A stretch of 64,000 nucleotides of DNA from a virus. Its lineage: Duplodnaviria > Heunggongvirae > Uroviricota > Caudoviricetes. Below, piece after piece: positions 1-64,000 of this stretch. The stretch lies in the IMG/VR virus record IMGVR_UViG_3300009537_004349; one strand, 5' to 3'. The notes beneath the pieces were generated by a model, which was not told the origin of the DNA, ran no database searches, and saw nothing but the letters and a program-made list of their open reading frames with translations. The translations under genes and the position numbers were made by a program. Numbering within the stretch: position 1 is the stretch's first letter; every line of letters starts with the position of its first letter.

Positions 1-551
1 AACTCTTTCCACTTATCATGACCCATCATCGGATGCATGCGAGTAGGCACTAATTCTCTAACAAAGCCAGCCTCTGCGGGCGGCGTGTAACCGAATGAGT
101 TCCAATCTTTCTCTCGTTGGTTCCACTCTTCCTCGGATACCTTCTCATCAGGGTCGGTGTTATTCCAGTAAGAATAGTCCTTTACAAAGCGCCTACGGAA
201 GAATTTCTGCTTGAAGTCAGCCTCACCTGAATACACAATCCCTATCGTGATATCTCTGATAGGATACAGAAATACAGAGAAACTTACATCATAGAGTGAC
301 CTTGTGCCACCTTGCTGCTCTTTGAAAGCTTGTTGTTCAACTTCCCAGATGCAATCCCAAAACTTGATGTCTTCCTTACCATGCATCACTTTTTGATTGT
401 CATACCTACTTACAGCACTCTTAACTATTCTGTCGGTTATTCTTCGCTCAGCCTCACGAAGTATTTGTTTTCTAAACTTATCTAATTTCTTATTTATGTC
501 CAGAAAATCTTGGCTGTCAATCTTAAAGCCATCAAATATCTTAGTGCTCAT
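1..551 (-). CDS. hypothetical protein; start at 551, C-terminal end lies beyond the window start
   Basis: Own translation of the minus strand: ATG at 549-551 (MSTKIFDGFKIDSQ...) stays open to position 1; not in the ORF track because it runs off the edge. Confidence 0.45.
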   Translation of the reverse strand, partial: MSTKIFDGFKIDSQDFLDINKKLDKFRKQILREAERRITDRIVKSAVSRYDNQKVMHGKEDIKFWDCIWEVEQQAFKEQQGGTRSLYDVSFSVFLYPIRDITIGIVYSGEADFKQKFFRRRFVKDYSYWNNTDPDEKVSEEEWNQREKDWNSFGYTPPAEAGFVRELVPTRMHPMMGHDKWKE

Positions 552-688
552 TGCTTTCTTCTTTCAACCTAACGAACTTATTTCGTATCTCTTGGTCAGA
601 CATTCCTTTCCATTCAGGATGTTTGTGACCAGCGTGCATTAAACAATCGAAGCCGCTCATTAACTTCTCGCCGCATTCACATTGCCAC

Positions 689-1039
689 TCAGGCTGCATG
701 GGCGTTGTCCTTCATATAATCGAGCATAACCTTCTGCCCTCTAATGACACCGTATATCCTAAGTCCGCCAGCAGAGGTTTGTTCATAGTCTAACTTAAGT
801 CCGTTCTTGAGTACACACTTATATAGATTGAAGACTGTAATAAACCTTCTGCCTCTCTCCTGCGATTCCTTAATTAGTGGCTCTACCTTTTCTAGTATCT
901 GAGTCCGAGTCTGCTCGTCCATGGCCTTTCTTGCTATGTCAAACTCTAGCTCAAGCCTGCTCCACATACAGCCATCGTTTGTATTGTGGCTTCCACCGCA
1001 GTACTCACATCGGCATTCATCGTAGTGTCCCATTACCAA
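689..1039 (-). CDS. hypothetical protein with Cys-rich N-terminus (CxCxxC...C)
   Basis: 116-aa ORF, co-directional with neighbours. Confidence 0.5.
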   Translation of the reverse strand: MVMGHYDECRCEYCGGSHNTNDGCMWSRLELEFDIARKAMDEQTRTQILEKVEPLIKESQERGRRFITVFNLYKCVLKNGLKLDYEQTSAGGLRIYGVIRGQKVMLDYMKDNAHAA

Positions 1040-1248
1040 TTCACTTTCCCACTGTATGGTGGTGGGTTGAGAGCGTATTCATTTAAGGCGTTATTGATGC
1101 TCTCACTTGCAAATCTATCCGCCCCAGTAGTTTTCTTTCCTGTTATGCACACATAACCTCTATAGTTGATTAAGGTTATGTCCCAGGTTAGGAATATTTT
1201 GTACAAGCTATGTACGGTCGAGTGTTCCATTTCTTTTCTCGTTGGCAC
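1033..1248 (-). CDS. hypothetical protein
   Basis: 71-aa ORF between tRNA and upstream gene; no motif. Confidence 0.3.
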   Translation of the reverse strand: MPTRKEMEHSTVHSLYKIFLTWDITLINYRGYVCITGKKTTGADRFASESINNALNEYALNPPPYSGKVNW

Positions 1249-1320
1249 CCCTGGAGAGATTCGAACTCCCGACCCCGTGGTCCGTAGCCACGTGCTCTCA
1301 TTCCGCTGAGCTACAGGGGT
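1243..1320 (-). tRNA. tRNA-Arg (anticodon ACG)
   Basis: Reverse complement gives ACCCCTG acceptor, TAGCTCAGCGG D-arm, anticodon arm CGTGG-CTACGGA-CCACG, GGTTCGAATCTC T-arm, encoded CCA. Confidence 0.75.
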
Positions 1321-1790
1321 TTATGTGTCGCTATGTCTTTGAGCCAGTCTGGAGGCTCTCGTCTTGTGTAAGTTAGCATCTTCTGCTTAGCACCTATGTA
1401 ATAGTTTCTATATGCCTGCACAGCACTCTCATGCTTAAATTCATCTGGCATAGCTTGAGCGAATGTAGTAAGCTCACCATCTGGTATGGTATCAGCCGAT
1501 GCACACAATATAATAGGAGTTGACTTATGTCTTTTATCATATCGAAATGTGTATTCGGTAAGCAGGGAGACACCTAACTGCTGAAGCCAATAGAAATTTC
1601 CCTTAGTCTTTCTTGTCCAGATACTAGAAGGATGATTTTTATGAGTAGCCTTATATCCATAGCTTCCACCTGTAAGTCTCACTGCCGTAGATAGCAATTG
1701 AGCTGTTTCTAAAATCATCTTTACGACATGTTTATCGCAATGCATTTGGGCGGCTATTTCTGGGTCCTTGTCTAAAACAAATATGTTCAT
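1311..1790 (-). CDS. conserved phage protein (MNIFVLDKDP...CDKHVVKMILETAQLL N-terminal motif), function unknown
   Basis: 159-aa ORF; N-terminal motif recalled as recurring in phage and giant-virus proteins but family not identified; stop is the TAG inside the tRNA D-arm. Confidence 0.55.
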   Translation of the reverse strand: MNIFVLDKDPEIAAQMHCDKHVVKMILETAQLLSTAVRLTGGSYGYKATHKNHPSSIWTRKTKGNFYWLQQLGVSLLTEYTFRYDKRHKSTPIILCASADTIPDGELTTFAQAMPDEFKHESAVQAYRNYYIGAKQKMLTYTRREPPDWLKDIATHKPL

Positions 1791-1993
1791 TCATCATCTT
1801 TTACACTTAATGGAACAAACTCTATTTGACCAGTGCTAAGCATCCTCTTTACATAAGGACAGCACATTCCGCAGCCTAAGCCGAAGTCGATGTGTTCTTG
1901 TAGGTCTTCGATGGTTGAACAGCCGTGTTCCTCGGCTATCTTTTTCAACTCTTCGAAGGGTACATCAAAACAAACACATCTGTTTACACTCAT
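1787..1993 (-). CDS. BFD-like [2Fe-2S]-binding domain protein
   Basis: 68 aa; Cys pattern C-x-C...C-x-x-C (CVCFD...CGMCCPYV) typical of the bacterioferritin-associated ferredoxin fold. Confidence 0.55.
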   Translation of the reverse strand: MSVNRCVCFDVPFEELKKIAEEHGCSTIEDLQEHIDFGLGCGMCCPYVKRMLSTGQIEFVPLSVKDDE

Positions 1994-2385
1994 GGTTCTC
2001 CGAGATAGTCTTTAGCTTTCCTTGTTGCCTCTCGTAGTTGCGTGATTCCAATTTCGTTGTTAACAAACTTGACCACTGCTCCAGCTAAAGCAGAAAGCTC
2101 TTGTCTCAAGTCATAGTTTTGGACTTTAAGCTTGTCTACTTCATCAGCAGAAGCCTTCTTGCTCAAAATTTGATATTCTTTGCCATCGATAGTAATCGAT
2201 ATATCTCTATTAACCAGACTCTTTCTAACTTGCTCCGCTACTGCCGGGGTCTTTAGAACCTTTAGTAGCAGTTCACTTGCTAAATCTTTCATCTTACATC
2301 CCAATCTGAATTTTTGTTGGTGCTTCGACATTGCTTGGGTCATAGCCAGTAGGGCAATACCTTTTAATAATTCTGGCTTCGACAT
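1990..2385 (-). CDS. hypothetical protein
   Basis: 131-aa ORF; 92-bp overlap with the next gene suggests an internal start (Met15 or Met19). Confidence 0.45.
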   Translation of the reverse strand: MSKPELLKGIALLAMTQAMSKHQQKFRLGCKMKDLASELLLKVLKTPAVAEQVRKSLVNRDISITIDGKEYQILSKKASADEVDKLKVQNYDLRQELSALAGAVVKFVNNEIGITQLREATRKAKDYLGEP

Positions 2386-2794
2386 CTTTTATGCTCCTCC
2401 AAAACTCTTTGTTTTTGTGCCAATCGTCTCCGTCACCATTATTCTTAGCCGCAAGGAGCACATGTCCAAGCTCGTGGAATATGGCACTGTGAGCAAAGCA
2501 CTTATGAACTTTAAGGAAGATTACTTTTTCCTCAGCTACCGTAAGCCCATCTGCTACTACTATATTTCCTTCTTCGTTATATCTAGCAAACCACGCTGAG
2601 CTGAACACAAAGTCCCAACCCAACACCGTATGATGGTCAGTGTTTCTAAGTGCCTCTTGCACCAAAAGCCTTAACTCATTCTCAGTCGCTGTATGTTCCG
2701 CCTGTCTGTCGTAAACATCAACACCGTTAACTTGAAAGGTTGCACAGCCCGTCAAGAGCTGTGCAACCAATATTACATGGAGGACTCTCTTCAT
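2294..2794 (-). CDS. putative lipoprotein zinc metallopeptidase (HExxH)
   Basis: Signal peptide plus lipobox (LLTGCAT); HELGH motif. Confidence 0.55.
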   Translation of the reverse strand: MKRVLHVILVAQLLTGCATFQVNGVDVYDRQAEHTATENELRLLVQEALRNTDHHTVLGWDFVFSSAWFARYNEEGNIVVADGLTVAEEKVIFLKVHKCFAHSAIFHELGHVLLAAKNNGDGDDWHKNKEFWRSIKDVEARIIKRYCPTGYDPSNVEAPTKIQIGM

Positions 2795-2814
2795 TTACGT
2801 ATCTTTCTTTCGTT

Positions 2815-2891
2815 TGGTGCTCCCTGGGGGAATTGAACCCGCCATCTTAGGGGTGAAAATCCTAGATCCTGAGCCATTAGACGAAGGGAGC
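2815..2891 (-). tRNA. tRNA-Glu (anticodon UUC), tentative
   Basis: Reverse complement GCTCCCT acceptor, anticodon loop TTTTCAC, T-loop TTCAATT, encoded CCA; one mismatch in T-stem. Confidence 0.6.
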
Positions 2892-2893
2892 GT

Positions 2894-3340
2894 TTATCGC
2901 ATGGCACCTAATTTTGACGATGCTGTCGCACTGTAAGCTGAGTTGTTCAATAGGAACTCATTCATCCAGTACCAGTTGTCTTTCATATAGCAATTGTACT
3001 GGTCTTGGTCTAGCACAATCGTGTCATCTGATGTAAGCTCTAACATTTCAAGAACAGTGTCGTATTCCTTCAACTGATTCTTGGGTACCTTTAAAGACTG
3101 TAGGGGATGCTTCTTCAAACTAGGTGAAGGCAACTTGGTCTTATCCAGTTCACCTAGTTTATCTGCTAGAATGCCCTCTGTCTCTCGGACAGCCTCAACA
3201 AATGCCTTGCGGTATCCTTCAACTGCCTCGTTATAAATCGTTTCGTGTTCTTCCCTGTTCTTCTTTAGAGTTTCAACCACAGTTGCCTTGCTGAAACTCA
3301 TGCTGATGCTGGACGATGCCATCATATCTCTCCTTGCCAT
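2894..3340 (-). CDS. hypothetical protein
   Basis: 148-aa ORF. Confidence 0.5.
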   Translation of the reverse strand: MARRDMMASSSISMSFSKATVVETLKKNREEHETIYNEAVEGYRKAFVEAVRETEGILADKLGELDKTKLPSPSLKKHPLQSLKVPKNQLKEYDTVLEMLELTSDDTIVLDQDQYNCYMKDNWYWMNEFLLNNSAYSATASSKLGAMR

Positions 3341-3828
3341 TACTTACCTCTTAGAGATATACCGTGCTTTTTTAACAAAGCAAGCTCTTTTTTATTTAGC
3401 TTCTTGAGAAGGTCGGAGTGCTCCTGGCGCTCTCTTTCTCGTTTTCTTACTTCTGCTTGTTTACGCTGCTCTTTCCTTAGTCGTGCAGCATCCATCTTTT
3501 TATGTGCTTCCCACCAGGTTAGCAACTCATCAGATGGTTCTTCTAAGTCGTATGTACGCATCACCTCGCACAGAAGTCGAGTAGCTTTATCTAAATCTAT
3601 TTTAAGTTTTCTTTGCTTCTCTTCTTCTAGCTTCCTTTTCTCTTCAGCATTTCTACGCCAACGTGCCTCTTCTTCAGGCGTTGGGTCTACTCTACAAGGC
3701 ATGCTACTTTCCTTTCGCCAGATTCTTAGTTTTGAGATGTTCAGGTATCTTGAGTTTGAAATCAAACCACATTTGCCAATGCTTTTCGCATAGCATTGCT
3801 GGAACATCAAACTCAGCTTCTTGTTCAC
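3340..3828 (-). CDS. hypothetical highly charged coiled-coil protein
   Basis: 162-aa ORF rich in E/K/R heptad-like repeats. Confidence 0.5.
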   Translation of the reverse strand: MNKKLSLMFQQCYAKSIGKCGLISNSRYLNISKLRIWRKESSMPCRVDPTPEEEARWRRNAEEKRKLEEEKQRKLKIDLDKATRLLCEVMRTYDLEEPSDELLTWWEAHKKMDAARLRKEQRKQAEVRKRERERQEHSDLLKKLNKKELALLKKHGISLRGK

Positions 3829-3917
3829 AACCTTTGATTATACATCTCATGTCGCTACCCCTGTCGTTGCAAATGTGTCAAGCGACAGTCAAAGCGTATT
3901 CCCACCAACCCTGCGAC

Positions 3918-4193
3918 TCACGCTTTGGTATAAGTGTCTAAAGCCAATAGTGCCCATCGAGTATCAAGCTCACGGCACCAGTCGTTTATGTCACAAAAAT
4001 AAGAAGCATCTCCCTCTTGTTCCACATCTTTAGATGGGATTACAAGCTGAGGAAACACCGGGTCTATTGATACAATTACCGTGTTTCCTGACTCCCTAAT
4101 GTCAAAAGCCGTCTCTACATCCAATTCTCTGAGATGCTCAAACTGACTCTTCGACATATACAGAGAGTACGCTACTTTACTTGCTAAGTTCAT
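3918..4193 (-). CDS. hypothetical protein
   Basis: 91-aa ORF. Confidence 0.45.
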   Translation of the reverse strand: MNLASKVAYSLYMSKSQFEHLRELDVETAFDIRESGNTVIVSIDPVFPQLVIPSKDVEQEGDASYFCDINDWCRELDTRWALLALDTYTKA

Positions 4194-4407
4194 CTGTATG
4201 CCTTTCGCTACTACCGTATGAGATATTGCTCCACACTCTCTCGTGTATATAATACACTATGGTGGAAACTATATTTGCCCATATCATTACTTCTATTGAG
4301 GTCTTTAAGTTCCCTAAAACCATGTATGTTGTTATGGAACCTGCAACTAAAGCAACCATTCTCCATGATACTGCTTTAGCTATAGACCTTTTCTTTGTTT
4401 CTTTCAT
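4177..4407 (-). CDS. hypothetical membrane protein
   Basis: 76 aa with two hydrophobic segments. Confidence 0.45.
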   Translation of the reverse strand: MKETKKRSIAKAVSWRMVALVAGSITTYMVLGNLKTSIEVMIWANIVSTIVYYIHERVWSNISYGSSERHTDELSK

Positions 4408-4414
4408 TTCGATT

Positions 4415-4492
4415 TGGTGGGGCCGGAAGGACTCGAACCCTCGACCACAAACAGGTTAAAAGCCTGGTGCTCTGCCGCTGAGCTACGACCCC
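4415..4492 (-). tRNA. tRNA-Lys (anticodon UUU)
   Basis: Reverse complement GGGGTCG acceptor, TAGCTCAGCGG D-arm, anticodon loop CTTTTAA, GGTTCGAGTCC T-arm, CCA; long (8-nt) variable region. Confidence 0.65.
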
Positions 4493-4512
4493 ATTGAGTC
4501 GCAGCATAAAGC

Positions 4513-4722
4513 TTAGCAACAGCCGTTCTCACATCTTCCTAGAGCGGAATTAACGGCGCCATCTACAATTTCCCCTACGTCTAGTAGTTCGCGTAGTTCA
4601 TATTGCAAACGTTTACGCCCTTCTTTCAATCCCAGCTCATACCAGTAAGTACGACTATTATCATACTCTTGCTGCGTCATTGATATGCGTTTAGTACGTT
4701 TGCTTTTTTTCTTAGTAGCCAT
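4513..4722 (-). CDS. hypothetical basic protein
   Basis: 69-aa ORF. Confidence 0.4.
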   Translation of the reverse strand: MATKKKSKRTKRISMTQQEYDNSRTYWYELGLKEGRKRLQYELRELLDVGEIVDGAVNSALGRCENGCC

Positions 4723-4723
4723 T

Positions 4724-5245
4724 TTACCACTCCAAATTACGAAACTCGTCCAGCACTTCTTGTGCCTTCTCCTTAGATAAATCTATATGTTGCATGCCTG
4801 GTTGCCCGCGCTGTTGCACTTTGTATGGTCTTCCTGCCACCATAACTGACAATGTGTAGTCACTCATCGGTGTAAAACAGTGCCACGCAGATGGGTTTGT
4901 CATCTCATATTTACACCCTGGATTTAATATCAGAGTGCTAACGAGATAAATCTCCAAGCATAATTCTAACTTATACGTTCCTTTGGCCACATACATAGCC
5001 GCCTCACATGGATGGCTGTGTGCCTCTGGTTCTCCTACATTATATCCTCTGTGCAGGAAAATGTCAAACAATTCTTCCCCAACCTGAATAGTCTTCTTTA
5101 ATCTTTCTAGCCTGGGTGCCGATTCGATTATAGTTGCGCTCCAGTCATCTAAGTCAGACTGGAGGATGTTGGGCATATCCTTAAGAACTTTGTCCAGGAT
5201 ATCCAACATTACTGGTTCCTTGTAATCTTTACTACTGGTTCGCAT
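4724..5245 (-). CDS. hypothetical protein (possible cupin-like metal site HxH...H)
   Basis: 173-aa ORF; HRGYNVGEPEAHSHP segment. Confidence 0.45.
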   Translation of the reverse strand: MRTSSKDYKEPVMLDILDKVLKDMPNILQSDLDDWSATIIESAPRLERLKKTIQVGEELFDIFLHRGYNVGEPEAHSHPCEAAMYVAKGTYKLELCLEIYLVSTLILNPGCKYEMTNPSAWHCFTPMSDYTLSVMVAGRPYKVQQRGQPGMQHIDLSKEKAQEVLDEFRNLEW

Positions 5246-5499
5246 GGAACTTGTACAACGCCATGAGTATTCTTAGTTACAAAGAAACATAAGTCCGTTC
5301 TACTATCCCATACATAATGCCCCTGGTCGCCTGCTGGGATTTTGATAACCCCGTCGTTGGGCAGCTCTTCTGAACCCTCAATAACAGTAGCTGGTTCTGG
5401 TGTCTTAGCTTCTGCCACTGCAATAATTGTCCCAATTGCACCCATAGATACTAATGCTCCAAGGATACAAAACATTATCACTTCTTTTTCACGTTTCAT
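5209..5499 (-). CDS. hypothetical secreted or membrane-anchored protein
   Basis: 96 aa with N-terminal hydrophobic signal-like segment. Confidence 0.45.
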   Translation of the reverse strand: MKREKEVIMFCILGALVSMGAIGTIIAVAEAKTPEPATVIEGSEELPNDGVIKIPAGDQGHYVWDSRTDLCFFVTKNTHGVVQVPCEPVVKITRNQ

Positions 5500-5967
5500 C
5501 TAAAATCCCTTTCGAAGCTTATATCGCCACATCAAAAATTTACAAGTATCCCTAAACATTATTCTAAATGATGGACGATTACCTGCTCCATATGCAGTAT
5601 CCAGTCGCCAGTTTATATATGTAAATGACGCTATGGGTAAAAAAGGAAATCTTTTCCACCATCCTATCTTACAAATAACAAAATAGAATAGCACTGCCTC
5701 TCTAGCTATTATCAATCCTTCTCGAAACCTGCCCATAAACCTTTTCTGGGATGAGCCTTTTTGCATCTTTCAATATAATCCCTTCGACTGGGCAACCTGT
5801 CTCTAACACAATGAGTAATGCTTGCATATCCACAGGCTATAGTTGAACTCATCTTTTCTGGCTCTGCTCCTGCCAACATAGCATCAAGCAATATCCAGTT
5901 TTCCATCCAGCAGAGAGTGTCCACAATAGCAAAAATAAAATCTAATTCGTCATCAGGACTCTTAAAA

Positions 5968-6261
5968 TTATCGCTCACGGGACTTTCTATACTCTGCGCA
6001 TTTCTGCATGAACTCGCACCATTCAGGAGGCGTGTGGTCAAGTTTGATACCATCTTCCAAAACCTGCCAAAGCTCTTCATCATTCTCCCAACACATCTCA
6101 TGACCAGTTTGCTCTCTGTGCTTTTTGATGGCATTCTCTAATTCTTTAATCCTGCCAATCATCCAAGCCGTCTCTTCGCAGTGATGAGCATCGAGTCGCT
6201 TGTATCTTTCTTCCCATGACAAACTGGGGTCATCTACATATTTCTTGATAGGAATTTTCAT
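5968..6261 (-). CDS. hypothetical protein
   Basis: 97-aa ORF with protein-like composition; overlapping ORF 5712..6134 judged less likely. Confidence 0.4.
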   Translation of the reverse strand: MKIPIKKYVDDPSLSWEERYKRLDAHHCEETAWMIGRIKELENAIKKHREQTGHEMCWENDEELWQVLEDGIKLDHTPPEWCEFMQKCAEYRKSRER

Positions 6262-6848
6262 TAGTATCTCTTTTCAGAAATCATCCTGCCAGAATCAAAC
6301 TTGCGTTCCCATCTAGGAGAGCCATCTTCATACCAACCCATATCTCTTCCATGTTGTCTGCCCTCTACCCATTCATGTTCGCTCTTCTTTACACCATTCT
6401 CATAATAGTGCCGAAAGATAATATGGTCAGAGCCGTCTAGGAATTCCATCGTGGCAAGTCTTTCGAACTTATCATCACGATAGTATACTTCATTTTCGTT
6501 CTTGTATTCGGCTATACCAGAAAGGATTTTGATGAATGCTTCAGTGATAAGCTCATCATTAATCGCTTGAACGTAACCCTTCTTAACTTTAGAGGCAATA
6601 AGTTTCTTAGCCTCTCGTTCACATTGGTCTTCGCTGTAATACTTCTTGGTATTAGACTGCCCAATGGTTCCTATTCTTCCCCAGTGAGTAGTAAACTCTT
6701 TTCCATTCGTTTCAAGGTTCCAGAACTTGTTAGACCTAGCATCCTGGAAAACTAGTGATGCACTTGCCATCGTATTGCCTTTCGTTTGAAGCTGCCACCA
6801 CTGCTCTCGGATAGCTATAGGGACTTTAACTCCTGCCAGACTCGTCAT
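6261..6848 (-). CDS. WGR-domain protein with C-terminal MORN repeats
   Basis: WGRIGTIGQ...KKLIASKVKKGY (WGR); C-terminal YYENG...W.EG..HG...W.EDG repeats (MORN). Confidence 0.55.
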   Translation of the reverse strand: MTSLAGVKVPIAIREQWWQLQTKGNTMASASLVFQDARSNKFWNLETNGKEFTTHWGRIGTIGQSNTKKYYSEDQCEREAKKLIASKVKKGYVQAINDELITEAFIKILSGIAEYKNENEVYYRDDKFERLATMEFLDGSDHIIFRHYYENGVKKSEHEWVEGRQHGRDMGWYEDGSPRWERKFDSGRMISEKRY

Positions 6849-6911
6849 TAGGCACTGGCTTCCTGCTGCTTACTAATGAGTAGCGCTACCTCTCATTTTC
6901 AGACAGCTGAT

Positions 6912-6990
6912 TATTCGATTGGTCTGGGTAGAGGGATTCGAACCCCCGACCCCCTGCTCCCAAAGCAGGTGCTCTAGCCAGACTGAGCTA
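6912..6990 (-). tRNA. tRNA-Pro (anticodon UGG)
   Basis: Reverse complement TCTGGGT acceptor, TAGCTCAGTCTGG D-arm, loop TTTGGGA, T-arm GGTTCGAATCC, CCA. Confidence 0.7.
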
Positions 6991-6998
6991 CACCCAGA

Positions 6999-7586
6999 TT
7001 ATTTATTTACACTATCGTAACATCTACGCCAAATCATAGTATACATTCTGCCTTCGACCGTATAGTCGGTGGGCAAGTCTTGTAACAAAGCCCAATCTGT
7101 AAACATGTACTCTATGTTGTGCGCTTCTTGCTGAGAATGAAATCCGCTTATTTCCAAGTAACGGTCGACTATAAAGTGTATTATCTCATGCTGAGCTATA
7201 TTGTATCTATCCATACATTGCATGAGAGGAGTTATGTTGGCCCCCTGTCTTAGATTAACAGTAGCTCCATCACAACAATATCCGCCGCCGTAAGTAGTTG
7301 ACCAGTTAGCCCACTTGTACTCTAAACTGAAATCATGTTCTTCAGCTAAGGCAGACATGTCTAGACCAGGATAATAAAAGTTTACCTCATACTCTAGAGT
7401 ATGAACGACCCAAGATAAAGTCACAGGGTCTATTTCCATAAATCTGCTCTCTTCTATAACACATATACCTTCTATATCATAGTCACAGAAAGATATTTCT
7501 TTTGGCTTTGGTACCGGTTCTTCTGCTGGCTCTTGTCCACACGCCGCAAGCATCAGTGCCAGTAGCACATATTTTGCTTTATACAC
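6999..7586 (-). CDS. putative lipoprotein zinc metallopeptidase (HExxH)
   Basis: Lipobox LMLAACGQ; HEIIH motif. Confidence 0.55.
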   Translation of the reverse strand: MYKAKYVLLALMLAACGQEPAEEPVPKPKEISFCDYDIEGICVIEESRFMEIDPVTLSWVVHTLEYEVNFYYPGLDMSALAEEHDFSLEYKWANWSTTYGGGYCCDGATVNLRQGANITPLMQCMDRYNIAQHEIIHFIVDRYLEISGFHSQQEAHNIEYMFTDWALLQDLPTDYTVEGRMYTMIWRRCYDSVNK

Positions 7587-7602
7587 TGTTGTATCCTAAA
7601 AG

Positions 7603-7854
7603 TCAAGCCCAAAAATCATGCACCCACTCACCCGAAGGATTATAATCAATGCCTTCTTGCAAACTATCAATAAAATCCTGCAATTTTATGTAGTTATTAT
7701 CTATCGTATGTAGTGGAGATTTTAGGCTGGGCGAACCACCAGTTATCGCTAAATCATTTTTATTGATTGATATATGTTCCGCAACACACCTACCATCAGC
7801 AAGCGCTTCATAGTAGTACGACTCCAACCATCTAGGCGACCGATGTACCTTCAT
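7603..7854 (-). CDS. hypothetical protein
   Basis: 83-aa ORF. Confidence 0.45.
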   Translation of the reverse strand: MKVHRSPRWLESYYYEALADGRCVAEHISINKNDLAITGGSPSLKSPLHTIDNNYIKLQDFIDSLQEGIDYNPSGEWVHDFWA

Positions 7855-8045
7855 TTGTTTTTAAGCCTTTCAAAGTACTCGTCCACTTTCATTGTGGAAC
7901 GCTCTGAGCCATAAAAAGCAGTGTGGGTAATCTTCCAACCAGTTCTGCTTAATCCCGCTCTCAGGGCTTTTATTTCAGCTTTTCGCTTTAAGACTTCGGC
8001 ATAGATGCCTGCGACGACACCATTAACTCCCCTGTGCTTTTCCAT
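7851..8045 (-). CDS. hypothetical protein
   Basis: 64-aa ORF, 4-nt overlap with downstream gene. Confidence 0.4.
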   Translation of the reverse strand: MEKHRGVNGVVAGIYAEVLKRKAEIKALRAGLSRTGWKITHTAFYGSERSTMKVDEYFERLKNK

Positions 8046-8215
8046 CTGAAATACTCCGTAAGCGTTAGTTCTATAAACTCATCAGCATCTTTGTGTTGCT
8101 TCAACCTCACTCTTATAGAGGTAAGGTCTCGCTTGTCAACCAGTGCATCCAAGTAAGTGTACAGTGCATGCTTTCCTTCAAACCGCCACATATTGTATAG
8201 TGCATGTTTATTCAT
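7988..8215 (-). CDS. hypothetical protein
   Basis: 75-aa ORF. Confidence 0.4.
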   Translation of the reverse strand: MNKHALYNMWRFEGKHALYTYLDALVDKRDLTSIRVRLKQHKDADEFIELTLTEYFRWKSTGELMVSSQASMPKS

Positions 8216-8544
8216 AGCGGTGAATCTATACTATCATGTAGGTGTGCATCGTCAGCATCAGGGACTTCTATATCCATAATTCTTGCCAACTCTTTATATG
8301 CATTCTCTACCATTCTCAGCTTTCTCTGGTCTAATATGAGCTTTAGCTTACTAAAGTCGTCAGAGAAATACTCTGGGCCAATTCTCACCTGTCTCATTTC
8401 ATAACTATCGTTATAACCTGTAGCTAACGAACGCCATGTGGACGGGTCAGCATCTTCATCTATCCACTCATAATACACTGATAGACTATACTCTTCAGGC
8501 GAAATGAAATAAAGCTTCTTCTTTCCTTTAGGTTTCTTACTCAT
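8212..8544 (-). CDS. hypothetical protein (start moved to Met36 downstream of the tRNA)
   Basis: Track ORF 8212..8649 starts inside tRNA-Leu; first ATG after the tRNA 3' end is at 8542-8544. Confidence 0.45.
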   Translation of the reverse strand: MSKKPKGKKKLYFISPEEYSLSVYYEWIDEDADPSTWRSLATGYNDSYEMRQVRIGPEYFSDDFSKLKLILDQRKLRMVENAYKELARIMDIEVPDADDAHLHDSIDSPL

Positions 8545-8911
8545 CGTCTTTCTCTTTGGTGCCTCTGACAGGATTCGAACCTGTAAGCCCTTTAGTGGGC
8601 ACTGGACTCTCATTCCAGCGTGTATGCCAGTTCCACCACAGAGGCTCATACGTCATAGTCCTGGCGTTATTTTCTGTCACTATGAAATCTATTAAACCCT
8701 GTAAGCTTATCTCTTCTCTTGTTTCAGCAGGGCGAGAATAAATACTAGGGTGGTCTACTTCAAAATAGACCCTTATGTGCTCTGCCCTGGTTTTCTTTTT
8801 CAACAGCGCTACATAAGTATTGTGCACTAAGTGTGGAGCAATCTTATGATAGTCTGTGTCTCTACCATAGTACTCTTTGATTATTTTATGCTTTCTGTAA
8901 TCAAATTCCAT
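8537..8911 (-). CDS. hypothetical protein; reading frame runs through tRNA-Leu
   Basis: 124-aa ORF with protein-like N-terminal 90 aa; C-terminal 36 codons are the tRNA sequence (no earlier stop). Confidence 0.4.
   Translation of the reverse strand: MEFDYRKHKIIKEYYGRDTDYHKIAPHLVHNTYVALLKKKTRAEHIRVYFEVDHPSIYSRPAETREEISLQGLIDFIVTENNARTMTYEPLWWNWHTRWNESPVPTKGLTGSNPVRGTKEKDDE
8557..8645 (-). tRNA. tRNA-Leu (anticodon GAG), type II with long variable arm
   Basis: 89 nt; GCCTCTG acceptor, anticodon arm CTGGA-ATGAGAG-TCCAG, variable arm, GGTTCGAATCC, CCA. Confidence 0.65.
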
Positions 8912-8914
8912 CTT

Positions 8915-8989
8915 GGTGCCCTTACGGGGATTCGAACCCGCGATTGCCTGATTGAGAGTCAGGTAGCCTGGCCATTAGCTGATAAGGGC
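8915..8989 (-). tRNA. tRNA-Glu (anticodon CUC)
   Basis: GCCCTTA acceptor, D-stem AGCT/GGCT, anticodon arm CCTGA-CTCTCAA-TCAGG, GGTTCGAATCC, CCA. Confidence 0.65.
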
Positions 8990-9194
8990 ATCGGCACTCT
9001 ATCCACTCTTCAAAGGTAATGTATCGTTCATCTACTGATGACAACTCGGGAGAAAACTTTTTTATGGTTGCAAAGTCACAATATTGCAAAGCGAAAGCTT
9101 CAGTGTCGTCATTTCCTGGGAATATCATTATATCTTCAATGTTATAGCCATTGAAGACAATCTTATATATATCCGTCTGAAGTCTTGGTATCAT
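8922..9194 (-). CDS. hypothetical protein; C-terminus reads into tRNA-Glu
   Basis: 90-aa ORF; last about 23 codons overlap the tRNA. Confidence 0.4.
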   Translation of the reverse strand: MIPRLQTDIYKIVFNGYNIEDIMIFPGNDDTEAFALQYCDFATIKKFSPELSSVDERYITFEEWIECRCPYQLMARLPDSQSGNRGFESP

Positions 9195-9387
9195 CCCGCT
9201 TACCTATTATAACTGAACAGAAGTAGTTCACGTACTCCATTTCTTCATCTGACATCTTATACCAATGCTCATCCATAGCATCTAGTATTTCATCTTCACG
9301 CTCAGGTTCTTCCTTGCGAACTCTCAATAACTCCATGGTTAAATCCATGTAGGCATTAAAATGTTTGCCAAACTTTGTCTTAGCCAT
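9163..9387 (-). CDS. hypothetical acidic protein
   Basis: 74-aa ORF. Confidence 0.45.
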   Translation of the reverse strand: MAKTKFGKHFNAYMDLTMELLRVRKEEPEREDEILDAMDEHWYKMSDEEMEYVNYFCSVIIGKRDDTKTSDGYI

Positions 9388-9667
9388 GTGCCTGCTTGAG
9401 TGCTAACTCATTCCTAATCATGTAGTCTAAGTCGTGATGCCTGTAAGTTTCTCCATTACAATAGCATTCCTCGGCTATCTCATCATCGATATCTAAATGC
9501 TCAATAAAAGCACTGGCCGGGCCTATGTGTGCTACAAGCCTATCAAACGAAATTTCTCTCTTGCAATGGTAGCTATATAGTTGACGTATCCAATGCTCGG
9601 GTCGTTTATTAATCATATCCCAGTTACGCCTTTCAATATTGCTTTCTGCACAGATATAGACCTGCAA
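9380..9667 (-). CDS. hypothetical protein
   Basis: 95-aa ORF. Confidence 0.45.
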   Translation of the reverse strand: MQVYICAESNIERRNWDMINKRPEHWIRQLYSYHCKREISFDRLVAHIGPASAFIEHLDIDDEIAEECYCNGETYRHHDLDYMIRNELALKQAHG

Positions 9668-9810
9668 TCTTTCAACTGAGGCTTGTTATCTTTCCTAAAC
9701 ACTGCCCCATATCTATACCTGCCTGAGTGATCAACGCACACTAATAAATCTTTTGGATACAAACCGCAGTACAAAGCATAGTGATACTTATCCTCTATTG
9801 TGCGATTCAT
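9613..9810 (-). CDS. hypothetical protein
   Basis: 65-aa ORF. Confidence 0.35.
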   Translation of the reverse strand: MNRTIEDKYHYALYCGLYPKDLLVCVDHSGRYRYGAVFRKDNKPQLKDCRSISVQKAILKGVTGI

Positions 9811-9813
9811 CTA

Positions 9814-10011
9814 TTATCCCAGGTCTTCTATTGATTTTACCTCAGCGTCGTCCCATTCGGTTACAACTAGATAACCGGAGTCTTCAAGAAAACTAATCAT
9901 AGCATCGTACACTTCTTTGTTGCTATCTACCAATTCTCCTCTGACATATATATTACCATTCGGATCAAATCTCAATACCTCGTCGGTATCTACGTTAAAA
10001 GATATAGACAT
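9814..10011 (-). CDS. hypothetical acidic protein (start at Met16 after the tRNA)
   Basis: Track ORF begins inside tRNA-Lys; ATG at 10009-10011. Confidence 0.45.
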   Translation of the reverse strand: MSISFNVDTDEVLRFDPNGNIYVRGELVDSNKEVYDAMISFLEDSGYLVVTEWDDAEVKSIEDLG

Positions 10012-10028
10012 TAAATCCTCTGTTCGAT

Positions 10029-10105
10029 TGGTGGGTCCAGTGGGACTCGAACCCACAACTCCCTGGTTAAGAGCCAGGTACTCTAGCCAATTGAGTTACG
10101 GACCC
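10029..10105 (-). tRNA. tRNA-Lys (anticodon CUU)
   Basis: GGGTCCG acceptor, anticodon arm CCTGG-CTCTTAA-CCAGG, T-arm GTGGG-TTCGAGT-CCCAC, CCA. Confidence 0.75.
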
Positions 10106-10341
10106 CGATTTGTTTGTGCTGTTTCTACCTCAATGATAGTTTGCTGTACTATTTTATTAGTTCGTTCTTCATGCAGTGCTCGAATCAAAGTGTGGTACGT
10201 TTCATCGTACCTGCCATTACTATCTTTGAACGACACACTTTTCGCGCCAATATCTCCAAGAGCCCTGGCAATCGCTGCGGCTATAGTGGACTTGCCTGAA
10301 CCGGAGCCGCCAGTGACTGTAATTTTTACCTTGTGTATCAC
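10096..10341 (-). CDS. small P-loop NTPase-like protein
   Basis: 81 aa with Walker A GGSGSGKST. Confidence 0.45.
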   Translation of the reverse strand: MIHKVKITVTGGSGSGKSTIAAAIARALGDIGAKSVSFKDSNGRYDETYHTLIRALHEERTNKIVQQTIIEVETAQTNRGP

Positions 10342-11090
10342 CAGCCGTTTCCTTTCACAGTGTAAACCTGCACCTGTTTTCTTATCTTGTTCTGTGGCTC
10401 CTGAGGAATTACTCCCAATCTAAAGAAGAATCGCCACCCAGGATTTACACAGGCCACTGCTCGATGCGGAGTGTTCTGGTCGAACTTTACAACATCTCCC
10501 TCTTGTAATTCCTTGTTGTAGAATGCAGCCTGAGAATTGAGTTGTCTATCAAGGCTGCTCCACACGTTCTCTCTATCTATAGTGAGTTCTATCTCCTCGT
10601 CAAGAAATTCTGTCTGAGAAACATTCTCAACCGTGCTAAGAATGCAGGTATAGAACTTTACATTGGGGTTAATCTTAGCTAAGTCGGGTTGTGCATACTG
10701 CTCGCACCGTGGAACCCCATCACAATGCCAACCTGGAATAGCTGGGTACATACCCTTCATTAGCATATGAGAACGAGTATCAATAATACAGTTGTACTCT
10801 ACCTCGCCCTCGCCCTCGCCCTCGACGTCCAGCTCATTGCCGTGTAGGTCTTCGACTTGTGTTCCTTTACTTTTTGCCAGACGAATCATTCTCGCTATGC
10901 CTGCCGAGCAAATGTCTGGCTCATTCTTTAGGAAGTCCAACACATAATTAGTGAGTGGGCCACCATGTTCTCTTGCGAAGTTCCAGTCAGCACTAAATAA
11001 CATAGGCTCACTATGAATTTCCTCAACCGACACCTTGGTCTCGGGAAGTCTTGCCACCACCTCTATTAGTGGATTGAAAGTATGTTTCAT
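10338..11090 (-). CDS. hypothetical protein, possible Fe(II)/2OG-oxygenase-like HxD...H site; contains an (EG)3 repeat
   Basis: Track ORF starts with TTG at 11153; first ATG at 11088-11090; WHCDG...PHRA motif; GCCCTC x3 direct repeat at 10800-10818. Confidence 0.4.
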   Translation of the reverse strand: MKHTFNPLIEVVARLPETKVSVEEIHSEPMLFSADWNFAREHGGPLTNYVLDFLKNEPDICSAGIARMIRLAKSKGTQVEDLHGNELDVEGEGEGEVEYNCIIDTRSHMLMKGMYPAIPGWHCDGVPRCEQYAQPDLAKINPNVKFYTCILSTVENVSQTEFLDEEIELTIDRENVWSSLDRQLNSQAAFYNKELQEGDVVKFDQNTPHRAVACVNPGWRFFFRLGVIPQEPQNKIRKQVQVYTVKGNGW

Positions 11091-11353
11091 TTCTTTTCTT
11101 TCGCGACGGAAGCAAAATCTCCCTCCGCCATCAGATACTCCGCCAGTGTGCAATAACGCTTGTAAGGACCTCGTGGCGGATAAACTTTATCCTCACCAGC
11201 ATACCTATACCCCTGGTCTATGTTCAGGTGAATATTATCATCGCCGCCGGTTATGAACGAATGACCCACAAATCTTTTTTCTACAAGTGTTTCTTTATAA
11301 AGATACCTAATTAGTGCCTCACAACTATCTCTGAGTTCTTTCTTGCTTCTCAT
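11087..11353 (-). CDS. hypothetical protein
   Basis: 88-aa ORF. Confidence 0.45.
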   Translation of the reverse strand: MRSKKELRDSCEALIRYLYKETLVEKRFVGHSFITGGDDNIHLNIDQGYRYAGEDKVYPPRGPYKRYCTLAEYLMAEGDFASVAKEKK

Positions 11354-11357
11354 CGTC

Positions 11358-11435
11358 TGGCCCTCCCAGTAGGACTCGAACCTACGACCTACCGCTTAGG
11401 AGGCGGTCGCTCTTATTCCACTGAGCTATGGGAGG
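11358..11435 (-). tRNA. tRNA-Arg (anticodon CCU)
   Basis: CCTCCCA acceptor, TAGCTCAGTGG D-arm, anticodon arm ACCGC-CTCCTAA-GCGGT, GGTTCGAGTCC, CCA. Confidence 0.7.
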
Positions 11436-11558
11436 TCTAAGTGCACTATCACAAATGGACGAGAACCCTTGAGTTTATGCTGGCCACATAACTGCCAGTA
11501 AAGCCCTTCTGTTCTCACCATATATACGTTGTATTCTCCAAGTGCGTATTTATATATC

Positions 11559-11768
11559 TCATATAACCAGTGTTCCATTCTTTACCTGCTCCAAAAATTC
11601 TTCTCCAGGTATGTACCCTGCAGCACGGATGTCCTCATCTTTCTTTATCATGTTGCCGCAAAATCCTGTTTGAGGATTGAAATAGAAAGAAGTTCCTTTC
11701 TTTAGATTAGCAGGATGCAGCATTAGTCCATATATGCTATACACCCAATTCTGCATGCCATTGCTCAA
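11559..11768 (-). CDS. hypothetical protein
   Basis: 69-aa ORF. Confidence 0.4.
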   Translation of the reverse strand: MSNGMQNWVYSIYGLMLHPANLKKGTSFYFNPQTGFCGNMIKKDEDIRAAGYIPGEEFLEQVKNGTLVI

Positions 11769-12051
11769 TGTAAGCCTCCGTCTGCTTCACCAGCTTCTTA
11801 TAGTCTGGTCCCTTCCTAACGAAAAAGATAGCCTTGTATTCTCTATCAGCCATCCCTAACTCTCTATGCTTAATACTGGGGATAATGTTCTCTAGCTGTC
11901 CTGAAAAAGCTTCGATTTCGTGATAGTCTTCAAAGCCGATTACTACTGGTAAGTTGGCCTCGATAAAGCTGTCAGGAATCTCAAGAGTCACTGTCTTGGT
12001 CACTTTTCTTCGCGACACTTTCTTTGCTACTTTCTTTTTTGCCATTTCCAA
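11737..12051 (-). CDS. hypothetical protein
   Basis: 104-aa ORF. Confidence 0.45.
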   Translation of the reverse strand: MEMAKKKVAKKVSRRKVTKTVTLEIPDSFIEANLPVVIGFEDYHEIEAFSGQLENIIPSIKHRELGMADREYKAIFFVRKGPDYKKLVKQTEAYIEQWHAELGV

Positions 12052-13087
12052 AAACCTCGTCTATATCTTCGATGGCCTTACAAATTGCACGGCACCTTCT
12101 ATCTAATTGTTTAAGCTTCATTTTGAAGCTATCGGAATCCATGCCACCAAACATCTTGGCGTTAGCATGGATTTCAGCAATACCTGTAAGAAGCAACGTT
12201 GCTGCCTCTGGCCTTGCTGCAAACTCTGGAACATCCTTCGCCTTCAAACAGTGGATGTCCATATCCATTCTAATCAATCTTCCGACCTTTTCATCACCGC
12301 CACACTTTCGCATCCAAGTCTTATAGGATACTTCGGCGTGATTTAAGAAGTGCCTCTTGCCTTCTTCATCAGTCCGCAAACAGTAGGGCTTTCCACAGTC
12401 ATGGAATACGGTATATTTTTCAAGAGTGAAGTCGTCAAATACCCTTTCGAGTAAAAGCTCTCGGTAATCATGTAGTCCTCTAGGAAGTCTAAAAGACTCG
12501 ATTCCTCTCCTGCCGTTATCGCTTGCCAGCCCTTCAAGTAGTAGGCGTAAGTGATGATGAACTTGTTGTCCATGCTCCAGTACCGACATGCCTTTCGTTT
12601 GCTCACAGGATTGCATATCTTTTACAACCTGTCTTGTCTGTCGTTCTTGTCTATCCAGAGCCTCAATCTGTTCAGATGTGCTGAGATTGCCCTGGTCCCA
12701 CGTTTCTCGCCAGCCTAATTTGCCGCCGTGATTTTTCTTTACTCGCCGATTCGGACGCAACGCTGTCTTATAGCCACGACAGAACTCCTTCACTCCTGGT
12801 CCGGGGCAAAGTGCTATCGCCGTTATAGCGTCGCCAATATCTGGCTCTCGAAATGTGGTATGTTGAATATTTTGAACCCTTAGGGTTCTGGAAACGGCGT
12901 AAAGGTCTCGTTCCGTTTTAACCGAAAGCGTGATAATAGAATTTGATGTGTCATGCCAGACCCTCGCCTCTTCTGGGAATTGAAATATGAAATCTGCAAC
13001 TGCGTGATTTGCTTGAACTAACTGATATCCTGGTGTTAAATCTTCTCGTGTAATGATGTAGAGCTTGTGCTCAGGAACCTACGACAT
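11981..13087 (-). CDS. PTH2-family peptidyl-tRNA hydrolase / HD-domain phosphohydrolase fusion; ATG-TCG-TAG then 366 sense codons (in-frame amber at codon 3, 13079-13081)
   Basis: Own translation: the minus-strand frame is open from 13078 into track ORF 11981..12793. The N-terminal extension (HKLYIITREDL...QANHA...ITAIALCPGPG) matches the PTH2 fold. The C-terminal part has an HD motif (VHHH...VFHDCGKP). AAGGAG is 7 nt upstream of ATG 13085-13087, followed by TCG and TAG. Confidence 0.5.
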
Positions 13088-13228
13088 ATTAAATCTCCTT
13101 AAAATGGTTTTTCCTTAACTCTTGGAACATCTGGAACTCTTCTTTTGAGTACCTGAGGCCCTTAATAATAATCAATCGGATGAGGTCTTTAGACGACTTA
13201 CATCCGTACAGATGATATAGGTACACCA

Positions 13229-13256
13229 TCTGTAATACCTTATAGTCTTTATTGGT
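13229..13256 (-). promoter_or_regulatory. candidate sigma70-like promoter (TTGACA-16 nt-TATAAG) upstream of the PTH2-HD gene
   Basis: Minus-strand TTGACA at 13251-13256 and TATAAG at 13229-13234 with 16-nt spacer; about 140 nt upstream of the SD-ATG. Confidence 0.3.
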
Positions 13257-13842
13257 CATTTGTCAATCCTAAAATTTCCAAAATGCGGTCGTCGGTGACA
13301 ACTCTATGCATTCGGATATCGTGCTGCTCGTGAGGTATGGAATCTATGAGCTGAAAGTCATAGCCTATCCCTATAATCTCGCCGTCGAATTTGGCAAGAT
13401 ATTTGTCATAGTATCCTCCGCCGTAACCTATTCTGTGTCCGTGGTGGTCAAAGGCTACACCGGGCACAATCAGAGCGTCTATGGCATTACGAGGATGGGT
13501 TACGAATCTTTTAGGCTGTGGAAAGCCCTGCCTAAAGTGATTCATGCTTCGTGGGTCATCCACTCGTGTAAACACCATGACCTGGTTTCTGCCACGAGTT
13601 CTAATGGCTGGATACAATGGAGCTATTCCCATAGCCAATAGATGATTGTGAATCTTCTGAGTCCTTACTTCGCTTTTAATAGGGACATATAATCCAACAC
13701 TATCATAATTGCTGATTATGGGGACAAGGTTACGAAAGATATGGGTGCTTCGTTCTTCCTGGTTTTGTGCAGGTTCCGCATCTCTTCGCGCCAGAGTTTG
13801 TTTTCTAATCCTGTTCTTGTCAGCTACAATTATACTGCTCAT
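13249..13842 (-). CDS. 5-formyltetrahydrofolate cyclo-ligase (MTHFS/YgfA family)
   Basis: ALIVPGVAFDHHGHRIGYGGGYYDKYL is the signature C-terminal motif of 5-FTHF cyclo-ligases. Confidence 0.7.
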   Translation of the reverse strand: MSSIIVADKNRIRKQTLARRDAEPAQNQEERSTHIFRNLVPIISNYDSVGLYVPIKSEVRTQKIHNHLLAMGIAPLYPAIRTRGRNQVMVFTRVDDPRSMNHFRQGFPQPKRFVTHPRNAIDALIVPGVAFDHHGHRIGYGGGYYDKYLAKFDGEIIGIGYDFQLIDSIPHEQHDIRMHRVVTDDRILEILGLTNDQ

Positions 13843-14005
13843 GAATTCGTTTAGCGTTGTCTAAATACTTCTCCTGAGATTCTGTGCTGAGACTGTCTAG
13901 ATACTTTCCCATATCGTCGCGTAGTTTTTTCCAATTCCTGGTGCCTGCATAATGTGTGCACAGGAAATAGTAGTATCTGATTATAAGGTTCTCAGTACTG
14001 TTCAT
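13820..14005 (-). CDS. hypothetical protein
   Basis: 61-aa ORF. Confidence 0.35.
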   Translation of the reverse strand: MNSTENLIIRYYYFLCTHYAGTRNWKKLRDDMGKYLDSLSTESQEKYLDNAKRIHEQYNCS

Positions 14006-14351
14006 CGACCAATTCCACGTCCAAGGCAGACAAATAATCAGCGAATGCTAATCTAATATCACCCTTATGACAATTCTCCGTTACTTCGAAGCAAACCCCT
14101 TTCTTATCACTCACATAGACTCTCCAGCCTATTTCTTTACCTAAATCCTTAAAGGACCGTTCCCACACCCAATACCTAAACTCTCCGGTAAAGCAATAAT
14201 GTTGCTTTCCTAGCCGCTGTTTATGAAAAGCCACTAAGGGTCTGGGTATGGAGCGGTGGAACTTTAGTTCCTTATTCTGCCACCAGAGAACGCCATCCTT
14301 ATAGTCTTGTAAAAGATTAATAGGTGGGGTTGTTTGAGTCTTTTTATTCAT
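13992..14351 (-). CDS. hypothetical protein (start at Met23, ATGA-coupled to upstream gene)
   Basis: ATG 14349-14351 overlaps TGA stop of the M23 peptidase gene. Confidence 0.45.
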   Translation of the reverse strand: MNKKTQTTPPINLLQDYKDGVLWWQNKELKFHRSIPRPLVAFHKQRLGKQHYCFTGEFRYWVWERSFKDLGKEIGWRVYVSDKKGVCFEVTENCHKGDIRLAFADYLSALDVELVDEQY

Positions 14352-14818
14352 TTCTCGTCTCTTAAAATACAGGTGGGATTCCATAGACCCTGAGGCTTGC
14401 GCTCTCCTAATTTCCACACCACCGACTCAGTTGTGCCGTGCTTGTATAGCTCTAAATGAAGCATGGTCATAGGCTTACCCTTGTCCTTCTTAAGCACCGT
14501 AGATACTGTTCCTATAATATCTCCCTCAGATACCTGCTGTCCTACCCGGCATTGCGTTTCTATTTCACCGTAGCAGAAAACTCCAGACTTACTCTCAATC
14601 AATACAGATTGGGTGTCGTTCCACCATGGCGTTCCAGCCTTGGGTCCAGTAAAGTTCTCTACCGCTACGACAATGCCATCTTCTATTGCGTAGACAGTTT
14701 CGCCTGGGTCGCAATACAAGTCGACTCCAGTATGAATATCATGTTTCCTGATTGCCCCAAACTTACCTTCCTTACCAGGCCAGGTGTAGTTTTTTAGAGG
14801 GAACATTATCCTTTTCAT
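14348..14818 (-). CDS. M23-family metallopeptidase (LytM-like)
   Basis: HTGVDL...GETVYAIEDGIV and MLHLELY motifs (HxxxD / HxH). Confidence 0.65.
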   Translation of the reverse strand: MKRIMFPLKNYTWPGKEGKFGAIRKHDIHTGVDLYCDPGETVYAIEDGIVVAVENFTGPKAGTPWWNDTQSVLIESKSGVFCYGEIETQCRVGQQVSEGDIIGTVSTVLKKDKGKPMTMLHLELYKHGTTESVVWKLGERKPQGLWNPTCILRDEK

Positions 14819-15559
14819 TTAGCCCCACCATTGACACAGCAGAGGCTTCATATCAAAAATAGTATCTGGGTCCCTGAACACATTGTAATAGTGACAGAAC
14901 AACTTGATGGATGTAGGAATGGAGGGAGCCCAATCTTCCTGCAAATGTTTTAGCAGGTCTTTATCCTTGGCCATTGGAGGTTGCCCAGGGTCCCAATGTC
15001 CAGTGAGCATATTGTAACGCCCAATCTCCATGTAGTCTTTATCCCAGTTTGTCTTATTTTCTCTTCCGGGCTTTAGCAACATGAAAGAATCGTATGGATG
15101 CAAACCTCTTACACCATACTCACTTAGGTCTACTACCACGCTTTCCAGTTGCTTCTTGTACACACGATTCTCGTAGTAATCAATCGTGTCATCGTATCTG
15201 CGCCAGCTACCAAATAGGCTGTCGTCTATATTGTTGTGCGGGTAAAACAGAATAAAACTCTCTGGATGTTCTGTCTCTTGCTCAAAGAAATCAGGAGGAT
15301 GTGGCTGCCGTCTAGCTTTGTTCTTCAAATAGTCAAGAAACAAATCAATGTTTCCATAGTACAACGGAGCCTTATCGGCATCCTCGTGGTATACATTTAC
15401 CAAAACATCTACACACTTTTGCTCGTCCGACAGAAACGCTTTGTAATCATCAAAGTCAGACTCGTAAATGTTCTCTTCCCACTCCTCGTCTATGTTCAGC
15501 TTATCATTAGGTGTCGGAGAAAATCCGTAACCAATCGACTTATGAATCCTAATTCCCAT
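14819..15559 (-). CDS. hypothetical protein
   Basis: 246-aa ORF, acidic, no motif recognised. Confidence 0.5.
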   Translation of the reverse strand: MGIRIHKSIGYGFSPTPNDKLNIDEEWEENIYESDFDDYKAFLSDEQKCVDVLVNVYHEDADKAPLYYGNIDLFLDYLKNKARRQPHPPDFFEQETEHPESFILFYPHNNIDDSLFGSWRRYDDTIDYYENRVYKKQLESVVVDLSEYGVRGLHPYDSFMLLKPGRENKTNWDKDYMEIGRYNMLTGHWDPGQPPMAKDKDLLKHLQEDWAPSIPTSIKLFCHYYNVFRDPDTIFDMKPLLCQWWG

Positions 15560-15945
15560 TATCTTTCGCTTTCATGTATCAAGCACTCGTAACTTTTCTT
15601 CCAAAGCCTGCCGAATGTAAATATTGTAACCTTTTCTATTGTGCACACACCGGTAAGCTTTTCGCCCCTCTTAACCCTATTGTAGAGATTCGCCATAGCT
15701 ATTGTGTTGTGTTCTGGATATTTGTGAAAGCAATGCCACAAATCATACGCACGTGTATACTTAGGAAATATCACCATCTCACATACTAGACATAAAGCTA
15801 TCAACATCATATGCGATGCGTATAGTATCGGTTGCTCTAACGTCCAGCTGCCAGTAAATAAAAGGTTTAATCCCGGTATTAGTATGTAAACAAAACTAGT
15901 CCACCAAGCTTTGTGGATTTTTCTAAACAACTTTGCTTTTCGCAT
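15559..15945 (-). CDS. hypothetical membrane protein
   Basis: 128 aa, multiple hydrophobic helices. Confidence 0.45.
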   Translation of the reverse strand: MRKAKLFRKIHKAWWTSFVYILIPGLNLLFTGSWTLEQPILYASHMMLIALCLVCEMVIFPKYTRAYDLWHCFHKYPEHNTIAMANLYNRVKRGEKLTGVCTIEKVTIFTFGRLWKKSYECLIHESER

Positions 15946-16114
15946 CTATGTAATCCTGAACAGAATACCTATAGAACGCAGGGTTTGGCTTCACTATGCC
16001 AGAGCATATCCACTTAACTGATGGTGGAGAGAACCCGGTATCTTCTATAATCAGTCTGTTTACGTTTCTACCAGACAACAGAAAGTGATACAGTCCATAT
16101 ATAGCTCTATCCAT
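15923..16114 (-). CDS. hypothetical protein
   Basis: 63-aa ORF. Confidence 0.35.
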   Translation of the reverse strand: MDRAIYGLYHFLLSGRNVNRLIIEDTGFSPPSVKWICSGIVKPNPAFYRYSVQDYIDAKSKVV

Positions 16115-16650
16115 TACCGACTCTTATACTTATCTACTAAGTTCTTAGCCAGCCTAAATGAACTCTCATTTTTCTTATGAGCAGCCATATCATCACGAAC
16201 TTTTGTAACAACCTCACCCAGCCAATTCTTACCATCCCAAGTCTTACGACTTTGAGTTTTAGGGTCGCCTTCTGCCAAACCAATTCCCCAAATCTTATCA
16301 TAAGGACTGGCTTCAACCAAAGTGGTGCCTGCTGTTTTTACCAGAGCATCTTTATGATTACTATTCTGACTGAACTTACAATAGTTCCCCACATACACAA
16401 GTTCACGTGCCACCTTAGCCCAAGCAGGAATGTCAAAACCTTTAACCTGCCTGCCAAGTTTCTTTTGCACACCAGGATGGTCTTCCGACATAATCTTTTT
16501 GGCAGTGGAATAGTCCTCGAACAATACAGCCTTCATGAACATCATAAACTGCTCTGCTCTGTTAAACTTCATTCCCTCGAACTCAAACGGGCTGCTACTC
16601 CACTGAGAGAAGGGTCCGTTCCAAAAGAATGTAAACTGCTCAGCCATCAT
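16114..16650 (-). CDS. NADAR (YbiA-like, DUF1768) family protein
   Basis: FFWNGPFSQWS...EGMKFNRAEQFMMFMKA...KLGRQV...LVEASPYDKIWGIGL matches the YbiA/NADAR domain. Confidence 0.6.
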   Translation of the reverse strand: MMAEQFTFFWNGPFSQWSSSPFEFEGMKFNRAEQFMMFMKAVLFEDYSTAKKIMSEDHPGVQKKLGRQVKGFDIPAWAKVARELVYVGNYCKFSQNSNHKDALVKTAGTTLVEASPYDKIWGIGLAEGDPKTQSRKTWDGKNWLGEVVTKVRDDMAAHKKNESSFRLAKNLVDKYKSR

Positions 16651-17677
16651 GATTCTCCATCACAGCCCAACCAGCCTGTGGTCGGATGGTAAAGTCATCA
16701 TCTTGTGCTGCACCAACAAGCCCAGCAACGAACTTCATTTTGATATCTGTACCTAGATATTCCCATACAAACGGGACAGATGAAATACCTAGAGGAAAAT
16801 CATCTGGATTATTACCAGAGAATCCGCCACCAGTATTCCACTTCTCAACGAATGGATTCTTTCTATCGCGTACCAGGTAGGGAAACAAGGTATTCACCCA
16901 TCCAGTCACATACGGTCCACCAGAACCACCACCAATCTTGTACAGCGAACGCCAGAAGTCTTTGTCTACATTTCCCTCTGCCGACTCTTTTACTTTTTCA
17001 AGCACAGGTAGTAGATGGTCAGTCCACCACTCAAGCCCGAACTCGCTCATGTAAGAGGCTTTGTCGATTAGCTTCTGCCAATCTTCAGGCTCTCCCTCAA
17101 GAGTAATGCTTGGGAAACCACAAAGAGTTCGGCAGATATAGTCAAAGTAGTTCTGCATAGCATCCATAAGTACAACTTCAGATGCTGCCTTCTCTAACAC
17201 ACCAGTTGTGCTAAAGTTACATACGATTAGGTCTCGCTTCTTACCGATATAGTCTGATATCTTATCGCTAAACTCATCGAAGCAACCCTCCCAATCATTA
17301 TCAGGGGAGCCTTTGACGAAATGGTCTCTGCGAACAATAATCTTTTTCTTACCCTCAAAGTCTACAAATTTCTTACGTAGCTTCTCAGCGTTAAGATTGA
17401 TATGTGTTGCAAGTCCACCAGAAATCGTGAGCCAGAACGCATCAGGGGATAGGCTCAAAGGACGATGTTGGTCAAACGCCATATGAATAGCTGACAATAG
17501 ACCGTGCTTTGTATCATTGATTAGCGGTGTATTAGACCAGGCTTCAATAGGTGGCTTCTCTAGCTCACCATATAACTTTCGCTTGCCCAGCTTGTTATCT
17601 AAAATAACTTTCGTATCTACTGTGTGCAATGGCTCCGTGGCCATCTGAACATCGTCTACTTGAAACTGAATGGACAT
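16640..17677 (-). CDS. hypothetical protein (345 aa)
   Basis: Long ORF; glycine-rich segments GGGSGGP, GGGFSG; no assignable family. Confidence 0.55.
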   Translation of the reverse strand: MSIQFQVDDVQMATEPLHTVDTKVILDNKLGKRKLYGELEKPPIEAWSNTPLINDTKHGLLSAIHMAFDQHRPLSLSPDAFWLTISGGLATHINLNAEKLRKKFVDFEGKKKIIVRRDHFVKGSPDNDWEGCFDEFSDKISDYIGKKRDLIVCNFSTTGVLEKAASEVVLMDAMQNYFDYICRTLCGFPSITLEGEPEDWQKLIDKASYMSEFGLEWWTDHLLPVLEKVKESAEGNVDKDFWRSLYKIGGGSGGPYVTGWVNTLFPYLVRDRKNPFVEKWNTGGGFSGNNPDDFPLGISSVPFVWEYLGTDIKMKFVAGLVGAAQDDDFTIRPQAGWAVMENHDG

Positions 17678-17697
17678 TTGCCTACCTTTATTCGAAA

Positions 17698-17774
17698 TGG
17701 TAGGCCCGGAGGGACTCGAACCCCCAACCTGGCCGTTATGAGCGGCTCGCTCTGACCAATTGAGCTACGGGCCT
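17698..17774 (-). tRNA. tRNA-Met (anticodon CAU; elongator-type or Ile2 precursor)
   Basis: AGGCCCG acceptor, TAGCTCAATTGG D-arm, loop CTCATAA, GGTTCGAGTCC, CCA. Confidence 0.7.
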
Positions 17775-17915
17775 TTATTATTTATAGAGACTCCAGTCTT
17801 ACTTTTAGAATCTCTAATGCTTGTACAGCAGCCTCAACCTCTTGAGATGTACCAAACTCCGCTGGCTCATCCATGATTTCCTGTTGAAACTTTTCAAGCT
17901 CTTTAATTGCTTCTT

Positions 17916-18140
17916 TCATTCCACTAACTCCAACACTCTGCGCATCACCCTAGCGATGCCTTTCTTACTGCAACCATATCCACCAGACGACTCTAGCATG
18001 TCAATCACCTTGAATGCTAGTTCACCAATCACAGCATCTTCAGCAGCAGCTTTCAGGGCAGGCTTTACATCATCAGAGGCATTGGCTCTGATAACATAAT
18101 CATAAATATGCTCTTCATCACCAATCTTAGCAAACGCCAT
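17916..18140 (-). CDS. hypothetical protein
   Basis: 74-aa ORF. Confidence 0.4.
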   Translation of the reverse strand: MAFAKIGDEEHIYDYVIRANASDDVKPALKAAAEDAVIGELAFKVIDMLESSGGYGCSKKGIARVMRRVLELVE

Positions 18141-18486
18141 ATTTATTCTCCATACTCATGATATGCCTTTCGAGACGGGCAATCTCATTGTTCCATCTTT
18201 CCACTGATTGGAGGCTAATCTTAAGACTCTGTTTCATACCTCGAAGGCTTTGTCTTCGTCTCTTTACATAACACTCAATAGCTTCCTGCTTTGAAGTGAA
18301 GAAACTTCTGTTGTATTCTAATCGAATCCAGCCACTAGATGTTTTAATTCGATAACCATATGCATCTTTATTTTTGGTTTTAACCTTGTACTTGGTCATG
18401 CCATCTCCTGGGTATACAACATACATCCATTGTCCTGGTCGCAATCTCTTGTACAATTTATCTAGCTCTGTTTCTTTCTTAGCCAT
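18127..18486 (-). CDS. hypothetical protein
   Basis: 119-aa ORF. Confidence 0.45.
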   Translation of the reverse strand: MAKKETELDKLYKRLRPGQWMYVVYPGDGMTKYKVKTKNKDAYGYRIKTSSGWIRLEYNRSFFTSKQEAIECYVKRRRQSLRGMKQSLKISLQSVERWNNEIARLERHIMSMENKYGVC

Positions 18487-18701
18487 CTTAGGTCTTCCTT
18501 GATATCTTCTAGATTGGCATTAACTATCTCAGGCTTAGCACTAATTATCAATCTTTTATCTAGGTCTAATCCTCTAATAGCCTCTCTTATTCTTCGCTTA
18601 ACCTTATTCCTCACTACTGCTTTCTTGCTCACCTTCTTGCTCACCCGAATCCACACTTTGTCCTTGGAGTCTTTTGAGAAATAGATTTTCATGTTCTTCA
18701 T
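18462..18701 (-). CDS. rnpA: ribonuclease P protein component (RnpA-like, short form)
   Basis: VSKKVSKKAVVRNKVKRRIREAIR matches the RnpA RNR motif (A-x-x-R-N-x-x-K-R-x-x-R); downstream ...ISAKPEI...L..DL..L also RnpA-like. Confidence 0.65.
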   Translation of the reverse strand: MKNMKIYFSKDSKDKVWIRVSKKVSKKAVVRNKVKRRIREAIRGLDLDKRLIISAKPEIVNANLEDIKEDLRWLRKKQS

Positions 18702-18936
18702 TTTCCCAATCCTTTATAGACTCAGAGTGCCTCTTTAGGGTATCGAAGTGCTTACCATTAGCAATCTTCTCAAAGACTTCACGAGGCAAGCGGACTGTCA
18801 CTCGTTGACCATCAAACTCCCATTGTGGTTTGCCCAGCTGGAGGTAGATAGCATCAGGCTCCATGCACTCTAGATACAGATGAAAATCGGTATCATCATC
18901 TGCATTCTTGTATTCCACGGTAACCTTGGTGCTCAT
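18604..18936 (-). CDS. hypothetical acidic protein
   Basis: 110-aa ORF. Confidence 0.45.
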   Translation of the reverse strand: MSTKVTVEYKNADDDTDFHLYLECMEPDAIYLQLGKPQWEFDGQRVTVRLPREVFEKIANGKHFDTLKRHSESIKDWENEEHENLFLKRLQGQSVDSGEQEGEQESSSEE

Positions 18937-18937
18937 A

Positions 18938-19540
18938 CTACTCTCCTTGCACTACCACATGGGTAATATTGCCCTGGTCATCTAGTCGGACATAACCACG
19001 GAGTTGGTCATCGAAAGGCTCACAGTCGAAACCATACCCCATGACATCATCAAAGTCATCTGCCGGGTCAAGGTCAGAATCTCGCTCGCTGGAAGTAAAC
19101 CAGTTAGACAAGTCAGTCGTCTCAGCAAATTGTGCATCAGTAAGTGGCGACGTAAACTCTGCATCGAGTGCAGGGCGGTTGTTCGCACACCAATCTACTA
19201 TAGCCTGACGGCAAGTGTTGTAAAGTGCTACTCGTTCAAGTGCACCAGGCCCAGGCCCGGTCGAAGCTGGGACAGAATCATCATCCTCTGTATCAACCTC
19301 GTCGCCTGTATCTGTGGGCATTACAAAGGGAGTATCGTGAGAAATCCCAGCAATGTGCAGATGAGCAGCATAAACCTCAAAGCTTTCTCTCATATAGGGC
19401 TGGAAGTCATCCAAAGCCTCGACCGCATCTTCTCGTGTGAAAAATACTCGGTCATCATGAATTCTTGTCTCGTTAGGCAGCGAACCATCTCCTGGCTTTG
19501 CTGCAATCACATAAATCTCGTGTGCTACACCATTAGGCAT
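18938..19540 (-). CDS. hypothetical acidic protein
   Basis: 200-aa ORF. Confidence 0.5.
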   Translation of the reverse strand: MPNGVAHEIYVIAAKPGDGSLPNETRIHDDRVFFTREDAVEALDDFQPYMRESFEVYAAHLHIAGISHDTPFVMPTDTGDEVDTEDDDSVPASTGPGPGALERVALYNTCRQAIVDWCANNRPALDAEFTSPLTDAQFAETTDLSNWFTSSERDSDLDPADDFDDVMGYGFDCEPFDDQLRGYVRLDDQGNITHVVVQGE

Positions 19541-19955
19541 CTTTATTTTCCTTTTTAGTTAATACCTTGTAAAAACCAGAAATATCTTTTAGCTCCACGT
19601 TCCATCGCCCGTTCTTGTATTCGAGGGATTCACCAACTTTAATGAACCCTCCACTTTCCCAGGCCCATGAGACATACATGGAGCTATCACATGACACATA
19701 GTATCCTTCTTTTGCCAGAGCAATAGCTATCGCTAATCTCTTGGTAAAGTTCCATGCTAGTGTCCATCCAACAAAATAAAACACTCTGTTTTCACCTGAC
19801 GACACGGCACGTTTAATGTCGCTTTCCACCTTTGCCAGCTTTTTCTGGAGCCATAGTGGACGCTCCTCTACCATAGCCTCGGCTTTCTCGATCATATCAC
19901 TATACTTTACGCCGTAAGCTTTCAGTAAAGTATGTGCGTCAGATGCATTTAGCAT
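19533..19955 (-). CDS. hypothetical protein
   Basis: 140-aa ORF. Confidence 0.5.
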   Translation of the reverse strand: MLNASDAHTLLKAYGVKYSDMIEKAEAMVEERPLWLQKKLAKVESDIKRAVSSGENRVFYFVGWTLAWNFTKRLAIAIALAKEGYYVSCDSSMYVSWAWESGGFIKVGESLEYKNGRWNVELKDISGFYKVLTKKENKDA

Positions 19956-20165
19956 TTACTTAACCTCTCTTGCCACCCAGTTATGATTCTTCCACTGGTT
20001 AAATTGCTCTTTAGTCACAGCTATAAGAGTGGCACCGTCACAATTTCTGGCTGTGATAAACTCTTCGTCTCCATTACTCTTAACTCTGTAGAAAGCATAA
20101 AGCGGCGTACTATCAATTCCGGTATAGCCATACCTAGATTCGTCTAATACAACCTTAACGCTCAT
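19956..20165 (-). CDS. hypothetical protein
   Basis: 69-aa ORF. Confidence 0.45.
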   Translation of the reverse strand: MSVKVVLDESRYGYTGIDSTPLYAFYRVKSNGDEEFITARNCDGATLIAVTKEQFNQWKNHNWVAREVK

Positions 20166-20766
20166 CAGCCATTAGCTTTTCTACAATGTTATACACGCCA
20201 GGATTCAATTCCTTAATCCTGGGCACTAACTCGTGCCTGATATAGTTCCTCTTGTACTTTGTGTCTACATTAGATGGGTCTTCTACCCAGTTATAACCAT
20301 GCCAGTTCATGTAGTTTTCGATATCTTCCCGCTTCCACAAACGGAATGGCCGAATACAATTTTTGTTACTGTATTTAATGGTACCAGGATATCCTCGAAC
20401 CATCGTACACATGATGTACTCTTCCAAGCAATCATCGAAGTTGTGGGCAAGAATAACCGGCTCTGAAAAACTATGAAAGAAGTTGTACCTCTTCTCTCTC
20501 CACCAAGCCTCCCTAGATTCCCCCTTTGGTGGCTCCTCTTCTAAGATGTGCCACTTGCAAGTAACGCCGTAGTATTCCTTCATAGACAGCACAAAATCAT
20601 ATGCCTCGTCAGAATACAGCCCTGTCTTGTGGTTTACATGTAGCATTCCCAAGAGATTATCTTTCCTTGACTCTTTGTAGAGCCAATGAAATGCTGCCAT
20701 GCTATCGATACCACCACTCACAGCAACCCAATACTTTTTAGGCAATGGATGTGTCAGTCTGAACAT
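20155..20766 (-). CDS. tilS: tRNA(Ile)-lysidine synthetase-like PP-loop ATPase (TilS N-terminal domain)
   Basis: VAVSGGIDS PP-loop, HVNHKTG and AHNFDDCLE motifs as in the TilS catalytic domain. Confidence 0.65.
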   Translation of the reverse strand: MFRLTHPLPKKYWVAVSGGIDSMAAFHWLYKESRKDNLLGMLHVNHKTGLYSDEAYDFVLSMKEYYGVTCKWHILEEEPPKGESREAWWREKRYNFFHSFSEPVILAHNFDDCLEEYIMCTMVRGYPGTIKYSNKNCIRPFRLWKREDIENYMNWHGYNWVEDPSNVDTKYKRNYIRHELVPRIKELNPGVYNIVEKLMADER

Positions 20767-20954
20767 AGTTGTTCACCAAGTCTTCTTAGAGTTCTAAGAT
20801 AACCAGGGAGCCGCATCGCCTTTTCCTGAACAATATTAGCTCCCATGCCACCGAATCCTTTATCTAGTCTCACCTTAGCTGCGTATGCCCTATAAGCATC
20901 TCGCACTTCAACTTGACATCTTTTAAGAATCCGTTCCTCTTGTTGCTTGTCCAT
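20754..20954 (-). CDS. hypothetical protein
   Basis: 66-aa ORF. Confidence 0.4.
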   Translation of the reverse strand: MDKQQEERILKRCQVEVRDAYRAYAAKVRLDKGFGGMGANIVQEKAMRLPGYLRTLRRLGEQLCSD

Positions 20955-21345
20955 CTTCTACTGCCTGCTTAATCAAATCTGGTGGAAGCACATCATCCAC
21001 TGCTACCACATCGTAAAAACGAAGGGATGTAAGTTCGTATAGTTTTTCGAATTGCTCATCAGTTAGACCGCTGAGATTGAGTTCATAGTGGTCATTTGTG
21101 TCAATACCGAGACTATCTAAGAAGTCTACCATGCCACCCGCATCAATTTCATCTAGGCCATAACAATACTGACCAATTTCGTTTCTCTTCAACTCCTCGA
21201 TATTCTTCTTCTGACAGTACAAATTAGCCAGCTTCTTGTCATGAAAAACTTTTACAGGCTCACCATTACTACCACCTTGGTTGTTGTAGTATACTTCATC
21301 GTTATACTCGAACCCAATCCTAACTAGGACGTACATCGTGCTCAT
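20923..21345 (-). CDS. hypothetical protein
   Basis: 140-aa ORF. Confidence 0.5.
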   Translation of the reverse strand: MSTMYVLVRIGFEYNDEVYYNNQGGSNGEPVKVFHDKKLANLYCQKKNIEELKRNEIGQYCYGLDEIDAGGMVDFLDSLGIDTNDHYELNLSGLTDEQFEKLYELTSLRFYDVVAVDDVLPPDLIKQAVEDGQATRGTDS

Positions 21346-21748
21346 CTTCTTGTTCCTTTCTTACTAACTTGGCCAGCTTCTCTACGAAAAACTTAGGAAA
21401 CGAAAACCACGCTTGCCTATCCAGGTGCTCATAGTAATCATTCAGAGACGGAATCCAGCCCAAATCTTCCTTGATATGTTGTTCGGCGATGTCCCTCACC
21501 TGTACTTTATTACCATCGCTGTTGGTAATATAGGTCGTCTTTATAATTGTTCCATCTTGCTTCTGAATAAAATCACCAAAAGCTTTTTCAACTATGAAAC
21601 ATCCAAAAGCATGATGTAATGCTGCTCTGTGTCTAGCATCAGCCATTACAGCCTTTGAAGAGTCCATAAAGTTGTGAATCTCGATATAGTCTTCAGGTAT
21701 GCCTCCCCATAGCTTGGCACTGTTTCTTGCGTGCCTGTATGGTTTCAT
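21320..21748 (-). CDS. hypothetical protein
   Basis: 142-aa ORF. Confidence 0.5.
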   Translation of the reverse strand: MKPYRHARNSAKLWGGIPEDYIEIHNFMDSSKAVMADARHRAALHHAFGCFIVEKAFGDFIQKQDGTIIKTTYITNSDGNKVQVRDIAEQHIKEDLGWIPSLNDYYEHLDRQAWFSFPKFFVEKLAKLVRKEQEDEHDVRPS

Positions 21749-22158
21749 ATTGGCAACTCCTCCACTACAAGCTTGGCAATCTCTGCATCAGACAGGGACT
21801 TGATAGAGTCCTTATTCCCCCCTCTAATTTTCACGAGAATGTCCCTGCAAATCTCTGGGGTAAGAGCCTCGGCACCAAATTCTTGATTAAACATCTCTAC
21901 TCTGGACCAATCAGGAGCCTCTACTAGATTCTCTACATCCAGGTCACACAGGTTTCTTATAGCCATCAACATTACGTGTTCTACATAATGCCTATCACAC
22001 ACGGGGATGCTTAGTTGTCCCTTGAACATCAGCCGATTATTCACGCCACCTTCGCAGGCTGAACCCATATTCCATACACAAGTTAATGGGCTCGTGTCTT
22101 CACCGTCTTTTCTTTTTTCTATGTTCTGTGAAAGAAAGACTGCACTTTCTTTAATCAT
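21745..22158 (-). CDS. hypothetical protein
   Basis: 137-aa ORF. Confidence 0.5.
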   Translation of the reverse strand: MIKESAVFLSQNIEKRKDGEDTSPLTCVWNMGSACEGGVNNRLMFKGQLSIPVCDRHYVEHVMLMAIRNLCDLDVENLVEAPDWSRVEMFNQEFGAEALTPEICRDILVKIRGGNKDSIKSLSDAEIAKLVVEELPI

Positions 22159-22268
22159 CGTCGTCTCTTTTCCTACACTTAAGTTTATCTTGTTCCTTCT
22201 TTTTATTTTTAATAGGGCCAGCAGAATTGCGAAACCACGCTATCACTGCGCCCCAATCACGAGGCTTT

Positions 22269-22472
22269 CTAGCTTTGGTCTGCTTCTTTTGCTTTTTCCT
22301 CCGCTTTCCTTTTGACATTTTTGATACCCTCGTTTAGATTGCCGAGAAAGACACCAGCGGTTCGTCCTAGAAACTCTACATAGGTCTCCTCATAAGCAGG
22401 ATCGTTGTATGTCTTGAAACTCCAGTATCCCAGAGTAAACATGCCAACACCAATCACAAGCCATTCTAGCAT
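22269..22472 (-). CDS. hypothetical small membrane protein
   Basis: 67 aa with N-terminal TM helix. Confidence 0.4.
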   Translation of the reverse strand: MLEWLVIGVGMFTLGYWSFKTYNDPAYEETYVEFLGRTAGVFLGNLNEGIKNVKRKAEEKAKEADQS

Positions 22473-22825
22473 TTCTTCTTGCCCCTTTTCTTTCTAATAA
22501 CTTTAGTCCTTTTAGTAGGTTTTTCTCTTAGGTCCATAGTTGCTCGGGCTAGCAGCACAACCAATTTGCCCTGTTCGATTTTATCCTCGTACAACTTACC
22601 TAAGTATTTCTTTTCCTCTTGAACGAATTTCTGATACAGCTTTTCATCTTCCCAGCCGTTGTTAGATATGGCCACAAAAGTTTTAACCAGAGCCTCAGGA
22701 AATTTCTTACGCTGTTGTTCGTTAGTTTCAGGCTCATAGTTTGTGGACTTAGGTATCCTGCTCCTGCGTTTTCGTCTTTTCTTTTTGGGCATAAATCCTA
22801 ACCTTACCTGATAAAATATCCACAA
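22466..22825 (-). CDS. hypothetical basic protein
   Basis: 119 aa, K/R-rich termini. Confidence 0.45.
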   Translation of the reverse strand: MWIFYQVRLGFMPKKKRRKRRSRIPKSTNYEPETNEQQRKKFPEALVKTFVAISNNGWEDEKLYQKFVQEEKKYLGKLYEDKIEQGKLVVLLARATMDLREKPTKRTKVIRKKRGKKKC

Positions 22826-23023
22826 ACTCTTGTAGACTTATTATTCGTTTTATGCTTCCACTAAAGCTCCACTTCTCAAACTCTGTACGTTCATTAAGGG
22901 AAAAACTCTTACCATCCTTAAAAATGGCGCAACCCAACTCATCAATGGTGCGTTTCAAACAAAGCACATCGCAATAGATTGTAAAAATATAATCGGGAAC
23001 GCCAACAGGATTTTTGTTTAGCT

Positions 23024-23097
23024 TGGCTGGGGAAGAAGGACTCGAACCCTCACTACTTGGGCCAGAACCAAGCGGCCTGCCATTAGCCGATTCCCCA
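23024..23097 (-). tRNA. tRNA-Gln (anticodon CUG)
   Basis: TGGGGAA acceptor, anticodon arm CTTGG-TTCTGGC-CCAAG, GGTTCGAGTCC, CCA. Confidence 0.65.
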
Positions 23098-23334
23098 TTT
23101 TGATTTAGAATAGCCATATGAAAGTAAATGTTAGAGACCATCTATTTAAGTCATAGCTTCTGGCATCAGCACAAATACTCGTTGAATTATCTGACCAACA
23201 TGGATGAGCAAATGCATGTATCATCCATATGTCTTTATTCAAGAACCTTACAATAGGATGCACAGGCTTGGGCGGTAATTTTGGCGGAGGATCAAATGGT
23301 CCACATAGCATCATAGCTATCACCGCCGCCTTTA

Positions 23335-23592
23335 TCATTTGTCTACGTATTCAACTACATTATCCAGGAAGTGCAAAACAGTTTTCTTAATAAACTCTTT
23401 AGACATGCATTCGGTATAGCACACTACCTTATCACCCTCTTTGACGAAACCAAACTCGCCAAAGCCTACACCTTTTGCTCCCCACTGCAATAGGAAGCCG
23501 CCGTCATTATGTGGGTGTTTGTCCCAAGTTTGTAATTCGGTATAAACAAACTCTGGATTTTCTCTTGCCGCCTTGAGTTCTTCAGGCGTCAT
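23335..23592 (-). CDS. hypothetical protein (start at Met43 after the tRNA)
   Basis: Track ORF 23335..23718 begins inside tRNA-Gln; ATG at 23590-23592. Confidence 0.45.
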   Translation of the reverse strand: MTPEELKAARENPEFVYTELQTWDKHPHNDGGFLLQWGAKGVGFGEFGFVKEGDKVVCYTECMSKEFIKKTVLHFLDNVVEYVDK

Positions 23593-23606
23593 ATCGAATA
23601 ACGATT

Positions 23607-23680
23607 TGGCTGAGGAGGAAGGACTCGAACCCTCATTACCTGGGCCAAAACCAGGCGTCCTGCCATTAGACGACTCCTCA
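23607..23680 (-). tRNA. tRNA-Gln (anticodon UUG)
   Basis: TGAGGAG acceptor, anticodon arm CCTGG-TTTTGGC-CCAGG, GGTTCGAGTCC, CCA; paralogous to the 23024 tRNA. Confidence 0.65.
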
Positions 23681-23698
23681 TCGGGTTGTTGAGGACCG

Positions 23699-23890
23699 TC
23701 ACTTTGATTGCCAGTCATGATAAGCTCTCCATTCTTCGCTACTTTTCCACTTCTGACCTATATCAGTGTGTAGAAACTCAGCAAATTTTTCAATAAAACC
23801 AGGCTGATGGAACAGTTCGTCAAAGCCTCTGTGAAATCTAGAGGCCCAAAACAAATCGTGCTGAATTTTTAGTAGTTCCACCCGTCTCAT
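23699..23890 (-). CDS. hypothetical protein
   Basis: 63-aa ORF. Confidence 0.4.
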   Translation of the reverse strand: MRRVELLKIQHDLFWASRFHRGFDELFHQPGFIEKFAEFLHTDIGQKWKSSEEWRAYHDWQSK

Positions 23891-23927
23891 ATTTGTTATT
23901 ATACCTGGTTAGTCTCCATCGTCAAGT

Positions 23928-24302
23928 TCATTTTGTCATTTGGGCTCGTGCTTTGATGTATTCCATTAAAGGGATAACATTAACATGCTTTTTGAACCAC
24001 TCGTTTCTTAGTCTCAAGACCTCTTGAGAAAGCTCGGCAGATGGCTCTACTCCTAATTGCTTGGCTACATTCACGGGATTTAATCCACTGTATTTGCTCA
24101 CTGCCCATAAGGGATGAACAATCCTACGTGCCATTGTGGTAGCCCAGCTAAGACTATTCCAGAAAAACTTACCTCGCATTTGTACGGGCTTGCCATCTAC
24201 CAGAACAATGTATCTGCCCTCAGGATTAAACTTTGAGAAGTTATATCGGGCAGCCTTGTTAATAAGTTTCTTTACTTCCAGTTCTTGTTCTTCAGTAAGC
24301 AT
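23928..24302 (-). CDS. hypothetical protein
   Basis: 124-aa ORF. Confidence 0.5.
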   Translation of the reverse strand: MLTEEQELEVKKLINKAARYNFSKFNPEGRYIVLVDGKPVQMRGKFFWNSLSWATTMARRIVHPLWAVSKYSGLNPVNVAKQLGVEPSAELSQEVLRLRNEWFKKHVNVIPLMEYIKARAQMTK

Positions 24303-24485
24303 CTATCTTATCACCTTAAGTTTTCTTTCCTCTGTCAGCTCTATCTTTCTTTCGTCTAGTAAATCCCACATATACTTGCGCGCTTCATAAGGCAAGCCAT
24401 CCTTAAAACCCATAACTCTTGCCAATTCCGTTGGACATAATCCATCTGGGTTTAGGCTAAGAATATATAGAATTACCCCTCTCAT
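24303..24485 (-). CDS. hypothetical protein
   Basis: 60-aa ORF. Confidence 0.4.
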   Translation of the reverse strand: MRGVILYILSLNPDGLCPTELARVMGFKDGLPYEARKYMWDLLDERKIELTEERKLKVIR

Positions 24486-24826
24486 TTTAGTTCGTACTTA
24501 TACAACAGCCTCACAAGCATTTTCGCTCTAGCAGAAGACACATCGCACTTTAACATTTGCACATAATCATCTGGATTTTGGGATACTGCTGTACACCTTT
24601 CATAAAAGTACAGGGCGTTATTAAGATTACCTTTTTTGAACTCCCTGTCGCCCCATCGCCTTAACACCCAGGCAATAAATGAAAGCTTCTTATACAAGTA
24701 GCTCATTGCCCAGTCCCGGAGCAGTACATCATTTATAAAGAAGATTTTTCTACGCCAGCCTCTTATGCCATCTAGATTGCCGTGATGAAGTAACCATTCT
24801 GCGACAATCTTCTTCATTCTCAACAT
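24482..24826 (-). CDS. hypothetical protein (start moved to Met18, downstream of the rnpB 3' end)
   Basis: Track ORF 24482..24877 overlaps the RNase P RNA P4/P1 3' strands; ATG at 24824-24826. Confidence 0.4.
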   Translation of the reverse strand: MLRMKKIVAEWLLHHGNLDGIRGWRRKIFFINDVLLRDWAMSYLYKKLSFIAWVLRRWGDREFKKGNLNNALYFYERCTAVSQNPDDYVQMLKCDVSSARAKMLVRLLYKYELK

Positions 24827-24832
24827 GTTCGA

Positions 24833-25240
24833 ATCTCGGAGTAAGCCTGTAAGCTGGATTCTGTCTAGTGCAATCATTCATCTAGGCTTACCATTACTGA
24901 TAAGCTCAAGCCTCTTACCCGCCAGCACATCGAGCCAATGTATAGCTGGTCTATTTTGAGTTGCAACACCTAGAGTTTAGCCGTTTCACCCTTGTTACTT
25001 ACCTGGGGCAGTACCTTCCACAACTAGTGAGAGCGGCCATCCCCTTATAGGCTCTCAGGGTTTTATTGGTTGTAACAAGACTCGTCTCTGTTCCACTAGT
25101 CCTCACCTCACGGTGGATGGGCGTTACCCACTAGGTTGCTCTGTGTTGTCCAGACTTTCCTCTGCATAGCCACAAGCTAAAGTTTTCAGTGGCGGCGGAC
25201 GCAAGCTCCTTGTATGCAGCGATTGCACGGATTACTCCGT
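24833..25240 (-). ncRNA. rnpB: RNase P RNA, bacterial type-A-like (rnpB)
   Basis: Minus strand carries conserved RNase P blocks in order: AGGAAAGTCTGGAC, GGGTAACGCC, ACAGAGA...AACC, GATGGCC, CAGGTAAG...GGGTGAAA, GGCTAAACTC, CAAAATAG, GGGTAAGAGGCTTGAGC, CCTAGATGAATGA, ACAGAATCCAGCTTA. P1 pairing CGGAGTAA (25232-25239) with TTACTCCG (24837-24844). No ORF at or above the 60-aa track cutoff across this 365-bp gap. Confidence 0.75.
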
Positions 25241-25244
25241 TATG

Positions 25245-25451
25245 TTAGCCTGTAACCCGAACGTCCTTAGCTTCCTTACCCTTTTTGCCTTGAACGACAT
25301 CGAATTCCACGCTCTGTCCATCTTGCAATGACTTAAAGCCATCACTTTTGATAGCGGAGAAGTGTACGAATACATCTTGTCCTCCGTCATCAGGAGCGAT
25401 AAAACCGTACCCCTTAGACTCACTAAACCACTTTACTGTACCTGTTGCCAT
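25245..25451 (-). CDS. cold-shock protein (CspA family)
   Basis: [34 protein letters not shown]... has both RNP1 (KGYGFI) and RNP2 (VFVHF) motifs. Confidence 0.9.
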
Positions 25452-25618
25452 TTGTTTTGTTTTTCCTTTGTTAAAATTTCCCTACTATTTTTAATGTATG
25501 GCTGAAAGAATGCAGGGAAACTTCCTAAATCCATATACTCTAGAGGCATAATGGTACAGTCAGGTCTTAACATAATCCTGTACATTCCCAATACACTTAT
25601 AGAAAACTTCTCATTCAT
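25433..25618 (-). CDS. hypothetical protein
   Basis: 61-aa ORF. Confidence 0.35.
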
Positions 25619-25619
25619 A

Positions 25620-26018
25620 TTACAATTTCGTTTCTAGACTTTCATCATATGGAAAGTTGCGGTCGTTATCATCTCTAAACAACTGACATGCCGAGCCTTG
25701 TCCAATGAGAAGTCTCCAGATAAACTTAGTTCCTCCTAAGTTAAAGTATGCCAGATACTCAGGAAAAATATCAGCCTTTCCTGCCTTAATTCTATTGCCC
25801 GCCTGTTGTTCTAGGTATCTAAACACATCAGAATAATCTCGGCGACTAAAGGGATAGTCCTTCTCGTTGTAGGCAATATTCTCATCGTCTAGATAATCTA
25901 CATTGCTAAGATGGTCAACTATCTGAGCTAACTTATCTCGCCCATTCTCTAGCCGCTTCTCTTCCTCAGCAAAATGATTCCTTACTGATTCTCTAAACGC
26001 CTCTTTGTCTAGTTCCAT
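25620..26018 (-). CDS. hypothetical protein
   Basis: 132-aa ORF. Confidence 0.5.
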   Translation of the reverse strand: MELDKEAFRESVRNHFAEEEKRLENGRDKLAQIVDHLSNVDYLDDENIAYNEKDYPFSRRDYSDVFRYLEQQAGNRIKAGKADIFPEYLAYFNLGGTKFIWRLLIGQGSACQLFRDDNDRNFPYDESLETKL

Positions 26019-26031
26019 TTCGTTTCCTCGC

Positions 26032-26106
26032 TGGAGCCTGGAATGGGGTTCGAACCCATGACTTCCTCCTTACCAAGGAGGTACTCTACCACTGAGTTAC
26101 CCAGGC
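26032..26106 (-). tRNA. tRNA-Thr (anticodon GGU)
   Basis: GCCTGGG acceptor, anticodon arm CCTCC-TTGGTAA-GGAGG, GGTTCGAACCCC, CCA. Confidence 0.7.
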
Positions 26107-26107
26107 G

Positions 26108-26572
26108 CTAATAACTTTTATCGTTAGATTCACGTGTACATTGCCAATCGTAACAGTATGACTTGCCATTGATATTTATTGTCGACTCGTTTCTATTACA
26201 TACACAGCACAAGTTTCTATGAGTTTCGCATGTGTAAAACCCATAGTCAGCATCAGCTCCACACCATGCCCAGCGACATTTGTCTCTTCCGTTAGATGAC
26301 TCGAACATCTTTTGGATACGAGCTAATCCTTCATCTGGAACACCGCGCTTGAGTACGCCACGCTCTTTGATGTCCATGCGCCAGCCTAACTTCTTTGACC
26401 AATACTTACCAAAAAAGAAAAGCATAAACCTGTCTTTTAGCTTTGGCTTCTTATTCTTATGGGCGAATGGATCAGCTGGCCATATACTTAAGCCTGACTG
26501 TTTAAACCTATAGTTCTTGTTTTTCAGGTAGAGATAATACAGGAAGCCAATGGTCTTATCAAATTTTTCCAT
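26108..26572 (-). CDS. hypothetical Cys-rich protein
   Basis: 154 aa; C-terminal CRWAWCG...C..H..LCCVCN...C..C cluster. Confidence 0.5.
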   Translation of the reverse strand: MEKFDKTIGFLYYLYLKNKNYRFKQSGLSIWPADPFAHKNKKPKLKDRFMLFFFGKYWSKKLGWRMDIKERGVLKRGVPDEGLARIQKMFESSNGRDKCRWAWCGADADYGFYTCETHRNLCCVCNRNESTININGKSYCYDWQCTRESNDKSY

Positions 26573-26795
26573 AGTATTCCTGATACAAAGTGTTGTTCTT
26601 AGAGAAGCTCTCAGTAATCACCCAGTCATAGTTCTCATCCTTGGTAACTTTTGTGAATCTCTCTGTCACAAAGACACGCTCTAGCCACACCCAGAACTTA
26701 TCATCTGTTCTGCGGGGAGTCCAACAAAACTTAAACCTGCGTCTGATGTCTCCTGGCTTATGCTTCAGTTTCTTCGGTTTCAGTCTCAGCTTCAT
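26559..26795 (-). CDS. hypothetical basic protein (start at Met26)
   Basis: N-terminal 25 codons of the track ORF overlap a better ORF in another frame; ATG at 26793-26795. Confidence 0.35.
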   Translation of the reverse strand: MKLRLKPKKLKHKPGDIRRRFKFCWTPRRTDDKFWVWLERVFVTERFTKVTKDENYDWVITESFSKNNTLYQEYYGKI

Positions 26796-26976
26796 TTGTA
26801 AACCGTGCCACTTCCCAATCAAACTGGGGAAACTCCATGCCATGTGCCCAGCCCATAACAGCCTGTCCATTGGCTGCGTCTAACCACTTCTGAGCCTGTT
26901 CGCCAGTCAATCGCTGAACAGTACCATCATCGAACTCCATCTCAATCCTAACTGCCTTCTTCTCGTCTGACATCAT
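26758..26976 (-). CDS. hypothetical acidic protein
   Basis: 72-aa ORF. Confidence 0.45.
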   Translation of the reverse strand: MMSDEKKAVRIEMEFDDGTVQRLTGEQAQKWLDAANGQAVMGWAHGMEFPQFDWEVARFTNEAETETEETEA

Positions 26977-27362
26977 AGCTCCTTAGCTTTCTGCTGAAAC
27001 CTATCGTAATGTTCTTTGTATTCCTGCCTAAGCTTTTCTGTTTGCCTCTTAGATAGTCCGCCACGATTAATCATGAACTCACGGCGTCTCTGTTTAAGAA
27101 TGCCTGTTATAGTAGACTGTAGATGCTCAGCAATAGGGGTGGGTAACTCCATACCTCTTGCTCGTGCCCTTATATCTTTGTTGAGCATAATCCAAATGTG
27201 CTCATACATTCTACGATTAGGGCTGCCATAGAGAAAGTCTAAGGTTTCATGCAGCTCAGCAATAAGACACCCTATCTTACGTTTGTATCTTTCATTCTCA
27301 GGCTGTGAAAGCATATGTTGTAACACTAACCCTGCACTACTAACACCATAAGATGCAAACAT
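26973..27362 (-). CDS. hypothetical protein
   Basis: 129-aa ORF. Confidence 0.5.
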   Translation of the reverse strand: MFASYGVSSAGLVLQHMLSQPENERYKRKIGCLIAELHETLDFLYGSPNRRMYEHIWIMLNKDIRARARGMELPTPIAEHLQSTITGILKQRRREFMINRGGLSKRQTEKLRQEYKEHYDRFQQKAKEL

Positions 27363-27607
27363 TACTTCTCTCCAGAAGTATCAATCTCTGAGAAATCCCC
27401 TAGTGCATCATTCACCATAGACCTCAAACGCTGCGCATGAGACCTACATAAATAGATATCAACTCTACCGCCAGCATCTTCTGCTACCAAATGAAAGGCG
27501 TAGTCACCAGATGGTATCTTTTTACGACGCAGAGAACCGTGCTCATTGACTCTTGGGCACATTCTGCATCTTGATTTACCTGTAGCTGTTTCTACTTCAA
27601 ACTTCAT
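27362..27607 (-). CDS. hypothetical protein (start at Met19 after the tRNA)
   Basis: ATG at 27605-27607; upstream part of the track ORF is tRNA-Gly. Confidence 0.45.
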   Translation of the reverse strand: MKFEVETATGKSRCRMCPRVNEHGSLRRKKIPSGDYAFHLVAEDAGGRVDIYLCRSHAQRLRSMVNDALGDFSEIDTSGEK

Positions 27608-27616
27608 ATTAACCCT

Positions 27617-27692
27617 TGGAGCGCGTGCACGGGTTCGAACCGAGGACCTCCACCATGGCAAGGTGGCGCTCTACCAGCTGAGCTACACGCGC
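27617..27692 (-). tRNA. tRNA-Gly (anticodon GCC)
   Basis: GCGCGTG acceptor, TAGCTCAGCTGG D-arm, anticodon arm CCACC-TTGCCAT-GGTGG, GGTTCGAACCC, CCA. Confidence 0.75.
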
Positions 27693-27754
27693 TATTCCAT
27701 TATGTACTTCGATATAGCATGTTGCAAGCATACGCTATCGGTTTTATTTTGCAT

Positions 27755-28312
27755 CTATTTAATATCGTTCTTTTGAAACAACCTTATTCTTACATTAAAT
27801 TCTTCCCACATGCGCTTAATCATTGCTACCTCTATACCCTGCGGACTATTGATAGAGGCTCTAATTGCACCTGAATCGCTCTGATCATGAAACATATAAA
27901 ATACGTAATCAAAATCACCGCTAGCGGTGTGCATTATAGACTGGCCTATGCCTTGTTTGATAACACTACCATTTGGGCTTTGCTTATACTCTATTGCCAT
28001 CTTGTATGGCTCATCAATGATAAAGTCAGGGTAGTTTCTCGCACCAAAGACTGGTCGTTTAGGTTCACCATATTTGCCCTCTTGCCCTTCCCAGTAGAAA
28101 GACTTGTGTGCCTTTTTAATAGGATCTTTAAGCCCCTGATCTCTAAAATAAAACTCAAGATAACTAATGATGATGGGACGTAATTCTGCCTGCACCTGAG
28201 CCTCAGATTTAGTAGTGGTCTTTATTCTAAATTGAGGATGACTAATAATAAAGTCATACATTCTATCCATAAATTGAATAACATTATTGGTTTTCTTTTT
28301 TAACTTAATCAT
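27755..28312 (-). CDS. PD-(D/E)xK nuclease-family protein
   Basis: YPDFIIDEPYKMAIEYKQ fits a PD...(D/E)xK core. Confidence 0.45.
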   Translation of the reverse strand: MIKLKKKTNNVIQFMDRMYDFIISHPQFRIKTTTKSEAQVQAELRPIIISYLEFYFRDQGLKDPIKKAHKSFYWEGQEGKYGEPKRPVFGARNYPDFIIDEPYKMAIEYKQSPNGSVIKQGIGQSIMHTASGDFDYVFYMFHDQSDSGAIRASINSPQGIEVAMIKRMWEEFNVRIRLFQKNDIK

Positions 28313-28426
28313 CGCTTTCTCTACTCTCTATTCCACTGTCCCTTTCTACATGAATAGCAGAAACGATACTCGTGCTTTCCGCCAAATATTCTGTCGTACT
28401 GGTCAGCCCAATATGACACATGCCAT

Positions 28427-28762
28427 TCAGTCCACTTGTGTAGACCCAGAAGACACAGCATTTTCTTTCTCGTCCCAATACTTTTCGCGAGCCTCTAGAA
28501 ATCTATCTATAAATGCTCGATACTCTTTAGCTGTCTCTGGTCTCCAAAGGAACTCATCAAAGTCTCCAAACCTAGAACGAAACCCAAAGGCATACTTAAC
28601 AGCTTGCCACAATCTACGAAGGAAGGTTTTCTGGCGAAGATGAATCTCAACATACATTTCTTCTGGCTCATCCTTAAAGTAGGACACCCGTAGAATGTGG
28701 TCCATGTCTCCACAGTCACATTCAAAATACTCTGTATCTGTCAAGTCTTCTCGCCAGCTCAT
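28427..28762 (-). CDS. hypothetical protein
   Basis: 111-aa ORF. Confidence 0.5.
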   Translation of the reverse strand: MSWREDLTDTEYFECDCGDMDHILRVSYFKDEPEEMYVEIHLRQKTFLRRLWQAVKYAFGFRSRFGDFDEFLWRPETAKEYRAFIDRFLEAREKYWDEKENAVSSGSTQVD

Positions 28763-28763
28763 A

Positions 28764-29702
28764 TCAACCTCCTGATGGTGAGCAACAATCCTCTTCCATT
28801 GGCTCAGCTTTGGTTTCAGCCATCTTTTCAGCCAGCTTATGAGCCAGTCTCAAGGTGCTGAGCTTATTGTTGCCATTGCCAAGCAGCAAATCTTCCTGCT
28901 CCATGCGTCGAATCTTGGCGATAGCATCATCCAACGATACCTCAAGCACCAACACGCTGATGATAAGGTCCTTCAGGTGGTCGATGGTAAGACCCTCAGT
29001 CTTATCCACCCATTCTTGCAGGTTAACATTGTCATCCCGGTGAACCTTAGCATGGATGAATGCCTTACGAAGAGATGGTCCCGGAGGCCCAATCTCAATA
29101 ACATCTGCGAATCGAGAGGGGCGATTACGAATTCTTGGCGGAATTTGCTCCAGGTAGTTGGTCGTTGCCAAGAAAAATGCATTGTCTACCTGGTCAACAC
29201 CATCCAATAGGTCAAGCAGGTCTCCTTCACACTTATCTACCCATCGCTCAAACTCTTCCCAAACAACCATAACGGGTCGGTCGGTCTTTTCAATCTCTCG
29301 AACATAGTCTACGATATAGCAGACCAAGGCAGGCTCAGGGTTAATCAAAACCACCATATCCTTCTTTACTGCTTGTCGCATAAGAAGATGAACGATAGAA
29401 GTCTTACCAGTGCCAGGAATACCGTGCATCAAGAGTCCACGCTTGTATAGCAGGTCATATCGCTCGAAACGCTTACGGACATCCTCTGATAAAAAGTAGT
29501 CTACTTCCTTGTTGATTTTCTCAGCAGGACTACCTGGCAAAGCAATAAGTTTGTCAGTGTGAGTCTCGAAAGGATTCAGATAGATATTGCCAAACTGGTC
29601 TTGTGAGGCACTGTAGGTTCCAGCGGGTAGCTTCTGTAGCTTATTAACAGGACCAGAGAACCGAATGGCACCATCTTCCTGTTGTAGATATTGCGTAATC
29701 AT
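28764..29702 (-). CDS. AAA+ ATPase
   Basis: Walker A HGIPGTGKTS; Walker B hhhhWEEFE; arginine-finger-like region downstream. Confidence 0.65.
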   Translation of the reverse strand: MITQYLQQEDGAIRFSGPVNKLQKLPAGTYSASQDQFGNIYLNPFETHTDKLIALPGSPAEKINKEVDYFLSEDVRKRFERYDLLYKRGLLMHGIPGTGKTSIVHLLMRQAVKKDMVVLINPEPALVCYIVDYVREIEKTDRPVMVVWEEFERWVDKCEGDLLDLLDGVDQVDNAFFLATTNYLEQIPPRIRNRPSRFADVIEIGPPGPSLRKAFIHAKVHRDDNVNLQEWVDKTEGLTIDHLKDLIISVLVLEVSLDDAIAKIRRMEQEDLLLGNGNNKLSTLRLAHKLAEKMAETKAEPMEEDCCSPSGG

Positions 29703-30025
29703 TAAAGTCTTTCCTCGATGCCATCATTTAGAAGGCGGTCTAATTTATCTTGTTTAGTAAGTTTCTTCGGCTTTGGTCGTTGTTCCCAGGCATACTCTAT
29801 GTGACTCACCCAGCTCTGAATATGATTTGTATTAAGGTCAATCATAGCCATAGGGAATATGATACCTGTTAGTCCTGCTGTGACAAAACAAAATACAGCA
29901 TATGGGACTACCTGGTATTGCAACAGGATAGTCCCGGCCAGCGCCAAGGCAAGAACCCAGGCATATACCATAAGAAGTACCATCCCTTTGGTCAGGAACT
30001 TCATCATCCAGATTATATGTCTCAT
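29702..30025 (-). CDS. hypothetical membrane protein
   Basis: 107 aa with three hydrophobic helices. Confidence 0.5.
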   Translation of the reverse strand: MRHIIWMMKFLTKGMVLLMVYAWVLALALAGTILLQYQVVPYAVFCFVTAGLTGIIFPMAMIDLNTNHIQSWVSHIEYAWEQRPKPKKLTKQDKLDRLLNDGIEERL

Positions 30026-30044
30026 TGTTCTTTTCTTTTTCGAT

Positions 30045-30120
30045 GGTGGAGCCTACCGGGCTCGAACCGGTAACCTTCTGCGTGCAAGGCAGATGCTCTC
30101 CCAAATTGAGCTAAGGCCCC
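30045..30120 (-). tRNA. tRNA-Ala (anticodon UGC)
   Basis: GGGGCCT acceptor, anticodon arm TCTGC-CTTGCAC-GCAGA, GGTTCGAGCCC, CCA. Confidence 0.7.
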
Positions 30121-30158
30121 ATCTTAATTATACTACTAATTATTAGCGTGTCAAGCTT

Positions 30159-30335
30159 TTATGGCATAAATAACACACAGGCGTCATGCCAATTACCAGT
30201 CCGATGCCCAATCTCATACTCGTCATACTTGATTCTAACATATCCTTTGGGCATATTAGGGTATGGATGATTAGAGAGTTTGTTCTTTTTTCTCAGAGCC
30301 GCAACGTATAGCTTCCTAATATCCCCGTGAATCAT
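30159..30335 (-). CDS. small hypothetical protein (58 aa), paralog of the next gene
   Basis: Own translation MIHGDIRKLYVAALRKKNKLSNHPYPNMPKGYVRIKYDEYEIGHRTGNWHDACVLFMP; shares HPYPNMPKGYVRIK with 30332..30550; ATGA overlap with the upstream stop. Confidence 0.4.
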   Translation of the reverse strand: MIHGDIRKLYVAALRKKNKLSNHPYPNMPKGYVRIKYDEYEIGHRTGNWHDACVLFMP

Positions 30336-30550
30336 CTTGAAGCCACAGGAAAAAGAAGGAGGTTTGAAGGGTCATCCGAATAGATTAACTCATTATCCCA
30401 TGAAATACGACCCTTATGTTTTATCCTAACATACTCTTTGGGCATATTAGGATACGGCTCGCTCATCTCTATGTATTTACCATCCAGGGCACTAATATAC
30501 ACCCTTATTATTTTTTCGTCAACTCTGATTTGACTTACTGACATCTTCAA
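30332..30550 (-). CDS. small hypothetical protein (72 aa), paralog of 30159..30335
   Basis: Contains EPYPNMPKEYVRIKHKGRISW. Confidence 0.45.
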   Translation of the reverse strand: MKMSVSQIRVDEKIIRVYISALDGKYIEMSEPYPNMPKEYVRIKHKGRISWDNELIYSDDPSNLLLFPVASR

Positions 30551-30800
30551 GTCTTTCTATATATTCGATTGGACTAACACCAGGCTCAAGCTCCACGATG
30601 TTAACGAAGCCATTCTCTTCCGTAATGATTGACTCTTTAGGCTTCACAGCACCAGGATACTTAGGCTTAACCTTTTCTAAACCAGAGCCAGGGATTTGAT
30701 TCCCCCAATCACCATCTGTCTTGCCGCCCTTTTGAATAGGCTCTACACAATAGAGCTTGCCTGATTTAGAACGTATGTAAAATCTGCCTGTCTCGCTCAT
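30519..30800 (-). CDS. hypothetical protein
   Basis: 93-aa ORF. Confidence 0.45.
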   Translation of the reverse strand: MSETGRFYIRSKSGKLYCVEPIQKGGKTDGDWGNQIPGSGLEKVKPKYPGAVKPKESIITEENGFVNIVELEPGVSPIEYIERLEDVSKSNQS

Positions 30801-31369
30801 TTCTTGTTCCTATACTCGTTCCATATCTCCAAGTCAAACTCGGAGACGCTCTTGCCAGCTTTATCAGCCTCCAGCAAGAACCATTGCTCGATTTGTTTAT
30901 ACTTCTTTCCGGTTGGTGTAGACTTAGGAACATTATACCCTTTGTCTCTCAGAAAGTTAAGTGCATGTCTATCTAACCCAGCTAGTCTTTGGTTAGGTCG
31001 GCTGTGAATAAGAAAGCATCGTGCTGTCTTTGGTCCGATGCCATGAATAGCTTCTAGGTCATCTACTGTACATGTTCTAAGATTAATGCCGGAGTCGACT
31101 AAATGTTGAAATGATTTAGCCTTAGAGCTATAGCAACCGATTCCTGCGTATTTCAACCAAGCAGGAAGTTTATCATAAAATCTTCTCAGCATCAGAAAAG
31201 GCTGCCGTTCTTGTGGAGGATAATCTTCCTCCATACTACCCAGCAATCTCTCTAAACAAGTTGCCGCCGTTACTCCGTTCTTGCCAGCCGCACATACCCA
31301 GAACAGAATGTGCTCTTCAAGCTCGTAGTCGGTGAGATTATAGTTGGTTATGTTCGTCGGGTCTAGCAT
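30797..31369 (-). CDS. HhH-GPD superfamily base-excision DNA glycosylase-like protein
   Basis: LEAIHGIGPKTARCFLIHS helix-hairpin-helix plus Gly/Pro-rich loop. Confidence 0.55.
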   Translation of the reverse strand: MLDPTNITNYNLTDYELEEHILFWVCAAGKNGVTAATCLERLLGSMEEDYPPQERQPFLMLRRFYDKLPAWLKYAGIGCYSSKAKSFQHLVDSGINLRTCTVDDLEAIHGIGPKTARCFLIHSRPNQRLAGLDRHALNFLRDKGYNVPKSTPTGKKYKQIEQWFLLEADKAGKSVSEFDLEIWNEYRNKK

Positions 31370-31544
31370 GAATAGGCTCTAAGTACAGGATGCACACCTC
31401 ATGTTCTTGAGAAGTGGGCTTGCTGTTTTTGTATATGGGAAGCCACCTATATATACTGCGTCCTCCTCCATCTTCTTCGTGACTAGAGAGACGTGGGCCA
31501 TTAACTAATGCCTGCAAGTATAGATGGTATATTTCTCCCGTCAT
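31338..31544 (-). CDS. hypothetical protein
   Basis: 68-aa ORF. Confidence 0.35.
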   Translation of the reverse strand: MTGEIYHLYLQALVNGPRLSSHEEDGGGRSIYRWLPIYKNSKPTSQEHEVCILYLEPIHARPDEHNQL

Positions 31545-31843
31545 TTAGGACTCTCAATCTTAACTGCCTTACCATATATCGTTCGTGTCCAGCCATTAAT
31601 ACCACCACGATTGTTACCAATAAGAAACTTTGTACCGTGAATAGCTTTGACTAGATGAAGGTACACATTGCCCTTGACCTTGCAAAGAACTATATCTCCA
31701 ACCCCTACATCTTCAGGCTGAATAGGGTCAACGGTTACAGTAGAGCCGCTCTCTACCTTGCCCTTCATAGAGTTTCCGTGTGGCTTAATGACAGTAGTAA
31801 GTCCAGCCTCTAAATCTTTGATAGCTCTATTTGCCCAGCCCAT
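31541..31843 (-). CDS. S24-family (LexA/UmuD-like) peptidase domain protein
   Basis: PHGNSMKG...VTVDP...GDIVLCKV...YLHLVKA resembles the Ser-Lys dyad region of S24 peptidases; no N-terminal HTH. Confidence 0.5.
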   Translation of the reverse strand: MGWANRAIKDLEAGLTTVIKPHGNSMKGKVESGSTVTVDPIQPEDVGVGDIVLCKVKGNVYLHLVKAIHGTKFLIGNNRGGINGWTRTIYGKAVKIESPK

Positions 31844-32291
31844 TTAGTGTTGCCTTTACTTCCTTAGGATACCCACTCTTTACCATCTTCTGAATGCCTT
31901 TGTGTATCAACTGCACTCTGCCTGGCATATCTTTCATCCTGGCATTGATATAGGAGGCGTAAGTCGGATACTTATTAACCACACCCTTCCACTTTTCTCC
32001 TACACCTTCATCAGAGATAGTGCCATTGTATAGCAAGGCAAACTCATTGTGCAGAATGCATTGTACCCACCAGCACCAATCTGAACCGCCATTTCTCCAC
32101 TCTAGTTTATGTACATTCTCCACCCAAAAAGGAACCGAGAATGGATACTCGAAACCTACAGTGAAGTAATCTCCTTCACGAGTGTACGGAAGCTTATTTC
32201 CAAACCTCTTGAGCAGAATTTCTTTTAAGTCCTGCTCAACCCTGTCAGCCTTGAGCCATTTCTTGGTGGTTACAAAACTATGATTCGCCAT
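31827..32291 (-). CDS. hypothetical protein
   Basis: 154-aa ORF. Confidence 0.5.
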   Translation of the reverse strand: MANHSFVTTKKWLKADRVEQDLKEILLKRFGNKLPYTREGDYFTVGFEYPFSVPFWVENVHKLEWRNGGSDWCWWVQCILHNEFALLYNGTISDEGVGEKWKGVVNKYPTYASYINARMKDMPGRVQLIHKGIQKMVKSGYPKEVKATLNGLGK

Positions 32292-32628
32292 TGCTTAGTA
32301 TTCTCTTGTATAGTTCTTCAATGTAGTATTCATTCTCTTCTTCAGCCTTCTCCCAGTAGGTAGGAATATCATCGTAATCCTCACCTTTTATCCACGGAAC
32401 TATATAACTAAGATACATTGGGTGTTCCCATGGAATAGGAGTATTGGCAAACATAAAACAACCATGCCTGTTTGTATGTTTAGAATCTATCTTTCTAACA
32501 CCTTTGTTATTTTCATATAGATAGTAGTAGATAGTATCCTCTGCATTATCTTTGTTTGCCCAAGTAATGGTGGCCTCAACTGTTTTCACCAGCTTCCATT
32601 TAATCTCTTTTTTCTTAAAAGGCCACAT
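32278..32628 (-). CDS. hypothetical protein, paralog of 32628..33008
   Basis: Shared IVPWIKGEDYDDIPTYWEK / IYPWLKGMHFADIPSYWDV C-terminal blocks. Confidence 0.5.
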   Translation of the reverse strand: MWPFKKKEIKWKLVKTVEATITWANKDNAEDTIYYYLYENNKGVRKIDSKHTNRHGCFMFANTPIPWEHPMYLSYIVPWIKGEDYDDIPTYWEKAEEENEYYIEELYKRILSNGES

Positions 32629-33008
32629 TATTTTCGTCCCTTAAGCAATCTTGTGTACATGTGATTTATGTATTTCTCATTGTCTTTTGCTCTCACGTCC
32701 CAATAAGACGGAATATCAGCGAAATGCATTCCTTTCAGCCAAGGATATATTTTTTCGGTATAGTTGTATACACCATCGTAGTTGTTGTTTGCACGAGATA
32801 TACTATGTTTGGACTCTATTCTTCTTTCTTCGTCTGGAGCCTCATACAAATAGAAGCTTAACCTACCCTCTTCTTCATCAAGTGTACCTTTGCCCACTAC
32901 CACATCAATGTGCATTGTAGCAACCAGAACCCAATCTTTCTTGGGTTTTAGCCAATCAAACCATCCCATATCTTCCTCACTTATCTGTAGACTTGTACAA
33001 TGTGGCAA
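32628..33008 (-). CDS. hypothetical protein, paralog of 32278..32628
   Basis: See paralog; 126 aa. Confidence 0.5.
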   Translation of the reverse strand: MPHCTSLQISEEDMGWFDWLKPKKDWVLVATMHIDVVVGKGTLDEEEGRLSFYLYEAPDEERRIESKHSISRANNNYDGVYNYTEKIYPWLKGMHFADIPSYWDVRAKDNEKYINHMYTRLLKGRK

Positions 33009-33369
33009 AGGCTACCTGAAACCCTTCGTTTAACTCATCCTTATATTGATTTAGATGGCTGGCTTCTTGCGGGCCTCTGAGATGAAAGGCACACACAGTA
33101 TCGAGCAGATGTCCGGGGATTTGTGAAAGAACTTCTCCAACAGATGGCTTGAACATTCCGTAGTAACCATAAGTGTGGAGCGTCTTAATAGTAGTGACGG
33201 GCTCTAAGCACTCTGCTTTATTGGTTGGCTTAGGGTCCCAGGTGTATGCGATGGAAGTCAAAGAATCCGGACGCTTTATATAGTATAGCCCCCCATCTTT
33301 AAGAATAAGGGGCTTAATCTTTTCGTATCGGCTCTCTAACTCTTCTCTTGAGATTTCAGGAATCTTCAT
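32977..33369 (-). CDS. hypothetical protein
   Basis: 130-aa ORF. Confidence 0.5.
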   Translation of the reverse strand: MKIPEISREELESRYEKIKPLILKDGGLYYIKRPDSLTSIAYTWDPKPTNKAECLEPVTTIKTLHTYGYYGMFKPSVGEVLSQIPGHLLDTVCAFHLRGPQEASHLNQYKDELNEGFQVAFATLYKSTDK

Positions 33370-33601
33370 TTGGCACCAAACAGGCTACGGTAACCTGCTC
33401 TTTTTTGTATTCTACTTTTTCTTTTCCAGTTACAGTGATAATACTTCTCTTGCGAGAAATAGTACTTTCATGCTTTCCTTTTACGGGATACTTTCGCTCT
33501 TGCAGTATCTTTACGAAGTTTCGATTAGGAAGATTCTTTGATAATATTCTGTTGCCTTGACTCAGGACCACATCATATATCTTTCTAATTCTATAATCCA
33601 T
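33356..33601 (-). CDS. hypothetical basic protein (start at Met47 after the tRNA-like element)
   Basis: ATG at 33599-33601. Confidence 0.4.
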   Translation of the reverse strand: MDYRIRKIYDVVLSQGNRILSKNLPNRNFVKILQERKYPVKGKHESTISRKRSIITVTGKEKVEYKKEQVTVACLVPNEDS

Positions 33602-33617
33602 CCAATGCCTCTTTCGT

Positions 33618-33709
33618 TGGCGGATAGTGAGGGAGTCGAACCCACCGACGCTTTTAGACGCCAACCGCATTCCAAACGGCCCCAGAACACCTGACTGGTT
33701 GCCTATCCT
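33618..33709 (-). tRNA. atypical long tRNA-like gene (possible type II, anticodon GGA Ser?)
   Basis: Canonical 3' half (GGTGGGTTCGACTCCCTC T-arm, ACTATCC acceptor, G, CCA); irregular 5' half (GGATAGG acceptor with 1 mismatch, CCAG/CTGG D-stem, no clean variable stem). Confidence 0.4.
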
Positions 33710-33912
33710 TGTGGTCTTAGATAACCTATTAGTTCCCACGCCTCCGTTATATCATCATCTTGAGAAGGGTCGTCGGGAAATAAAGCGGACATTACGGTGA
33801 CTGTATATATCTTAACATAGCCATCCAGTGTACGCTCTGTCACAATATCTTTACCAGACTTCAATGCTTCTGCGTAAACTTCCTTTAGGGCATCAAAGCC
33901 ATACTTGTTCAT
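33703..33912 (-). CDS. hypothetical protein
   Basis: 69-aa ORF. Confidence 0.45.
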   Translation of the reverse strand: MNKYGFDALKEVYAEALKSGKDIVTERTLDGYVKIYTVTVMSALFPDDPSQDDDITEAWELIGYLRPQG

Positions 33913-33924
33913 TTCTTTTCTCGT

Positions 33925-34016
33925 TGGCGGAGAGCAGAGGACCCGACCCCCAGACTAATTAAAGCCACCGAGTTTTCAAGGCTCGTCGCCGCTCCAATGC
34001 AGCTGCTTTACTCTCC
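33925..34016 (-). tRNA. atypical long tRNA-like gene (possible tRNA-Ser, anticodon UGA)
   Basis: GGAGAGT/GCTCTCC acceptor pairing, CCA encoded, loop CTTGAAA; T-loop region GGGGGTCGGGTCCTC deviates from TTCGAAT consensus. Confidence 0.35.
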
Positions 34017-34149
34017 AGTTTTCTCTTTTTCGTTTGGATAAAGAGTTACCCCTGTTCGTTCCCATCTAGACTTACCAGACACCACAGGCCATAGCTTAAG
34101 TGTGAGAACGTATCTACCTGAAGGCTTGAAGTTCTTTTTGTTAGTAATT

Positions 34150-34443
34150 CTATAGTTTACATCTACCACGTTCGCCTTCACAATGCGACGGTCTACCCAG
34201 TTCTTCTTCCAGTATTTCATCTTCTTCAACATCACTTTGTAAAGAAGAGTCATGTTGAATATCTGTCGCTCCTCGGCGTCCATCCTGATGTTCCTTTATT
34301 ATTTGTCGAATGTGTTTGCAGCAACAGCTACATCCTGTTCCTGCTCCTAGATATTCTCCTATCTCTTTGCATGTAGTATATCCGTCATCAACTGCCTGTC
34401 TTATTTGTTTATCAGTTGTAGGTATACACAAACACACATACAT
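34150..34443 (-). CDS. bfd: bacterioferritin-associated ferredoxin (Bfd)-like [2Fe-2S] protein with acidic C-terminal extension
   Basis: MYVCLCIPTTDKQIRQAV...GTGCSCCCKHIRQII closely parallels E. coli Bfd MYVCLCNGISDKKIRQAV...CGKC. Confidence 0.6.
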   Translation of the reverse strand: MYVCLCIPTTDKQIRQAVDDGYTTCKEIGEYLGAGTGCSCCCKHIRQIIKEHQDGRRGATDIQHDSSLQSDVEEDEILEEELGRPSHCEGERGRCKL

Positions 34444-34445
34444 AT

Positions 34446-43024: not shown

Positions 43025-43664
43025 TCAGGTAATCCTGTTGATAAATGGTCATTGTTTCAAGATGGAGTCCAGTAAGCTTCTTATGTCGAGAATCATCCAG
43101 GCAAATAGCATACATGCCCTCGTCATCTCTCCATTCACGTAGCCCAAACTGAGAATTATGCCCACATACTTGCAGCTTCCACTTTTCTCTACGCACCGGC
43201 TCTCTGCGATTCCAAAGGATGGTAGTCTCTCCCTTCTCCCACACACCGCTACCAAGTTCGCAATTCTCTTTTAGAACTACTTCATCTTCTATAGCAGCGG
43301 GACGAAGGAAAGCATGACTAATTAAAGTGTCATCGATTTCTATGAACAAGGGTAAACCCTGTAACCACTCAACCACATCCTCTGGCACTTCGTAGTCATA
43401 CGAGCGCAGAGTATGTCCGCCTCCATTATAGAGCCAGATGTCAGATGAATAAAACCCTCCCTTAGTTAGGTTGTCAATCATCATGTGTTCGTGGTTGCCC
43501 ATAATAGCGCGACCGTTCTTCATAAACCAGTCTACTACCTTGGCTGAGTCGGGGCCTCTGTCAACCATATCACCTACAGATATAACCTCACCTTCAGGCA
43601 TCTTATCCAAGAGTGCCATTAGTGTATTATATTCTCCAGCTATATCGCCAATGATATTGGTCAT
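43017..43664 (-). CDS. PPP-family metallophosphoesterase (lambda Ser/Thr phosphatase / ApaH-like)
   Basis: IGDIAGEY, GDMVDRGPDS and GNHE motifs in canonical order. Confidence 0.7.
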   Translation of the reverse strand: MTNIIGDIAGEYNTLMALLDKMPEGEVISVGDMVDRGPDSAKVVDWFMKNGRAIMGNHEHMMIDNLTKGGFYSSDIWLYNGGGHTLRSYDYEVPEDVVEWLQGLPLFIEIDDTLISHAFLRPAAIEDEVVLKENCELGSGVWEKGETTILWNRREPVRREKWKLQVCGHNSQFGLREWRDDEGMYAICLDDSRHKKLTGLHLETMTIYQQDYLNE

Positions 43665-43673
43665 TTAATCACC

Positions 43674-44006
43674 TCATTCAAACTTTTTCTTAAGCCGTTC
43701 GTATTCGGCTCGTTCTTCAGCTTCCTTTTTAGCCTTTTTGTCTTGTTCCTGCTGTTCTCTTATATCACGAGTAAGGTCCTCAATGTCAAGTTTTGTTACG
43801 CCTGCTGCCTCAATAACTGTGACAGATTCGATACGTTCCTCGGCATAAGTAGGCGACTCCTCAACCTCCTCTTTGACTTGTGCCCAAACTTCTTCGGCAG
43901 ATTCGGCATTGATAACTTCTACTCGGAGATTGCAACCAATGGTATAGTCACAACCGTAGCCACGACCCTCATAGTATACATAAAAAGTCTTCATAGCGGT
44001 TTCCAA
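43674..44006 (-). CDS. hypothetical acidic protein
   Basis: 110-aa ORF. Confidence 0.5.
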   Translation of the reverse strand: METAMKTFYVYYEGRGYGCDYTIGCNLRVEVINAESAEEVWAQVKEEVEESPTYAEERIESVTVIEAAGVTKLDIEDLTRDIREQQEQDKKAKKEAEERAEYERLKKKFE

Positions 44007-44362
44007 CTGTGTCCAAAATCACTGGTGCTGATGTATCTTCCCGGCTCAACTTTGCGGGTAGTACAAATGATAGCAAGAACAATATGTAATTCCTCATGAA
44101 GGGACATTGCCTTTTCATATTGTTCCTCAGAGTAGTGTTCTTCTCCCTCGTGGTCCTTGAATGGCTTCTCTCCAATGGCTCGACATATATCTCTGAGGAT
44201 ATCACTATTCCCATATGGGCGCTTGAGATTCATCCCAGCTGCTCCATCATACATACTGTCATCGTGCTCCCAGCATGCTTCTTCTAGCAGCTTGAGATGC
44301 TCTTCCTTTACATCGAATACGGTATTTTTATTGTAATGCAACAAGGGTCTTACTCTTCCCAT
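43991..44362 (-). CDS. hypothetical protein
   Basis: 123-aa ORF. Confidence 0.5.
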   Translation of the reverse strand: MGRVRPLLHYNKNTVFDVKEEHLKLLEEACWEHDDSMYDGAAGMNLKRPYGNSDILRDICRAIGEKPFKDHEGEEHYSEEQYEKAMSLHEELHIVLAIICTTRKVEPGRYISTSDFGHSWKPL

Positions 44363-44934
44363 AATGGTTCTCCTGGCAGTCTTTTAGCCGCTCTTTCAAT
44401 AGCCTGAGCAACTGTGCCCAGGTTGTCGTTAGATACTCTCACAACCTGCCCCGGATAACGCTCATCGAACCCTTCATTGTACGGGTAAGCAGGCATAAGA
44501 ACAAGGCCGCGAGGACGAAACTTTAACCAAGCCTCACAATATTCTGGCCAATCATCAAATAGAATCTTGCCATATACAATGCCCTTATTCTCGGTGATAG
44601 TAACAGGGGTACCGGGTAAGTGCTCCCTACACCATTCGACCTTCTCAGTCCATGCACCTGTAGTTTTGTAGGGGCCTTTGGTGAGAACATGGATATTGAA
44701 TCCAGCAGACTGTAGTAACTTAACCACAGTCATACCAAGCTCGATAGTCTCAAGATTCCGCCAGAAACCATCCTGGCGCTTAATCATATCAACTAGAGCA
44801 TCATATTTATCATCGTGCATACTTACAGATTCGCCCAGCAATCGCTTAAGCTCAGCCTCTACAGCCTTTCTGTAGTCACACAAAGTGCCATCCATATCTA
44901 CCAGTGCAATCATTGCTATTCCTCTACAGGGCAA
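44350..44934 (-). CDS. HAD-superfamily hydrolase, 5'(3')-deoxyribonucleotidase-like
   Basis: IALVDMDGTLCDY (DxDGT) and C-terminal ILFDDW. Confidence 0.55.
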   Translation of the reverse strand: MPCRGIAMIALVDMDGTLCDYRKAVEAELKRLLGESVSMHDDKYDALVDMIKRQDGFWRNLETIELGMTVVKLLQSAGFNIHVLTKGPYKTTGAWTEKVEWCREHLPGTPVTITENKGIVYGKILFDDWPEYCEAWLKFRPRGLVLMPAYPYNEGFDERYPGQVVRVSNDNLGTVAQAIERAAKRLPGEPLWEE

Positions 44935-45206
44935 TTCTCCTTAAGACAAAACTTAAGGTGATAGTCTACCGGCCTTCCTGCCTCATCGTGTTGCCAGGTA
45001 AACTTAATTGACTTAACCTGTTCTGGAATCCTGCAATCGAAGCCTTCTTCTTCAATCTTATCACAAGCTTCGCCTTCGATAGCAATTTCCAACAAACCTT
45101 TAAGTACATTATCGAGCCTGCCATCGATATCTAACACATCAGGAGCGAATTCTTTTCCGCATCCAGAGATAGCAAAGACAGTAAGTAGTGCGCAAACGTA
45201 TTTCAT
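44916..45206 (-). CDS. hypothetical lipoprotein
   Basis: MKYVCALLTVFAISGCGKE lipobox. Confidence 0.5.
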   Translation of the reverse strand: MKYVCALLTVFAISGCGKEFAPDVLDIDGRLDNVLKGLLEIAIEGEACDKIEEEGFDCRIPEQVKSIKFTWQHDEAGRPVDYHLKFCLKENCPVEE

Positions 45207-45231
45207 TTTATTTTTATTGGGCGGTTAGCCG

Positions 45232-45308
45232 CGCCCCGGGTGGGATTCGAACCCACGACATGCAGGGTTTTAGAGACCCCAGCTCTAACCAGACTGAGCT
45301 ACCGGGGC
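45232..45308 (-). tRNA. amber-suppressor-type tRNA (anticodon CUA), isotype unknown; no encoded CCA
   Basis: Reverse complement GCCCCGG-TA-GCTC-AGTCTGGTTA-GAGC-T-GGGGT-CTCTAAA-ACCCT-GCATGTC-GTGGG-TTCGAAT-CCCAC-CCGGGGC-G. Anticodon loop is 7 nt with U33, C34-U35-A36 and A37. Discriminator is followed by CGG rather than CCA. Flanks extend the acceptor complementarity to 9-10 bp. Confidence 0.6.
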
Positions 45309-45323
45309 GCGAGCCTACCTTGC

Positions 45324-45659
45324 TTACTGAGCGTCCGAAGTCTCTTCAGACTCGGAATCTTCAGTAGGGGCAGGGCGACCAGAAAGACTACCCTCAATCT
45401 CGTTGAAGAGAGAGTGAATCTGCTTGTCAAACTTCTGACGCTCACCATTGAACTTCTTCTCTAAAGCAACCACTTGCTCTCTCAGCTCCATGAGCTTGCG
45501 GAGCTTGCCACGTGCAGCTTCCTTTGCCTTTTCGAGTCGGTCCTTTTGAGCCTCATCCAGAAGTTCCTTAAACAGATCTTGGGTAAGATTCTGTCGGCGT
45601 GCAGGATCAAATCCCAACACCTTTTGAAATCTCTCAGGACTTGCATCAACCTTAGACAT
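45324..45659 (-). CDS. hypothetical coiled-coil protein
   Basis: 111-aa ORF. Confidence 0.5.
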   Translation of the reverse strand: MSKVDASPERFQKVLGFDPARRQNLTQDLFKELLDEAQKDRLEKAKEAARGKLRKLMELREQVVALEKKFNGERQKFDKQIHSLFNEIEGSLSGRPAPTEDSESEETSDAQ

Positions 45660-46158
45660 TTACTTCCTCCATGTACATTTCTTTGCTGACTTCCATCAGC
45701 TGTTTGTTAAGGGCCTCAGAGAGACCAGCAGCATCTGACATCTTGCTAGTTAATATGCTCATAGCTGCAATAGATAGTTGCATGTCCTCGTATGGGTCAC
45801 TGGGAAGTGAGTCATGAAGGACTTGCTCCATTACATAGTTTACCACAGCCTTAATACTATCAGGCATATTACGAGCCGTGGTTTTCATATTGGTGAGAAA
45901 TAGTTTCTTTATATAAGAATCATCCCTCATTGTATACCACATATTGGTACGCAATCTGGTATAAATCTCACCAAAGATATCTGCCTCTGTTTTGCCATCT
46001 AGGCTTGTAGCCTCAATGGCCTTGCGTAAATTCTGGCAGAAATCGTGAACATCCTGATTAGTGACTGCGGTTTTATCGCAATTCCTCAGGCGTCGAACAT
46101 GATAGAAGTTTCTACTCATCCCACTTGCCAGTCTCAATGAAACGAGGAACCTTTGCAA
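45652..46158 (-). CDS. hypothetical protein
   Basis: 168-aa ORF. Confidence 0.5.
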   Translation of the reverse strand: MQRFLVSLRLASGMSRNFYHVRRLRNCDKTAVTNQDVHDFCQNLRKAIEATSLDGKTEADIFGEIYTRLRTNMWYTMRDDSYIKKLFLTNMKTTARNMPDSIKAVVNYVMEQVLHDSLPSDPYEDMQLSIAAMSILTSKMSDAAGLSEALNKQLMEVSKEMYMEEVNV

Positions 46159-46579
46159 GCTCTTTGCTCACACCCTCTCCTTCGCGATTGATACTCTCGA
46201 TGTCTGTAACACATCCGCGCATGGTAGTAACCATGGACTCAATATCGAACATAGCCTTATCGGCATCTGAGAAATGTTCGTTGGTCACCTTATCCAAAAT
46301 CTTATTCAACATTGCTGTCTCCTCGTCTAAACTAACTCCGAAAGAAAACAAGCTTCCTTTCTTAAAAACTCTAGCTAAAGCAGAGTGAGTATAGTGTCTA
46401 TAGTTTCTTGACTTATACCCCAGATTGCCATACTTATTAATATAAGTGTATCGCATTCTAGAATACAAAGAGTTCTTGAAGCCCTCTTTGCTACGGAACC
46501 ATCCATCCTTATGGATTCTTTCCGCCTCGGTGCATGCTTCTTTATAAAGCTCACCTACTTCCTCTTGAGTCAAACTCAT
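46112..46579 (-). CDS. hypothetical protein
   Basis: 155-aa ORF. Confidence 0.5.
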   Translation of the reverse strand: MSLTQEEVGELYKEACTEAERIHKDGWFRSKEGFKNSLYSRMRYTYINKYGNLGYKSRNYRHYTHSALARVFKKGSLFSFGVSLDEETAMLNKILDKVTNEHFSDADKAMFDIESMVTTMRGCVTDIESINREGEGVSKELAKVPRFIETGKWDE

Positions 46580-46836
46580 GGTTTATTTCCTTTGCTTATC
46601 TGAAACCAGTGCTGCTCCATTTTCTTTAGAAACTCTTTGTCAAATGAAACCAGCTTATCTGGCAACACAGAATCTATACCACACTTAGGGCACAGAGCGG
46701 TTTGACCACCATCGCACCACTCATATATCTCAGTGGGGCTATAGATACGGCAGCAACAGAAGCAGCCACAGGTTTCACTCTCCATGACTGCTTCTAAATG
46801 ATAGCTGCTGTGTTCGTGTGCTTCAATGATATCCAT
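46576..46836 (-). CDS. hypothetical Cys-rich zinc-ribbon-like protein
   Basis: 86 aa; CGCFCCC...CDGG...CPKC. Confidence 0.45.
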   Translation of the reverse strand: MDIIEAHEHSSYHLEAVMESETCGCFCCCRIYSPTEIYEWCDGGQTALCPKCGIDSVLPDKLVSFDKEFLKKMEQHWFQISKGNKP

Positions 46837-47942
46837 TAGATGATGTCCACGTGATTGATGTCCAACCAGTCTTCCAGCGCCTTGATATTCATCTCGGCTA
46901 GATACTGCCGTACACTCTGCACCTTTCCATGCTTGAGGGAAAACAACGCCCCGGAGTACTTGGAGTCCTTGACTTTCATAGCGAACTGCTTCTTGTCATC
47001 GATATCCTTAACCATCTCATACATACCCTCGATGATACCGCGAGTATAGTCAAACTTTCCTCGCACTTCGGCATACAAAGATGCATACTCGGGATAATCC
47101 TCTAGATAAGAAGAAAACTCTTCGTTCTCATTATCCAGCATGACCTTGAGAATCTCTCTCGCAGGCACAGTGGACATCTTATCCTTGAAGCGAGATAGCG
47201 CTACATACTGCGGGGTCTTAACCTTCACACGATTATAGTTCCCATCGGCGACTACAAACCCTTCGCTCTCTAGAGGGTCCAGCTTCTTAGACGCCTCCAT
47301 AATGTCTTCCCAAGTCTCCAGCGAATGAATCTCCACGCACTCCCAGCCATTATGGTGGGCCACTACGATGGGGTTTACTTCGCTAAAGTCGGACAAATTA
47401 CGAGCGCCGTGTAGAACGATACGATTACGTGCATGCTTAACAACTACCCTGTTATAGGGAGTCATCAACTCAAACATATAGCACATGTTCTTGTTATCTG
47501 GCAAGTCATACTCTAGTTGCTCCCAAACCTTCCAAAACAGGTCGGCGAAAGACAATTCGGAGTTTAGAACATTACCAGCAGCATCAGGCATACCCGAGCT
47601 GGACACATGCCACTTGTTGTCGTAATGGTACAGCGTCATGAGAGAGCCATCTAGTTTCTCATAGACACGAGCGGAGCCCCAGTCTAAGTCCGCTGCGTTA
47701 GATTCTCCATAGTTGAAGAACTTATCGTAGGGATAAGATACAACGGCCCAATCATTTGCCTCATCTAAGATGATTCCTCGTGCCTGCTGTACGATTGGAG
47801 AGTTCATGGGCGAATCAATCTGATTGTACTTAAACAACACCAGATTATCATACACACCGTGGCGCTTTGCTGTTACGGCAAAGCGATTTTCCAACTCCTT
47901 GACTCCATGGTCACGGATGAAGTTCCTTAGTTGCTGGGCCAT
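46836..47942 (-). CDS. rnlA: RNA ligase, T4 Rnl1 family
   Basis: ARGIILDE...YPYDKFFNYGE and nucleotidyltransferase motif I VYEKLDGSLM (KxDG) aligned to T4 Rnl1 RGIMFEMDG...PMEKFFNLNE / TKEDGSLV. Confidence 0.7.
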   Translation of the reverse strand: MAQQLRNFIRDHGVKELENRFAVTAKRHGVYDNLVLFKYNQIDSPMNSPIVQQARGIILDEANDWAVVSYPYDKFFNYGESNAADLDWGSARVYEKLDGSLMTLYHYDNKWHVSSSGMPDAAGNVLNSELSFADLFWKVWEQLEYDLPDNKNMCYMFELMTPYNRVVVKHARNRIVLHGARNLSDFSEVNPIVVAHHNGWECVEIHSLETWEDIMEASKKLDPLESEGFVVADGNYNRVKVKTPQYVALSRFKDKMSTVPAREILKVMLDNENEEFSSYLEDYPEYASLYAEVRGKFDYTRGIIEGMYEMVKDIDDKKQFAMKVKDSKYSGALFSLKHGKVQSVRQYLAEMNIKALEDWLDINHVDII

Positions 47943-48189
47943 CTAGATTATCCTCTGGGTAAAACTTTTTGTAAGCGTTGTGTGCCTCTTCAGCACTGTC
48001 GAATCTTGTGCGCTCCAGGAACTCATCGGTTCTACTGGATGGCATGGGCTCGTATTCAAACTTTCCAGTGTTCTTATCCATCACTGTACCGATTTCTTCC
48101 ACGACCCACTTAATCGTTTTGTCTTTCTGACGACGAGCGGAAATGAATGTAACCCATTCATACTCTATTGCATACTTAATAGGAATCAT
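47911..48189 (-). CDS. hypothetical protein
   Basis: 92-aa ORF. Confidence 0.45.
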   Translation of the reverse strand: MIPIKYAIEYEWVTFISARRQKDKTIKWVVEEIGTVMDKNTGKFEYEPMPSSRTDEFLERTRFDSAEEAHNAYKKFYPEDNLDGPATKELHP

Positions 48190-48620
48190 CTGTCTTTACC
48201 CCATAGCTGAATGTCATCATAGTTCCAAACATCGTATATAGTAACTGGTTTATGTATCTCGCACACACTTAGCATCTCTAAGTTACGCTCTGTGCTGGCT
48301 ATTGTGTAGCAACTCTTAAAGCGCTTCATATCAGTAACTATACTAAGACCCTCATTGTTAATCCATAGGTGCCACGGGTCTACTTGCAATATTAGCTCTG
48401 CATCTAAGCCTGGATATTGTGGAGGCTCATACACATCAAATGTAAACTGCCCATAGAATCTCTTGGAAATAGTGCATGGAATCTCACAGCCTATCACAAA
48501 ATGTAGAACGAGATTCCACTCATCCCACGTCATATGTCGTGCGTGTTCCATTGTATCATTATAGGATTTTCGCCAGATGCTATTATTGAGTTGACTTAGG
48601 AACCTAATACCGTCGTTCAT
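48186..48620 (-). CDS. hypothetical protein (start at Met25 after the tRNA)
   Basis: ATG at 48618-48620. Confidence 0.45.
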   Translation of the reverse strand: MNDGIRFLSQLNNSIWRKSYNDTMEHARHMTWDEWNLVLHFVIGCEIPCTISKRFYGQFTFDVYEPPQYPGLDAELILQVDPWHLWINNEGLSIVTDMKRFKSCYTIASTERNLEMLSVCEIHKPVTIYDVWNYDDIQLWGKDR

Positions 48621-48631
48621 TTCTTTTCCGT

Positions 48632-48707
48632 TGGTCCCGAGTGCTGGGTTCGAACCAGCGACCTTTCGAATATGAGTCGAATGCTCTACCAACTGAGCTA
48701 ACTCGGG
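48632..48707 (-). tRNA. tRNA with anticodon CAU (Met or lysidine-modified Ile2), C1-G72 acceptor
   Basis: CCCGAGT acceptor, TAGCTCAGTTGG D-arm, anticodon arm TTCGA-CTCATAT-TCGAA, GGTTCGAACCC, CCA. Confidence 0.65.
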
Positions 48708-49607
48708 TTAGTAATCGTTCAACATATAGTTGTACAAATCCTCTGGGTTGTCGAATGTTCCGATGATAGTATCCTTTACCATATCTGCAAACTCAAGATG
48801 ATGCTTGATGCTAAAATCTTGAGAGCCGCAACCAGAACTTGCCTTAAAGGCTCGACGGAGATACATCATTGCAGCCTCTAATGCCTGCAACTCTGTACGC
48901 AACGTACTGTATTCTTCAACTAGCTTCTTTCGTTTCTTCTTGGGAGCGTCTAGCCAGACAGCCTTAAGAACTTCCCGTAGATTAACTCCGCTGAACCTAA
49001 GAGCATCTCTATTAGTCCCCATCATAGCGATAGACTCGGTAAGGCGATGCAGGCTTTCTGATTCTAAAAGCACCTTCTCTACTTCTGTTAGTTTGCTCTT
49101 CTTCTTTTTTTCAGATAGTGCTTTAAGCTTCTCACCAGTCTCGAAGTGAGCATGTAGGTCCATTGTATTTTCTTCTCTGAGCATAGGAGAATATTTAGCA
49201 ATAAGCTTGTCATACAAACCACCGTGCATCATAAGCATACTAATAGGATAGTCCTTTACGCCTCGACCTATATCGGTCATATCACGTTGAATAGATAGCC
49301 CGTAGTCATCCCTCATGTGATCCATAATTCTACTTATAATCTCATCAAGAGGTGAGTCGAACATCTTTTCAATCATAAGCACAGCTACATCACTAACACT
49401 CCAATCCTCAATGGAGCCGTAGTCATTATAGCGGGCTTTGATTGGTAGACTGATTGGTTCTTCTTCATCGCCCGGATAGCAGAAACTTGCTCTGGCTCTA
49501 TGCTTCGTTGGCTCCCAACCACCCTGTGCAGTAATAAAAGCTACAACGGGGTCTCCGTGTCGGATGGGCAGATTACTCATAAAACATGTTTCGTTCCAGC
49601 ATCCCAT
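48708..49607 (-). CDS. hypothetical protein
   Basis: 299-aa ORF; N-terminal MGCW; Lys-rich central segment. Confidence 0.5.
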   Translation of the reverse strand: MGCWNETCFMSNLPIRHGDPVVAFITAQGGWEPTKHRARASFCYPGDEEEPISLPIKARYNDYGSIEDWSVSDVAVLMIEKMFDSPLDEIISRIMDHMRDDYGLSIQRDMTDIGRGVKDYPISMLMMHGGLYDKLIAKYSPMLREENTMDLHAHFETGEKLKALSEKKKKSKLTEVEKVLLESESLHRLTESIAMMGTNRDALRFSGVNLREVLKAVWLDAPKKKRKKLVEEYSTLRTELQALEAAMMYLRRAFKASSGCGSQDFSIKHHLEFADMVKDTIIGTFDNPEDLYNYMLNDY

Positions 49608-50200
49608 TATTCTTCCCTCGGTGTCATGTCTTCAGGCAGGAACCAATGTTTGGTTCCCTTATTGATATTGTACGAAACATATTCATCTTCTTCTTCGTCG
49701 TATTCGTACCATGGATTCTCGTTCACACTGATAGCATGCAGGCACACAGCATATACATTCATATCATCAATGTATGCTCTAATATCTCTGGCCCATGATT
49801 GAAGGTGGCATACGACTTGAGGGTTCTTGTAATCATTGTAAAATGACTCTAAACTATCCGCAAGTTTTTCAAAGTACTTACGACTAACCATAGCATTGTC
49901 ATAGGAAAAGTATAAGGTAAACAATTCCCACTCTTTAAGAGACCTCCTGAATGCCTCATCGTCTCTTACCTTGTCCCACAATTTGCCCCATGCTTCAGAG
50001 CCATGATAGCCGTAATCGTCCTTGATATCGTATCTCTTGCACATAGCATTCCAAATGAATGCTACACCACCGTGGGCATTACGATACTCTTTATCTTCAT
50101 GAACATCGCCTGCAATATCTACGGTGCATAATGCACAATAACTCATGTCGTTCCTTTCGACTGGTAGGCCCGGGTGGATTTGAACCACCGACCTTCCCAT
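49607..50200 (-). CDS. hypothetical protein
   Basis: 197-aa ORF. Confidence 0.5.
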   Translation of the reverse strand: MGRSVVQIHPGLPVERNDMSYCALCTVDIAGDVHEDKEYRNAHGGVAFIWNAMCKRYDIKDDYGYHGSEAWGKLWDKVRDDEAFRRSLKEWELFTLYFSYDNAMVSRKYFEKLADSLESFYNDYKNPQVVCHLQSWARDIRAYIDDMNVYAVCLHAISVNENPWYEYDEEEDEYVSYNINKGTKHWFLPEDMTPREE

Positions 50201-50237
50201 TATCAGTGGGATGCTCTGCCAGCTGAGCTACGGGCCT
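50162..50237 (-). tRNA. tRNA-Ile (anticodon GAU)
   Basis: AGGCCCG acceptor, TAGCTCAGCTGG D-arm, anticodon arm TCCCA-CTGATAA-TGGGA, GGTTCAAATCC, CCA. Confidence 0.7.
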
Positions 50238-50787
50238 ATTTTCTGACGGGCATCCAGTAGTCCTCTTCGCTGCCTAGTGTGCTAATCCTAACAACACCAT
50301 AACTCTCTTGAAGTTTTCCAATGGCATGCACAACTGATGAAGTTTTAAGCAGGTCTCCTCTACTGTGCCTAAGCTCACTGCCGTATGCCGTGACTTCCAG
50401 GCCCATCTTAGCTCTATTTTGAATGCGTACCTTGTAACTAGCTGTAACACAATCATAGTGTATAACTTGCACAGTGATACCATTCGGAAGCTGATATGTT
50501 TCGTGTCCTAACAGGTCGATATCACTAGAGCGCTCGATTACAGGATTGGCTCGTAACTCTAGCTTGCTGAAAAACTCTTGTCCAGCAATCCATATTGGTT
50601 CTGTCCAAAGCTTTTGCCACCAAGTGAGCTTTGTAGCATCTAATATTCTACCTATAAGGCATATCTCACAGTACTTGTATCCAGGAACAGGCCAACTATG
50701 GTAATCTACACCCAGCTCGCTGCAATCCAGACAGACTTTGGGCGTCCCCTTGAGATATTTTTTCTCTGTTATCAGAGGAATCTCCAT
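50236..50787 (-). CDS. hypothetical protein
   Basis: 183-aa ORF. Confidence 0.5.
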   Translation of the reverse strand: MEIPLITEKKYLKGTPKVCLDCSELGVDYHSWPVPGYKYCEICLIGRILDATKLTWWQKLWTEPIWIAGQEFFSKLELRANPVIERSSDIDLLGHETYQLPNGITVQVIHYDCVTASYKVRIQNRAKMGLEVTAYGSELRHSRGDLLKTSSVVHAIGKLQESYGVVRISTLGSEEDYWMPVRK

Positions 50788-50790
50788 ACC

Positions 50791-50973
50791 CTATTCCTTT
50801 TTTACATTCACCGTACTTTTGAACAATCCTCCTAGTATCAATGCTGCTAGCCACGTCGAAAATGTATACGGAATAGCAAGCACAGGGAAAAGTGTATTGA
50901 GGGACCAGATAGTGAGCAACGGACCCAGGGTGAGTAGAGCAATGACAAATAGAATAAGCAATAAAGCTGGCAT
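50791..50973 (-). CDS. hypothetical small membrane protein
   Basis: 60 aa, two hydrophobic helices. Confidence 0.4.
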   Translation of the reverse strand: MPALLLILFVIALLTLGPLLTIWSLNTLFPVLAIPYTFSTWLAALILGGLFKSTVNVKKE

Positions 50974-50994
50974 ATTTTGTTCCTTTCTTTCCGT

Positions 50995-51070
50995 TGGTGC
51001 GCCGGGTAGGATTCGAACCTACAACTTCACGCTAATCAGGCGTGCGCTCTCCCAGTTGAACTACCAGCGC
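50995..51070 (-). tRNA. tRNA with anticodon loop CTGATTA (reads as GAU/Ile but with U37); isotype uncertain
   Basis: GCGCTGG acceptor, anticodon arm CACGC-CTGATTA-GCGTG, GGTTCGAATCC, CCA. Confidence 0.55.
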
Positions 51071-51073
51071 TTA

Positions 51074-51150
51074 TGGAGGCTAGGGTAGGATTCGAACCTA
51101 CGAACATTCGGGTTGCAACCGAAGCCCTTAAGCCACTTGGGTACCTAGCC
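51074..51150 (-). tRNA. tRNA-Cys (anticodon GCA)
   Basis: GGCTAGG acceptor, anticodon arm TTCGG-TTGCAAC-CCGAA, GGTTCGAATCC, CCA. Confidence 0.65.
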
Positions 51151-51765
51151 CTTAGGTGCGACCTTTCTAAATTCGCTCATGATATTGTTGAAGACAGGTT
51201 TGTACTTCTTTTGGAAGTAAGACCAGTCATCTATACCACAGCCCTTGATTTGATTCCAGTAGTGATTAGCAGCAGCATAGTCGGTAATTTTACCATGCTC
51301 TGCTAGCTGTTTGCCAAACATGGGAATACGAAGCGCATGAAACAAACTCTTCTTACCCACATAGATGTCATTCTCTACTGTAAACTTCTTCTTAGCCTTC
51401 ACAAAGCTATTGGAAGCTTTCGCAGATACCGCTCTACGCAATACCTGATTATCTATTACAACTTCAAAGCTAAGCTTGTCTTTTAATACCATTTCTTTTG
51501 GGAGATACAAGCACTCAAGAGCACTAATCTCATGCTCCTGTAATCTCTTGTACCATTCTGTCAGACTAAATACCGTGACATTTACTTTCTCGTGCTTGAA
51601 TTGTACAAATGGTTCCTCGATGCTAGACACCATAAGGTAGTCGTAGTCAGAGGACTCATCGTATGTCCCGTATACCCTGGAACCATACAGATATAGATTC
51701 GTTGCCTTGTACACATTGAATGGGTTATGGGTCAGAATCGTGTTGATTACTTCTTTATGTTCCAT
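51145..51765 (-). CDS. Pol-beta-superfamily nucleotidyltransferase-like protein
   Basis: LYLYGSRVYGTYDESSDYDYLMV matches the GS...DxD minimal nucleotidyltransferase motif. Confidence 0.5.
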   Translation of the reverse strand: MEHKEVINTILTHNPFNVYKATNLYLYGSRVYGTYDESSDYDYLMVSSIEEPFVQFKHEKVNVTVFSLTEWYKRLQEHEISALECLYLPKEMVLKDKLSFEVVIDNQVLRRAVSAKASNSFVKAKKKFTVENDIYVGKKSLFHALRIPMFGKQLAEHGKITDYAAANHYWNQIKGCGIDDWSYFQKKYKPVFNNIMSEFRKVAPKG

Positions 51766-51964
51766 AAAGTTTCTCGATTAGTTTGGCGAGCCTTAGAGCC
51801 TCTCGCTTTTCTAGATAGACATAGGCACGAGTGGAATCAAAAGTCTCAAGCTCTATAGTAATGCCTTCTGAGTAAGGCTCTCCTCGATTGTCATAAGACA
51901 CGGAGCAGTGGTCTCCATCTTCACTGTAGAAGTCTTCTCTCTGCTTGTACTTATCTACTTTCAT
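51755..51964 (-). CDS. hypothetical protein
   Basis: 69-aa ORF. Confidence 0.45.
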   Translation of the reverse strand: MKVDKYKQREDFYSEDGDHCSVSYDNRGEPYSEGITIELETFDSTRAYVYLEKREALRLAKLIEKLYGT

Positions 51965-52320
51965 TTCCCACCCGAGTAGAGCTTCTTAACTACGTCGGAC
52001 AATACCGATTCAGTGAGCATCTCTGCTACCTGACCCTTGTCTTCGTAGTCTTCTATCTGCACGTTGAGTTTGCCTTCTGGTGTAATAGTGATGTGCATGT
52101 TTAGAGCATCACCTATACGCATCCACCACGTACTATCTCCCATATGCTCTATGTGGAGCCAGTTGTCAACTACTAATTCATCAAAGAAGGACTTGCCATC
52201 GCCTCGAACATCCCTAAAGGCAGACTTCTCTCTATCACTTGGAGCATTAAACCTCCACTCGTAGCCTGCTGGGTATGTGTACTTAGGTTCGCCCATTGCT
52301 GTTCTCCAGTGTTGGGACAA
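51961..52320 (-). CDS. hypothetical protein
   Basis: 119-aa ORF. Confidence 0.5.
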   Translation of the reverse strand: MSQHWRTAMGEPKYTYPAGYEWRFNAPSDREKSAFRDVRGDGKSFFDELVVDNWLHIEHMGDSTWWMRIGDALNMHITITPEGKLNVQIEDYEDKGQVAEMLTESVLSDVVKKLYSGGK

Positions 52321-53200
52321 CTACATTCAAAGGCTTACCAATACTAATGCGTGCCTCTGAACCTCGGCAGAACTCATGCTCTTCCCAAGAATCAATACTG
52401 AGCAATCCCTCATTATCATTCAAAGAGTACAGCGTGACTTCTTCCCCTGGCGCAATATACTCAGCTGTAGGAGCTGATACGCCATTAGGGGTGGTACTAT
52501 ACATTTCAGTGACGGCAAAGCCACAGAACTTATCTCCAGGGCTCCAAGGCGGACGACTACTGGATGAGGCATACCATCCTGTACTGCCAGCTCCAGTGGC
52601 AAAGATGATACCAGAGCACTTCTGCTCATACTCTTTACCCTTGTACACTATGACATGGCGAGACATATGATTCCTTTGTCGCTCGCCAAAGAAATACTCG
52701 CTGGTAGCAGGAGTCACTTTTTGCCCATCAATAGTAGCTTCCAGTCTAGTCCAGGGCTCAATTACGAAATCTTCAAAGTCAATGGCTTCAACTAGATTAA
52801 AGATATCTTCTTCATCACCAATAGACCATCTAGTCAGACAACCTACACTGCGCTCAGGGTCAGAATTAATACCCAGGATAGGCAGGTCTCCAATTAGATG
52901 ACTAACACATGTGAAGCTGTTGTCGCCACCAAGAACTAGTACCATGTTGATATCTGACCGAAGCTCTATGCCCTTCAGCCCCCGAGCAGCCTGCAATGAA
53001 TCCATCATGATTAGTTCAGAGGATGGTAATGTGTTGGCCAAACATTCTCTAACGTTCACTTGTTTCTCGTGACTACACAGAATGGCATCTAAGTTAGCAT
53101 GTTCTTTGCTATACTTAGCCACAAGTTGTTCGTGAGAAAGACCAAAACATTTTCTCTCCCACTCATACTTAGAATGCTTCGCAACAACTAATATGTTCAT
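52283..53200 (-). CDS. NAD kinase-like protein (ATP-NAD/DAG-kinase fold)
   Basis: VLVLGGDNSF...ILGINSDPERSVGCLT vs NadK VVVGGDGSML...VIGINRGNLGFLT; IIFATGAGSTGWYASS vs LIISTPTGSTAYSLSAG; GGDG variant GGDN. Confidence 0.6.
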   Translation of the reverse strand: MNILVVAKHSKYEWERKCFGLSHEQLVAKYSKEHANLDAILCSHEKQVNVRECLANTLPSSELIMMDSLQAARGLKGIELRSDINMVLVLGGDNSFTCVSHLIGDLPILGINSDPERSVGCLTRWSIGDEEDIFNLVEAIDFEDFVIEPWTRLEATIDGQKVTPATSEYFFGERQRNHMSRHVIVYKGKEYEQKCSGIIFATGAGSTGWYASSSSRPPWSPGDKFCGFAVTEMYSTTPNGVSAPTAEYIAPGEEVTLYSLNDNEGLLSIDSWEEHEFCRGSEARISIGKPLNVVVPTLENSNGRT

Positions 53201-53379
53201 TCGACTTCTCTATCTAACTGGTCTCTGATAAGCTGGCGAACTAATTCATCGAACGTCACACCAAGCTCATCGGCTAATTCCTCTAGCTCCTGAACGAGTT
53301 CTTCTTCAAGCTCGATTTCGACCCCAATTAATTCTTGATCGTCATCATCATCCGACATCTTGCTCACTCTTTTTGCCAT
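53197..53379 (-). CDS. hypothetical highly acidic small protein
   Basis: 60 aa, D/E-rich. Confidence 0.4.
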   Translation of the reverse strand: MAKRVSKMSDDDDDQELIGVEIELEEELVQELEELADELGVTFDELVRQLIRDQLDREVE

Positions 53380-53710
53380 ACTTCTTCTTGAGGCGCAGAT
53401 ACTCCTTTAGCTCTGCCTGCTCAATACGCTGGCGTTCCATCGTCTCACGCTGTTCGCGCTCTTGACGCTCTGTATCAGTCTCATCTCGCGAGCCGGAAAG
53501 CAGCAATACTCCCGCGCCCTTCTTCTGTACAGCATACACTTTGAGTTCACTAAAGGGAGAAGTGACATGCTTGGCTTTCAGCTCCTGCAACTTCTCAATA
53601 AAGCTATCGAGTGTAACTGCATCTTGACCTTCAGCAGCGACGACCTCGATATCTTCGCTGACCTTCTTCACTTCAACTTCTGTTTCTTCACTCATTGTGC
53701 AATTCCTCAA
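53348..53710 (-). CDS. hypothetical charged protein
   Basis: 120-aa ORF. Confidence 0.5.
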   Translation of the reverse strand: MRNCTMSEETEVEVKKVSEDIEVVAAEGQDAVTLDSFIEKLQELKAKHVTSPFSELKVYAVQKKGAGVLLLSGSRDETDTERQEREQRETMERQRIEQAELKEYLRLKKKYGKKSEQDVG

Positions 53711-53978
53711 TTGATTTTCTTATGAATTCTTTTTTCTCACGCTCTTCCTCTGTAAGAACGTTATCGAACCACTCTTTAGATTCCTGAGAATACTTACCTC
53801 TCAGGTTCCACCTATCGTATCCAAAGTTATGGTTATATCCGTACTCTCTTTTCTCTAAGTACGATTCAAACCATACCCAGCGCTTATCTTCACAATGCTT
53901 TGGTAAAAAGGCAAAGACCTTGCACCAAGCAACATCTCCGAACCTGGGATTAGGCGTCTTGCCCGTGCCCCACCTCAT
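53688..53978 (-). CDS. hypothetical protein
   Basis: 96-aa ORF. Confidence 0.45.
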   Translation of the reverse strand: MRWGTGKTPNPRFGDVAWCKVFAFLPKHCEDKRWVWFESYLEKREYGYNHNFGYDRWNLRGKYSQESKEWFDNVLTEEEREKKEFIRKSIEELHNE

Positions 53979-54454
53979 CGCTGGAAACGTCCTGCCATTC
54001 GCTTGATAGCCTCAAGTGGAACACCATGCACATTGCGTTCAGCGTACAATCTGAGGCTTTCTTCATCAAAGCTACCAACAGTATGCTGGACAACCCGGTA
54101 ACCGTTGCGCTTGGCCATCTTCTTATAAGGGGCCATTTCCTTTTCCATAGTATTGGTGTTGTCGATGATAACTACAGTAACACCCTTCTGCATAGCTGTG
54201 TCCGCTGTGTGCTTAGAATAACCGTGAGCGTTGCCCAGCTTATCCCTGTCGAAGTGATAGTTTCCGTCTTCGTCAGTAAAGTAATCATCTGCGGAGCATT
54301 TGACTAAACTGAGCCCCAGCGTCTTGCAGGCTTCCATTACTGCCTTTACATACGTCGACTTTCCGCTCCCCGGAACCCCTCTCATCAGCAACAGCGTCTT
54401 TTGCAGACTGGACTTCTCGTCCTCCAACATCTTCAAAATGTCTTTTGAACTCAT
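53975..54454 (-). CDS. polynucleotide 5'-kinase-like P-loop protein (T4 Pnk kinase-domain homologue); true start may be internal
   Basis: GVPGSGKSTYVKAV...DDYF and KGVTVVIIDNTN...GYRVVQHTV...VPLEAIKRM parallel T4 Pnk GCPGSGKSTWAREF...RDDYR and KGVIISDTNLN...GWKVEHKVF...VPIDVLRSM; 170-bp overlap with the upstream ORF. Confidence 0.6.
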   Translation of the reverse strand: MSSKDILKMLEDEKSSLQKTLLLMRGVPGSGKSTYVKAVMEACKTLGLSLVKCSADDYFTDEDGNYHFDRDKLGNAHGYSKHTADTAMQKGVTVVIIDNTNTMEKEMAPYKKMAKRNGYRVVQHTVGSFDEESLRLYAERNVHGVPLEAIKRMAGRFQR

Positions 54455-54791
54455 AATTCATCTCCAATGCCACTTTCATTGTAGACTTGGCAATATCTTC
54501 TTCCTTGCCCTCAATTTCTTCGCCATTTCTCAGCTTAGAACGGACAACGGAGTTAAGAGCTTCTTTAGCAAACTCTCTTATATTATTCCTATCACTATCT
54601 AGATGGTGTATACGTTCATACAAATCTTTGGCACGAGCTATAGCTTCCTTCTCATTCATGGCATAAACCATCATGCCAAAATCAATGTTGGGCAGGGAGT
54701 CGATAGTAGCACACCCTAAAGCTGTACCCCAAGATTCATCAGAGTGGAGACTTCTATAGACATAGAACGTCTCTAACTTACTAGAATCCAC
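54285..54791 (-). CDS. hypothetical protein; C-terminal frame overlaps the Pnk-like gene
   Basis: 168-aa ORF; overlap leaves its true 3' end uncertain. Confidence 0.4.
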   Translation of the reverse strand: MDSSKLETFYVYRSLHSDESWGTALGCATIDSLPNIDFGMMVYAMNEKEAIARAKDLYERIHHLDSDRNNIREFAKEALNSVVRSKLRNGEEIEGKEEDIAKSTMKVALEMNYEFKRHFEDVGGREVQSAKDAVADERGSGERKVDVCKGSNGSLQDAGAQFSQMLRR

Positions 54792-54802
54792 AGGAGGCTC
54801 CT

Positions 54803-55498
54803 TTACTTGCGAGTTACCGCTCGTCTTGCTCGATTCTCCTCAGCAACTTCAGCCATGACTTCATCACTCGTAACTACTTGTACACCAGCGTCTTGCATTT
54901 CTTGTACAGCTTTGTCAGAGTCAGCAGGATCCAAATTAACCCCGCGACAGCCATCCAGAACAAGCCTTGTGTCAAACCCCAAAGCCACTGAATCAAGGGC
55001 TGTAAACTTGACGCAATAGTCCGTAGCAAGCCCCATAACATAAACAGTAGTAACGCCCCTGCCCCTGAGAAAATCTCCCAGGCCCGTCGAATACCTGACT
55101 TCTTCTCCATTGATAATAGCCTTGTTGTCAAAAAATGCCGAATAAGAATCAACAGAGACTCTCATTCCTTTGCGAAAGAGTGCTGTCAGATGCGTCACAT
55201 CAAGATTCGAATGAAGTTCGGAACCCTGAGTTCCCCAAACACAATGGTCTGGCCACATGACCTGCGGCACACCATTCAACTCTCCCAATGACATTACCTC
55301 TGCACCTTCGTTGTTAGATGCAAAGCTCCTGTGTGCAGGTGGATGATAGTCCTGAGTAGCTACGACAAGGGCCTCATCGCCTAAGAAACCCCACTGAAGT
55401 TTATTAGCGACAGCCATTACCTCATCGCCTGTATTAACTGCTAATGCCCCGCCAGGACAAAAATCATTCTGAAGGTCTACTAAGATTAACGCTTTCAT
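54803..55498 (-). CDS. pncA: nicotinamidase/pyrazinamidase (isochorismatase family)
   Basis: MKALILVDLQNDFCPGGALAV..., WPDHCV, DSYSAFFDN, MGLATDYCVKFTALD align along the length of E. coli PncA including the catalytic Cys. Confidence 0.85.
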   Translation of the reverse strand: MKALILVDLQNDFCPGGALAVNTGDEVMAVANKLQWGFLGDEALVVATQDYHPPAHRSFASNNEGAEVMSLGELNGVPQVMWPDHCVWGTQGSELHSNLDVTHLTALFRKGMRVSVDSYSAFFDNKAIINGEEVRYSTGLGDFLRGRGVTTVYVMGLATDYCVKFTALDSVALGFDTRLVLDGCRGVNLDPADSDKAVQEMQDAGVQVVTSDEVMAEVAEENRARRAVTRK

Positions 55499-56048
55499 TG
55501 TATTGCTCCTCTGTCAATTTAGACAGGTGTGTGAGCTTGATAGAATACTCTCCGCCTCCACCAATAACGTCGCGTTCACATCTTACCCTGCCATCTATAA
55601 TTCCTGTTACTTGAACATAATCTTCTTTGTGTATTTCAAGTAGCAGGTCTAATACCTGGTCGTCTGCTTCTGTAAGTATAGCCTGAATAACCGTAGTGTG
55701 TGTATCGTATGCTGTGTTCTCTACATAAAGATTTATGTAGAGTCTTTCCTCATCACTATGGTCAAAGACATATCGGACTTTACCTGCGAATGAAACGTGA
55801 GTTCCTTTTATTTTTCCCCACTTTTCATTCGCATACTTCACAGCCTGCATATGAGTTGTGTTCTTTGGTAGCCTCTCACAAACATTCCAGGGATAGGGTC
55901 CGTCAGAAGATTTACTAACTTCTTGTTCTACTCTATTCTTCCTAGAAAAATCTGATTCAGTGAGAACAACAGTAAACATGGTGGCAAACATACCCAGTAG
56001 AGCACCAAGCATCATACCTAGAACAAACCTATCTACTGTCATTTTCAC
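55464..56048 (-). CDS. hypothetical membrane-anchored protein
   Basis: 194 aa, N-terminal TM helix. Confidence 0.5.
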   Translation of the reverse strand: MKMTVDRFVLGMMLGALLGMFATMFTVVLTESDFSRKNRVEQEVSKSSDGPYPWNVCERLPKNTTHMQAVKYANEKWGKIKGTHVSFAGKVRYVFDHSDEERLYINLYVENTAYDTHTTVIQAILTEADDQVLDLLLEIHKEDYVQVTGIIDGRVRCERDVIGGGGEYSIKLTHLSKLTEEQYNESVNLSRPSE

Positions 56049-56430
56049 TAGCCTCCCGCTTCATCTCTGAGAGAAACTTTACAGCCTCGTCTTTATCCTT
56101 AATGCAAGCTGACACTCTGTCTGTACTACCATTCGTTCTCTCTTGAACAACATAATAGCAATCATCCCAAGCATCCATGTGAAATACGTTTGTCAATCTT
56201 GCGGGAGGTTCATCTGGAACCAATACATTATACGAAACGATACTGGACGCCAAAATAAAAGCCAGTCCTACAAGGGCGGACACCACCTGCGCGCCTTCGC
56301 TTTCGCAATAGCTCTCCCACATTCTGCTGACACCAAAAATAGGACGGGGTTTTTCTTTCAACTGCCTCTTAAGGTCAGCGTTTTCTTGTTCAAGCTTGTC
56401 AATCAGTTTGGTCAGTATCTCGTCGCTCAT
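56029..56430 (-). CDS. hypothetical membrane protein
   Basis: 133 aa, central TM helix. Confidence 0.45.
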   Translation of the reverse strand: MSDEILTKLIDKLEQENADLKRQLKEKPRPIFGVSRMWESYCESEGAQVVSALVGLAFILASSIVSYNVLVPDEPPARLTNVFHMDAWDDCYYVVQERTNGSTDRVSACIKDKDEAVKFLSEMKREASENDSR

Positions 56431-58333
56431 TGATATACTTCCACATGTCTTCCAGTTCTATTGTGAAGCCCCCGGAAAGAATCGGGAACCTACACCAGCT
56501 TTTTGGGTCAAGGTTCTTATCATCTACATGGAACGACGGAGCATATCGCTCTCTCTTCCATTGGTTTCTAGACCATAGTCTAAAGAACTTCTCAATCCAA
56601 ACGCCTAATTGATTATCGTCAAACTTGCCCCTTAATGTCTTAAACACTTCGAGAGGCGGCTTCTTATCTCTAATAGCCAGACCTTCAATCGTATCAAGCA
56701 AATCATACGGCATAAGGTCTGATTCATCGTGCTGATTATACTTCTCTGGTCTTAATTCTGCGGTGGGCTTTTGTTCGATAACCAAGTCGAGTGACTTCCA
56801 AACGAACTCATTTCGTACCCACACCAACCACTTAAGCAGAAAATCCTTATCAATCCCTGCCAGTGGACTTAAGCCACCACAAGTATCTCCATCCATAGTT
56901 GCGTACCCAACAGCTGCCTCAGAACGATTACTTGTAGCCAATAAGATAGCGTTATTCAAGTTTGCTACCATCCAAGCGCTTGGTGCTCGTGCTCGTGCTT
57001 GAATGTTCTGCATGGTGATATCATCAGTATCCCAGCTTAGCTCGCGACCGATAGCTCTCTCGACTCTAGCTGTATACATCTCCACCATTGCATCTACATC
57101 CAGCTCCATATAATCAGCGCCGAGTTCCTCAGCTACAGCTCTTGCTGCGTTCTGAGTTATGGTAGTACTATGTCGTGTGGGCTGGTAAATGCAAGTAAGG
57201 AACGCTCTTGTAGCAGTATACTTAAGCTTCCTTTCAAAGGCGTCTTTGTAATCCTTTCTTCCATAGTAGGGAATAAGTCTTACCAAACATGCTGCTGCTG
57301 TAGAATCTGCGCCCCCGCTAAGTGAGACAACAAATCCATTCGACCTTGTTTTGCGCATGTAATCAAACATACCCAAGCACATTGCGCGTGTGAACTCTTC
57401 GAACTCTGAAGCAAGCTCTGTGCTAATAGGTGCAGAAGGTTCCGCATCAGTTAACGGAGACTCAGCTCCCAGAATATCTTCAAAGTTATAGGCTCCTTGA
57501 AGATTTGGCTGATACGAACCCAGTCTCATTCTGTTCTGAGTATTGATGTCCAGGTCAACTACTGCTGTGGTTAGCTGCCCACTGTTATAGCTGAACCTAT
57601 CACCGTTTGCTACCACAACACCATTGTTGGCGATGATAGTATCACCATCATAAATGGTTCGTCCAGACTCATTGCCAAGCAGATTGCAGTAAACATAAGC
57701 TACATTAAGAGAGCGTGAACCCTCTTCCACAATCCGCAACCTGTTTTTGTGCTTGCCGAATGCAAAATGGCTTGCACTGGGATTAAGGATTACCTCAACA
57801 CCATCAGAGGCTAATTTAGCTCCCACTCTATTTGCTGCCCAAGCATCTTCACAAATCTCAAATCCAATCTTGACGCCGCCGAAATCGAATCTTAAGTCAC
57901 CAATCTGAGTATCCAACTCATTGTGATACTCGGTAACCCCGATAGGCCAAGGCTTGAACCAACGATGTTCATAATGCACACCATCATTAGCGAGATGCTT
58001 CTTGGGTACAAGACCAGCAATCTCCCCATTGGATAGCACTGCTACACAGTTGTACAGTGCTCCCTTGTGCAACACTGGCAGACCCACACACACAAACATA
58101 TCTGTAGCTGCTGATGCTACTGGCTCAAGATATGAATAAGCTCTCTTGATTAGTGATGGGGAATGGAATTGGTCCTCGCATCCATAGCCAGTAATGCAAA
58201 GCTCAGGCAAGCAAAGGATTCTTACATCCTCCTCTTTAGCCCTTTGAATAGCGTAATAAACATTGTTTAGATTGTTTTGCCAATCCAGAGGAGTTTGGTT
58301 TAGTGCTGCTGCCCCGAGCTTTACTCTTCGCAT
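56399..58333 (-). CDS. nadE: glutamine-dependent NAD+ synthetase (N-terminal nitrilase/CN-hydrolase domain + C-terminal PP-loop NAD synthase domain)
   Basis: LCLPELCITGY and FEICEDAW (CN-hydrolase E/K/C triad context); VVSLSGGADSTAAA PP-loop. Confidence 0.85.
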   Translation of the reverse strand: MRRVKLGAAALNQTPLDWQNNLNNVYYAIQRAKEEDVRILCLPELCITGYGCEDQFHSPSLIKRAYSYLEPVASAATDMFVCVGLPVLHKGALYNCVAVLSNGEIAGLVPKKHLANDGVHYEHRWFKPWPIGVTEYHNELDTQIGDLRFDFGGVKIGFEICEDAWAANRVGAKLASDGVEVILNPSASHFAFGKHKNRLRIVEEGSRSLNVAYVYCNLLGNESGRTIYDGDTIIANNGVVVANGDRFSYNSGQLTTAVVDLDINTQNRMRLGSYQPNLQGAYNFEDILGAESPLTDAEPSAPISTELASEFEEFTRAMCLGMFDYMRKTRSNGFVVSLSGGADSTAAACLVRLIPYYGRKDYKDAFERKLKYTATRAFLTCIYQPTRHSTTITQNAARAVAEELGADYMELDVDAMVEMYTARVERAIGRELSWDTDDITMQNIQARARAPSAWMVANLNNAILLATSNRSEAAVGYATMDGDTCGGLSPLAGIDKDFLLKWLVWVRNEFVWKSLDLVIEQKPTAELRPEKYNQHDESDLMPYDLLDTIEGLAIRDKKPPLEVFKTLRGKFDDNQLGVWIEKFFRLWSRNQWKRERYAPSFHVDDKNLDPKSWCRFPILSGGFTIELEDMWKYINERRDTDQTD

Positions 58334-58336
58334 GTC

Positions 58337-59497
58337 TTAATCCTTGATTTGAAATACCTTTTTCAGGTACTTGACGTATTCTTCATCGCGACACATTCCC
58401 TTGCCAGCGCTGTCAGAAATCTTAGCGACCGGTCTACCATTACATTCTACAATTTTCATCACGATTTGTAAAGGGGTAATGCCATCGAAGTCATTTGTCA
58501 GGTTTGTACCAATGCCGAAGCTGACGTTGATATCTTTATTAAGCCCATCATACAAGGCTTTAGCTTTCTCAAGGCTTAGACCATCGCTGAATACCAGGGT
58601 CTTGGTCTTAGGGTCAATGCCCAGCTTTTTGTAGTGTTCAATGGCTGCCGCTGCCCACCAAAAAGGGTCGCCGCTATCGTGCCTAAGTCCGTCATAGAGC
58701 TTAGCAAAATACAGGTCGAAGTCCCTAAGGAATGCGTCAAACCCAACCACATCGGTCAGTGCGATACCCAGGTCTCCTCGGTACTCATCCACCCACGCTT
58801 GCAACATTCGCTTCTGTGAATCAATCAGCGGAACATCTAAAGCCTGTCCCACCTGAAGGAACTCGTGAGCCATAGTCCCAATAGGAGTTAGTCCATAATT
58901 TTTGGCAAAGAATACATTTGAGGTACCCCTAAATTGCTCTATTAGGTCAGAGCAACTTAATCTGTCTATTACCTCATCATGCCAATCGTGACTAAATCTT
59001 CTTCTAGTGCCAAAATCTACGAATGAAAATCTTGATGCTTTGGCAACTTCAATCTTATCTATTAGCTTTTTTAATCCATTCTCTAATAGCTCATCTGTGG
59101 CATAGTCTGAAAAGTATACCTCATTCGCAATAGCGAGTACAGGGACCTCCCAATAAACTGTGAGGAACCACGGACCTTTGACAGTGATGCTAAGCTCACC
59201 GTCTTTGTGTTCCACATTCAAGTGAGATAAGTCAGGGCGATAAAGTTTCAGGAAATCGATGTAGCTGTCCTTAAAGAACCTAATGTTCCTCAAGTAATCC
59301 AGCTCATCTTCAGTGAATTTTAGAAGGGAAAAATGTTCCAGCTCATGTCTAATACGTCCAACCTTTGCAGGCGTCCACTCAGCATCATTGCGACACTTGA
59401 ATTCGTACTCGACATTTACCCAGGGGAATTGATGTAGGGCGACTTGGCCCATCGTGAACTTGTACAGGTCTGTATCAAGTAGGCTTGTTACTATCAT
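58337..59497 (-). CDS. pncB: nicotinate phosphoribosyltransferase
   Basis: SLLDTDLYKFTMGQVALHQFP...EYEFKCRN parallels E. coli PncB [20 protein letters not shown]...EFRCRG; 386 aa. Confidence 0.85.
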   Translation of the reverse strand: MIVTSLLDTDLYKFTMGQVALHQFPWVNVEYEFKCRNDAEWTPAKVGRIRHELEHFSLLKFTEDELDYLRNIRFFKDSYIDFLKLYRPDLSHLNVEHKDGELSITVKGPWFLTVYWEVPVLAIANEVYFSDYATDELLENGLKKLIDKIEVAKASRFSFVDFGTRRRFSHDWHDEVIDRLSCSDLIEQFRGTSNVFFAKNYGLTPIGTMAHEFLQVGQALDVPLIDSQKRMLQAWVDEYRGDLGIALTDVVGFDAFLRDFDLYFAKLYDGLRHDSGDPFWWAAAAIEHYKKLGIDPKTKTLVFSDGLSLEKAKALYDGLNKDINVSFGIGTNLTNDFDGITPLQIVMKIVECNGRPVAKISDSAGKGMCRDEEYVKYLKKVFQIKD

Positions 59498-60005
59498 CGG
59501 TCTTACTCAGCTCTTTCTCAAGTCGCTTGTTTTCTCGACTTAGTATTTGACAGGCTTCTTCTAATTCAGCAACCCTGTCTTCCCACGCCGCCTGCCTTAA
59601 ATCTATCACTGCGGATTTGACACGGTACTTCTCGATTGAATCTTGGTAATCCTCTTTGTACTTCTTCAACTCTTGCTTCGTTTTGTTAAGCTCAGAAGTC
59701 AGACTGTCAATCTTGGCTTTTACTTCTACAGCAAACTCCTTGACTTGCCCAACTAAAATATCGCTGGCTCTTTCAAAACCTTCAGCATACTTCTTACGAC
59801 TTGCAATAGAACTAAACGCAACCAGTTTACCGTCTATGATAACATCGATTCGCTTGTCCTTCTGTCTCTTCAAAAACTTACACAGGTCATAAAGATGACT
59901 TCCATCTTCTATATCAGCTCTAAAAGCTTTGTGCTGTTGCTTGTTCTTTACCTGTTTAATCTGTAACCTTGAGTTCATAACCCGCCTTTCGTTGGCGGAA
60001 GGCAA
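59475..60005 (-). CDS. hypothetical coiled-coil protein
   Basis: 176 aa, heptad-rich C-terminal half. Confidence 0.5.
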   Translation of the reverse strand: MPSANERRVMNSRLQIKQVKNKQQHKAFRADIEDGSHLYDLCKFLKRQKDKRIDVIIDGKLVAFSSIASRKKYAEGFERASDILVGQVKEFAVEVKAKIDSLTSELNKTKQELKKYKEDYQDSIEKYRVKSAVIDLRQAAWEDRVAELEEACQILSRENKRLEKELSKTDDSNKPT

Positions 60006-60084
60006 GGGATTCGAACCCTCATCACACAGTTAAGGTGAACTGGTTTAGCAAACCAGCGCAGCAAGCCGTATCTGCCTACCTTCC
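59993..60084 (-). tRNA. tRNA-Ser (anticodon GCU), type II
   Basis: GGAAGGT acceptor, GCAG/CTGC D-stem, anticodon arm CTGGT-TTGCTAA-ACCAG, long variable arm, GGTTCGAATCC, CCA. Confidence 0.65.
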
Positions 60085-60085
60085 A

Positions 60086-60349
60086 TCATCTCTGCCACAG
60101 TAATGTCTCTATTAAGAACTGGGCTTTTTGTGAAGGCTGTTTAGTTAGGAACCCACGACCTCTCGCCTGTGAATAGTTTGGCTTGCGCTTAAACTGTTTT
60201 ACAGTAGGGTCAAGTATGAGTCCCGATTCGTGTCTTAAAAACCAATGAGAATCGCCTTCGTGTCTCATATTCATTGGTGTCCAACCTGCCTGCTTCCCAC
60301 CCATTAGATGGTATAGCGCTTCACAGGTTGCGTAACAATTTCCTCTCAT
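60086..60349 (-). CDS. hypothetical protein
   Basis: 87-aa ORF. Confidence 0.45.
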   Translation of the reverse strand: MRGNCYATCEALYHLMGGKQAGWTPMNMRHEGDSHWFLRHESGLILDPTVKQFKRKPNYSQARGRGFLTKQPSQKAQFLIETLLWQR

Positions 60350-60651
60350 AGCTCTGCCAGTTTGATAATGAACAATGTCTCAATCATGTGTTCAAGTGAG
60401 TCAAACTTTTCTCCCTGGCTCCACCTGACTGCATCTAATCCATGTAGTACGCAGGGGACACGCTTTCTGGCTGTTACCTTATGCACACTCTTAAGTTCAT
60501 GCGCATTGTCTTCCATACTTCGTGCAAGCTCGCTGTCCTTATGAACTACTGTTAGTTGCCCATAGTGACTGCTGTAAAACTTATAGTCCGACAGTCCCTT
60601 GTTCTGTTTCCAGTTACGGAACTCATATCGTCTACGTTCACCTTTAGTCAT
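60346..60651 (-). CDS. hypothetical protein (start at Met63 after tRNA-Gly)
   Basis: ATG at 60649-60651. Confidence 0.45.
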   Translation of the reverse strand: MTKGERRRYEFRNWKQNKGLSDYKFYSSHYGQLTVVHKDSELARSMEDNAHELKSVHKVTARKRVPCVLHGLDAVRWSQGEKFDSLEHMIETLFIIKLAEL

Positions 60652-60659
60652 ATCGTTTC

Positions 60660-60737
60660 TGGAGCCCGTACTCGGATTCGAACCGAGGACCCTCTGCTTG
60701 GAAGGCAGACGCTCTAATACCGCTGAGCTACACGGGC
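60660..60737 (-). tRNA. tRNA-Gly (anticodon UCC)
   Basis: GCCCGTG acceptor, TAGCTCAGCGG D-arm, anticodon arm TCTGC-CTTCCAA-GCAGA, GGTTCGAATCC, CCA. Confidence 0.7.
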
Positions 60738-61201
60738 TTGATTTTTTGAATAGCTCTAAACATCGAGCTAGAAATGTGCGAAAGGTTTCTATCACAGATG
60801 AAATATACAATAGGAATCTCCAGACCCAAATCCTCATTCCAATATTGCTGGTTCATCTCATACTGTAGGTCGTGTCCGTTTCGTAGACCTCGAATCACAG
60901 CATTCAAATTGTGCTTCTTAACTTCATCTACCAGGAACCCAGCAAAGGATACCACTTTAACTCGATAGTTTTCATAGTTGCCTACTTCATCACCAAGTTC
61001 TTCGTTAATAGCATCAGCTAACTGGTTGTCGCTTAGCTTAAAGCTCTCGATGTCTTTCTCAGGATTGTAACCACGAGCTACAATAATCTCATCGAATACT
61101 TTGAGAGCCTTGTTAAGAATATCAGCATGACCCTTGTGCCAAGGATTAAATGAGCCAGGATAGATTGCTCTACTCACTGTCTGATACCACATCTTCTTCA
61201 T
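60728..61201 (-). CDS. cytidylyltransferase-fold adenylyltransferase, closest to phosphopantetheine adenylyltransferase (CoaD/PPAT); candidate NaMN/NMN adenylyltransferase
   Basis: RAIYPGSFNPWHKGHADIL vs CoaD RAIYPGTFDPITNGHIDIV; AVIRGLRNGHDLQYEM...SHISSSMFRAI vs VLIRGLRAVADFEYEM...SFISSSLVKEV; 157 aa. Confidence 0.65.
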   Translation of the reverse strand: MKKMWYQTVSRAIYPGSFNPWHKGHADILNKALKVFDEIIVARGYNPEKDIESFKLSDNQLADAINEELGDEVGNYENYRVKVVSFAGFLVDEVKKHNLNAVIRGLRNGHDLQYEMNQQYWNEDLGLEIPIVYFICDRNLSHISSSMFRAIQKIKPV

Positions 61202-61442
61202 TAGCCCACTCCCTAAGCTCGCCTAATGTCTTGTGCTTTATGCTCTTAATGCAAAGCTCACACGTACCATCTTGCAGCCTGTCAGTCTCAAACACCCTGC
61301 TGCATTTACCACACCTGGTAAATGTACCGTCAGCTAAGTAAGCATCTATCATATCACCAGCTATACATAGTGGGTCTATAACTCCACCAGCATCATGTAG
61401 TTCATGTAGTTGGCGTTTTAACTCTCGCATTACGCTTTTCAT
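61170..61442 (-). CDS. hypothetical zinc-ribbon-like protein
   Basis: 90 aa; C..C ... C..C pairs. Confidence 0.45.
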   Translation of the reverse strand: MKSVMRELKRQLHELHDAGGVIDPLCIAGDMIDAYLADGTFTRCGKCSRVFETDRLQDGTCELCIKSIKHKTLGELREWANEEDVVSDSE

Positions 61443-61449
61443 ATCGTTC

Positions 61450-61535
61450 TGGTGGGTAGTGATGGAGTCGAACCACCCGAGCCCGAAGGCAACTGGTTTA
61501 CAGCCAGTCCCGCTACCCCTACGGTATAACTACCC
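61450..61535 (-). tRNA. tRNA-Tyr (anticodon GUA), type II
   Basis: GGGTAGT acceptor, anticodon arm ACTGG-CTGTAAA-CCAGT, variable arm, GGTTCGACTCC, CCA. Confidence 0.7.
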
Positions 61536-61709
61536 TTAGATTAATTGTGGGTCACCGGGATCAAGGGTAATCCATCCCTCTCCGATGACATCTTTACCGA
61601 GTTTTAACTTTATAGTAACTCGCTCTGTTTGACTGTATGCCTCTGTTTCTTGGTCAACATCCAGCGTGAGATTTTCTTTCAAAAACTGAATGAGTTCTTC
61701 TTTATCCAT
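61536..61709 (-). CDS. small hypothetical acidic protein (57 aa)
   Basis: Own translation MDKEELIQFLKENLTLDVDQETEAYSQTERVTIKLKLGKDVIGEGWITLDPGDPQLI; ATG overlaps the stop of the upstream gene. Confidence 0.35.
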   Translation of the reverse strand: MDKEELIQFLKENLTLDVDQETEAYSQTERVTIKLKLGKDVIGEGWITLDPGDPQLI

Positions 61710-61917
61710 TGAGTTCGATTCCTAATGCATCGAGAACCTTGCAGCAACATGTATCACAGATGTCACCAGCAGCCTCTCTGTTGTTGTTAGCATATCCTTT
61801 ACGCTCTCCATAACTGAAGATTGAAAAGTGGCCATGAAAAGAACCGTCGCGTTCTCTGTCTGCTATCTTATATGTTTCGTGGCAGACATCGCACTCGAAC
61901 ATTTCATACTGCGACAT
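61702..61917 (-). CDS. hypothetical zinc-ribbon-like protein
   Basis: 71 aa; CDVCH ... CDTCCC. Confidence 0.45.
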   Translation of the reverse strand: MSQYEMFECDVCHETYKIADRERDGSFHGHFSIFSYGERKGYANNNREAAGDICDTCCCKVLDALGIELNG

Positions 61918-61918
61918 A

Positions 61919-62317
61919 CTAACACCTAATTAGCTTGTCTTTGCCACAGTAAGGCCCATTGTGATTGGGAAACGATGGCTTGGTGGGATTATGAATCTCA
62001 TCTAGTACTTCCTGTAGTTCCTTCCCGCCATACTTTCCATCAACCTCATGCTTGAATACTGAATTAAGCCTATCACGAACCATCTGATTCATTTCTTGAC
62101 GACCCTCTTCAGTCATTCCGCCGACTTCTTGGAGCTTCTCATAAGCATCAAGCATACCCATAAGCCAAGCAGGGAAACCTTCGAGCTTCTTTTCTACAGT
62201 CTCTACCAATTTGATGTGCTTTTTGATACACTCAATTTGGCTATCAGTTAGATGCTCATTGCCTTCTCGTAGCTCAAAGTATCCTTGAAGCCAATAACAA
62301 AATTCGTGTTTATGCAT
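61919..62317 (-). CDS. hypothetical protein
   Basis: 132-aa ORF. Confidence 0.5.
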   Translation of the reverse strand: MHKHEFCYWLQGYFELREGNEHLTDSQIECIKKHIKLVETVEKKLEGFPAWLMGMLDAYEKLQEVGGMTEEGRQEMNQMVRDRLNSVFKHEVDGKYGGKELQEVLDEIHNPTKPSFPNHNGPYCGKDKLIRC

Positions 62318-62330
62318 TTAATTCCTCGTA

Positions 62331-62406
62331 TGGCAGGCGAGGTAGGATTCGAACCCACAGTCGCGGGGTTGGAGCCCGCTGGTTTAGCCAGTTAACCGAC
62401 TCGCCC
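62331..62406 (-). tRNA. tRNA-Trp (anticodon CCA)
   Basis: GGGCGAG acceptor, D-stem GGTT/AACC, anticodon arm GCGGG-CTCCAAC-CCCGC, GGTTCGAATCC, CCA. Confidence 0.7.
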
Positions 62407-62964
62407 TCAGTCTTTTTTTATCGTTCCATCTTCGTTCCAGTATTGCCAGGAACCTACTTTCTTACCTTCATCAAGCTGACCTTTCACAGCCAGTTGCCCA
62501 TTCTCGTAGTAGTTTTCTATAACGCCAGTTCTCTTTCCGTCAACCCAATTCACAACAAATATAGGGTTTCCGTTATTAAACCAGGCTTTCCAAAGACCGT
62601 CTTGAATGCCATGCTTAAACCTGCCCTTCATATAGAGCTGACCGTTCTCATGCCACCAAGCCCACATTCCCTCTTCCTGGTCATCAAAATAGTGACCGGC
62701 CATCTCTCGATTGCCGTTACGTCTCCACCAGCGCCAGTAGCCAGTCTTCTTTTCTCCATCGTAGTAGCCGTATAACCGTGGCTTACCATCAGGATAGAAC
62801 TCCTGCCAATGTCGGACACACTTCATGGGTGTGTATTCTGGCCAGGGAGCGACCCATGTAACTACCTTTGTACCTTGTGCCGTTACTTGCTCTGTCTTAT
62901 CTGTAGGCCCGCAAATTACGCCTAGATAAACAGCGAGTACTAAGTTGAGCATCAATCCCACCAA
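62407..62964 (-). CDS. MORN-repeat protein with N-terminal hydrophobic segment
   Basis: Repeated Y..G.K.G.W..W..NG motifs across the C-terminal 120 aa. Confidence 0.55.
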   Translation of the reverse strand: MVGLMLNLVLAVYLGVICGPTDKTEQVTAQGTKVVTWVAPWPEYTPMKCVRHWQEFYPDGKPRLYGYYDGEKKTGYWRWWRRNGNREMAGHYFDDQEEGMWAWWHENGQLYMKGRFKHGIQDGLWKAWFNNGNPIFVVNWVDGKRTGVIENYYENGQLAVKGQLDEGKKVGSWQYWNEDGTIKKD

Positions 62965-63521
62965 CCCTGCATATGGTTCTTCATGGTATCAAAAATCTCG
63001 TTCCAGCATTCCTGCTTTTCTTTTTCTCGTTTCTCAAGCAGGATACGATATTCTTTTTCTTCCTGCTCTCTATCATCGTCAGTGATAACATTCTTTCTGT
63101 TGAAAATCATCTGTAGCAACTGAGGATTACTGGTTGGCTTAGAACCAATCTCTAATTCGCCCCACTTATCATCGTGAGCTTTCATCTCAGCCGTACAGAA
63201 ATCGTCGTCCATGTATCTGTCGATGAGCTTTTCTACGTGGAGAATTTCGTTGACAATTACTGGAGCAGCTACTACGAGATTGTTTTCTTTAATCCTTATT
63301 CTGGTTCTCTTTAGTTTATACTGTAAGAGATATAGGATATAGGAATAATCCCAATCAAAGTCTGACCAAAGAAGCCTGGAATACTGAATGGACTTTACTA
63401 TCCAATCCCATGTGCGCGTAAATGGATGCGTAAGCTTGCCCCATAGACTGGACACATTCCAGGCAAAACTCATTTCAGAGTCATACCAATCCAGCAAGTT
63501 ACGTTTAATCCATTTTAGCAT
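62952..63521 (-). CDS. hypothetical protein
   Basis: 189-aa ORF. Confidence 0.5.
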   Translation of the reverse strand: MLKWIKRNLLDWYDSEMSFAWNVSSLWGKLTHPFTRTWDWIVKSIQYSRLLWSDFDWDYSYILYLLQYKLKRTRIRIKENNLVVAAPVIVNEILHVEKLIDRYMDDDFCTAEMKAHDDKWGELEIGSKPTSNPQLLQMIFNRKNVITDDDREQEEKEYRILLEKREKEKQECWNEIFDTMKNHMQGWWD

Positions 63522-64000
63522 GTCAGAAATTTATCCATCACCAATACGTAGATTATGAAATAGTGGGTCAAATGGTGTACTGTTTGGTCTAAACCTAACG
63601 ACCACCAGAATAACACATTACCCTTTAGCTTCTCTCTCGCTGCCTTTACAGCTTCAGCATCATCTGCATTCGTATATGTATCATAGGCTTTCTTAAACCC
63701 ATTAGCTGTGAGTGGCTTATACCTACCCAAGTACTTAGGTCCAGCCTTAATACGGTCCATAAAGAAATGTACCGTCATGTCTACTAAAGCAAGCCACCAG
63801 TAAGTTGGGTTTACCCACAGACATAGTGCCAATGTCATAGCGCCATGTACACCGACATGTGCAAGCAGGGGTAAAAAGAAATCCCATCCTGGCTTGAACT
63901 TGCCAAGCATATAGGTTCCTTGCAGCGGGTAGTCAGCAAAGAAATGCTTAGCTTGAAAGAATAGCAGAAGCCCAAATGTGAATGTAATAAACTCAAACAT
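63515..64000 (-). CDS. hypothetical polytopic membrane protein
   Basis: 161 aa with at least four hydrophobic helices; start codon at the window edge. Confidence 0.45.
   Translation of the reverse strand: MFEFITFTFGLLLFFQAKHFFADYPLQGTYMLGKFKPGWDFFLPLLAHVGVHGAMTLALCLWVNPTYWWLALVDMTVHFFMDRIKAGPKYLGRYKPLTANGFKKAYDTYTNADDAEAVKAAREKLKGNVLFWWSLGLDQTVHHLTHYFIIYVLVMDKFLTC

Follow-up and report, generated by a model that had tools for sequence, protein, structure and literature searches.

A putative tRNA(Ile)-lysidine synthetase pared to its catalytic domain, encoded near a predicted tRNA-Ile2 gene in a jumbo phage

Enzymology knows the tRNA(Ile)-lysidine synthetase TilS in two types only, I and II, each with one or more domains appended to the catalytic domain, and these C-terminal appendages are the accepted means by which TilS separates tRNA-Ile2 from the tRNA-Met that bears the same anticodon (PMC11947777). 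Type I enzymes (E. coli MesJ, 1NI5; Geobacillus kaustophilus TilS with bound tRNA, 3A2K; B. cenocepacia TilS) are 430 to 500 residues long, carry both CTD1 and CTD2, and read the base pairs 3:70, 4:69, and 5:68, up to 60 Angstrom away (PMC11947777). Type II enzymes (Aquifex aeolicus, 1WY5/2E21/2E89; Mycobacterium smegmatis) total about 300 to 317 residues, do without the acceptor-stem-reading CTD2, and lay a CTD1 of ~100 residues along the anticodon stem; even for these, the mode of discrimination is called an open question (PMC11947777). TilS is held to require one appended domain or more, and an engineered deletion of CTD2 from the B. cenocepacia enzyme costs it most of its activity and relaxes its discrimination (PMC11947777). 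Archaeal TiaS, an agmatidine synthetase, reaches the same functional outcome, modifying C34 of tRNA-Ile2 so that AUA is read instead of AUG (PMC11947777), yet it is unrelated to TilS in fold and chemistry and is not a homologue.

Viruses enter this picture in several ways. A tRNA-Ile(CAU) with IleRS signatures is conserved in T4-like phages and is read as Ile/AUA after lysidinylation; the paper describing it reports no phage TilS (PMC1524935). According to a review, lysidine (k2C34) was found on the tRNA(CAU) encoded by a vibriophage, whose tRNAs are believed to owe their modifications to host enzymes (PMC13191261). For chloroviruses and giant viruses, a putative viral lysidine synthase has been suggested to help AU-rich viral genes by enhancing the decoding of AUA. 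Among the closest described systems are PA5oct gp37 and MIJ3 gp263, short putative TilS proteins of ~200 aa from Pseudomonas jumbo phages (Wroclawvirus), with 36.6% full-length identity to the protein reported here; the gene is annotated tilS, and three CAU tRNAs lie 5 to 10 kb away in the genome. The MIJ3 paper gives the function of its short TilS as unknown and calls the CAU tRNAs tRNA-Met, and its passages on TilS neither link the gene to them nor mention missing domains.

The window analyzed here is a 64,000-nt piece of a 292-kb jumbo-phage genome, and its relevant features are collected in Table 1. Positions 17000 to 24000 gave no megablast match against 50,697 phage records and show no DNA similarity to MIJ3/PA5oct-type phages. 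This phage, unlike the T4-like phages, supplies its own putative enzyme.

Table 1. Coordinates of the tilS-like gene and of associated genes in the 64,000-nt window
Feature	Position	Strand	Remarks
tRNA(CAU) no. 1, predicted tRNA-Ile2, candidate substrate	17698..17774	-	ARAGORN and Rfam; CCA encoded
RnpA-like RNase P protein gene, 79 aa	18462..18701	-	PF00825; between tilS and tRNA-Ile2
tilS-like gene	20155..20766	-	203 aa; TilS N-terminal PP-loop catalytic domain only; CTD1/CTD2 absent
Bacterial class A RNase P RNA, full length	24834..25238	-	RF00010; 4 kb upstream of tilS
tRNA(CAU) no. 2, probable elongator tRNA-Met	48632..48707	-	ARAGORN and Rfam; acceptor stem, U38
tRNA-Ile(GAU) copy a, major Ile tRNA	50162..50237	-	Acceptor stem and discriminator common with tRNA(CAU) no. 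1

The original prediction described a 203-residue PP-loop protein with the TilS catalytic motifs VAVSGGIDS, HVNHKTG, and AHNFDDCLE, and the translated open reading frame contains all three. The protein matches Pfam ATP_bind_3 (PF01171) over model positions 2 to 182 of 182 (E = 4.7e-32) and scores 114.8 bits, above the cutoff of 93.6, against the NCBIfam model lysidine_TilS_N (TIGR02432) over its full 189 positions. Against the equivalog for full-length E. coli-type TilS (NF007942), it reaches 57.8 bits where the cutoff is 606, and only positions 18 to 206 of 439 are covered. Its significant PDB sequence matches are TilS N-terminal domains alone (1wy5, 3a2k, and 1ni5; E from 3e-13 to 4e-9), with a type II enzyme the best (E = 3.3e-13), and LarE, at E of about 0.1, accounts for all remaining matches. 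The HxNH, RxxRY, AHxxDDxxE, RP, EDxSN, and RNxIR motifs align residue by residue with these three structures. Among 38 family members, the PP-loop SGGxDS, here S17-G-G-I-D-S22, is kept in at least 90%, and H46, R90, R93, Y94, H108, D112, E115, R173, and R177 are invariant. An AlphaFold2 model of the protein (pLDDT 94.9) retrieved TilS structures first in a Foldseek search (1ni5, 2e21, 1wy5, and 3a2k; query TM-score 0.77 to 0.84, with type II enzymes at 0.82 to 0.84); TtuA/NcsA thiolases formed the second-ranked group, below every TilS structure. The protein is probably a dimer. The protein therefore belongs with TilS and not with QueC, MnmA, or GuaA, the grouping that would have told against the prediction. 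It has in common with types I and II the catalytic domain and its motifs, and presumably also the chemistry of the type I enzymes, adenylation of C34 followed by lysine transfer. A reading as an Fe-S thiolase of the TtcA/TtuA/NcsA kind was rejected because CxxC motifs are absent: the only cysteines are C70, C113, C119, and C137, and no cysteine is invariant among the 38 family members.

What sets the protein apart is where it ends. It stops 4 to 10 residues past the last N-domain motif, and searches of Pfam and NCBIfam found no match to any TilS C-terminal domain, so the predicted absence of the tRNA-binding domains holds for a chain that finishes at residue 203. We also rejected the idea of a split gene or a partner domain: none of the seven ORFs on either side of tilS has a Pfam match to a TilS C-domain or any other tRNA-binding domain, and the only conserved Pfam-bearing neighbors in relatives are DUF6915 upstream and RnpA downstream. 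Viral homologues are likewise short, 191 to 236 aa at all 80 loci, as are nearly all of the best 150 cluster representatives (~200 aa), and this uniformity rules out a truncated pseudogene. In contrast, the 76 lower-ranked cellular relatives (L090 to L165) have tails of 93 to 262 aa, except for two ORFs cut by contig ends. These observations suggest that the ~200-aa TilS proteins make up a large clade that is essentially restricted to viruses. The gene call itself is not new, as PA5oct/MIJ3-like phages already have annotated members of the clade to which the window gene belongs. Still, our searches of the open-access literature yielded no account of TilS proteins without appended domains as a class, nor of an RNase P encoded by a phage, and the comparative papers on jumbo and huge phages that we consulted mention neither TilS nor RNase P. 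Foldseek also finds a TilS of Dasosvirus, a 696-aa protein of a eukaryotic virus.

The prediction further held that the window carries two CAU tRNAs free of initiator hallmarks, one of them probably a tRNA-Ile2. Both genes were called by two programs (Table 1), and neither tRNA has the C1xA72 mismatch, the A11-U24/G12-C23 pairs, or the three G-C pairs that close the initiator anticodon stem. The Ile2 assignment fits tRNA(CAU) no. 1, which lies 2.4 kb downstream of tilS on the same strand. Its acceptor stem runs A1-U72, G2-C71, G3-C70, C4-G69, C5-G68 with A73, and it has a CUCAUAA loop and an A27xC43 mismatch; it is of elongator type, given A1-U72, C11-G24, and U12-A23 and the pairs C29-G41, C30-G40, and G31-C39 in the anticodon stem. 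Over the sequence-testable positions, with the D-loop residues G16, U20, and U21 left aside, the bacterial IleRS identity set (PMC9976931) is complete: A73, C4-G69, U12-A23, C29-G41, A35, U36, A37, and A38. The tRNA also has every feature that discriminates Ile(CAT) from Met/fMet tRNAs (Silva et al. 2006, PMC1635315), namely a 3-70 pair other than C-G (here G3-C70), C4-G69, and C5-G68. Its acceptor stem and discriminator are identical to those of tRNA-Ile(GAU) copy a, and this is the sole pair with identical 7-nt acceptor strands among the 351 tRNA pairs in the window.

Sequence searches agree with this assignment. In a blastn search of 5,426 RefSeq E. coli genomes, the annotated genes among the matches listed were all tRNA-Ile. 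The one E. coli match that we inspected has a CAU anticodon, and the prophage tRNA-Ile among the matches listed has the same A27xC43 mismatch. Identity is 79% to this prophage tRNA, 73% to ileX, and 70% to metT, and it reaches 84% with a CAU tRNA located 3.3 kb downstream of a short tilS at another viral locus (L010). The strengths of the protein-family and tRNA matches are far beyond chance. By these sequence features, tRNA(CAU) no. 1 is an Ile2-type tRNA, so that the outcome in which both CAU tRNAs prove to be Met did not occur, and it is to this tRNA that the predicted substrate can be narrowed.

Its counterpart differs at the deciding positions. tRNA(CAU) no. 2 has C3-G70, G4-C69, A5-U68, and a CUCAUAU loop with U38, and thus lacks the C4-G69, C5-G68, and A38 of the Ile identity set and the Ile(CAT) discriminators. 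Identity over the whole sequence is no guide to Ile2 or Met in this case (72.4% to E. coli ileX, 71.4% to metT). Megablast against the E. coli genomes found nothing, and the best BLAST matches there were tRNA-Lys and tRNA-Thr, the class at ">=99%" consisting of very short matches. With moderate confidence, it is probably an elongator tRNA-Met and not a predicted TilS substrate. Two tRNA-Ile(GAU) genes and no tRNA-Ile(UAU) gene were found in the window.

To place this arrangement in context, we examined the tRNAs around short tilS genes in related viruses. Across de-duplicated loci, CAU tRNAs account for 13 of the 33 tRNAs within 1 kb of short tilS, against 9.4% overall (p = 4e-6), and a CAU tRNA is the one nearest tilS in 13 of 46 viral loci that have any tRNA. 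Some lie only 24 to 135 nt from the gene and are co-oriented with it. Among these adjoining tRNAs, those nearest tilS or up to about 1 kb from it, acceptor stems are mostly of the Ile2 type, and initiator features are absent throughout. Two closer relatives of the window (L083 and L084) keep a CAU tRNA 2 to 4 kb downstream of tilS. This enrichment beside viral short tilS genes is new, although only 19 of the 80 viral loci have a CAU tRNA within the fetched 10-kb flanks.

Codon usage provides a second line of evidence. AUA makes up 318 of the 1,040 Ile codons in the window (31%) and appears in 104 of 126 ORFs; its frequency of 17.3 per 1,000 codons compares with 4.9 in E. coli (PMC12514573). 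The window tilS has none among its 10 Ile codons. In viral short tilS genes as a group, 63 of 760 Ile codons are AUA (8.3%) versus 30.7% in neighboring ORFs, and at 61 of 64 loci the gene has a smaller AUA share than its local background (p = 5e-15). AUA is the most depleted of all codons, at a ratio of 0.27 where every other codon lies between 0.65 and 1.43, and the depletion persists when backgrounds are limited to longer ORFs. Cellular tilS genes show no such avoidance (23.3% versus 18.4%; lower in 30 of 66 genes). This AUA-specific avoidance in viral short tilS and not in cellular tilS is, like the tRNA linkage, a new observation. Being specific to AUA, it points to AUA decoding and not to some unrelated modification, and it indicates that AUA decoding limits the phage during infection, prior to synthesis of the enzyme. 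It may also indicate that these phages use an enzyme-tRNA pair of their own rather than rely on host TilS.

Taken together, we consider it likely that the 203-aa protein functions as a tRNA(Ile)-lysidine synthetase pared to the catalytic domain and serving AUA decoding by the phage. The protein would be made early from the tRNA-rich region of the phage. Its PP-loop, S17 to S22, would bind ATP and adenylate C2 of the wobble C34 in tRNA(CAU) no. 1, with host tRNA-Ile2 as a possible further target; transfer of lysine to C34 would then yield k2C34. As in the canonical TilS system, this modification would switch the tRNA from MetRS and AUG to IleRS and AUA. The phage would thereby gain its own means of reading AUA, with the two tRNA-Ile(GAU) covering AUU and AUC. 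Because both appended domains are missing, substrate choice would have to proceed through the anticodon arm alone.

The data suggest that the short TilS class is specific to viruses, and it is probably needed for the AUA-rich genes of the phage. We advance more tentatively, and at slightly less than even confidence, the broader proposal that the ~200-aa proteins constitute a virus-specific third class of TilS ("type III") that would be fully active, would select tRNA-Ile2 by its anticodon arm only, and would be essential for AUA, and that in this phage lineage would work within a self-contained tRNA-maturation module together with a phage-encoded RNase P RNA and a mini-RnpA. Under this proposal, translation of AUA in the phage would depend on the short TilS, which would account for the purging of AUA from its own gene. 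If true, a natural, abundant, and conserved class without any appended domain would offer a ready minimal system for recognition by the catalytic domain.

The foremost alternative is that the phage enzyme chiefly raises the lysidinylation of the host's tRNA-Ile2, or of Ile2-type tRNAs in general, and that host TilS modifies the phage tRNA(CAU) as it would any ordinary substrate; the association would then be a looser one with AUA capacity. The phage tRNA does carry the pairs read by E. coli-type (4:69 and 5:68) and B. cenocepacia-type (3:70 and 4:69) enzymes, and since G3-C70, C4-G69, and C5-G68 are what a host type I TilS reads, the host could modify this tRNA and the phage enzyme would be partly redundant. 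T4-like phages use host TilS for their tRNA-Ile(CAU) (PMC13191261, PMC1524935), and many related viral short-tilS loci are without a CAU tRNA in their 10-kb flanks. On the other hand, the strong enrichment of CAU tRNAs right beside short tilS, sometimes at the co-oriented spacings given above, speaks for a dedicated pair. AUA avoidance in viral tilS fits both versions, and the two are not mutually exclusive. We regard this alternative as unlikely, though it is the most plausible of those considered.

Another possibility, which we judge quite improbable, is that the chemistry is altered or the specificity relaxed: the enzyme might attach another amine at C34, or its targets might be several CAU tRNAs, tRNA-Met among them. 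In the second case, the U38 tRNA would be a tRNA-Met that resists the enzyme and so protects AUG decoding. In vitro, TilS accepts 5-aminovaleramide (PMC13602947), the CTD2-deleted B. cenocepacia enzyme is less discriminating (PMC11947777), and the short clade has invariant residues of its own (T48, W89, N188, and G190) that depart from canonical TilS. In MIJ3, two CAU tRNAs agree fully in their D, anticodon, and T arms and differ in the acceptor stem; with one anticodon arm common to both, a domain-less enzyme could not distinguish them, a point that also counts against the main interpretation. Position 38 is suggestive in this regard. A38 is found in every CAU tRNA called Ile2-type, and a pyrimidine in 5 of the 7 distinct non-initiator CAU tRNAs that have either pyrimidine-38 or G4-C69; 4 of the 5 pyrimidine-38 tRNAs have G4-C69, and the fifth (L084:12569) has an Ile2-type acceptor stem. 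As a universal discriminator, however, position 38 was rejected and is kept as a hypothesis only, because of the exceptions: A38 occurs in L021 and L040, and in L084 an Ile2-like acceptor stem goes with C38. Against altered specificity as a whole, the protein has the TilS catalytic motifs and scores above the cutoff of the equivalog-domain model, and codon avoidance is specific to AUA.

Least probable is that the protein is inert or acts outside tRNA, either in regulation, as proposed for B. subtilis TilS-HprT, or as an ATP pyrophosphatase on another substrate; the MIJ3 authors speculated on host maintenance, citing regulation of ftsH by TilS-HprT, but the catalytic motifs are all invariant over a deep and diverse clade, short tilS is linked in genomes to Ile2-type tRNAs, and AUA-specific avoidance is present in viral tilS and absent from cellular tilS.

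As a separate observation, the tilS neighborhood contains tRNA-maturation genes, for an RNase P RNA of bacterial type and for a mini-RnpA, that are conserved in a syntenic relative. The annotation of the 40-kb stretch around tilS in MIJ3 lacks RNase P genes, whereas the window has both. The RnpA-like ORF scores 48.7 bits against its Pfam model (GA 22.3; model positions 26 to 107 of 109) and 30.5 against TIGR00188, below the cutoff of 38.35. A scan of viral contigs found no close relatives of this ORF. In L166, L167, and L168, the gene occupies the same place with respect to tilS. The RNase P RNA had no blastn match among phage records; it scores 209.5 bits against its Rfam model (GA 100) over all 367 positions, and the syntenic copy in L166 scores 179.8 bits against the same model. 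Between these two copies, the P4 helix shows compensatory changes.

The 203-amino-acid (aa) minus-strand open reading frame (ORF) carries the three motifs claimed for it (VAVSGGIDS, HVNHKTG, and AHNFDDCLE), and several independent comparisons place it with TilS. A Pfam PP-loop (ATP_bind_3) match spans its full length (E = 4.7e-32), and the protein scores 114.8 bits (cutoff, 93.6) on TIGR02432, the NCBIfam domain model specific to TilS. The full-length E. coli-type NCBIfam model yields only 57.8 of 606 bits because the match is limited to the N-terminal half of that model. A search of all PDB sequences gave significant hits only to the N-domains of TilS from A. aeolicus, G. kaustophilus, and E. 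coli, with all N-domain motifs aligned. An AlphaFold2 model built with 38 homologues is confident (pLDDT of 94.9), and the structures closest to it are again those of TilS (query TM-score of 0.77 to 0.84), followed by TtuA/NcsA thiolases and then, only distantly, by LarE and PAPS reductase. We rejected a TtuA/NcsA identity, as those proteins rank below the TilS structures and their Fe-S cysteine motifs are missing here. QueC appeared in the viral-structure search only as a remote match (E of at least 2e-4), and MnmA and GuaA were absent among the matches listed in both fold searches. From the TilS-specific model and the PDB and fold matches, the protein therefore groups with TilS, not with QueC, MnmA, or GuaA.

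Recent TilS enzymology recognizes only type I (CTD1 and CTD2) and type II (CTD1 alone) enzymes (PMC11947777). The window protein has neither domain, and the same architecture is common among viruses. A word-indexed search returned 159 homologues, nearly all of the 120 listed being ~180 to 245 aa long, and an exhaustive HMMER search of 1.84 billion cluster representatives gave 5,266 hits at E ≤ 1e-10, the best 150 of which are almost all ~180 to 250 aa. Relatives occur on at least 504 IMG/VR viral contigs. The short tilS ORF measures 191 to 236 aa in 80 of 80 fetched viral loci and ends a median of 4 residues past the match. For a cellular comparison we took the 80 top-ranking relatives from bacterial and archaeal contigs, with one genome per species. 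The short form occurs there in only four MAG contigs, which are probably mis-binned phage DNA; the other relatives, save two ORFs cut by contig ends, have C-terminal tails of 93 to 262 aa and correspond to type II (~300 aa) or type I (~440 to 465 aa) TilS. Short phage-type tilS genes (47 to 57% identity to the window protein) lie on a 177-kb contig of an NCBI "Promethearchaeota archaeon" MAG (P0028) and a 6.5-kb contig of an "Altiarchaeales" MAG (L086), most likely mis-binned jumbo-phage contigs and not archaeal TilS.

A protein identical to the window TilS is on record in a 291.7-kb JGI contig, and among cultured phages PA5oct, MIJ3, and nine of their Pseudomonas jumbo-phage relatives encode a same-size homologue (36.6% identical), which is labeled tilS in part of the records and "hypothetical" in the rest. 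Calling the gene is no novelty, since JGI and GenBank label such genes tilS and one paper flags that of MIJ3. In its passages on these genes, the MIJ3 paper describes a putative TilS "not reported in phages," states its function to be unknown, and enters the CAU tRNAs of the phage as tRNA-Met. Knowledge of tRNA-Ile(CAU) in phages goes back to T4 (PMC13191261, PMC1524935). No description of a domain-less TilS class was found in the searchable literature; what appears to be undescribed is this architecture as a distinct, essentially viral class, its physical linkage to Ile2-type tRNAs, and the purging of AUA from its genes.

Both CAU tRNAs of the window were called by ARAGORN. The first (AGGCCCG-UA-GCUC...GAGC-G-AGCCG-CUCAUAA-CGGCC-...-CGGGCCU-A-CCA) has the acceptor pairs G3-C70, C4-G69, and C5-G68; among the 1,070 CAU tRNAs of Silva et al., G3/C70 points to Ile, and Ile(CAT) typically has C4-G69 and C5-G68 (PMC1635315). 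The identity set of bacterial IleRS is present as well: A73, C4-G69, U12-A23, C29-G41, A37, and A38 (PMC9976931). In all seven acceptor pairs and in the discriminator, this tRNA agrees exactly with the first tRNA-Ile(GAU) of the window, the sole such case in 351 pairs of window tRNAs. When 5,426 RefSeq E. coli genomes were searched with blastn, its annotated matches were all tRNA-Ile, the best being a lambdoid-prophage tRNA-Ile(CAU) with the same unusual A27xC43 mismatch. By acceptor stem, identity set, and E. coli matches, this is the Ile2-type tRNA that the original prediction expected one of the two to be.

The second CAU tRNA has C3-G70, G4-C69, A5-U68, and the loop CUCAUAU. Because it lacks C4-G69, C5-G68, and A38 and, as claimed, shows no initiator marks, it is most likely an elongator tRNA-Met; our confidence in this call is good rather than high because whole-sequence identity (72.4% to ileX, 71.4% to metT) is non-committal. 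The E. coli ileX and metT reference sequences were confirmed by 100% matches to genes with the annotations tRNA-Ile and tRNA-Met.

Short tilS is linked to such tRNAs across viral loci. The tRNA nearest to it is CAU in 13 of the 46 viral loci having any tRNA, in several of them 24 to 135 nt away and co-stranded. CAU tRNAs make up 13 of 33 tRNAs within 1 kb of tilS versus 9.4% of all tRNAs in the loci (P = 4e-6, de-duplicated, with loci partly non-independent). Most tilS-adjacent CAU tRNAs have Ile2-type acceptor stems and none has initiator features; initiator-like and G4-C69 CAU tRNAs, the latter probably of Met-elongator type, are located elsewhere in the same loci. The arrangement of the window, a CAU tRNA 2 to 4 kb downstream of tilS, is kept in L083 and L084, two relatives with 57 to 63% protein identity.

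All 27 tRNA genes called by ARAGORN lie on the minus strand (26 were independently recovered by Rfam); they include two tRNA-Ile(GAU) genes and the two CAU tRNAs, with no tRNA-Ile(UAU) among them. AUA is used for 318 of the 1,040 Ile codons (31%; 17.3 per 1,000 codons) of the 126 minus-strand ORFs, 104 of which contain it; the published frequency is 4.9 per 1,000 in E. coli and 16.8 in B. fragilis (PMC12514573). The window tilS uses AUA for 0 of its 10 Ile codons. Across 64 distinct viral loci, AUA makes up 63 of 760 Ile codons in short tilS (8.3%; 221 AUA codons expected) against a local background of 5,072 of 16,540 (30.7%), and is below background in 61 loci (sign test, P = 5e-15). Canonical tilS in 66 cellular loci has 23.3% AUA against a background of 18.4% and is below it in 30 (P = 0.54). 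No codon is as depleted in the viral genes as AUA (ratio of 0.27; all other codons, 0.65 to 1.43), a result robust to limiting the background to ORFs of at least 150 or 200 aa. The simplest reading is a bootstrap constraint: viral tilS is purged of AUA because the enzyme has to be translated while the AUA-decoding capacity that it will create is still missing, and AUA decoding by the host would therefore be limiting for these phages. As evidence for a role of the short proteins in AUA decoding, this is indirect but specific.

TilS adenylates C34 with ATP, and lysine attack then yields k2C34, which switches the tRNA from MetRS/AUG to IleRS/AUA (PMC11947777, PMC13602947, PMC9976931). From the observed gene, fold, motifs, tRNA features, linkage, and codon statistics, we infer that the domain-less enzyme is active, that its substrate would be the first CAU tRNA, and that recognition would proceed through the anticodon arm alone. 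The original observation is confirmed and its interpretation supported. An overlapping model is that the enzyme chiefly boosts host tRNA-Ile2, the phage tRNA being a host-TilS substrate as well; the acceptor stem of that tRNA suits both E. coli-type and B. cenocepacia-type determinants. The conserved motifs and the AUA-specific signature disfavor a relaxed or altered specificity or chemistry, and equally a non-catalytic role.

If the anticodon arm is what the enzyme reads, A38 and a non-Watson-Crick 27-43 pair are candidates for telling the tRNAs apart. A38 is present in every CAU tRNA called Ile2-type, and the 27-43 feature occurs in several of these, in E. coli ileX (G-U), and in the prophage tRNA-Ile (AxC). 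Of seven distinct non-initiator CAU tRNAs with pyrimidine-38 or G4-C69, five have pyrimidine-38, in four cases together with G4-C69 and in one (L084:12569) with an Ile2-type acceptor stem instead. The pattern has exceptions. The two CAU tRNAs of MIJ3 match each other exactly in the D, anticodon, variable, and T arms, with a C27xU43 mismatch in both, and differ in their acceptor stems, CCCUCGG (C3-G70, U4-A69) versus GGGACUU (G3-C70, A4-U69). They pose a problem because the difference lies in the acceptor stem alone, beyond what a domain-less enzyme would read. They may be a Met/Ile2 pair formed by acceptor-stem swapping or two Ile2 copies, and either reading bears on discrimination by domain-less TilS.

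Coordinates of features in the window and in related viral or metagenomic loci (L numbers)
Feature	Location	Strand	Remarks
tilS, 203 aa	window 20155-20766	-	
First tRNA(CAU)	window 17698-17774	-	Ile2-type
Second tRNA(CAU)	window 48632-48707	-	
First tRNA-Ile(GAU)	window 50162-50237	-	
Second tRNA-Ile(GAU)	window 50995-51070	-	
tRNA with CUA anticodon (amber suppressor)	window 45231-45308	-	ARAGORN, labeled "Pyl"
tRNA with CUA anticodon, related phage loci	L083:2811-2884, L036:13291-13365		
tRNA-Ser(ACU), IMG/VR loci	L001 (15579-15668), L002, L004, L015, L023, L025, L071, L074		ARAGORN
MIJ3 tRNAs(CAU)	L082 (LR588166.1) 10199-10275, 10680-10756		annotated tRNA-Met
Bacterial class A RNase P RNA, full-length	window 24834-25238	-	RF00010, 209.5 bits, model 1-367 of 367
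Syntenic RNase P RNA	L166:5688-6157	+	179.8 bits
RnpA-like RNase P protein, 79 aa	window 18462-18701	-	PF00825, 48.7 bits (GA, 22.3)
RnpA-like relatives, position conserved	L166:11616-11855, L167:5673-5870, L168:4655-4852		
T4 Rnl1-type RNA ligase	window 46836-47942	-	PF09511; phrog_562
Glutamine-dependent NAD synthase	window 56399-58333	-	CN_hydrolase + NAD_synthase
Nicotinate phosphoribosyltransferase	window 58337-59497	-	

The window also appears to encode both RNase P subunits, because an RNase P RNA and an RnpA-like ORF are both present. The RNA lies inside the tRNA region, 4 kb upstream of tilS. The RnpA-like ORF, between tilS and the tRNA-Ile2, has the RNR motif VSKKVSKKAVVRNKVKRRIREA and is without ~25 N-terminal residues of the family model. 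In L166, a syntenic metagenomic relative whose tilS is 61% identical, RNase P RNA and RnpA occur in the same order (Ser-Ala-Gly-Thr tRNAs, RNase P RNA, two Gln tRNAs, tilS, RnpA). The two RNAs share a conserved catalytic core with divergent peripheral helices and show compensatory changes in P4 (GUCUGGA/UCCAGC versus GUCCGGG/CCCGGC). A blastn search of 50,697 phage records gave no match to a similar RNase P RNA, and no phage-encoded RNase P was found in the literature searched.

The window is phage-like, with 88% ORF coverage, 126 of 132 ORFs on one strand, and PHROG family matches for 8 of 10 ORFs tested, including the RNA ligase. This ligase and the two genes of an NAD+ module are scattered between the tRNA genes. 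In the second tRNA-Ile(GAU), the anticodon loop reads CUGAUUA, with U37 where Ile tRNAs are expected to have a purine (t6A37), and U5 forms a wobble pair with G68; the gene could be a degenerate copy, or its tRNA could have unusual properties. A CUA-anticodon tRNA recurs in related phage loci, and TAG still terminates 22 of 126 window ORFs, so recoding is not indicated for the window region (late genes lie outside it). Several related viral contigs carry a tRNA-Ser with the unusual anticodon ACU 3 to 7 kb from the short tilS.

Follow-up and report, generated by a model that had tools for sequence, protein, structure and literature searches.

RNase P is, to our knowledge, regarded as a universal cellular enzyme, and the phage tRNA literature assumes that phage tRNAs are matured by the enzyme of the host. 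The locus studied here raises the question whether a phage can bring an RNase P of its own. It is located in a 64,000-nucleotide stretch of DNA (the window) from an IMG/VR record classified in the Caudoviricetes, and had been predicted from the sequence alone to encode a bacterial type-A RNase P RNA next to a cold-shock protein gene (csp). The identity of the RNA, the presence of a protein partner, the nature of the genome and the possible function are considered in turn.

Identification of the RNase P RNA gene

When the window was compared with Rfam 15 by cmscan, its minus strand matched RF00010 (RNaseP_bact_a) with 209.5 bits (E 1.8e-66), a strength far exceeding chance; the gathering score of this family is 100 bits. 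The match spanned model positions 1-367 of 367 and was not truncated, and the alignment contained five non-canonical pairs. The predicted type-A RNA on the minus strand, for which an Rfam search had been proposed as a check, was thus borne out. All five conserved regions, CR-I to CR-V, were present (GAGGAAAGUC, ACAGAGA, GGGUGAAA, AGAUGAAUG and ACAGAAUCCAGCUUA), and most of these blocks were invariant in an alignment of 18 RNase P RNAs (734 columns). The sequence blocks listed in the original prediction were all found on the minus strand in the claimed order (Table 1), and most of them are indeed conserved blocks of this family. GATGGCC and CAGGTAAG are not canonical ones, because they are located inside a lineage-specific expansion of P12.

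The peripheral elements of type A were also found: P15-P17, the P6 pseudoknot, the GGU of L15 and P18 with its GNRA loop. Both GNRA loops, L9 and L18, were intact, and the GGGU of L15 was invariant in the 18-RNA alignment. An interaction between the tRNA 3' end and RNase P RNA (RCCA-RPR interaction) has been described (PMC11143913).

The overlap between the RNA and the ORF 24482..24877, which was part of the prediction, turned out to be an artefact of choosing the longest possible ORF. The ATG at 24877 is the AUG within the universally conserved CR-IV, which makes it an unlikely start. There are in-frame ATGs at 24826 and 24817, just beyond the 3' end of the RNA, and the downstream ORF probably starts at one of these. 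The two ORFs flanking the RNA had no relatives in IMG/VR.

Table 1. Positions of the RNase P RNA, its elements and associated genes in the window
Feature	Position	Strand	Basis or remark
RNase P RNA, bacterial type A, 405 nt	25238..24834	minus	RF00010 cmscan match
CR-I and P4 5' strand, GAGGAAAGUCUGGAC	25162..25148	minus	pairs with 24864..24850
P4 5' strand block AGGAAAGTCTGGAC	25161..25148	minus	sequence reading
Conserved block GGGTAACGCC	25129..25120	minus	sequence reading
ACAGAGA block	25091..25085	minus	sequence reading
GATGGCC	25041..25035	minus	inside P12 expansion
CAGGTAAG	25005..24998	minus	inside P12 expansion
Block GGGTGAAA	24991..24984	minus	sequence reading
Block GGCTAAACTC	24982..24973	minus	sequence reading
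Block CAAAATAG	24958..24951	minus	sequence reading
Block GGGTAAGAGGCTTGAGC	24920..24904	minus	sequence reading
Block CCTAGATGAATGA	24886..24874	minus	sequence reading
CR-V and P4 3' strand, ACAGAATCCAGCTTA / ACAGAAUCCAGCUUA	24864..24850	minus	P4 pseudoknot
P1 strands CGGAGTAA and TTACTCCG	25239..25232 and 24844..24837	minus	sequence reading
Expanded P3 hairpin, 59 nt, window-specific	25220..25162	minus	42-nt P3 insert (cmscan)
Expanded P12, 91 nt, conserved internal branch	25080..24990	minus	comparison with L234
CR-III fused to P11 3' strand, GGGUGAAACGGCUAAACUCUA	24991..24971	minus	P13/P14 absent
P17 and L17	24941..24927	minus	GCUC pairs with GAGC 25141..25138, P6 pseudoknot (sequence reading)
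L15/J15-16 GCGGGUAAG, includes GGU for tRNA 3'-RCCA	24922..24914	minus	alignment
P18 with GUAA (GNRA) tetraloop	24904..24887	minus	cmscan alignment
csp, cold-shock protein gene	25451..25245	minus	Pfam CSD, 106.7 bits
Downstream ORF, function unassigned	24826..24482	minus	no Pfam match
RnpA-like RNase P protein subunit, 79 aa, without helix alpha1	18701..18462	minus	Pfam PF00825
TilS-like tRNA(Ile)-lysidine synthetase N-domain	20766..20155	minus	TIGR02432, 114.8 bits (cut-off 93.6)
27 tRNA genes, single, dispersed between ORFs	1243..62406	minus	ARAGORN
tRNA-Thr(GGU)	26106..26032	minus	ARAGORN; starts 1 nt after upstream ORF stop
tRNA-Gln(UUG)	23680..23607	minus	ARAGORN; downstream in conserved block
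tRNA-Gln(CUG)	23097..23024	minus	ARAGORN; downstream in conserved block

Comparative evidence for the fold

Unconstrained RNAalifold analysis of the 18 RNAs recovered P1, P4, P5/7, P8, P9, P10/11, P12, P15, P16 and P18, with compensatory changes in 44 of 63 pairs; covariation backed P15, P16 and P18. The predicted P1 and P4 pairings were intact, and the P4 pseudoknot was obtained without constraints. P4 contains a bulged U, AAGU(bulge)CUGG pairing with CCAGCUU, and co-varied at three positions across the 18 RNAs. Its U-A pair in the window is replaced by C-G in most relatives, and CUGG/CCAG of the window corresponds to CCCG/CGGG in L234, the closest relative of the RNA. The two sides of P6 likewise co-varied among relatives (GAGC/GCUC, UGGC/GCCA, GGAC/GUCC and UGGA/UCCA). 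P2, which was checked sequence by sequence because MAFFT misaligned the P2/P3 region of the window owing to the P3 insertion, was paired at seven of seven positions in the window and in close relatives even though the sequences differ.

The RNAs of the window and of L234 were 74% identical; the differences were compensated in P7, P9, P12 and P18, and the GNRA loops were retained. In P18 all eight pairs co-varied or were kept, and the loop remained GNRA in the relatives. The structure of the RNA is under selection. As far as sequence comparison can tell, the covariance-model fit and the compensatory changes show that the RNA has the standard type-A core. Single-sequence MFE folding was uninformative (z -0.99 for the whole RNA and +0.59 for the P12 region), which is not surprising for an RNA with pseudoknots.

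Missing and expanded elements

The P13/P14 cruciform of the E. coli-type consensus is missing from the window RNA: in the cmscan alignment 43 model positions were deleted and 0 nt were left. An 18-mer at the resulting CR-III/P11 junction was invariant in 18 of the 18 aligned RNAs. P13/P14 stabilise the specificity domain. Their absence does not exclude the RNA from RF00010, because variation of this kind is documented and cellular homologues without P13/P14 pass the threshold. Two other helices are expanded. The P3 hairpin measures 21 nt in L234, and the enlarged form (Table 1) is specific to the window. L234 has the P12 expansion in almost the same form; the differences between the two RNAs there include two compensatory changes, U-A to C-G in the basal stem and U-A to A-U in the inner hairpin. 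The RNAs of some relatives apparently also lack P12 or P18. The absence of P13/P14, the expansion of P3 and P12 and the RnpA gene present in the same window had been missed in the original prediction.

A protein subunit in the same window

The RnpA-like protein matched PF00825 with 48.7 bits (E 8.7e-13; gathering cut-off 22.3 bits) over profile positions 26-107 of 109. Its ATG is preceded by AGGA 8 nt upstream, and its ORF shares a 98-nt overlap with another ORF (18604-18936), which had no match in Pfam. The RNR motif, KAVVRNKVKRRIREAIR, is on helix alpha2, and its V, R, N and R were invariant in an alignment of 16 RnpA sequences. An AF2 model of the protein was obtained with pLDDT 87 and pTM 0.72; in a Foldseek search the top 15 PDB matches were all RNase P proteins (query TM-score 0.58-0.79), the best being 1a6f/4jg4 (0.77-0.79).

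Helix alpha1 is missing from this protein: the PF00825 match begins at position 26, the first ~29 alignment columns are absent, and the model opens with a strand. The short form is conserved, the helix being missing from all 77-105-aa relatives too; homologues of 79-83 aa were found at 55-62% identity, together with a 65-aa gene call at 91%. In solved bacterial holoenzymes helix alpha1 is part of the central cleft that binds the 5' leader (PDB 3Q1Q, 1A6F), and leader binding may therefore be weakened in the short form. Both subunits have been retained in three further related genomes; RNase P RNA and RnpA co-occur in L233, L234-L236 and L242. An HMM search in the short flanks of the other phage-context loci found no RnpA.

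tRNA genes, gene order and transcription

ARAGORN found 27 tRNA genes in the window, where about 28 had been predicted. The 3'-CCA is encoded in 26 of them, and the 27 tRNAs are the presumed substrates of the RNase P. Of the 28 structured RNAs (the tRNAs and the ribozyme), 18 start at most 15 nt past the stop codon of the upstream ORF (median 3 nt). The csp stop codon, which ends at 25245, is separated from the 5' end of the RNase P RNA by 6 nt.

The order tRNA-Thr - csp - RNase P RNA - tRNA-Gln - tRNA-Gln is conserved: homologous RNase P RNAs were found in the same gene order in L169, L170 and L233, with csp 0.3-1.8 kb upstream of the RNA. The syntenic relatives that carry the RNA include contigs of 481 kb and 177 kb, and their flanking proteins are only 55-69% identical to those of the window. 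In the window as in L233, the position between the RNase P RNA and rnpA is taken by the TilS-like gene, whose product also matches Pfam PP-loop; its gene order is the same in L233 and L237. Relatives, in which the upstream gene is not always csp, also show tight packing: same-strand ORFs flank the RNA at a distance of no more than about 12 nt, or else the ORF call upstream of it runs 6 nt into the RNA. A promoter and terminator scan around the RNase P RNA of the window gave promoter matches at chance level and no terminator. It is plausible that the RNA is made from the csp transcript.

Nature of the genome

No capsid, portal or terminase gene was found in the 64-kb window or in the sampled flanks of relatives, and therefore the term phage is based here on gene content and on distant relatives. 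The lack of virion and packaging genes would also fit a small cellular genome, a symbiont, a giant plasmid or another extrachromosomal element, in which the RNase P would be the housekeeping copy. The nearly full tRNA set, TilS, RnpA and the EF-G found in relatives are cell-like functions, one of the relative contigs has been assigned in NCBI to a Promethearchaeota MAG, and some large putative plasmids hold similar translation gene sets (Al-Shayeb et al., PMC7162821). Several observations nevertheless make a non-viral origin improbable. The 140 ORFs of the window are all on the minus strand, short and mostly without assigned function, with an ORF coverage of ~95%, and the tRNA genes are scattered singly between them, not grouped in cellular operons. 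Rfam detected no rRNA in the window, and there was no ribosomal-protein or RNA-polymerase family among the 25 listed of the 54 Pfam families. Matches were found to 57 PHROG families; among them are the T4-type RNA ligase Rnl1, a phosphatase resembling NinI, an SPFH protein that crAss-like phages also have, and genes for NAD salvage. NAD-salvage genes are typical of jumbo phages.

The relatives point in the same direction. Among curated phages the ATPase of the window is related only to those of three huge uncultured phages (462-595 kb; LR756500, LR756508 and LR756511) and one Xanthomonas phage. Rnl1 is also nearest to these three genomes, one of which gave the best match. A 100% identical copy of the window protein P0001 is present on a metagenome contig of 291,701 bp, the contig sizes (177-481 kb) are compatible with huge phages, and IMG/VR classes contigs carrying the same RNase P RNA clade as viral. 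Taking these data together, we consider it likely that the window belongs to the genome of a huge phage encoding a complete bacterial-type RNase P for its own tRNAs.

Relatives and origin of the RNA

The RNase P type-A signature was found within tRNA arrays in at least 15 IMG/VR contigs, ten of which carry a full-length RNA by Rfam. A search with the 14-base probe GGGTGAAACGGNNAANC lacked specificity: of its more than 120 matches most were due to chance, and only 3 new loci were left after context filtering. The relative contig binned as Promethearchaeota stands in NCBI under the MAG of an Asgard archaeon.

A literature search revealed no description of an RNase P encoded by any virus. This agrees with the earlier assessment that such a gene was rarely if ever reported, yet the feature recurs in public viral contigs. 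No published report of a virus encoding both RNase P RNA and protein was found. RnpA was not found in GenBank phages. RNase P RNAs in GenBank "phage" records proved to be in mislabelled bacterial assemblies or unverified faecal scaffolds and were rejected as known phage-borne RNase P, as was the RNA of Microcystis phage MaAM05, which is flanked by fabI, engB and mtgA.

Cellular RNAs with the identical junction and without P13/P14 were found among housekeeping genes in Bacteriovoracaceae and Margulisbacteria. The idea that the loss of P13/P14 was a phage invention was rejected, since these cellular homologues lack the helices too and such losses are described as common in the literature. The phage-context RNAs are 70-87% identical among themselves as compared to 63-74% identity to cellular RNAs (the NJ tree carries no support values). 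The window RNA had no close bacterial match, the best cellular core identity being 71%. It probably goes back to an ancient capture from a bacterium with an RNase P RNA that was already devoid of P13/P14. After capture it would have evolved within the phage lineage, the P3 and P12 expansions being gained in this genome.

Possible role of the phage RNase P

Since both parts of RNase P are encoded, the phage probably trims its own tRNA precursors, as far as can be judged from gene content. Because the genes are on one strand with almost no spacers, genes, tRNAs and ribozyme would be transcribed as long polycistronic RNAs. The ribozyme would be released from the segment that begins behind the csp stop codon, would fold into the type-A core (P1-P5, P7-P12 and P15-P18 with the P4 and P6 pseudoknots) and, by homology, may bind the phage RnpA through the helix carrying the RNR motif. 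Recognition of phage pre-tRNAs by the holoenzyme could then rely on the T-arm/acceptor stack and on base pairing between the L15 GGU and the encoded 3'-CCA. Cleavage at +1, for which the required elements are present, would yield the mature tRNA 5' end. With most tRNAs lying directly against the upstream ORF, every cleavage would also separate the flanking mRNAs. In this way the phage would have its own supply of the one enzyme that its 27 tRNAs need for maturation, whatever the amount, type or fate of the host RNase P during infection.

A more far-reaching version of this model, which we propose only tentatively, is that the system is a self-sufficient, minimised RNase P, with an RNA devoid of P13/P14, the conserved P12 expansion acting as stabiliser in place of the lost helices and a protein devoid of alpha1, which serves as the nuclease of a mitochondrion-like tRNA punctuation. 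If this were true, ~27 tRNAs would be matured and long single-strand transcripts cut into mRNAs without dependence on host RNase P. As the type-A signature is present in tRNA arrays of at least 15 further viral contigs (see above), the RNase P genes of viruses would in that case form a widespread class of viral ribozyme genes that has so far gone undescribed.

It is also conceivable, with a low probability in our estimate, that the enzyme is made and its main job is other than tRNA supply. It could serve mRNA punctuation and processing, or a conflict with the host, in which it might titrate host RnpA, replace a host RNase P that has been shut off or, together with the neighbouring RNA-repair genes, counter tRNA-targeting defences. 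Every RNase P cut at a tRNA abutting an ORF would cleave an mRNA, the window contains an RNA-repair set (Rnl1, a HAD_SAK_2 domain, an AAA_33 kinase-like protein and NADAR), and RNase P is known to cut some mRNAs and phage RNAs (PMC11143913). The same catalytic activity would still be needed, however, hence such a role would refine the main explanation and not replace it, and a pure decoy would not explain the conserved catalytic elements, the L15 GGU and the encoded CCA ends. That the RNA has no function, being either the decaying remnant of an rnpB taken up from a host or the result of a chimeric assembly with host DNA, is very improbable: phage genomes do acquire host fragments, many IMG/VR matches to the generic pattern are at contig ends without a tRNA array, as host flanks or contamination would be, and the GenBank "phage" records with RNase P RNA look bacterial, but the full-length match with only five non-canonical pairs and intact conserved regions, the compensatory changes that preserve the helices, the syntenic position kept among diverged flanking proteins, the co-occurrence with a conserved rnpA, the phage-like same-strand ORFs on both sides and the lack of a close bacterial match all speak against it.

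A phage RNase P for tRNA maturation, the interpretation that we favour, would add a multiple-turnover ribozyme to the viral translation genes (tRNAs, tmRNA, synthetases and ribosomal proteins), and points to a host RNase P that becomes limiting, is incompatible or is inactivated when tRNA-rich phages infect. The RNAs without P13/P14, those of some relatives apparently without P12/P18, and the proteins without alpha1 would be natural minimised variants for structure-function work. RNase P RNA serves as a bacterial marker, and viral contigs carrying it may therefore be wrongly rejected as host contamination or misbinned.

Comparison with known systems

The window RNA belongs to the same family, RF00010, as E. 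coli M1 RNA and the RNA of the Thermotoga maritima holoenzyme (PDB 3Q1Q). The catalytic core is alike: CR-I to CR-V, the P4 and P6 pseudoknots, the L15 GGU, P18 and the GNRA loops L9 and L18 are shared with type-A RNAs. In contrast to these, the window RNA is found in a phage-like genome, 6 nt after a protein gene and with no promoter or terminator detected, lacks P13/P14, and has an expanded P3 (59 nt) and P12 (91 nt). Bacterial RNAs without P13/P14 (Bacteriovoracaceae OZ223251.1, Bdellovibrionaceae UBA3535 and Margulisbacteria/Termititenax MAGs) match it exactly at the junction of CR-III with P11 (UGAAACGGCUAAACUCUA) and almost exactly in the P8-P11 segment. They are ~290-360 nt long, lie beside housekeeping genes such as aroA/B/C and ValRS with no tRNA arrays nearby, show a core identity of 64-71% to the window RNA, and are without its P3/P12 expansions. 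Losses of P13/P14 are "not unusual" according to Lui et al., and reduced RNAs occur in CPR bacteria (PMC8172020). The phage protein has the RNR motif, the beta-sheet and helices alpha2/alpha3 in common with the RnpA/C5 proteins of B. subtilis (1A6F), S. aureus (6D1R) and T. maritima (1NZ0), whereas it consists of 79 aa as compared to about 110-120 and lacks the N-terminal alpha1 segment.

Huge phages carry tRNAs, tmRNA, aminoacyl-tRNA synthetases, ribosomal proteins and release factors (Al-Shayeb et al. 2020, PMC7162821); of the RNAs considered here that study annotated tRNAs and tmRNAs only, and RNase P was not mentioned. The window follows the same logic of host-like translation machinery, and its ATPase and Rnl1 are distantly related to three of these genomes; blastn with three phage-context RNase P RNAs gave no match in the huge-phage genomes of Al-Shayeb et al. 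Theta (HDV-like) ribozymes located beside phage tRNAs have been proposed to mature them, sparing certain host RNases (PMC10879173). These are small, self-cleaving ribozymes that act in cis and trim 3' trailers, whereas the phage RNase P, as predicted, would be a trans-acting, multiple-turnover ribonucleoprotein for 5' leaders.

Organelles are reduced genomes with an rnpB-type RNA of their own, and mitochondrial tRNAs located between ORFs act as processing signals (tRNA punctuation). By analogy, the window would resemble them in having its own rnpB-type RNA and interspersed tRNAs that may serve as such signals; it differs from organelles in that the system is viral and a bacterial RnpA has also been kept.

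Identification of the RNase P RNA and protein

Judged from sequence and homology, a lineage of very probable huge phages is equipped with both subunits of bacterial RNase P, which is more than the original prediction had noted. That prediction placed a type A RNase P RNA on the minus strand downstream of the cold-shock protein gene csp, and a cmscan search with Rfam 15 bears it out: RF00010 (type A RNase P RNA; gathering score 100) matched with 209.5 bits (E 1.8e-66), untruncated over model positions 1-367 of 367 and with only five non-canonical pairs. The upstream gene is csp as proposed (Pfam CSD, 106.7 bits); 6 nt lie between its stop codon and the first base of the RNA. The blocks quoted as conserved were all found at the expected places, but GATGGCC and CAGGTAAG belong to the P12 expansion and are not canonical conserved regions. 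The supposed overlap with the start of the downstream ORF proved to be an artefact, because the annotated ATG is the AUG within CR-IV and later in-frame ATGs (24826 and 24817) lie just past the 3' end of the RNA. In P4 the window RNA has a U-A pair versus C-G in most relatives, a compensatory double change.

Coordinates of the features in the window and in related loci
Sequence	Feature	Coordinates	Strand	Size
Window	RNase P RNA	25238..24834	-	
Window	ORF downstream of the RNA, as annotated	24482..24877		
Window	RnpA ORF	18701..18462	-	79 aa
Window	Acidic ORF overlapping RnpA	18604-18936	-	110 aa
Window	TilS-like protein	20155-20766	-	203 aa
Window	AAA ATPase	28764-29702		
Window	RNA-repair/NAD toolkit (with other ORFs)	46836-47942, 56399-59497	-	
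Window	tRNA(CAU)	17698-17774	-	
Window	tRNA with anticodon CUA	45231-45308	-	
Window	tRNA-Ile(GAU)	50162-50237	-	
L195	RNase P RNA	1660-1933		274 nt
L180	RNase P RNA	6560-6810		251 nt
L184	RNase P RNA	700-1121		
L202	RNase P RNA	997-1519		
L240 (MW495066.1)	RNase P RNA	115.28-115.68 kb		

Anatomy of the window RNA, from the cmscan alignment and direct reading of the sequence (CR, conserved region; P, helix; L, loop; J, junction)
Element	Sequence or state
P1	GGAGUAAUCC/GGCUUACUCC
P2	GUGCAAU/AUUGCAC, 7 of 7 paired
P3	59-nt hairpin, exceeding the consensus by 42 nt
CR-I and P4 5' strand	GAGGAAAGUCUGGAC
P6	GCUC of L17 can pair with GAGC of J5/7
P8	present
P9	GUGA loop
J11/12	ACAGAGACGAG
P12	expanded, 91 nt
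CR-III and P11 3' strand	GGGUGAAA followed directly by CGGCUAAACUC, nothing between
P13/P14	absent, 43 model positions deleted to 0 nt (cmscan alignment)
P15-P17	present, 3' of the P11 strand
L15	GGU present
P18	GUAA loop
CR-IV	AGAUGAAUG
CR-V and P4 3' strand	ACAGAAUCCAGCUUA

The protein subunit, RnpA, had been missed in the original prediction. A regular-expression search of the window revealed the RnpA 'RNR' motif KAVVRNKVKRRIREAIR on the minus strand, and the ORF matched Pfam PF00825 (Ribonuclease_P) with 48.7 bits (E 8.7e-13; cut-off 22.3 bits) over profile positions 26-107 of 109. Among proteins of solved structure, the B. subtilis RNase P protein is the closest in sequence. A confident AlphaFold2 model (16-sequence alignment, pLDDT 87, pTM 0.72) was compared with the PDB using Foldseek, and all of the top 15 matches were bacterial RNase P proteins, with query-normalised TM-scores of 0.77-0.79 for the best and 0.58 for the lowest of them. 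Strand beta1 is the first element of the window protein; the N-terminal segment bearing helix alpha1, present in all full-length homologues, is missing. Because its homologues share the truncation (79-83 aa at 55-62% identity; a 65-aa gene call at 91%), the short form is conserved and not a gene-calling accident. An AGGA lies 8 nt 5' of the ATG. The first 98 nt of the ORF are covered, in another frame, by the acidic ORF; no such overlap exists in L233, a locus with the gene order of the window. In the close relatives L237-L239 gene callers cut RnpA to 65 aa, avoiding the overlap. The N-terminal beta1 residues are kept across relatives.

Conservation in related loci

L-numbers denote loci on metagenome, IMG/VR, GTDB or GenBank contigs; the relatives described next were found via homologues of the ATPase and of RnpA. 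L169 (481-kb contig) and L170 (177-kb contig), whose ATPases are 63-66% identical to that of the window, carry full-length RF00010 RNAs of 208 and 192 bits, respectively. L233 repeats the window order ATPase - csp - RNA (180 bits) - DUF6915 - TilS - RnpA, and RnpA lies 1.4 kb downstream of the RNA in L234/L235/L236 (210 bits) and in L242 (nhmmer, 114 bits). The order tRNA-Thr - csp - RNase P RNA - tRNA-Gln(UUG) - tRNA-Gln(CUG) is common to the window, L233, L169 and L170. In L169, L170 and L234 the RNA either is separated by at most about 12 nt from the same-strand ORFs on its flanks or shares 6 nt with the upstream ORF call; the upstream gap in L233 is 84 nt. L170 (JGI 3300041085, Ga0452209_000086) is filed in NCBI within a 'Promethearchaeota archaeon' MAG, but is probably a mis-binned phage contig, since it contains a bacterial-type RNase P RNA, csp, EF-G and bacterial-style tRNAs.

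Eighteen RNAs (8 from a window-like context, 5 from tRNA arrays and 5 from a bacterial context) were aligned. Unconstrained RNAalifold recovered P1, the P4 pseudoknot, P5/7, P8, P9, P10/11, the base of P12, P15, P16 and P18, with at least one compensatory double change in 44 of the 63 predicted pairs. Co-variation was seen at three positions of P4 and in P6 (GAGC/GCUC, UGGC/GCCA, GGAC/GUCC, UGGA/UCCA), and every position of P2 is paired in the window and in close relatives despite differing sequences. The window and L234 RNAs (74% identity) differ in P7, P9 and P18 by compensated changes and retain the GNRA loops. The P12 expansion of ~75 nt that these two share is almost invariant and has two compensatory pair changes, which points to a structured, functional insertion. 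Other relatives have expansions elsewhere, for example in P16/P17 of L169 and L170. In the L184 and L202 RNAs, big P12 and P16/17 insertions hold tRNA T-arm-like sequences (GGTTCGAATCC, GGTTCGATTCC), as if pieces of tRNA or T-loop modules had become part of the ribozyme.

Genome type of the window

The ~140 ORFs of the window are short, all on the minus strand, and cover ~95% of the sequence; 57 PHROG families match. No rRNA was detected by the Rfam scan, and no ribosomal-protein or RNA-polymerase family is among the 25 listed of the 54 matching Pfam families. A 291,701-bp JGI contig encodes a protein with 100% identity to the ATPase, whose relatives in 50,697 GenBank phage records are only three huge uncultured phages (462-595 kb) and one Xanthomonas phage; one of the same three huge phages is the best match of the window's T4-type RNA ligase 1 (Rnl1). 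An SPFH protein common to crAss-like phages and a TilS N-domain are also encoded. The window is very probably, though not certainly, phage DNA; the 64 kb covered contain no capsid or terminase gene.

The window also encodes an RNA-repair/NAD toolkit: Rnl1, the HAD 'Swiss-army-knife' RNA-repair domain (HAD_SAK_2), an AAA_33 kinase-like protein, NADAR, NUDIX, and a glutamine-dependent NAD synthase with NAPRTase. L169 and L170 add Tpt1 (PTS_2-RNA), EF-G and an HD_4 protein. The toolkit suggests defence against tRNA-cleaving host systems.

RNase P RNAs on other viral contigs

A generic type A pattern matched 48 IMG/VR contigs. Many of these matches resemble host flank, being close to a contig end with no tRNA array. 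No fewer than 15 are inside phage tRNA arrays, on contigs of up to 455 kb and frequently next to a tmRNA gene. Of the 11 large-contig loci scanned, ten gave full-length RF00010 matches (139-285 bits), the exception being L034, where the match is at the locus end. RNase P RNA, a tmRNA gene and dense tRNA arrays lie within a few kb in L039, L031, L036, L037, L044, L018 and L045 (IMG/VR, 32-317 kb); P13/P14 are retained in L044 and L018 and absent in L039, L031, L037 and L045. The RNA of L015 (202-kb contig) lacks P16/P17 and lies ~3 kb from a group I intron.

Very small array-type RNAs occur on metagenome contigs with 16-24 tRNAs (L195, L206, L180; RF00010 195-223 bits). Only 16 nt separate CR-II from the junction, and this spacing and the alignment suggest that the L195 and L180 RNAs have neither P12 nor P13/P14; P18 is apparently missing from L180, too. 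A lack of P12 is described as highly unusual (PMC8172020).

GenBank phages yielded no RnpA homologue and no convincing RNase P RNA. The 'complete phage genome' of Microcystis phage MaAM05 (L240) does have a full-length RNase P RNA (251.8 bits) that is not annotated and whose neighbours across the gap are fabI, engB and mtgA; the record may include host DNA, as this gene content looks bacterial.

Origin of the RNA

The 18-mer UGAAACGGCUAAACUCUA, in which CR-III joins the P11 3' strand directly, is invariant in the clade and occurs in 38 metagenome, 3 IMG/VR and 20 GTDB genome contigs. Among the cellular examples, which lack tRNA arrays, are a Bacteriovoracaceae chromosome of 3.7 Mb, one Bdellovibrionaceae MAG, and MAGs of Margulisbacteria and Termititenax. 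Both loci checked have housekeeping neighbours: aroA/aroB/aroC at the first, ValRS plus a Mur ligase at the second. Five cellular RNAs scanned with Rfam, about 290-360 nt long, all scored above the gathering threshold, and alignment and junction spacing show that these RNAs lack P13/P14. Invention of this loss by phages is therefore ruled out, and the reduced architecture is taken as inherited; in bacteria, loss of P13, P14, P16, P17 or P18 is 'not unusual' (Lui et al. 2021, PMC8172020).

Most phage-context RNAs share 70-87% core identity with one another (for two outliers, L172 and L210, the range is 57-72%); comparisons of phage-context with cellular RNAs give 63-74%. In a crude neighbour-joining tree, without support values, the phage RNAs group together, with L210 placed among the cellular ones. 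This pattern would fit capture long ago and subsequent evolution in phages. The genomes of L221 (OZ223251.1), L220, L227, L229 and L217 (Bacteriovoracaceae, Bdellovibrionaceae, Margulisbacteria/Termititenax) belong to unrelated phyla and share a P13/P14-less RNA of ~290 nt with near-identical specificity-domain sequence; convergence, horizontal transfer or a link through phages may account for this likeness.

tRNAs as presumed substrates

The genome is tRNA-rich as predicted, but the count is 27, all on the minus strand, and not about 28. A 3'-CCA is encoded in 26 of them; the tRNA 3'-CCA pairs with the GGU of L15 in the 'RCCA-RPR interaction' (PMC11143913). Eighteen of the 28 structured RNAs (27 tRNAs and the ribozyme) begin within 15 nt of the stop codon of the preceding ORF, with several overlapping it; the median distance is 3 nt. 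A scan for promoters or terminators near the ribozyme gave no signal above chance. Long polycistronic transcripts would be cut into tRNAs, ribozyme and mRNAs, and each RNase P cleavage would also part neighbouring mRNAs.

The one tRNA without encoded 3'-CCA has the anticodon CUA (amber suppressor; ARAGORN label 'Pyl'), and a CUA tRNA is also found in L172, L180, L211, L234 and L242. With the standard code the window ORFs are read through normally; recoding of TAG, if any, would therefore be elsewhere in the genome. The acceptor stems of tRNA(CAU) and tRNA-Ile(GAU) are identical (AGGCCCG/CGGGCCU); the former is probably tRNA-Ile2, its C34 being changed to lysidine by the TilS-like protein that the phage itself encodes (TIGR02432, 114.8 bits; N-terminal catalytic domain only).

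Comparison with known systems

Virus-encoded RNase P is not mentioned in the literature covered, including jumbo-phage reviews, a 2024 RNase P review and Al-Shayeb et al. 2020 (PMC7162821), in which tRNAs and tmRNAs alone were looked for. It is provisionally regarded as unreported, since literature coverage was not exhaustive. Closest among published ideas is a role proposed for the phage theta ribozyme in processing tRNA 3' trailers (PMC10879173). The molecule itself is a member of a well-known family, not a new kind of system; what is new is its probable encoding by a virus, the alpha1-less protein and the lineage-specific expansions of the RNA.

Follow-up and report, generated by a model that had tools for sequence, protein, structure and literature searches.

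A genuine, canonical class-I tRNA gene with anticodon CUA lies on the minus strand of the stretch of viral DNA analysed here (64,000 nt; hereafter the window), in which UAG serves as an ordinary stop codon. Our leading interpretation, held with middling confidence, is that it is a functional phage amber-suppressor tRNA gene, which a clade of very large, uncultured phages keeps at one fixed place in the genome. From its sequence features and those of its orthologs, the product is probably a functional UAG-decoding tRNA to which CCA must be added; the further proposal, that it is used on in-frame UAG codons in genes elsewhere in the genome, is tentative and held with somewhat less than even confidence.

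The CUA tRNA gene and its surroundings

A tRNA with anticodon CTA was called by ARAGORN on the minus strand at 45231..45308, and the full Rfam model RF00005 was matched on 45232..45308 (-) with 61.0 bits (gathering score 29) and no non-standard pairs, a score in the middle of the range of the 27 tRNA genes in the window (33.7-73.1 bits). The minimum-free-energy structure of the isolated tRNA is the cloverleaf. Read in order on the minus strand, the gene consists of the 5' acceptor strand (the stem being GCCCCGG/CCGGGGC), U8 and A9, the D arm GCUC-AGUCUGGUUA-GAGC, a single U, the anticodon arm GGGGU-CUCUAAA-ACCCU with U33, CUA and A37, a 7-nt variable loop (GCAUGUC) that is the sole structural oddity, the T arm GUGGG-UUCGAAU-CCCAC, the 3' acceptor strand and the discriminator G73. 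The bases usually engaged in tertiary interactions are complete (U8, A14, G18G19, U33, A37 and GUUCGAAUC), and the four helices, the conserved bases and the score above the gathering threshold place the gene within RF00005. CUA occupies positions 34-36 of a 7-nt loop with U33 before it and a purine after it, the arrangement of an amber suppressor, and likewise in five orthologs. The well-formed cloverleaf with a CUA anticodon of the original prediction was thus recovered by ARAGORN and Rfam alike, and no alternative fold with a sense anticodon was found, a UCU reading placing C at position 33. The loop had also been called supF-type; CUCUAAA is indeed present, but it is the loop of any suppressor with C32-U33-CUA-A37-A38 and is uninformative on tyrosine identity.

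Several other identities were considered and rejected. ARAGORN labels the gene tRNA-Pyl on an anticodon basis only; tRNA-Pyl has a short D loop, a 3-nt variable loop, a 6-bp anticodon stem and no G18G19 or T-psi-C consensus, and goes with pylS/pylBCD genes, whereas here the D loop has 10 nt with GG, the variable loop 7 nt and the anticodon stem 5 bp, the T loop is canonical (GTTCGAATC) and Pyl genes are absent among the Pfam matches of the window proteins. Structure and context ruled out a Sec reading. An attachment-site tRNA fragment was rejected on the full length of the tRNA and the lack of an integrase family among the window proteins, and a recent paralog of another window tRNA on identities of at most 69% (52% to the two tRNA-Gln of the phage itself). 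Where a cellular tRNA has the same 3' half, it is a sense tRNA (Arg or Asn) and its 5' half differs.

Along its 64 kb (42-45% GC) the window consists of an array of small ORFs, almost all of them on the minus strand. Its 27 tRNA genes, as called by ARAGORN, are all on that strand and mostly spaced 1-3 kb apart (up to ~6 kb). Identified protein genes include those of NAD salvage (NAPRTase, NadE and a PncA-like isochorismatase), a T4 Rnl1-type RNA ligase, a TilS-like PP-loop protein, NADAR, NUDIX and HAD-type RNA-repair domains, an NT5C-like nucleotidase, a GT4 glycosyltransferase, and M23 and M50 peptidases; several Pfam-negative proteins match phage-only PHROG families (e.g. phrog_14850, 6e-59). 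A database protein from a 291,701-bp JGI contig matches the window Rnl1 protein at 100% identity, and the contigs that carry its relatives measure 177-481 kb. These features are consistent with the accessory or tRNA region of a jumbo phage not yet cultured. No convincing promoter or terminator consensus was found adjoining the CUA tRNA. Positions of the gene, its flanks and the neighbouring ORFs are collected in Table 1.

Table 1. Positions of the CUA tRNA gene, its flanking elements and neighbouring ORFs in the window
Feature	Position	Strand	Evidence and remarks
tRNA gene, anticodon CUA, amber-suppressor type	45232..45308	-	77 nt, G1 to discriminator G73; ARAGORN, Rfam, orthologs L046, L047, L049-51, L052
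Anticodon CUA (TAG on the + strand) in 7-nt loop CUCUAAA	45271..45273	-	sequence and cmscan alignment
CGG in place of CCA	45229..45231	-	CCA in the other 26 window tRNA genes; L046 also G73-CGG
5' leader GCAAGGUAGGCUCGC, 15 nt	45309..45323	-	between TAA of upstream ORF and tRNA; pairs with trailer
3' trailer CGGCUAACCGCCCAAUAAAAAUAAA	45207..45231	-	reaches ATG of next ORF; no CGA motif, no U-run terminator
Upstream ORF, 111 aa	45324..45659	-	no family match; TAA 15 nt before tRNA
Downstream ORF, 96 aa	44916..45206	-	starts 25 nt after G73; stop TAG; N-terminus lipoprotein-signal-like (lipobox by inspection)
NT5C-like 5'-nucleotidase ORF, synteny anchor	44350..44934	-	Pfam PF06941; homologs and their contexts
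T4 Rnl1-type RNA ligase ORF, second synteny anchor	46836..47942	-	Rnl1, few ORFs, tRNA-CUA, NT5C in L049-L051/L166

Conservation of the locus and the missing CCA

Orthologous loci in metagenomic relatives were reached through homologs of the NT5C-like ORF, 0.3 kb downstream of the tRNA, and a CUA tRNA was found upstream of NT5C in each of the following. In L046 (NT5C 88% identical) it is identical to that of the window at 74/77 positions and has G73-CGG and no CCA; in L047/L048 (NT5C 72%) it reads GCCCCUA...UAGGGGC-G and is followed by CCA; in L049-51/L166 (NT5C 64%) it reads GCCCCCG...CGGGGGC-G, again with CCA; and in L052 (NT5C 63%) it reads GCUCCCG...CGGGAGC-G, with CUU and no CCA. The gene order in L049-51/L166 is Rnl1, three ORFs, tRNA-CUA, one ORF and NT5C. 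A second, different CUA tRNA with A73 or U73 lies just downstream of NT5C in L047 and L049-51.

The orthologs score 59-69 bits against the Rfam model. Across the five distinct orthologs the pairs G1-C72, C2-G71, C4-G69 and C5-G68, together with G73, the T stem, CUA and U33, are invariant. Compensatory changes, read by hand, occur at 3:70 (C-G to U-A) and 7:66 (G-C to A-U), pair 6:67 takes the forms G-C, U.G, U-A and C-G, and the anticodon-stem pairs 28:42, 29:41 and 31:39 co-vary. When the comparison is widened to CUA tRNAs with the same D arm, 98.9% of cells are paired, double changes occur in 14 of 21 pairs, and the observed covariation values were reached by none of 500 shuffles. Stem covariation, syntenic conservation and the ortholog scores together argue for purifying selection on the CUA tRNA, as opposed to a chance or dead sequence.

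Beyond these loci the gene was not recovered. More distant relatives (L033-35, L053, L055, L167) have other tRNAs or none at its place; no CUA tRNA lies near Rnl1 or NT5C in L033-35, L053 and L167, and L033-L035 have dispersed tRNAs. Curated phage GenBank records queried with the 3-kb neighbourhood gave tRNA-level matches only, with at most 35% identity for the Rnl1 protein and 39% for the NT5C protein, and hence no close cultured relative there. In IMG/VR, where no close relative was found either, a search with the 5' half of the tRNA gave 0 matches, those with its anticodon arm or 3' half brought up CUA, Lys and short 'Leu' tRNAs that are unrelated, and loci found through Rnl1 (at most 46% identity) had no CUA tRNA. 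A pattern scan of metagenomes yielded similar CUA tRNAs (65/77 and 64/77 identical), some also lacking CCA, with no clear orthologs among them.

The CUA tRNA had been singled out as the only one in the window lacking an encoded CCA, and this was confirmed: CCA directly follows the discriminator in 26/26 of the other tRNA genes, while here G73 is followed by CGG, as in the CCA-less tRNA genes of the T4 type. Because the gene has CGG and not CCA, its transcript would need 3' trimming and CCA addition before charging. Among the 61 distinct tRNAs called by ARAGORN in the window and the clade loci, CCA is encoded in 58, and the three exceptions (the window tRNA, L046 and L052) are all orthologs of the CUA suppressor, with CGG in the window and L046 and CTT in L052. 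As the replacing triplets differ (CGG and CUU in the RNA), CCA was lost at least twice independently in the suppressor orthologs; for two random losses both to fall within a group of 5 of 61 tRNAs, p is about 0.007 by a rough estimate.

The flanks of the gene are also atypical. The leader has the highest GC fraction of the 27 (0.67, against 0.33 on average and at most 0.53 in the other leaders), and the CGA that occurs within 8 nt after CCA in 17/26 other tRNA genes (background 7.5%) is missing from its trailer. The pairs C-1:G73, G-2:C74 and C-3:G75 bring the acceptor helix to 10 uninterrupted pairs, to which RNAfold adds ~8 further leader-trailer pairs with bulges between, in agreement with the flank-extended acceptor complementarity that had been described; three contiguous in-register flank pairs have an estimated chance of roughly 0.02-0.05. 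Instead of pairing with the leader, the first 11 nt of the trailer can fold with G73 (45232) into the small hairpin GCGG-CUAA-CCGC (45221..45232). Taken alone, the leader-trailer duplex is not exceptional (-8.9 kcal/mol against -6.6 +/- 2.4 kcal/mol for composition-preserving shuffles, 18% of which were as good). L046 has almost the same leader and trailer as the window, and RNAfold again pairs them, in a register shifted by two substitutions; in L052 the helix is absent. Its lack of significance by shuffling and its absence in L052 count against a conserved processing element throughout the clade, and as a significant element the helix is suggestive and lineage-specific. Neither leader nor trailer is repeated in the window, and the idea of a repeat or mobile-element flank was not borne out.

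The window carries its own RNase P RNA at 24834..25238, in which an internal-loop GGGU appears to be kept (cmscan alignment); we take this to be the L15 motif that pairs with RCCA in E. coli M1 RNA. With GGGU kept, a precursor that lacks CCA and is paired at its leader should be less favourable as a substrate than the other 26 precursors. The earlier suggestion that the gene is processed differently was strengthened by this apparent retention, by the confinement of CCA loss to suppressor orthologs and by flanks that depart from those of the other 26. Relatives encode a ~510-aa tRNA nucleotidyltransferase (PF01743 and PF12627) beside NAD genes; among the nucleotidyltransferase matches listed, none came from the 291.7-kb contig carrying the window Rnl1. 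Pfam searches of the window proteins found no CCA-adding enzyme, release factor or aminoacyl-tRNA synthetase, which counts against the functional-suppressor reading.

TAG usage and competing explanations

Coverage of the minus strand by ORFs is highest under the standard code (87.6%, against 85.6% with TAG as sense), and coverage of both strands is 0.872 under code 11 and with TAG as sense alike. The 129 ORFs of the window end in TAA (56), TGA (50) or TAG (23), and the 48 ORFs of at least 150 aa in TAA (21), TGA (17) or TAG (10), so that TAG, at 18% of ORFs, is not depleted as a stop. A 394-aa Band-7 ORF ends in TAG with TAA one codon later; overall, back-up stops are no closer after TAG than after TAA or TGA (Mann-Whitney p = 0.23). 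No convincing in-frame TAG flanked on both sides by coding signal turned up in the 64 kb of the window, where the seven candidates are gene junctions or have one-sided coding signal, and none was found in the loci of relatives. As a positive control, three unrelated viral loci with CUA tRNAs (L003, L009 and L012) rose in coverage from ~0.45-0.55 to ~0.73-0.76 with TAG as sense; since these loci show the recoding signature, the coverage test can detect recoding. The scan covered the window and ~185 kb of accessory regions from relatives, in loci partly duplicating one another and with no structural genes in any clade locus; across these sampled accessory regions the signature of TAG as sense (code 15 type) was not seen. 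The original prediction had held that the window is not TAG-recoded, and had proposed a count of TAG against TAA and TGA stops; that count, run within the window, and the coverage figures agree with it. Its wider statement, that this is not whole-genome recoding, holds for the 64 kb of the window and the ~185 kb of relatives' accessory regions, to which the result is limited. With TAG ending 23 of 129 ORFs, an efficient suppressor would extend many of the phage's own proteins.

These observations bear on whether the gene has a part in translation at all. It is unlikely, in our judgement, that it is a decaying or neutral passenger with little or no translational role, in which the loss of CCA was the first step of pseudogenisation. 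Such decay would accord with the absence of in-frame TAG in the sampled regions, with the normal frequency of TAG stops, with the relatives that have no CUA tRNA near Rnl1 or NT5C, and with the loss of the D- and T-loop consensus (G18G19 and T loop) in L049a and L052; the loss of CCA solely in the suppressor ortholog group, in 3/5 lineages, could likewise mean weaker selection. Against it, the gene stays at its locus while the adjoining NT5C diverges to 63% identity, compensatory changes preserve every stem, the anticodon and U33 are invariant, the Rfam scores remain at 59-69 bits, and two lineages have acquired or retained a second CUA tRNA. Moreover, lack of an encoded CCA leaves tRNA genes fully functional in T4 and in many bacteria.

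Programmed readthrough of a few TAG-ending phage genes, giving C-terminally extended isoforms with no internal TAG, is quite unlikely. TAG alone separates two pairs of same-frame neighbours (50791..50973 / 50236..50787 and 24303..24485 / 23928..24302), and a slowly matured suppressor would suit partial readthrough; yet both junctions are ordinary stop-start arrangements (TAG, ATG within 0-3 nt and a purine-rich stretch before), TAA or TGA is followed by a same-frame neighbour about as often (6/106) as TAG is (2/23), and homologs gave no evidence of fused proteins.

We regard it as very unlikely that the suppressor acts on host messages, with host UAG stops read through so as to disturb or reprogram the host, the idea put forward in the original prediction. 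The standard code of the window and the lack of a phage target there support it only indirectly, and 18% of the phage's own ORFs end in TAG, as expected for an ordinary stop, and would also be hit; there is no known host and no nameable host target, and the literature ties phage suppressors to the phages' own recoded genes (bioRxiv 10.1101/2021.08.26.457843). A non-ribosomal role as aminoacyl donor or decoy, with the stop anticodon keeping the tRNA from normal decoding, would fit the conserved acceptor stem, G73 and T stem, which some non-ribosomal enzyme could also recognise, but it is highly improbable given that U33, CUA and A37 are conserved exactly as decoding requires and that Pfam searches found no candidate transferase nearby.

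Proposed function and relation to known phage systems

Under the preferred interpretation of a functional amber suppressor, the CUA tRNA would be co-transcribed with its neighbours in the long same-strand gene array. RNase P would cut its 5' end, RNase Z/BN or exonucleases would remove the 3' trailer, and a tRNA nucleotidyltransferase would add CCA. It would then probably be charged by a host synthetase and insert the corresponding amino acid at UAG. Because CCA is missing, leader and trailer pair on the acceptor stem and the shared trailer motif is absent, maturation should be slower than that of the other 26 tRNAs or depend on different enzymes, which would limit or delay suppressor activity. 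The most likely use would be on phage genes with in-frame UAG outside the window (late structural or lysis genes), or in low-level readthrough. That UAG decoding matters to these phages is suggested by the conservation of the suppressor and by the second suppressor in some relatives. Because TAG is a normal stop in the window, genome-wide reassignment is disfavoured, and temporal separation or low efficiency would be required.

A more specific version, in which the missing CCA and the leader-trailer helix hold the suppressor inactive until a CCA-adding and 3'-processing activity of phage or host is present, as a timed code switch, is rather unlikely. If it were true, UAG would be a stop in early or accessory genes and a sense codon in late genes of the same jumbo phage, and the repeated, suppressor-specific loss of CCA would be a signature of selection for the gate.

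With regard to charging, the closest sense look-alikes of the CUA tRNA are tRNA-Arg(UCU or CCU), both in phage loci and in cellular genomes (25/47 cellular pattern matches), and it lacks the ArgRS determinants A20 and C35. It also lacks the long variable arm of bacterial tRNA-Tyr and, being class I, would not be a bacterial-type Tyr, Ser or Leu tRNA. In E. coli, C34-U35 with G73 attracts GlnRS. E. coli tRNAs with a CUA anticodon are reportedly charged by GlnRS or LysRS, in work attributed to Normanly et al. in 1990. By analogy, the charging synthetase would most likely be GlnRS, favoured by the invariant G73, and less likely LysRS. A36-A37-A38 is presumably a MiaA target, which would help UAG decoding. 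The only TAG reassignment reported in phages is to Gln (bioRxiv 10.1101/2021.08.26.457843).

Amber suppressors of phages are well documented, in jumbo phages among others and occasionally in standard-code phages, and T4-type tRNA genes that require CCA addition are known. In recoded phages, suppressor tRNAs accompany stop-codon recoding from TAG to Gln, concentrated in late and lysis genes (bioRxiv 10.1101/2021.08.26.457843; PMC13037316), the replication and tRNA regions remaining in standard code (bioRxiv 10.1101/2021.08.26.457843). Lak megaphages, crAss-like phages and recoded jumbo phages (Borges et al., bioRxiv 10.1101/2021.08.26.457843; PMC13037316) resemble the present case in their CUA tRNA, large genome and many tRNAs, and in a suppressor that lies within a standard-code region and is presumably charged by a host synthetase. 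They differ in that here the sampled sequence has no in-frame TAG, TAG ends 18% of ORFs, GC is 43% and so not very low, and the RF2 gene is absent from the window. A standard-code phage with a suppressor tRNA has been reported as a possible precursor of recoding (bioRxiv 10.1101/2021.08.26.457843). The Sinorhizobium jumbo phage Phosso (PV764938) similarly has a tRNA(CUA) among dispersed tRNAs, small same-strand ORFs and the standard code; its tRNA(CUA) encodes CCA and has 59/77 positions in common with that of the window, and its proteins give distant matches only.

The laboratory suppressors of E. coli (supE, supF and Su7/supU) have the same loop, C32-U33-CUA-A37-A38, whereas the gene described here is no one-step derivative of any window tRNA, and its body is closest to tRNA-Arg(UCU). 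In T4, the tRNA-Ser that gives rise to the psu1+ amber suppressor is encoded without CCA and needs host tRNA nucleotidyltransferase and RNase BN. The two cases are alike in being phage tRNA genes without CCA that depend, or here would depend, on 3' trimming and CCA addition, with a suppressor affected. The T4 suppressor, however, arose by laboratory mutation of a sense tRNA, and CCA is missing from several T4 tRNAs; the present gene is wild-type, is the one CCA-less gene of 27 in the window, and belongs to a clade sample of 61 tRNAs in which only suppressor orthologs lack CCA. A 1974 paper by Deutscher, Foulds and McClain, going by its title in the reference list of PMC6468291, reports that some T4 tRNAs need the host nucleotidyltransferase. 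Two aspects are modestly new: a giant-phage clade keeps a suppressor at one locus while TAG is a normal stop in all sampled sequence, and the suppressor alone in the clade sample has repeatedly lost its encoded CCA.

In practical terms, gene calling on such genomes is best done twice, once with TAG as a stop and once without. Among phage routes to stop-codon reassignment, suppressor tRNAs are the best known, and at issue are their role in standard-code phages and the dosing and timing of a potentially harmful activity. If the loss of CCA is not adaptive, the clade would be a compact test bed for whether suppressors arise before, with or independently of recoding; if it is adaptive, maturation of the tRNA 3' end would be a control point for code switching.

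RNase P RNA genes in phage tRNA arrays

Among the tRNA genes of the window lies a full-length RNase P RNA of the bacterial class-A type, which matches Rfam model positions 1-367 at 209.5 bits. It contains large insertions, its specificity domain has no counterpart for 43 model positions, and the internal-loop GGGU is kept. A blastn search of phage GenBank records with this RNA returned no matches, and no description of a phage-encoded RNase P RNA was found in the literature. Five further loci, on large IMG/VR viral contigs of 101-369 kb, have class-A RNase P RNA genes (209-268 bits) within dense tRNA arrays. An RNase P RNA carried by a phage thus recurs in public data. Separately, one IMG/VR viral contig of 385 kb has a GOLLD RNA (212 bits) inside its tRNA array.

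Coordinates of RNA genes, ORFs and trailers in the window and in other viral loci
Feature	Locus	Coordinates
Class-A RNase P RNA	window	24834..25238 (-)
Class-A RNase P RNA	L137	1111..1452
Class-A RNase P RNA	L147	6074..6431
Class-A RNase P RNA	L160	3401..3763
Class-A RNase P RNA	L163	1571..1912
Class-A RNase P RNA	L127	4462..4786
GOLLD RNA	L151	5070..5488
tRNA 3' trailer, example	window	1231..1242
tRNA 3' trailer, example	window	2803..2814
tRNA 3' trailer, example	window	33606..33617
TilS-like ORF	window	20155..20766 (-)
tRNA(CAU)	window	17698..17774
tRNA(CAU)	window	48632..48707
tRNA without D-loop GG and T-loop UUC	L049	9632..9706
tRNA without D-loop GG and T-loop UUC	L052	9909..9982
tRNA without D-loop GG and T-loop UUC	L053	8907..8984
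77-nt Leu-anticodon tRNA	L026	6303..6379
77-nt Leu-anticodon tRNA	L027	2218..2294
77-nt Leu-anticodon tRNA	L028	563..639
77-nt Leu-anticodon tRNA	L032	1182..1258
tRNA nucleotidyltransferase	L166	10001..11527
Second CUA tRNA	L047	10765..10840
Second CUA tRNA	L049	10555..10630

tRNA layout and 3' trailers

The 27 tRNA genes are scattered singly, not clustered, across the 64 kb (window 1..64000, minus strand), where they are interspersed with small ORFs of the same strand and often directly adjoin the next start codon. In this dispersed layout the window is similar to tRNA-rich regions of Xanthomonas phage XacN1 (PMC5852040) and of Sinorhizobium phage Phosso. CGA lies within 8 nt downstream of CCA in 17 of the 26 CCA-encoding tRNAs (background 7.5%), giving a trailer consensus of roughly CCA-aCGAAAG, and ACGGAAAG occurs in the trailers of two further tRNAs. 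The same CGA-type motif is also present after tRNAs in the metagenomic relatives L049-L053; it may serve as a signal for processing or for the start of translation.

Atypical tRNAs and tRNA-modifying functions

The window encodes a TilS-like PP-loop ORF (PF01171, 6e-30) together with two tRNA(CAU) genes, one of which may specify a lysidine-modified tRNA-Ile; PF01171 PP-loop ORFs are present in relatives L033, L034 and L035 too. Some tRNAs of the clade have jointly lost the D-loop GG and T-loop UUC consensus (T loops UUAAAAU or UAAAAAU). Their scores nonetheless reach 59-69 bits, which suggests a remodelled elbow contact. Four loci on IMG/VR viral contigs have 77-nt tRNAs whose anticodon, CAA or UAG, is that of Leu but which lack a long variable arm; this is atypical compared with bacterial tRNA-Leu.

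tRNA nucleotidyltransferase gene and a second CUA tRNA in relatives

A tRNA nucleotidyltransferase gene (~510 aa) is positioned in relatives between NAD-salvage genes and a GT4 gene, and is absent from the corresponding window stretch, 52283..55498. Relatives also carry a second CUA tRNA, across the NT5C-like 5'-nucleotidase gene from the first. Its acceptor stem is different, as is its discriminator (A73 or U73), so a single phage may encode two amber suppressors, possibly unlike in amino-acid identity.
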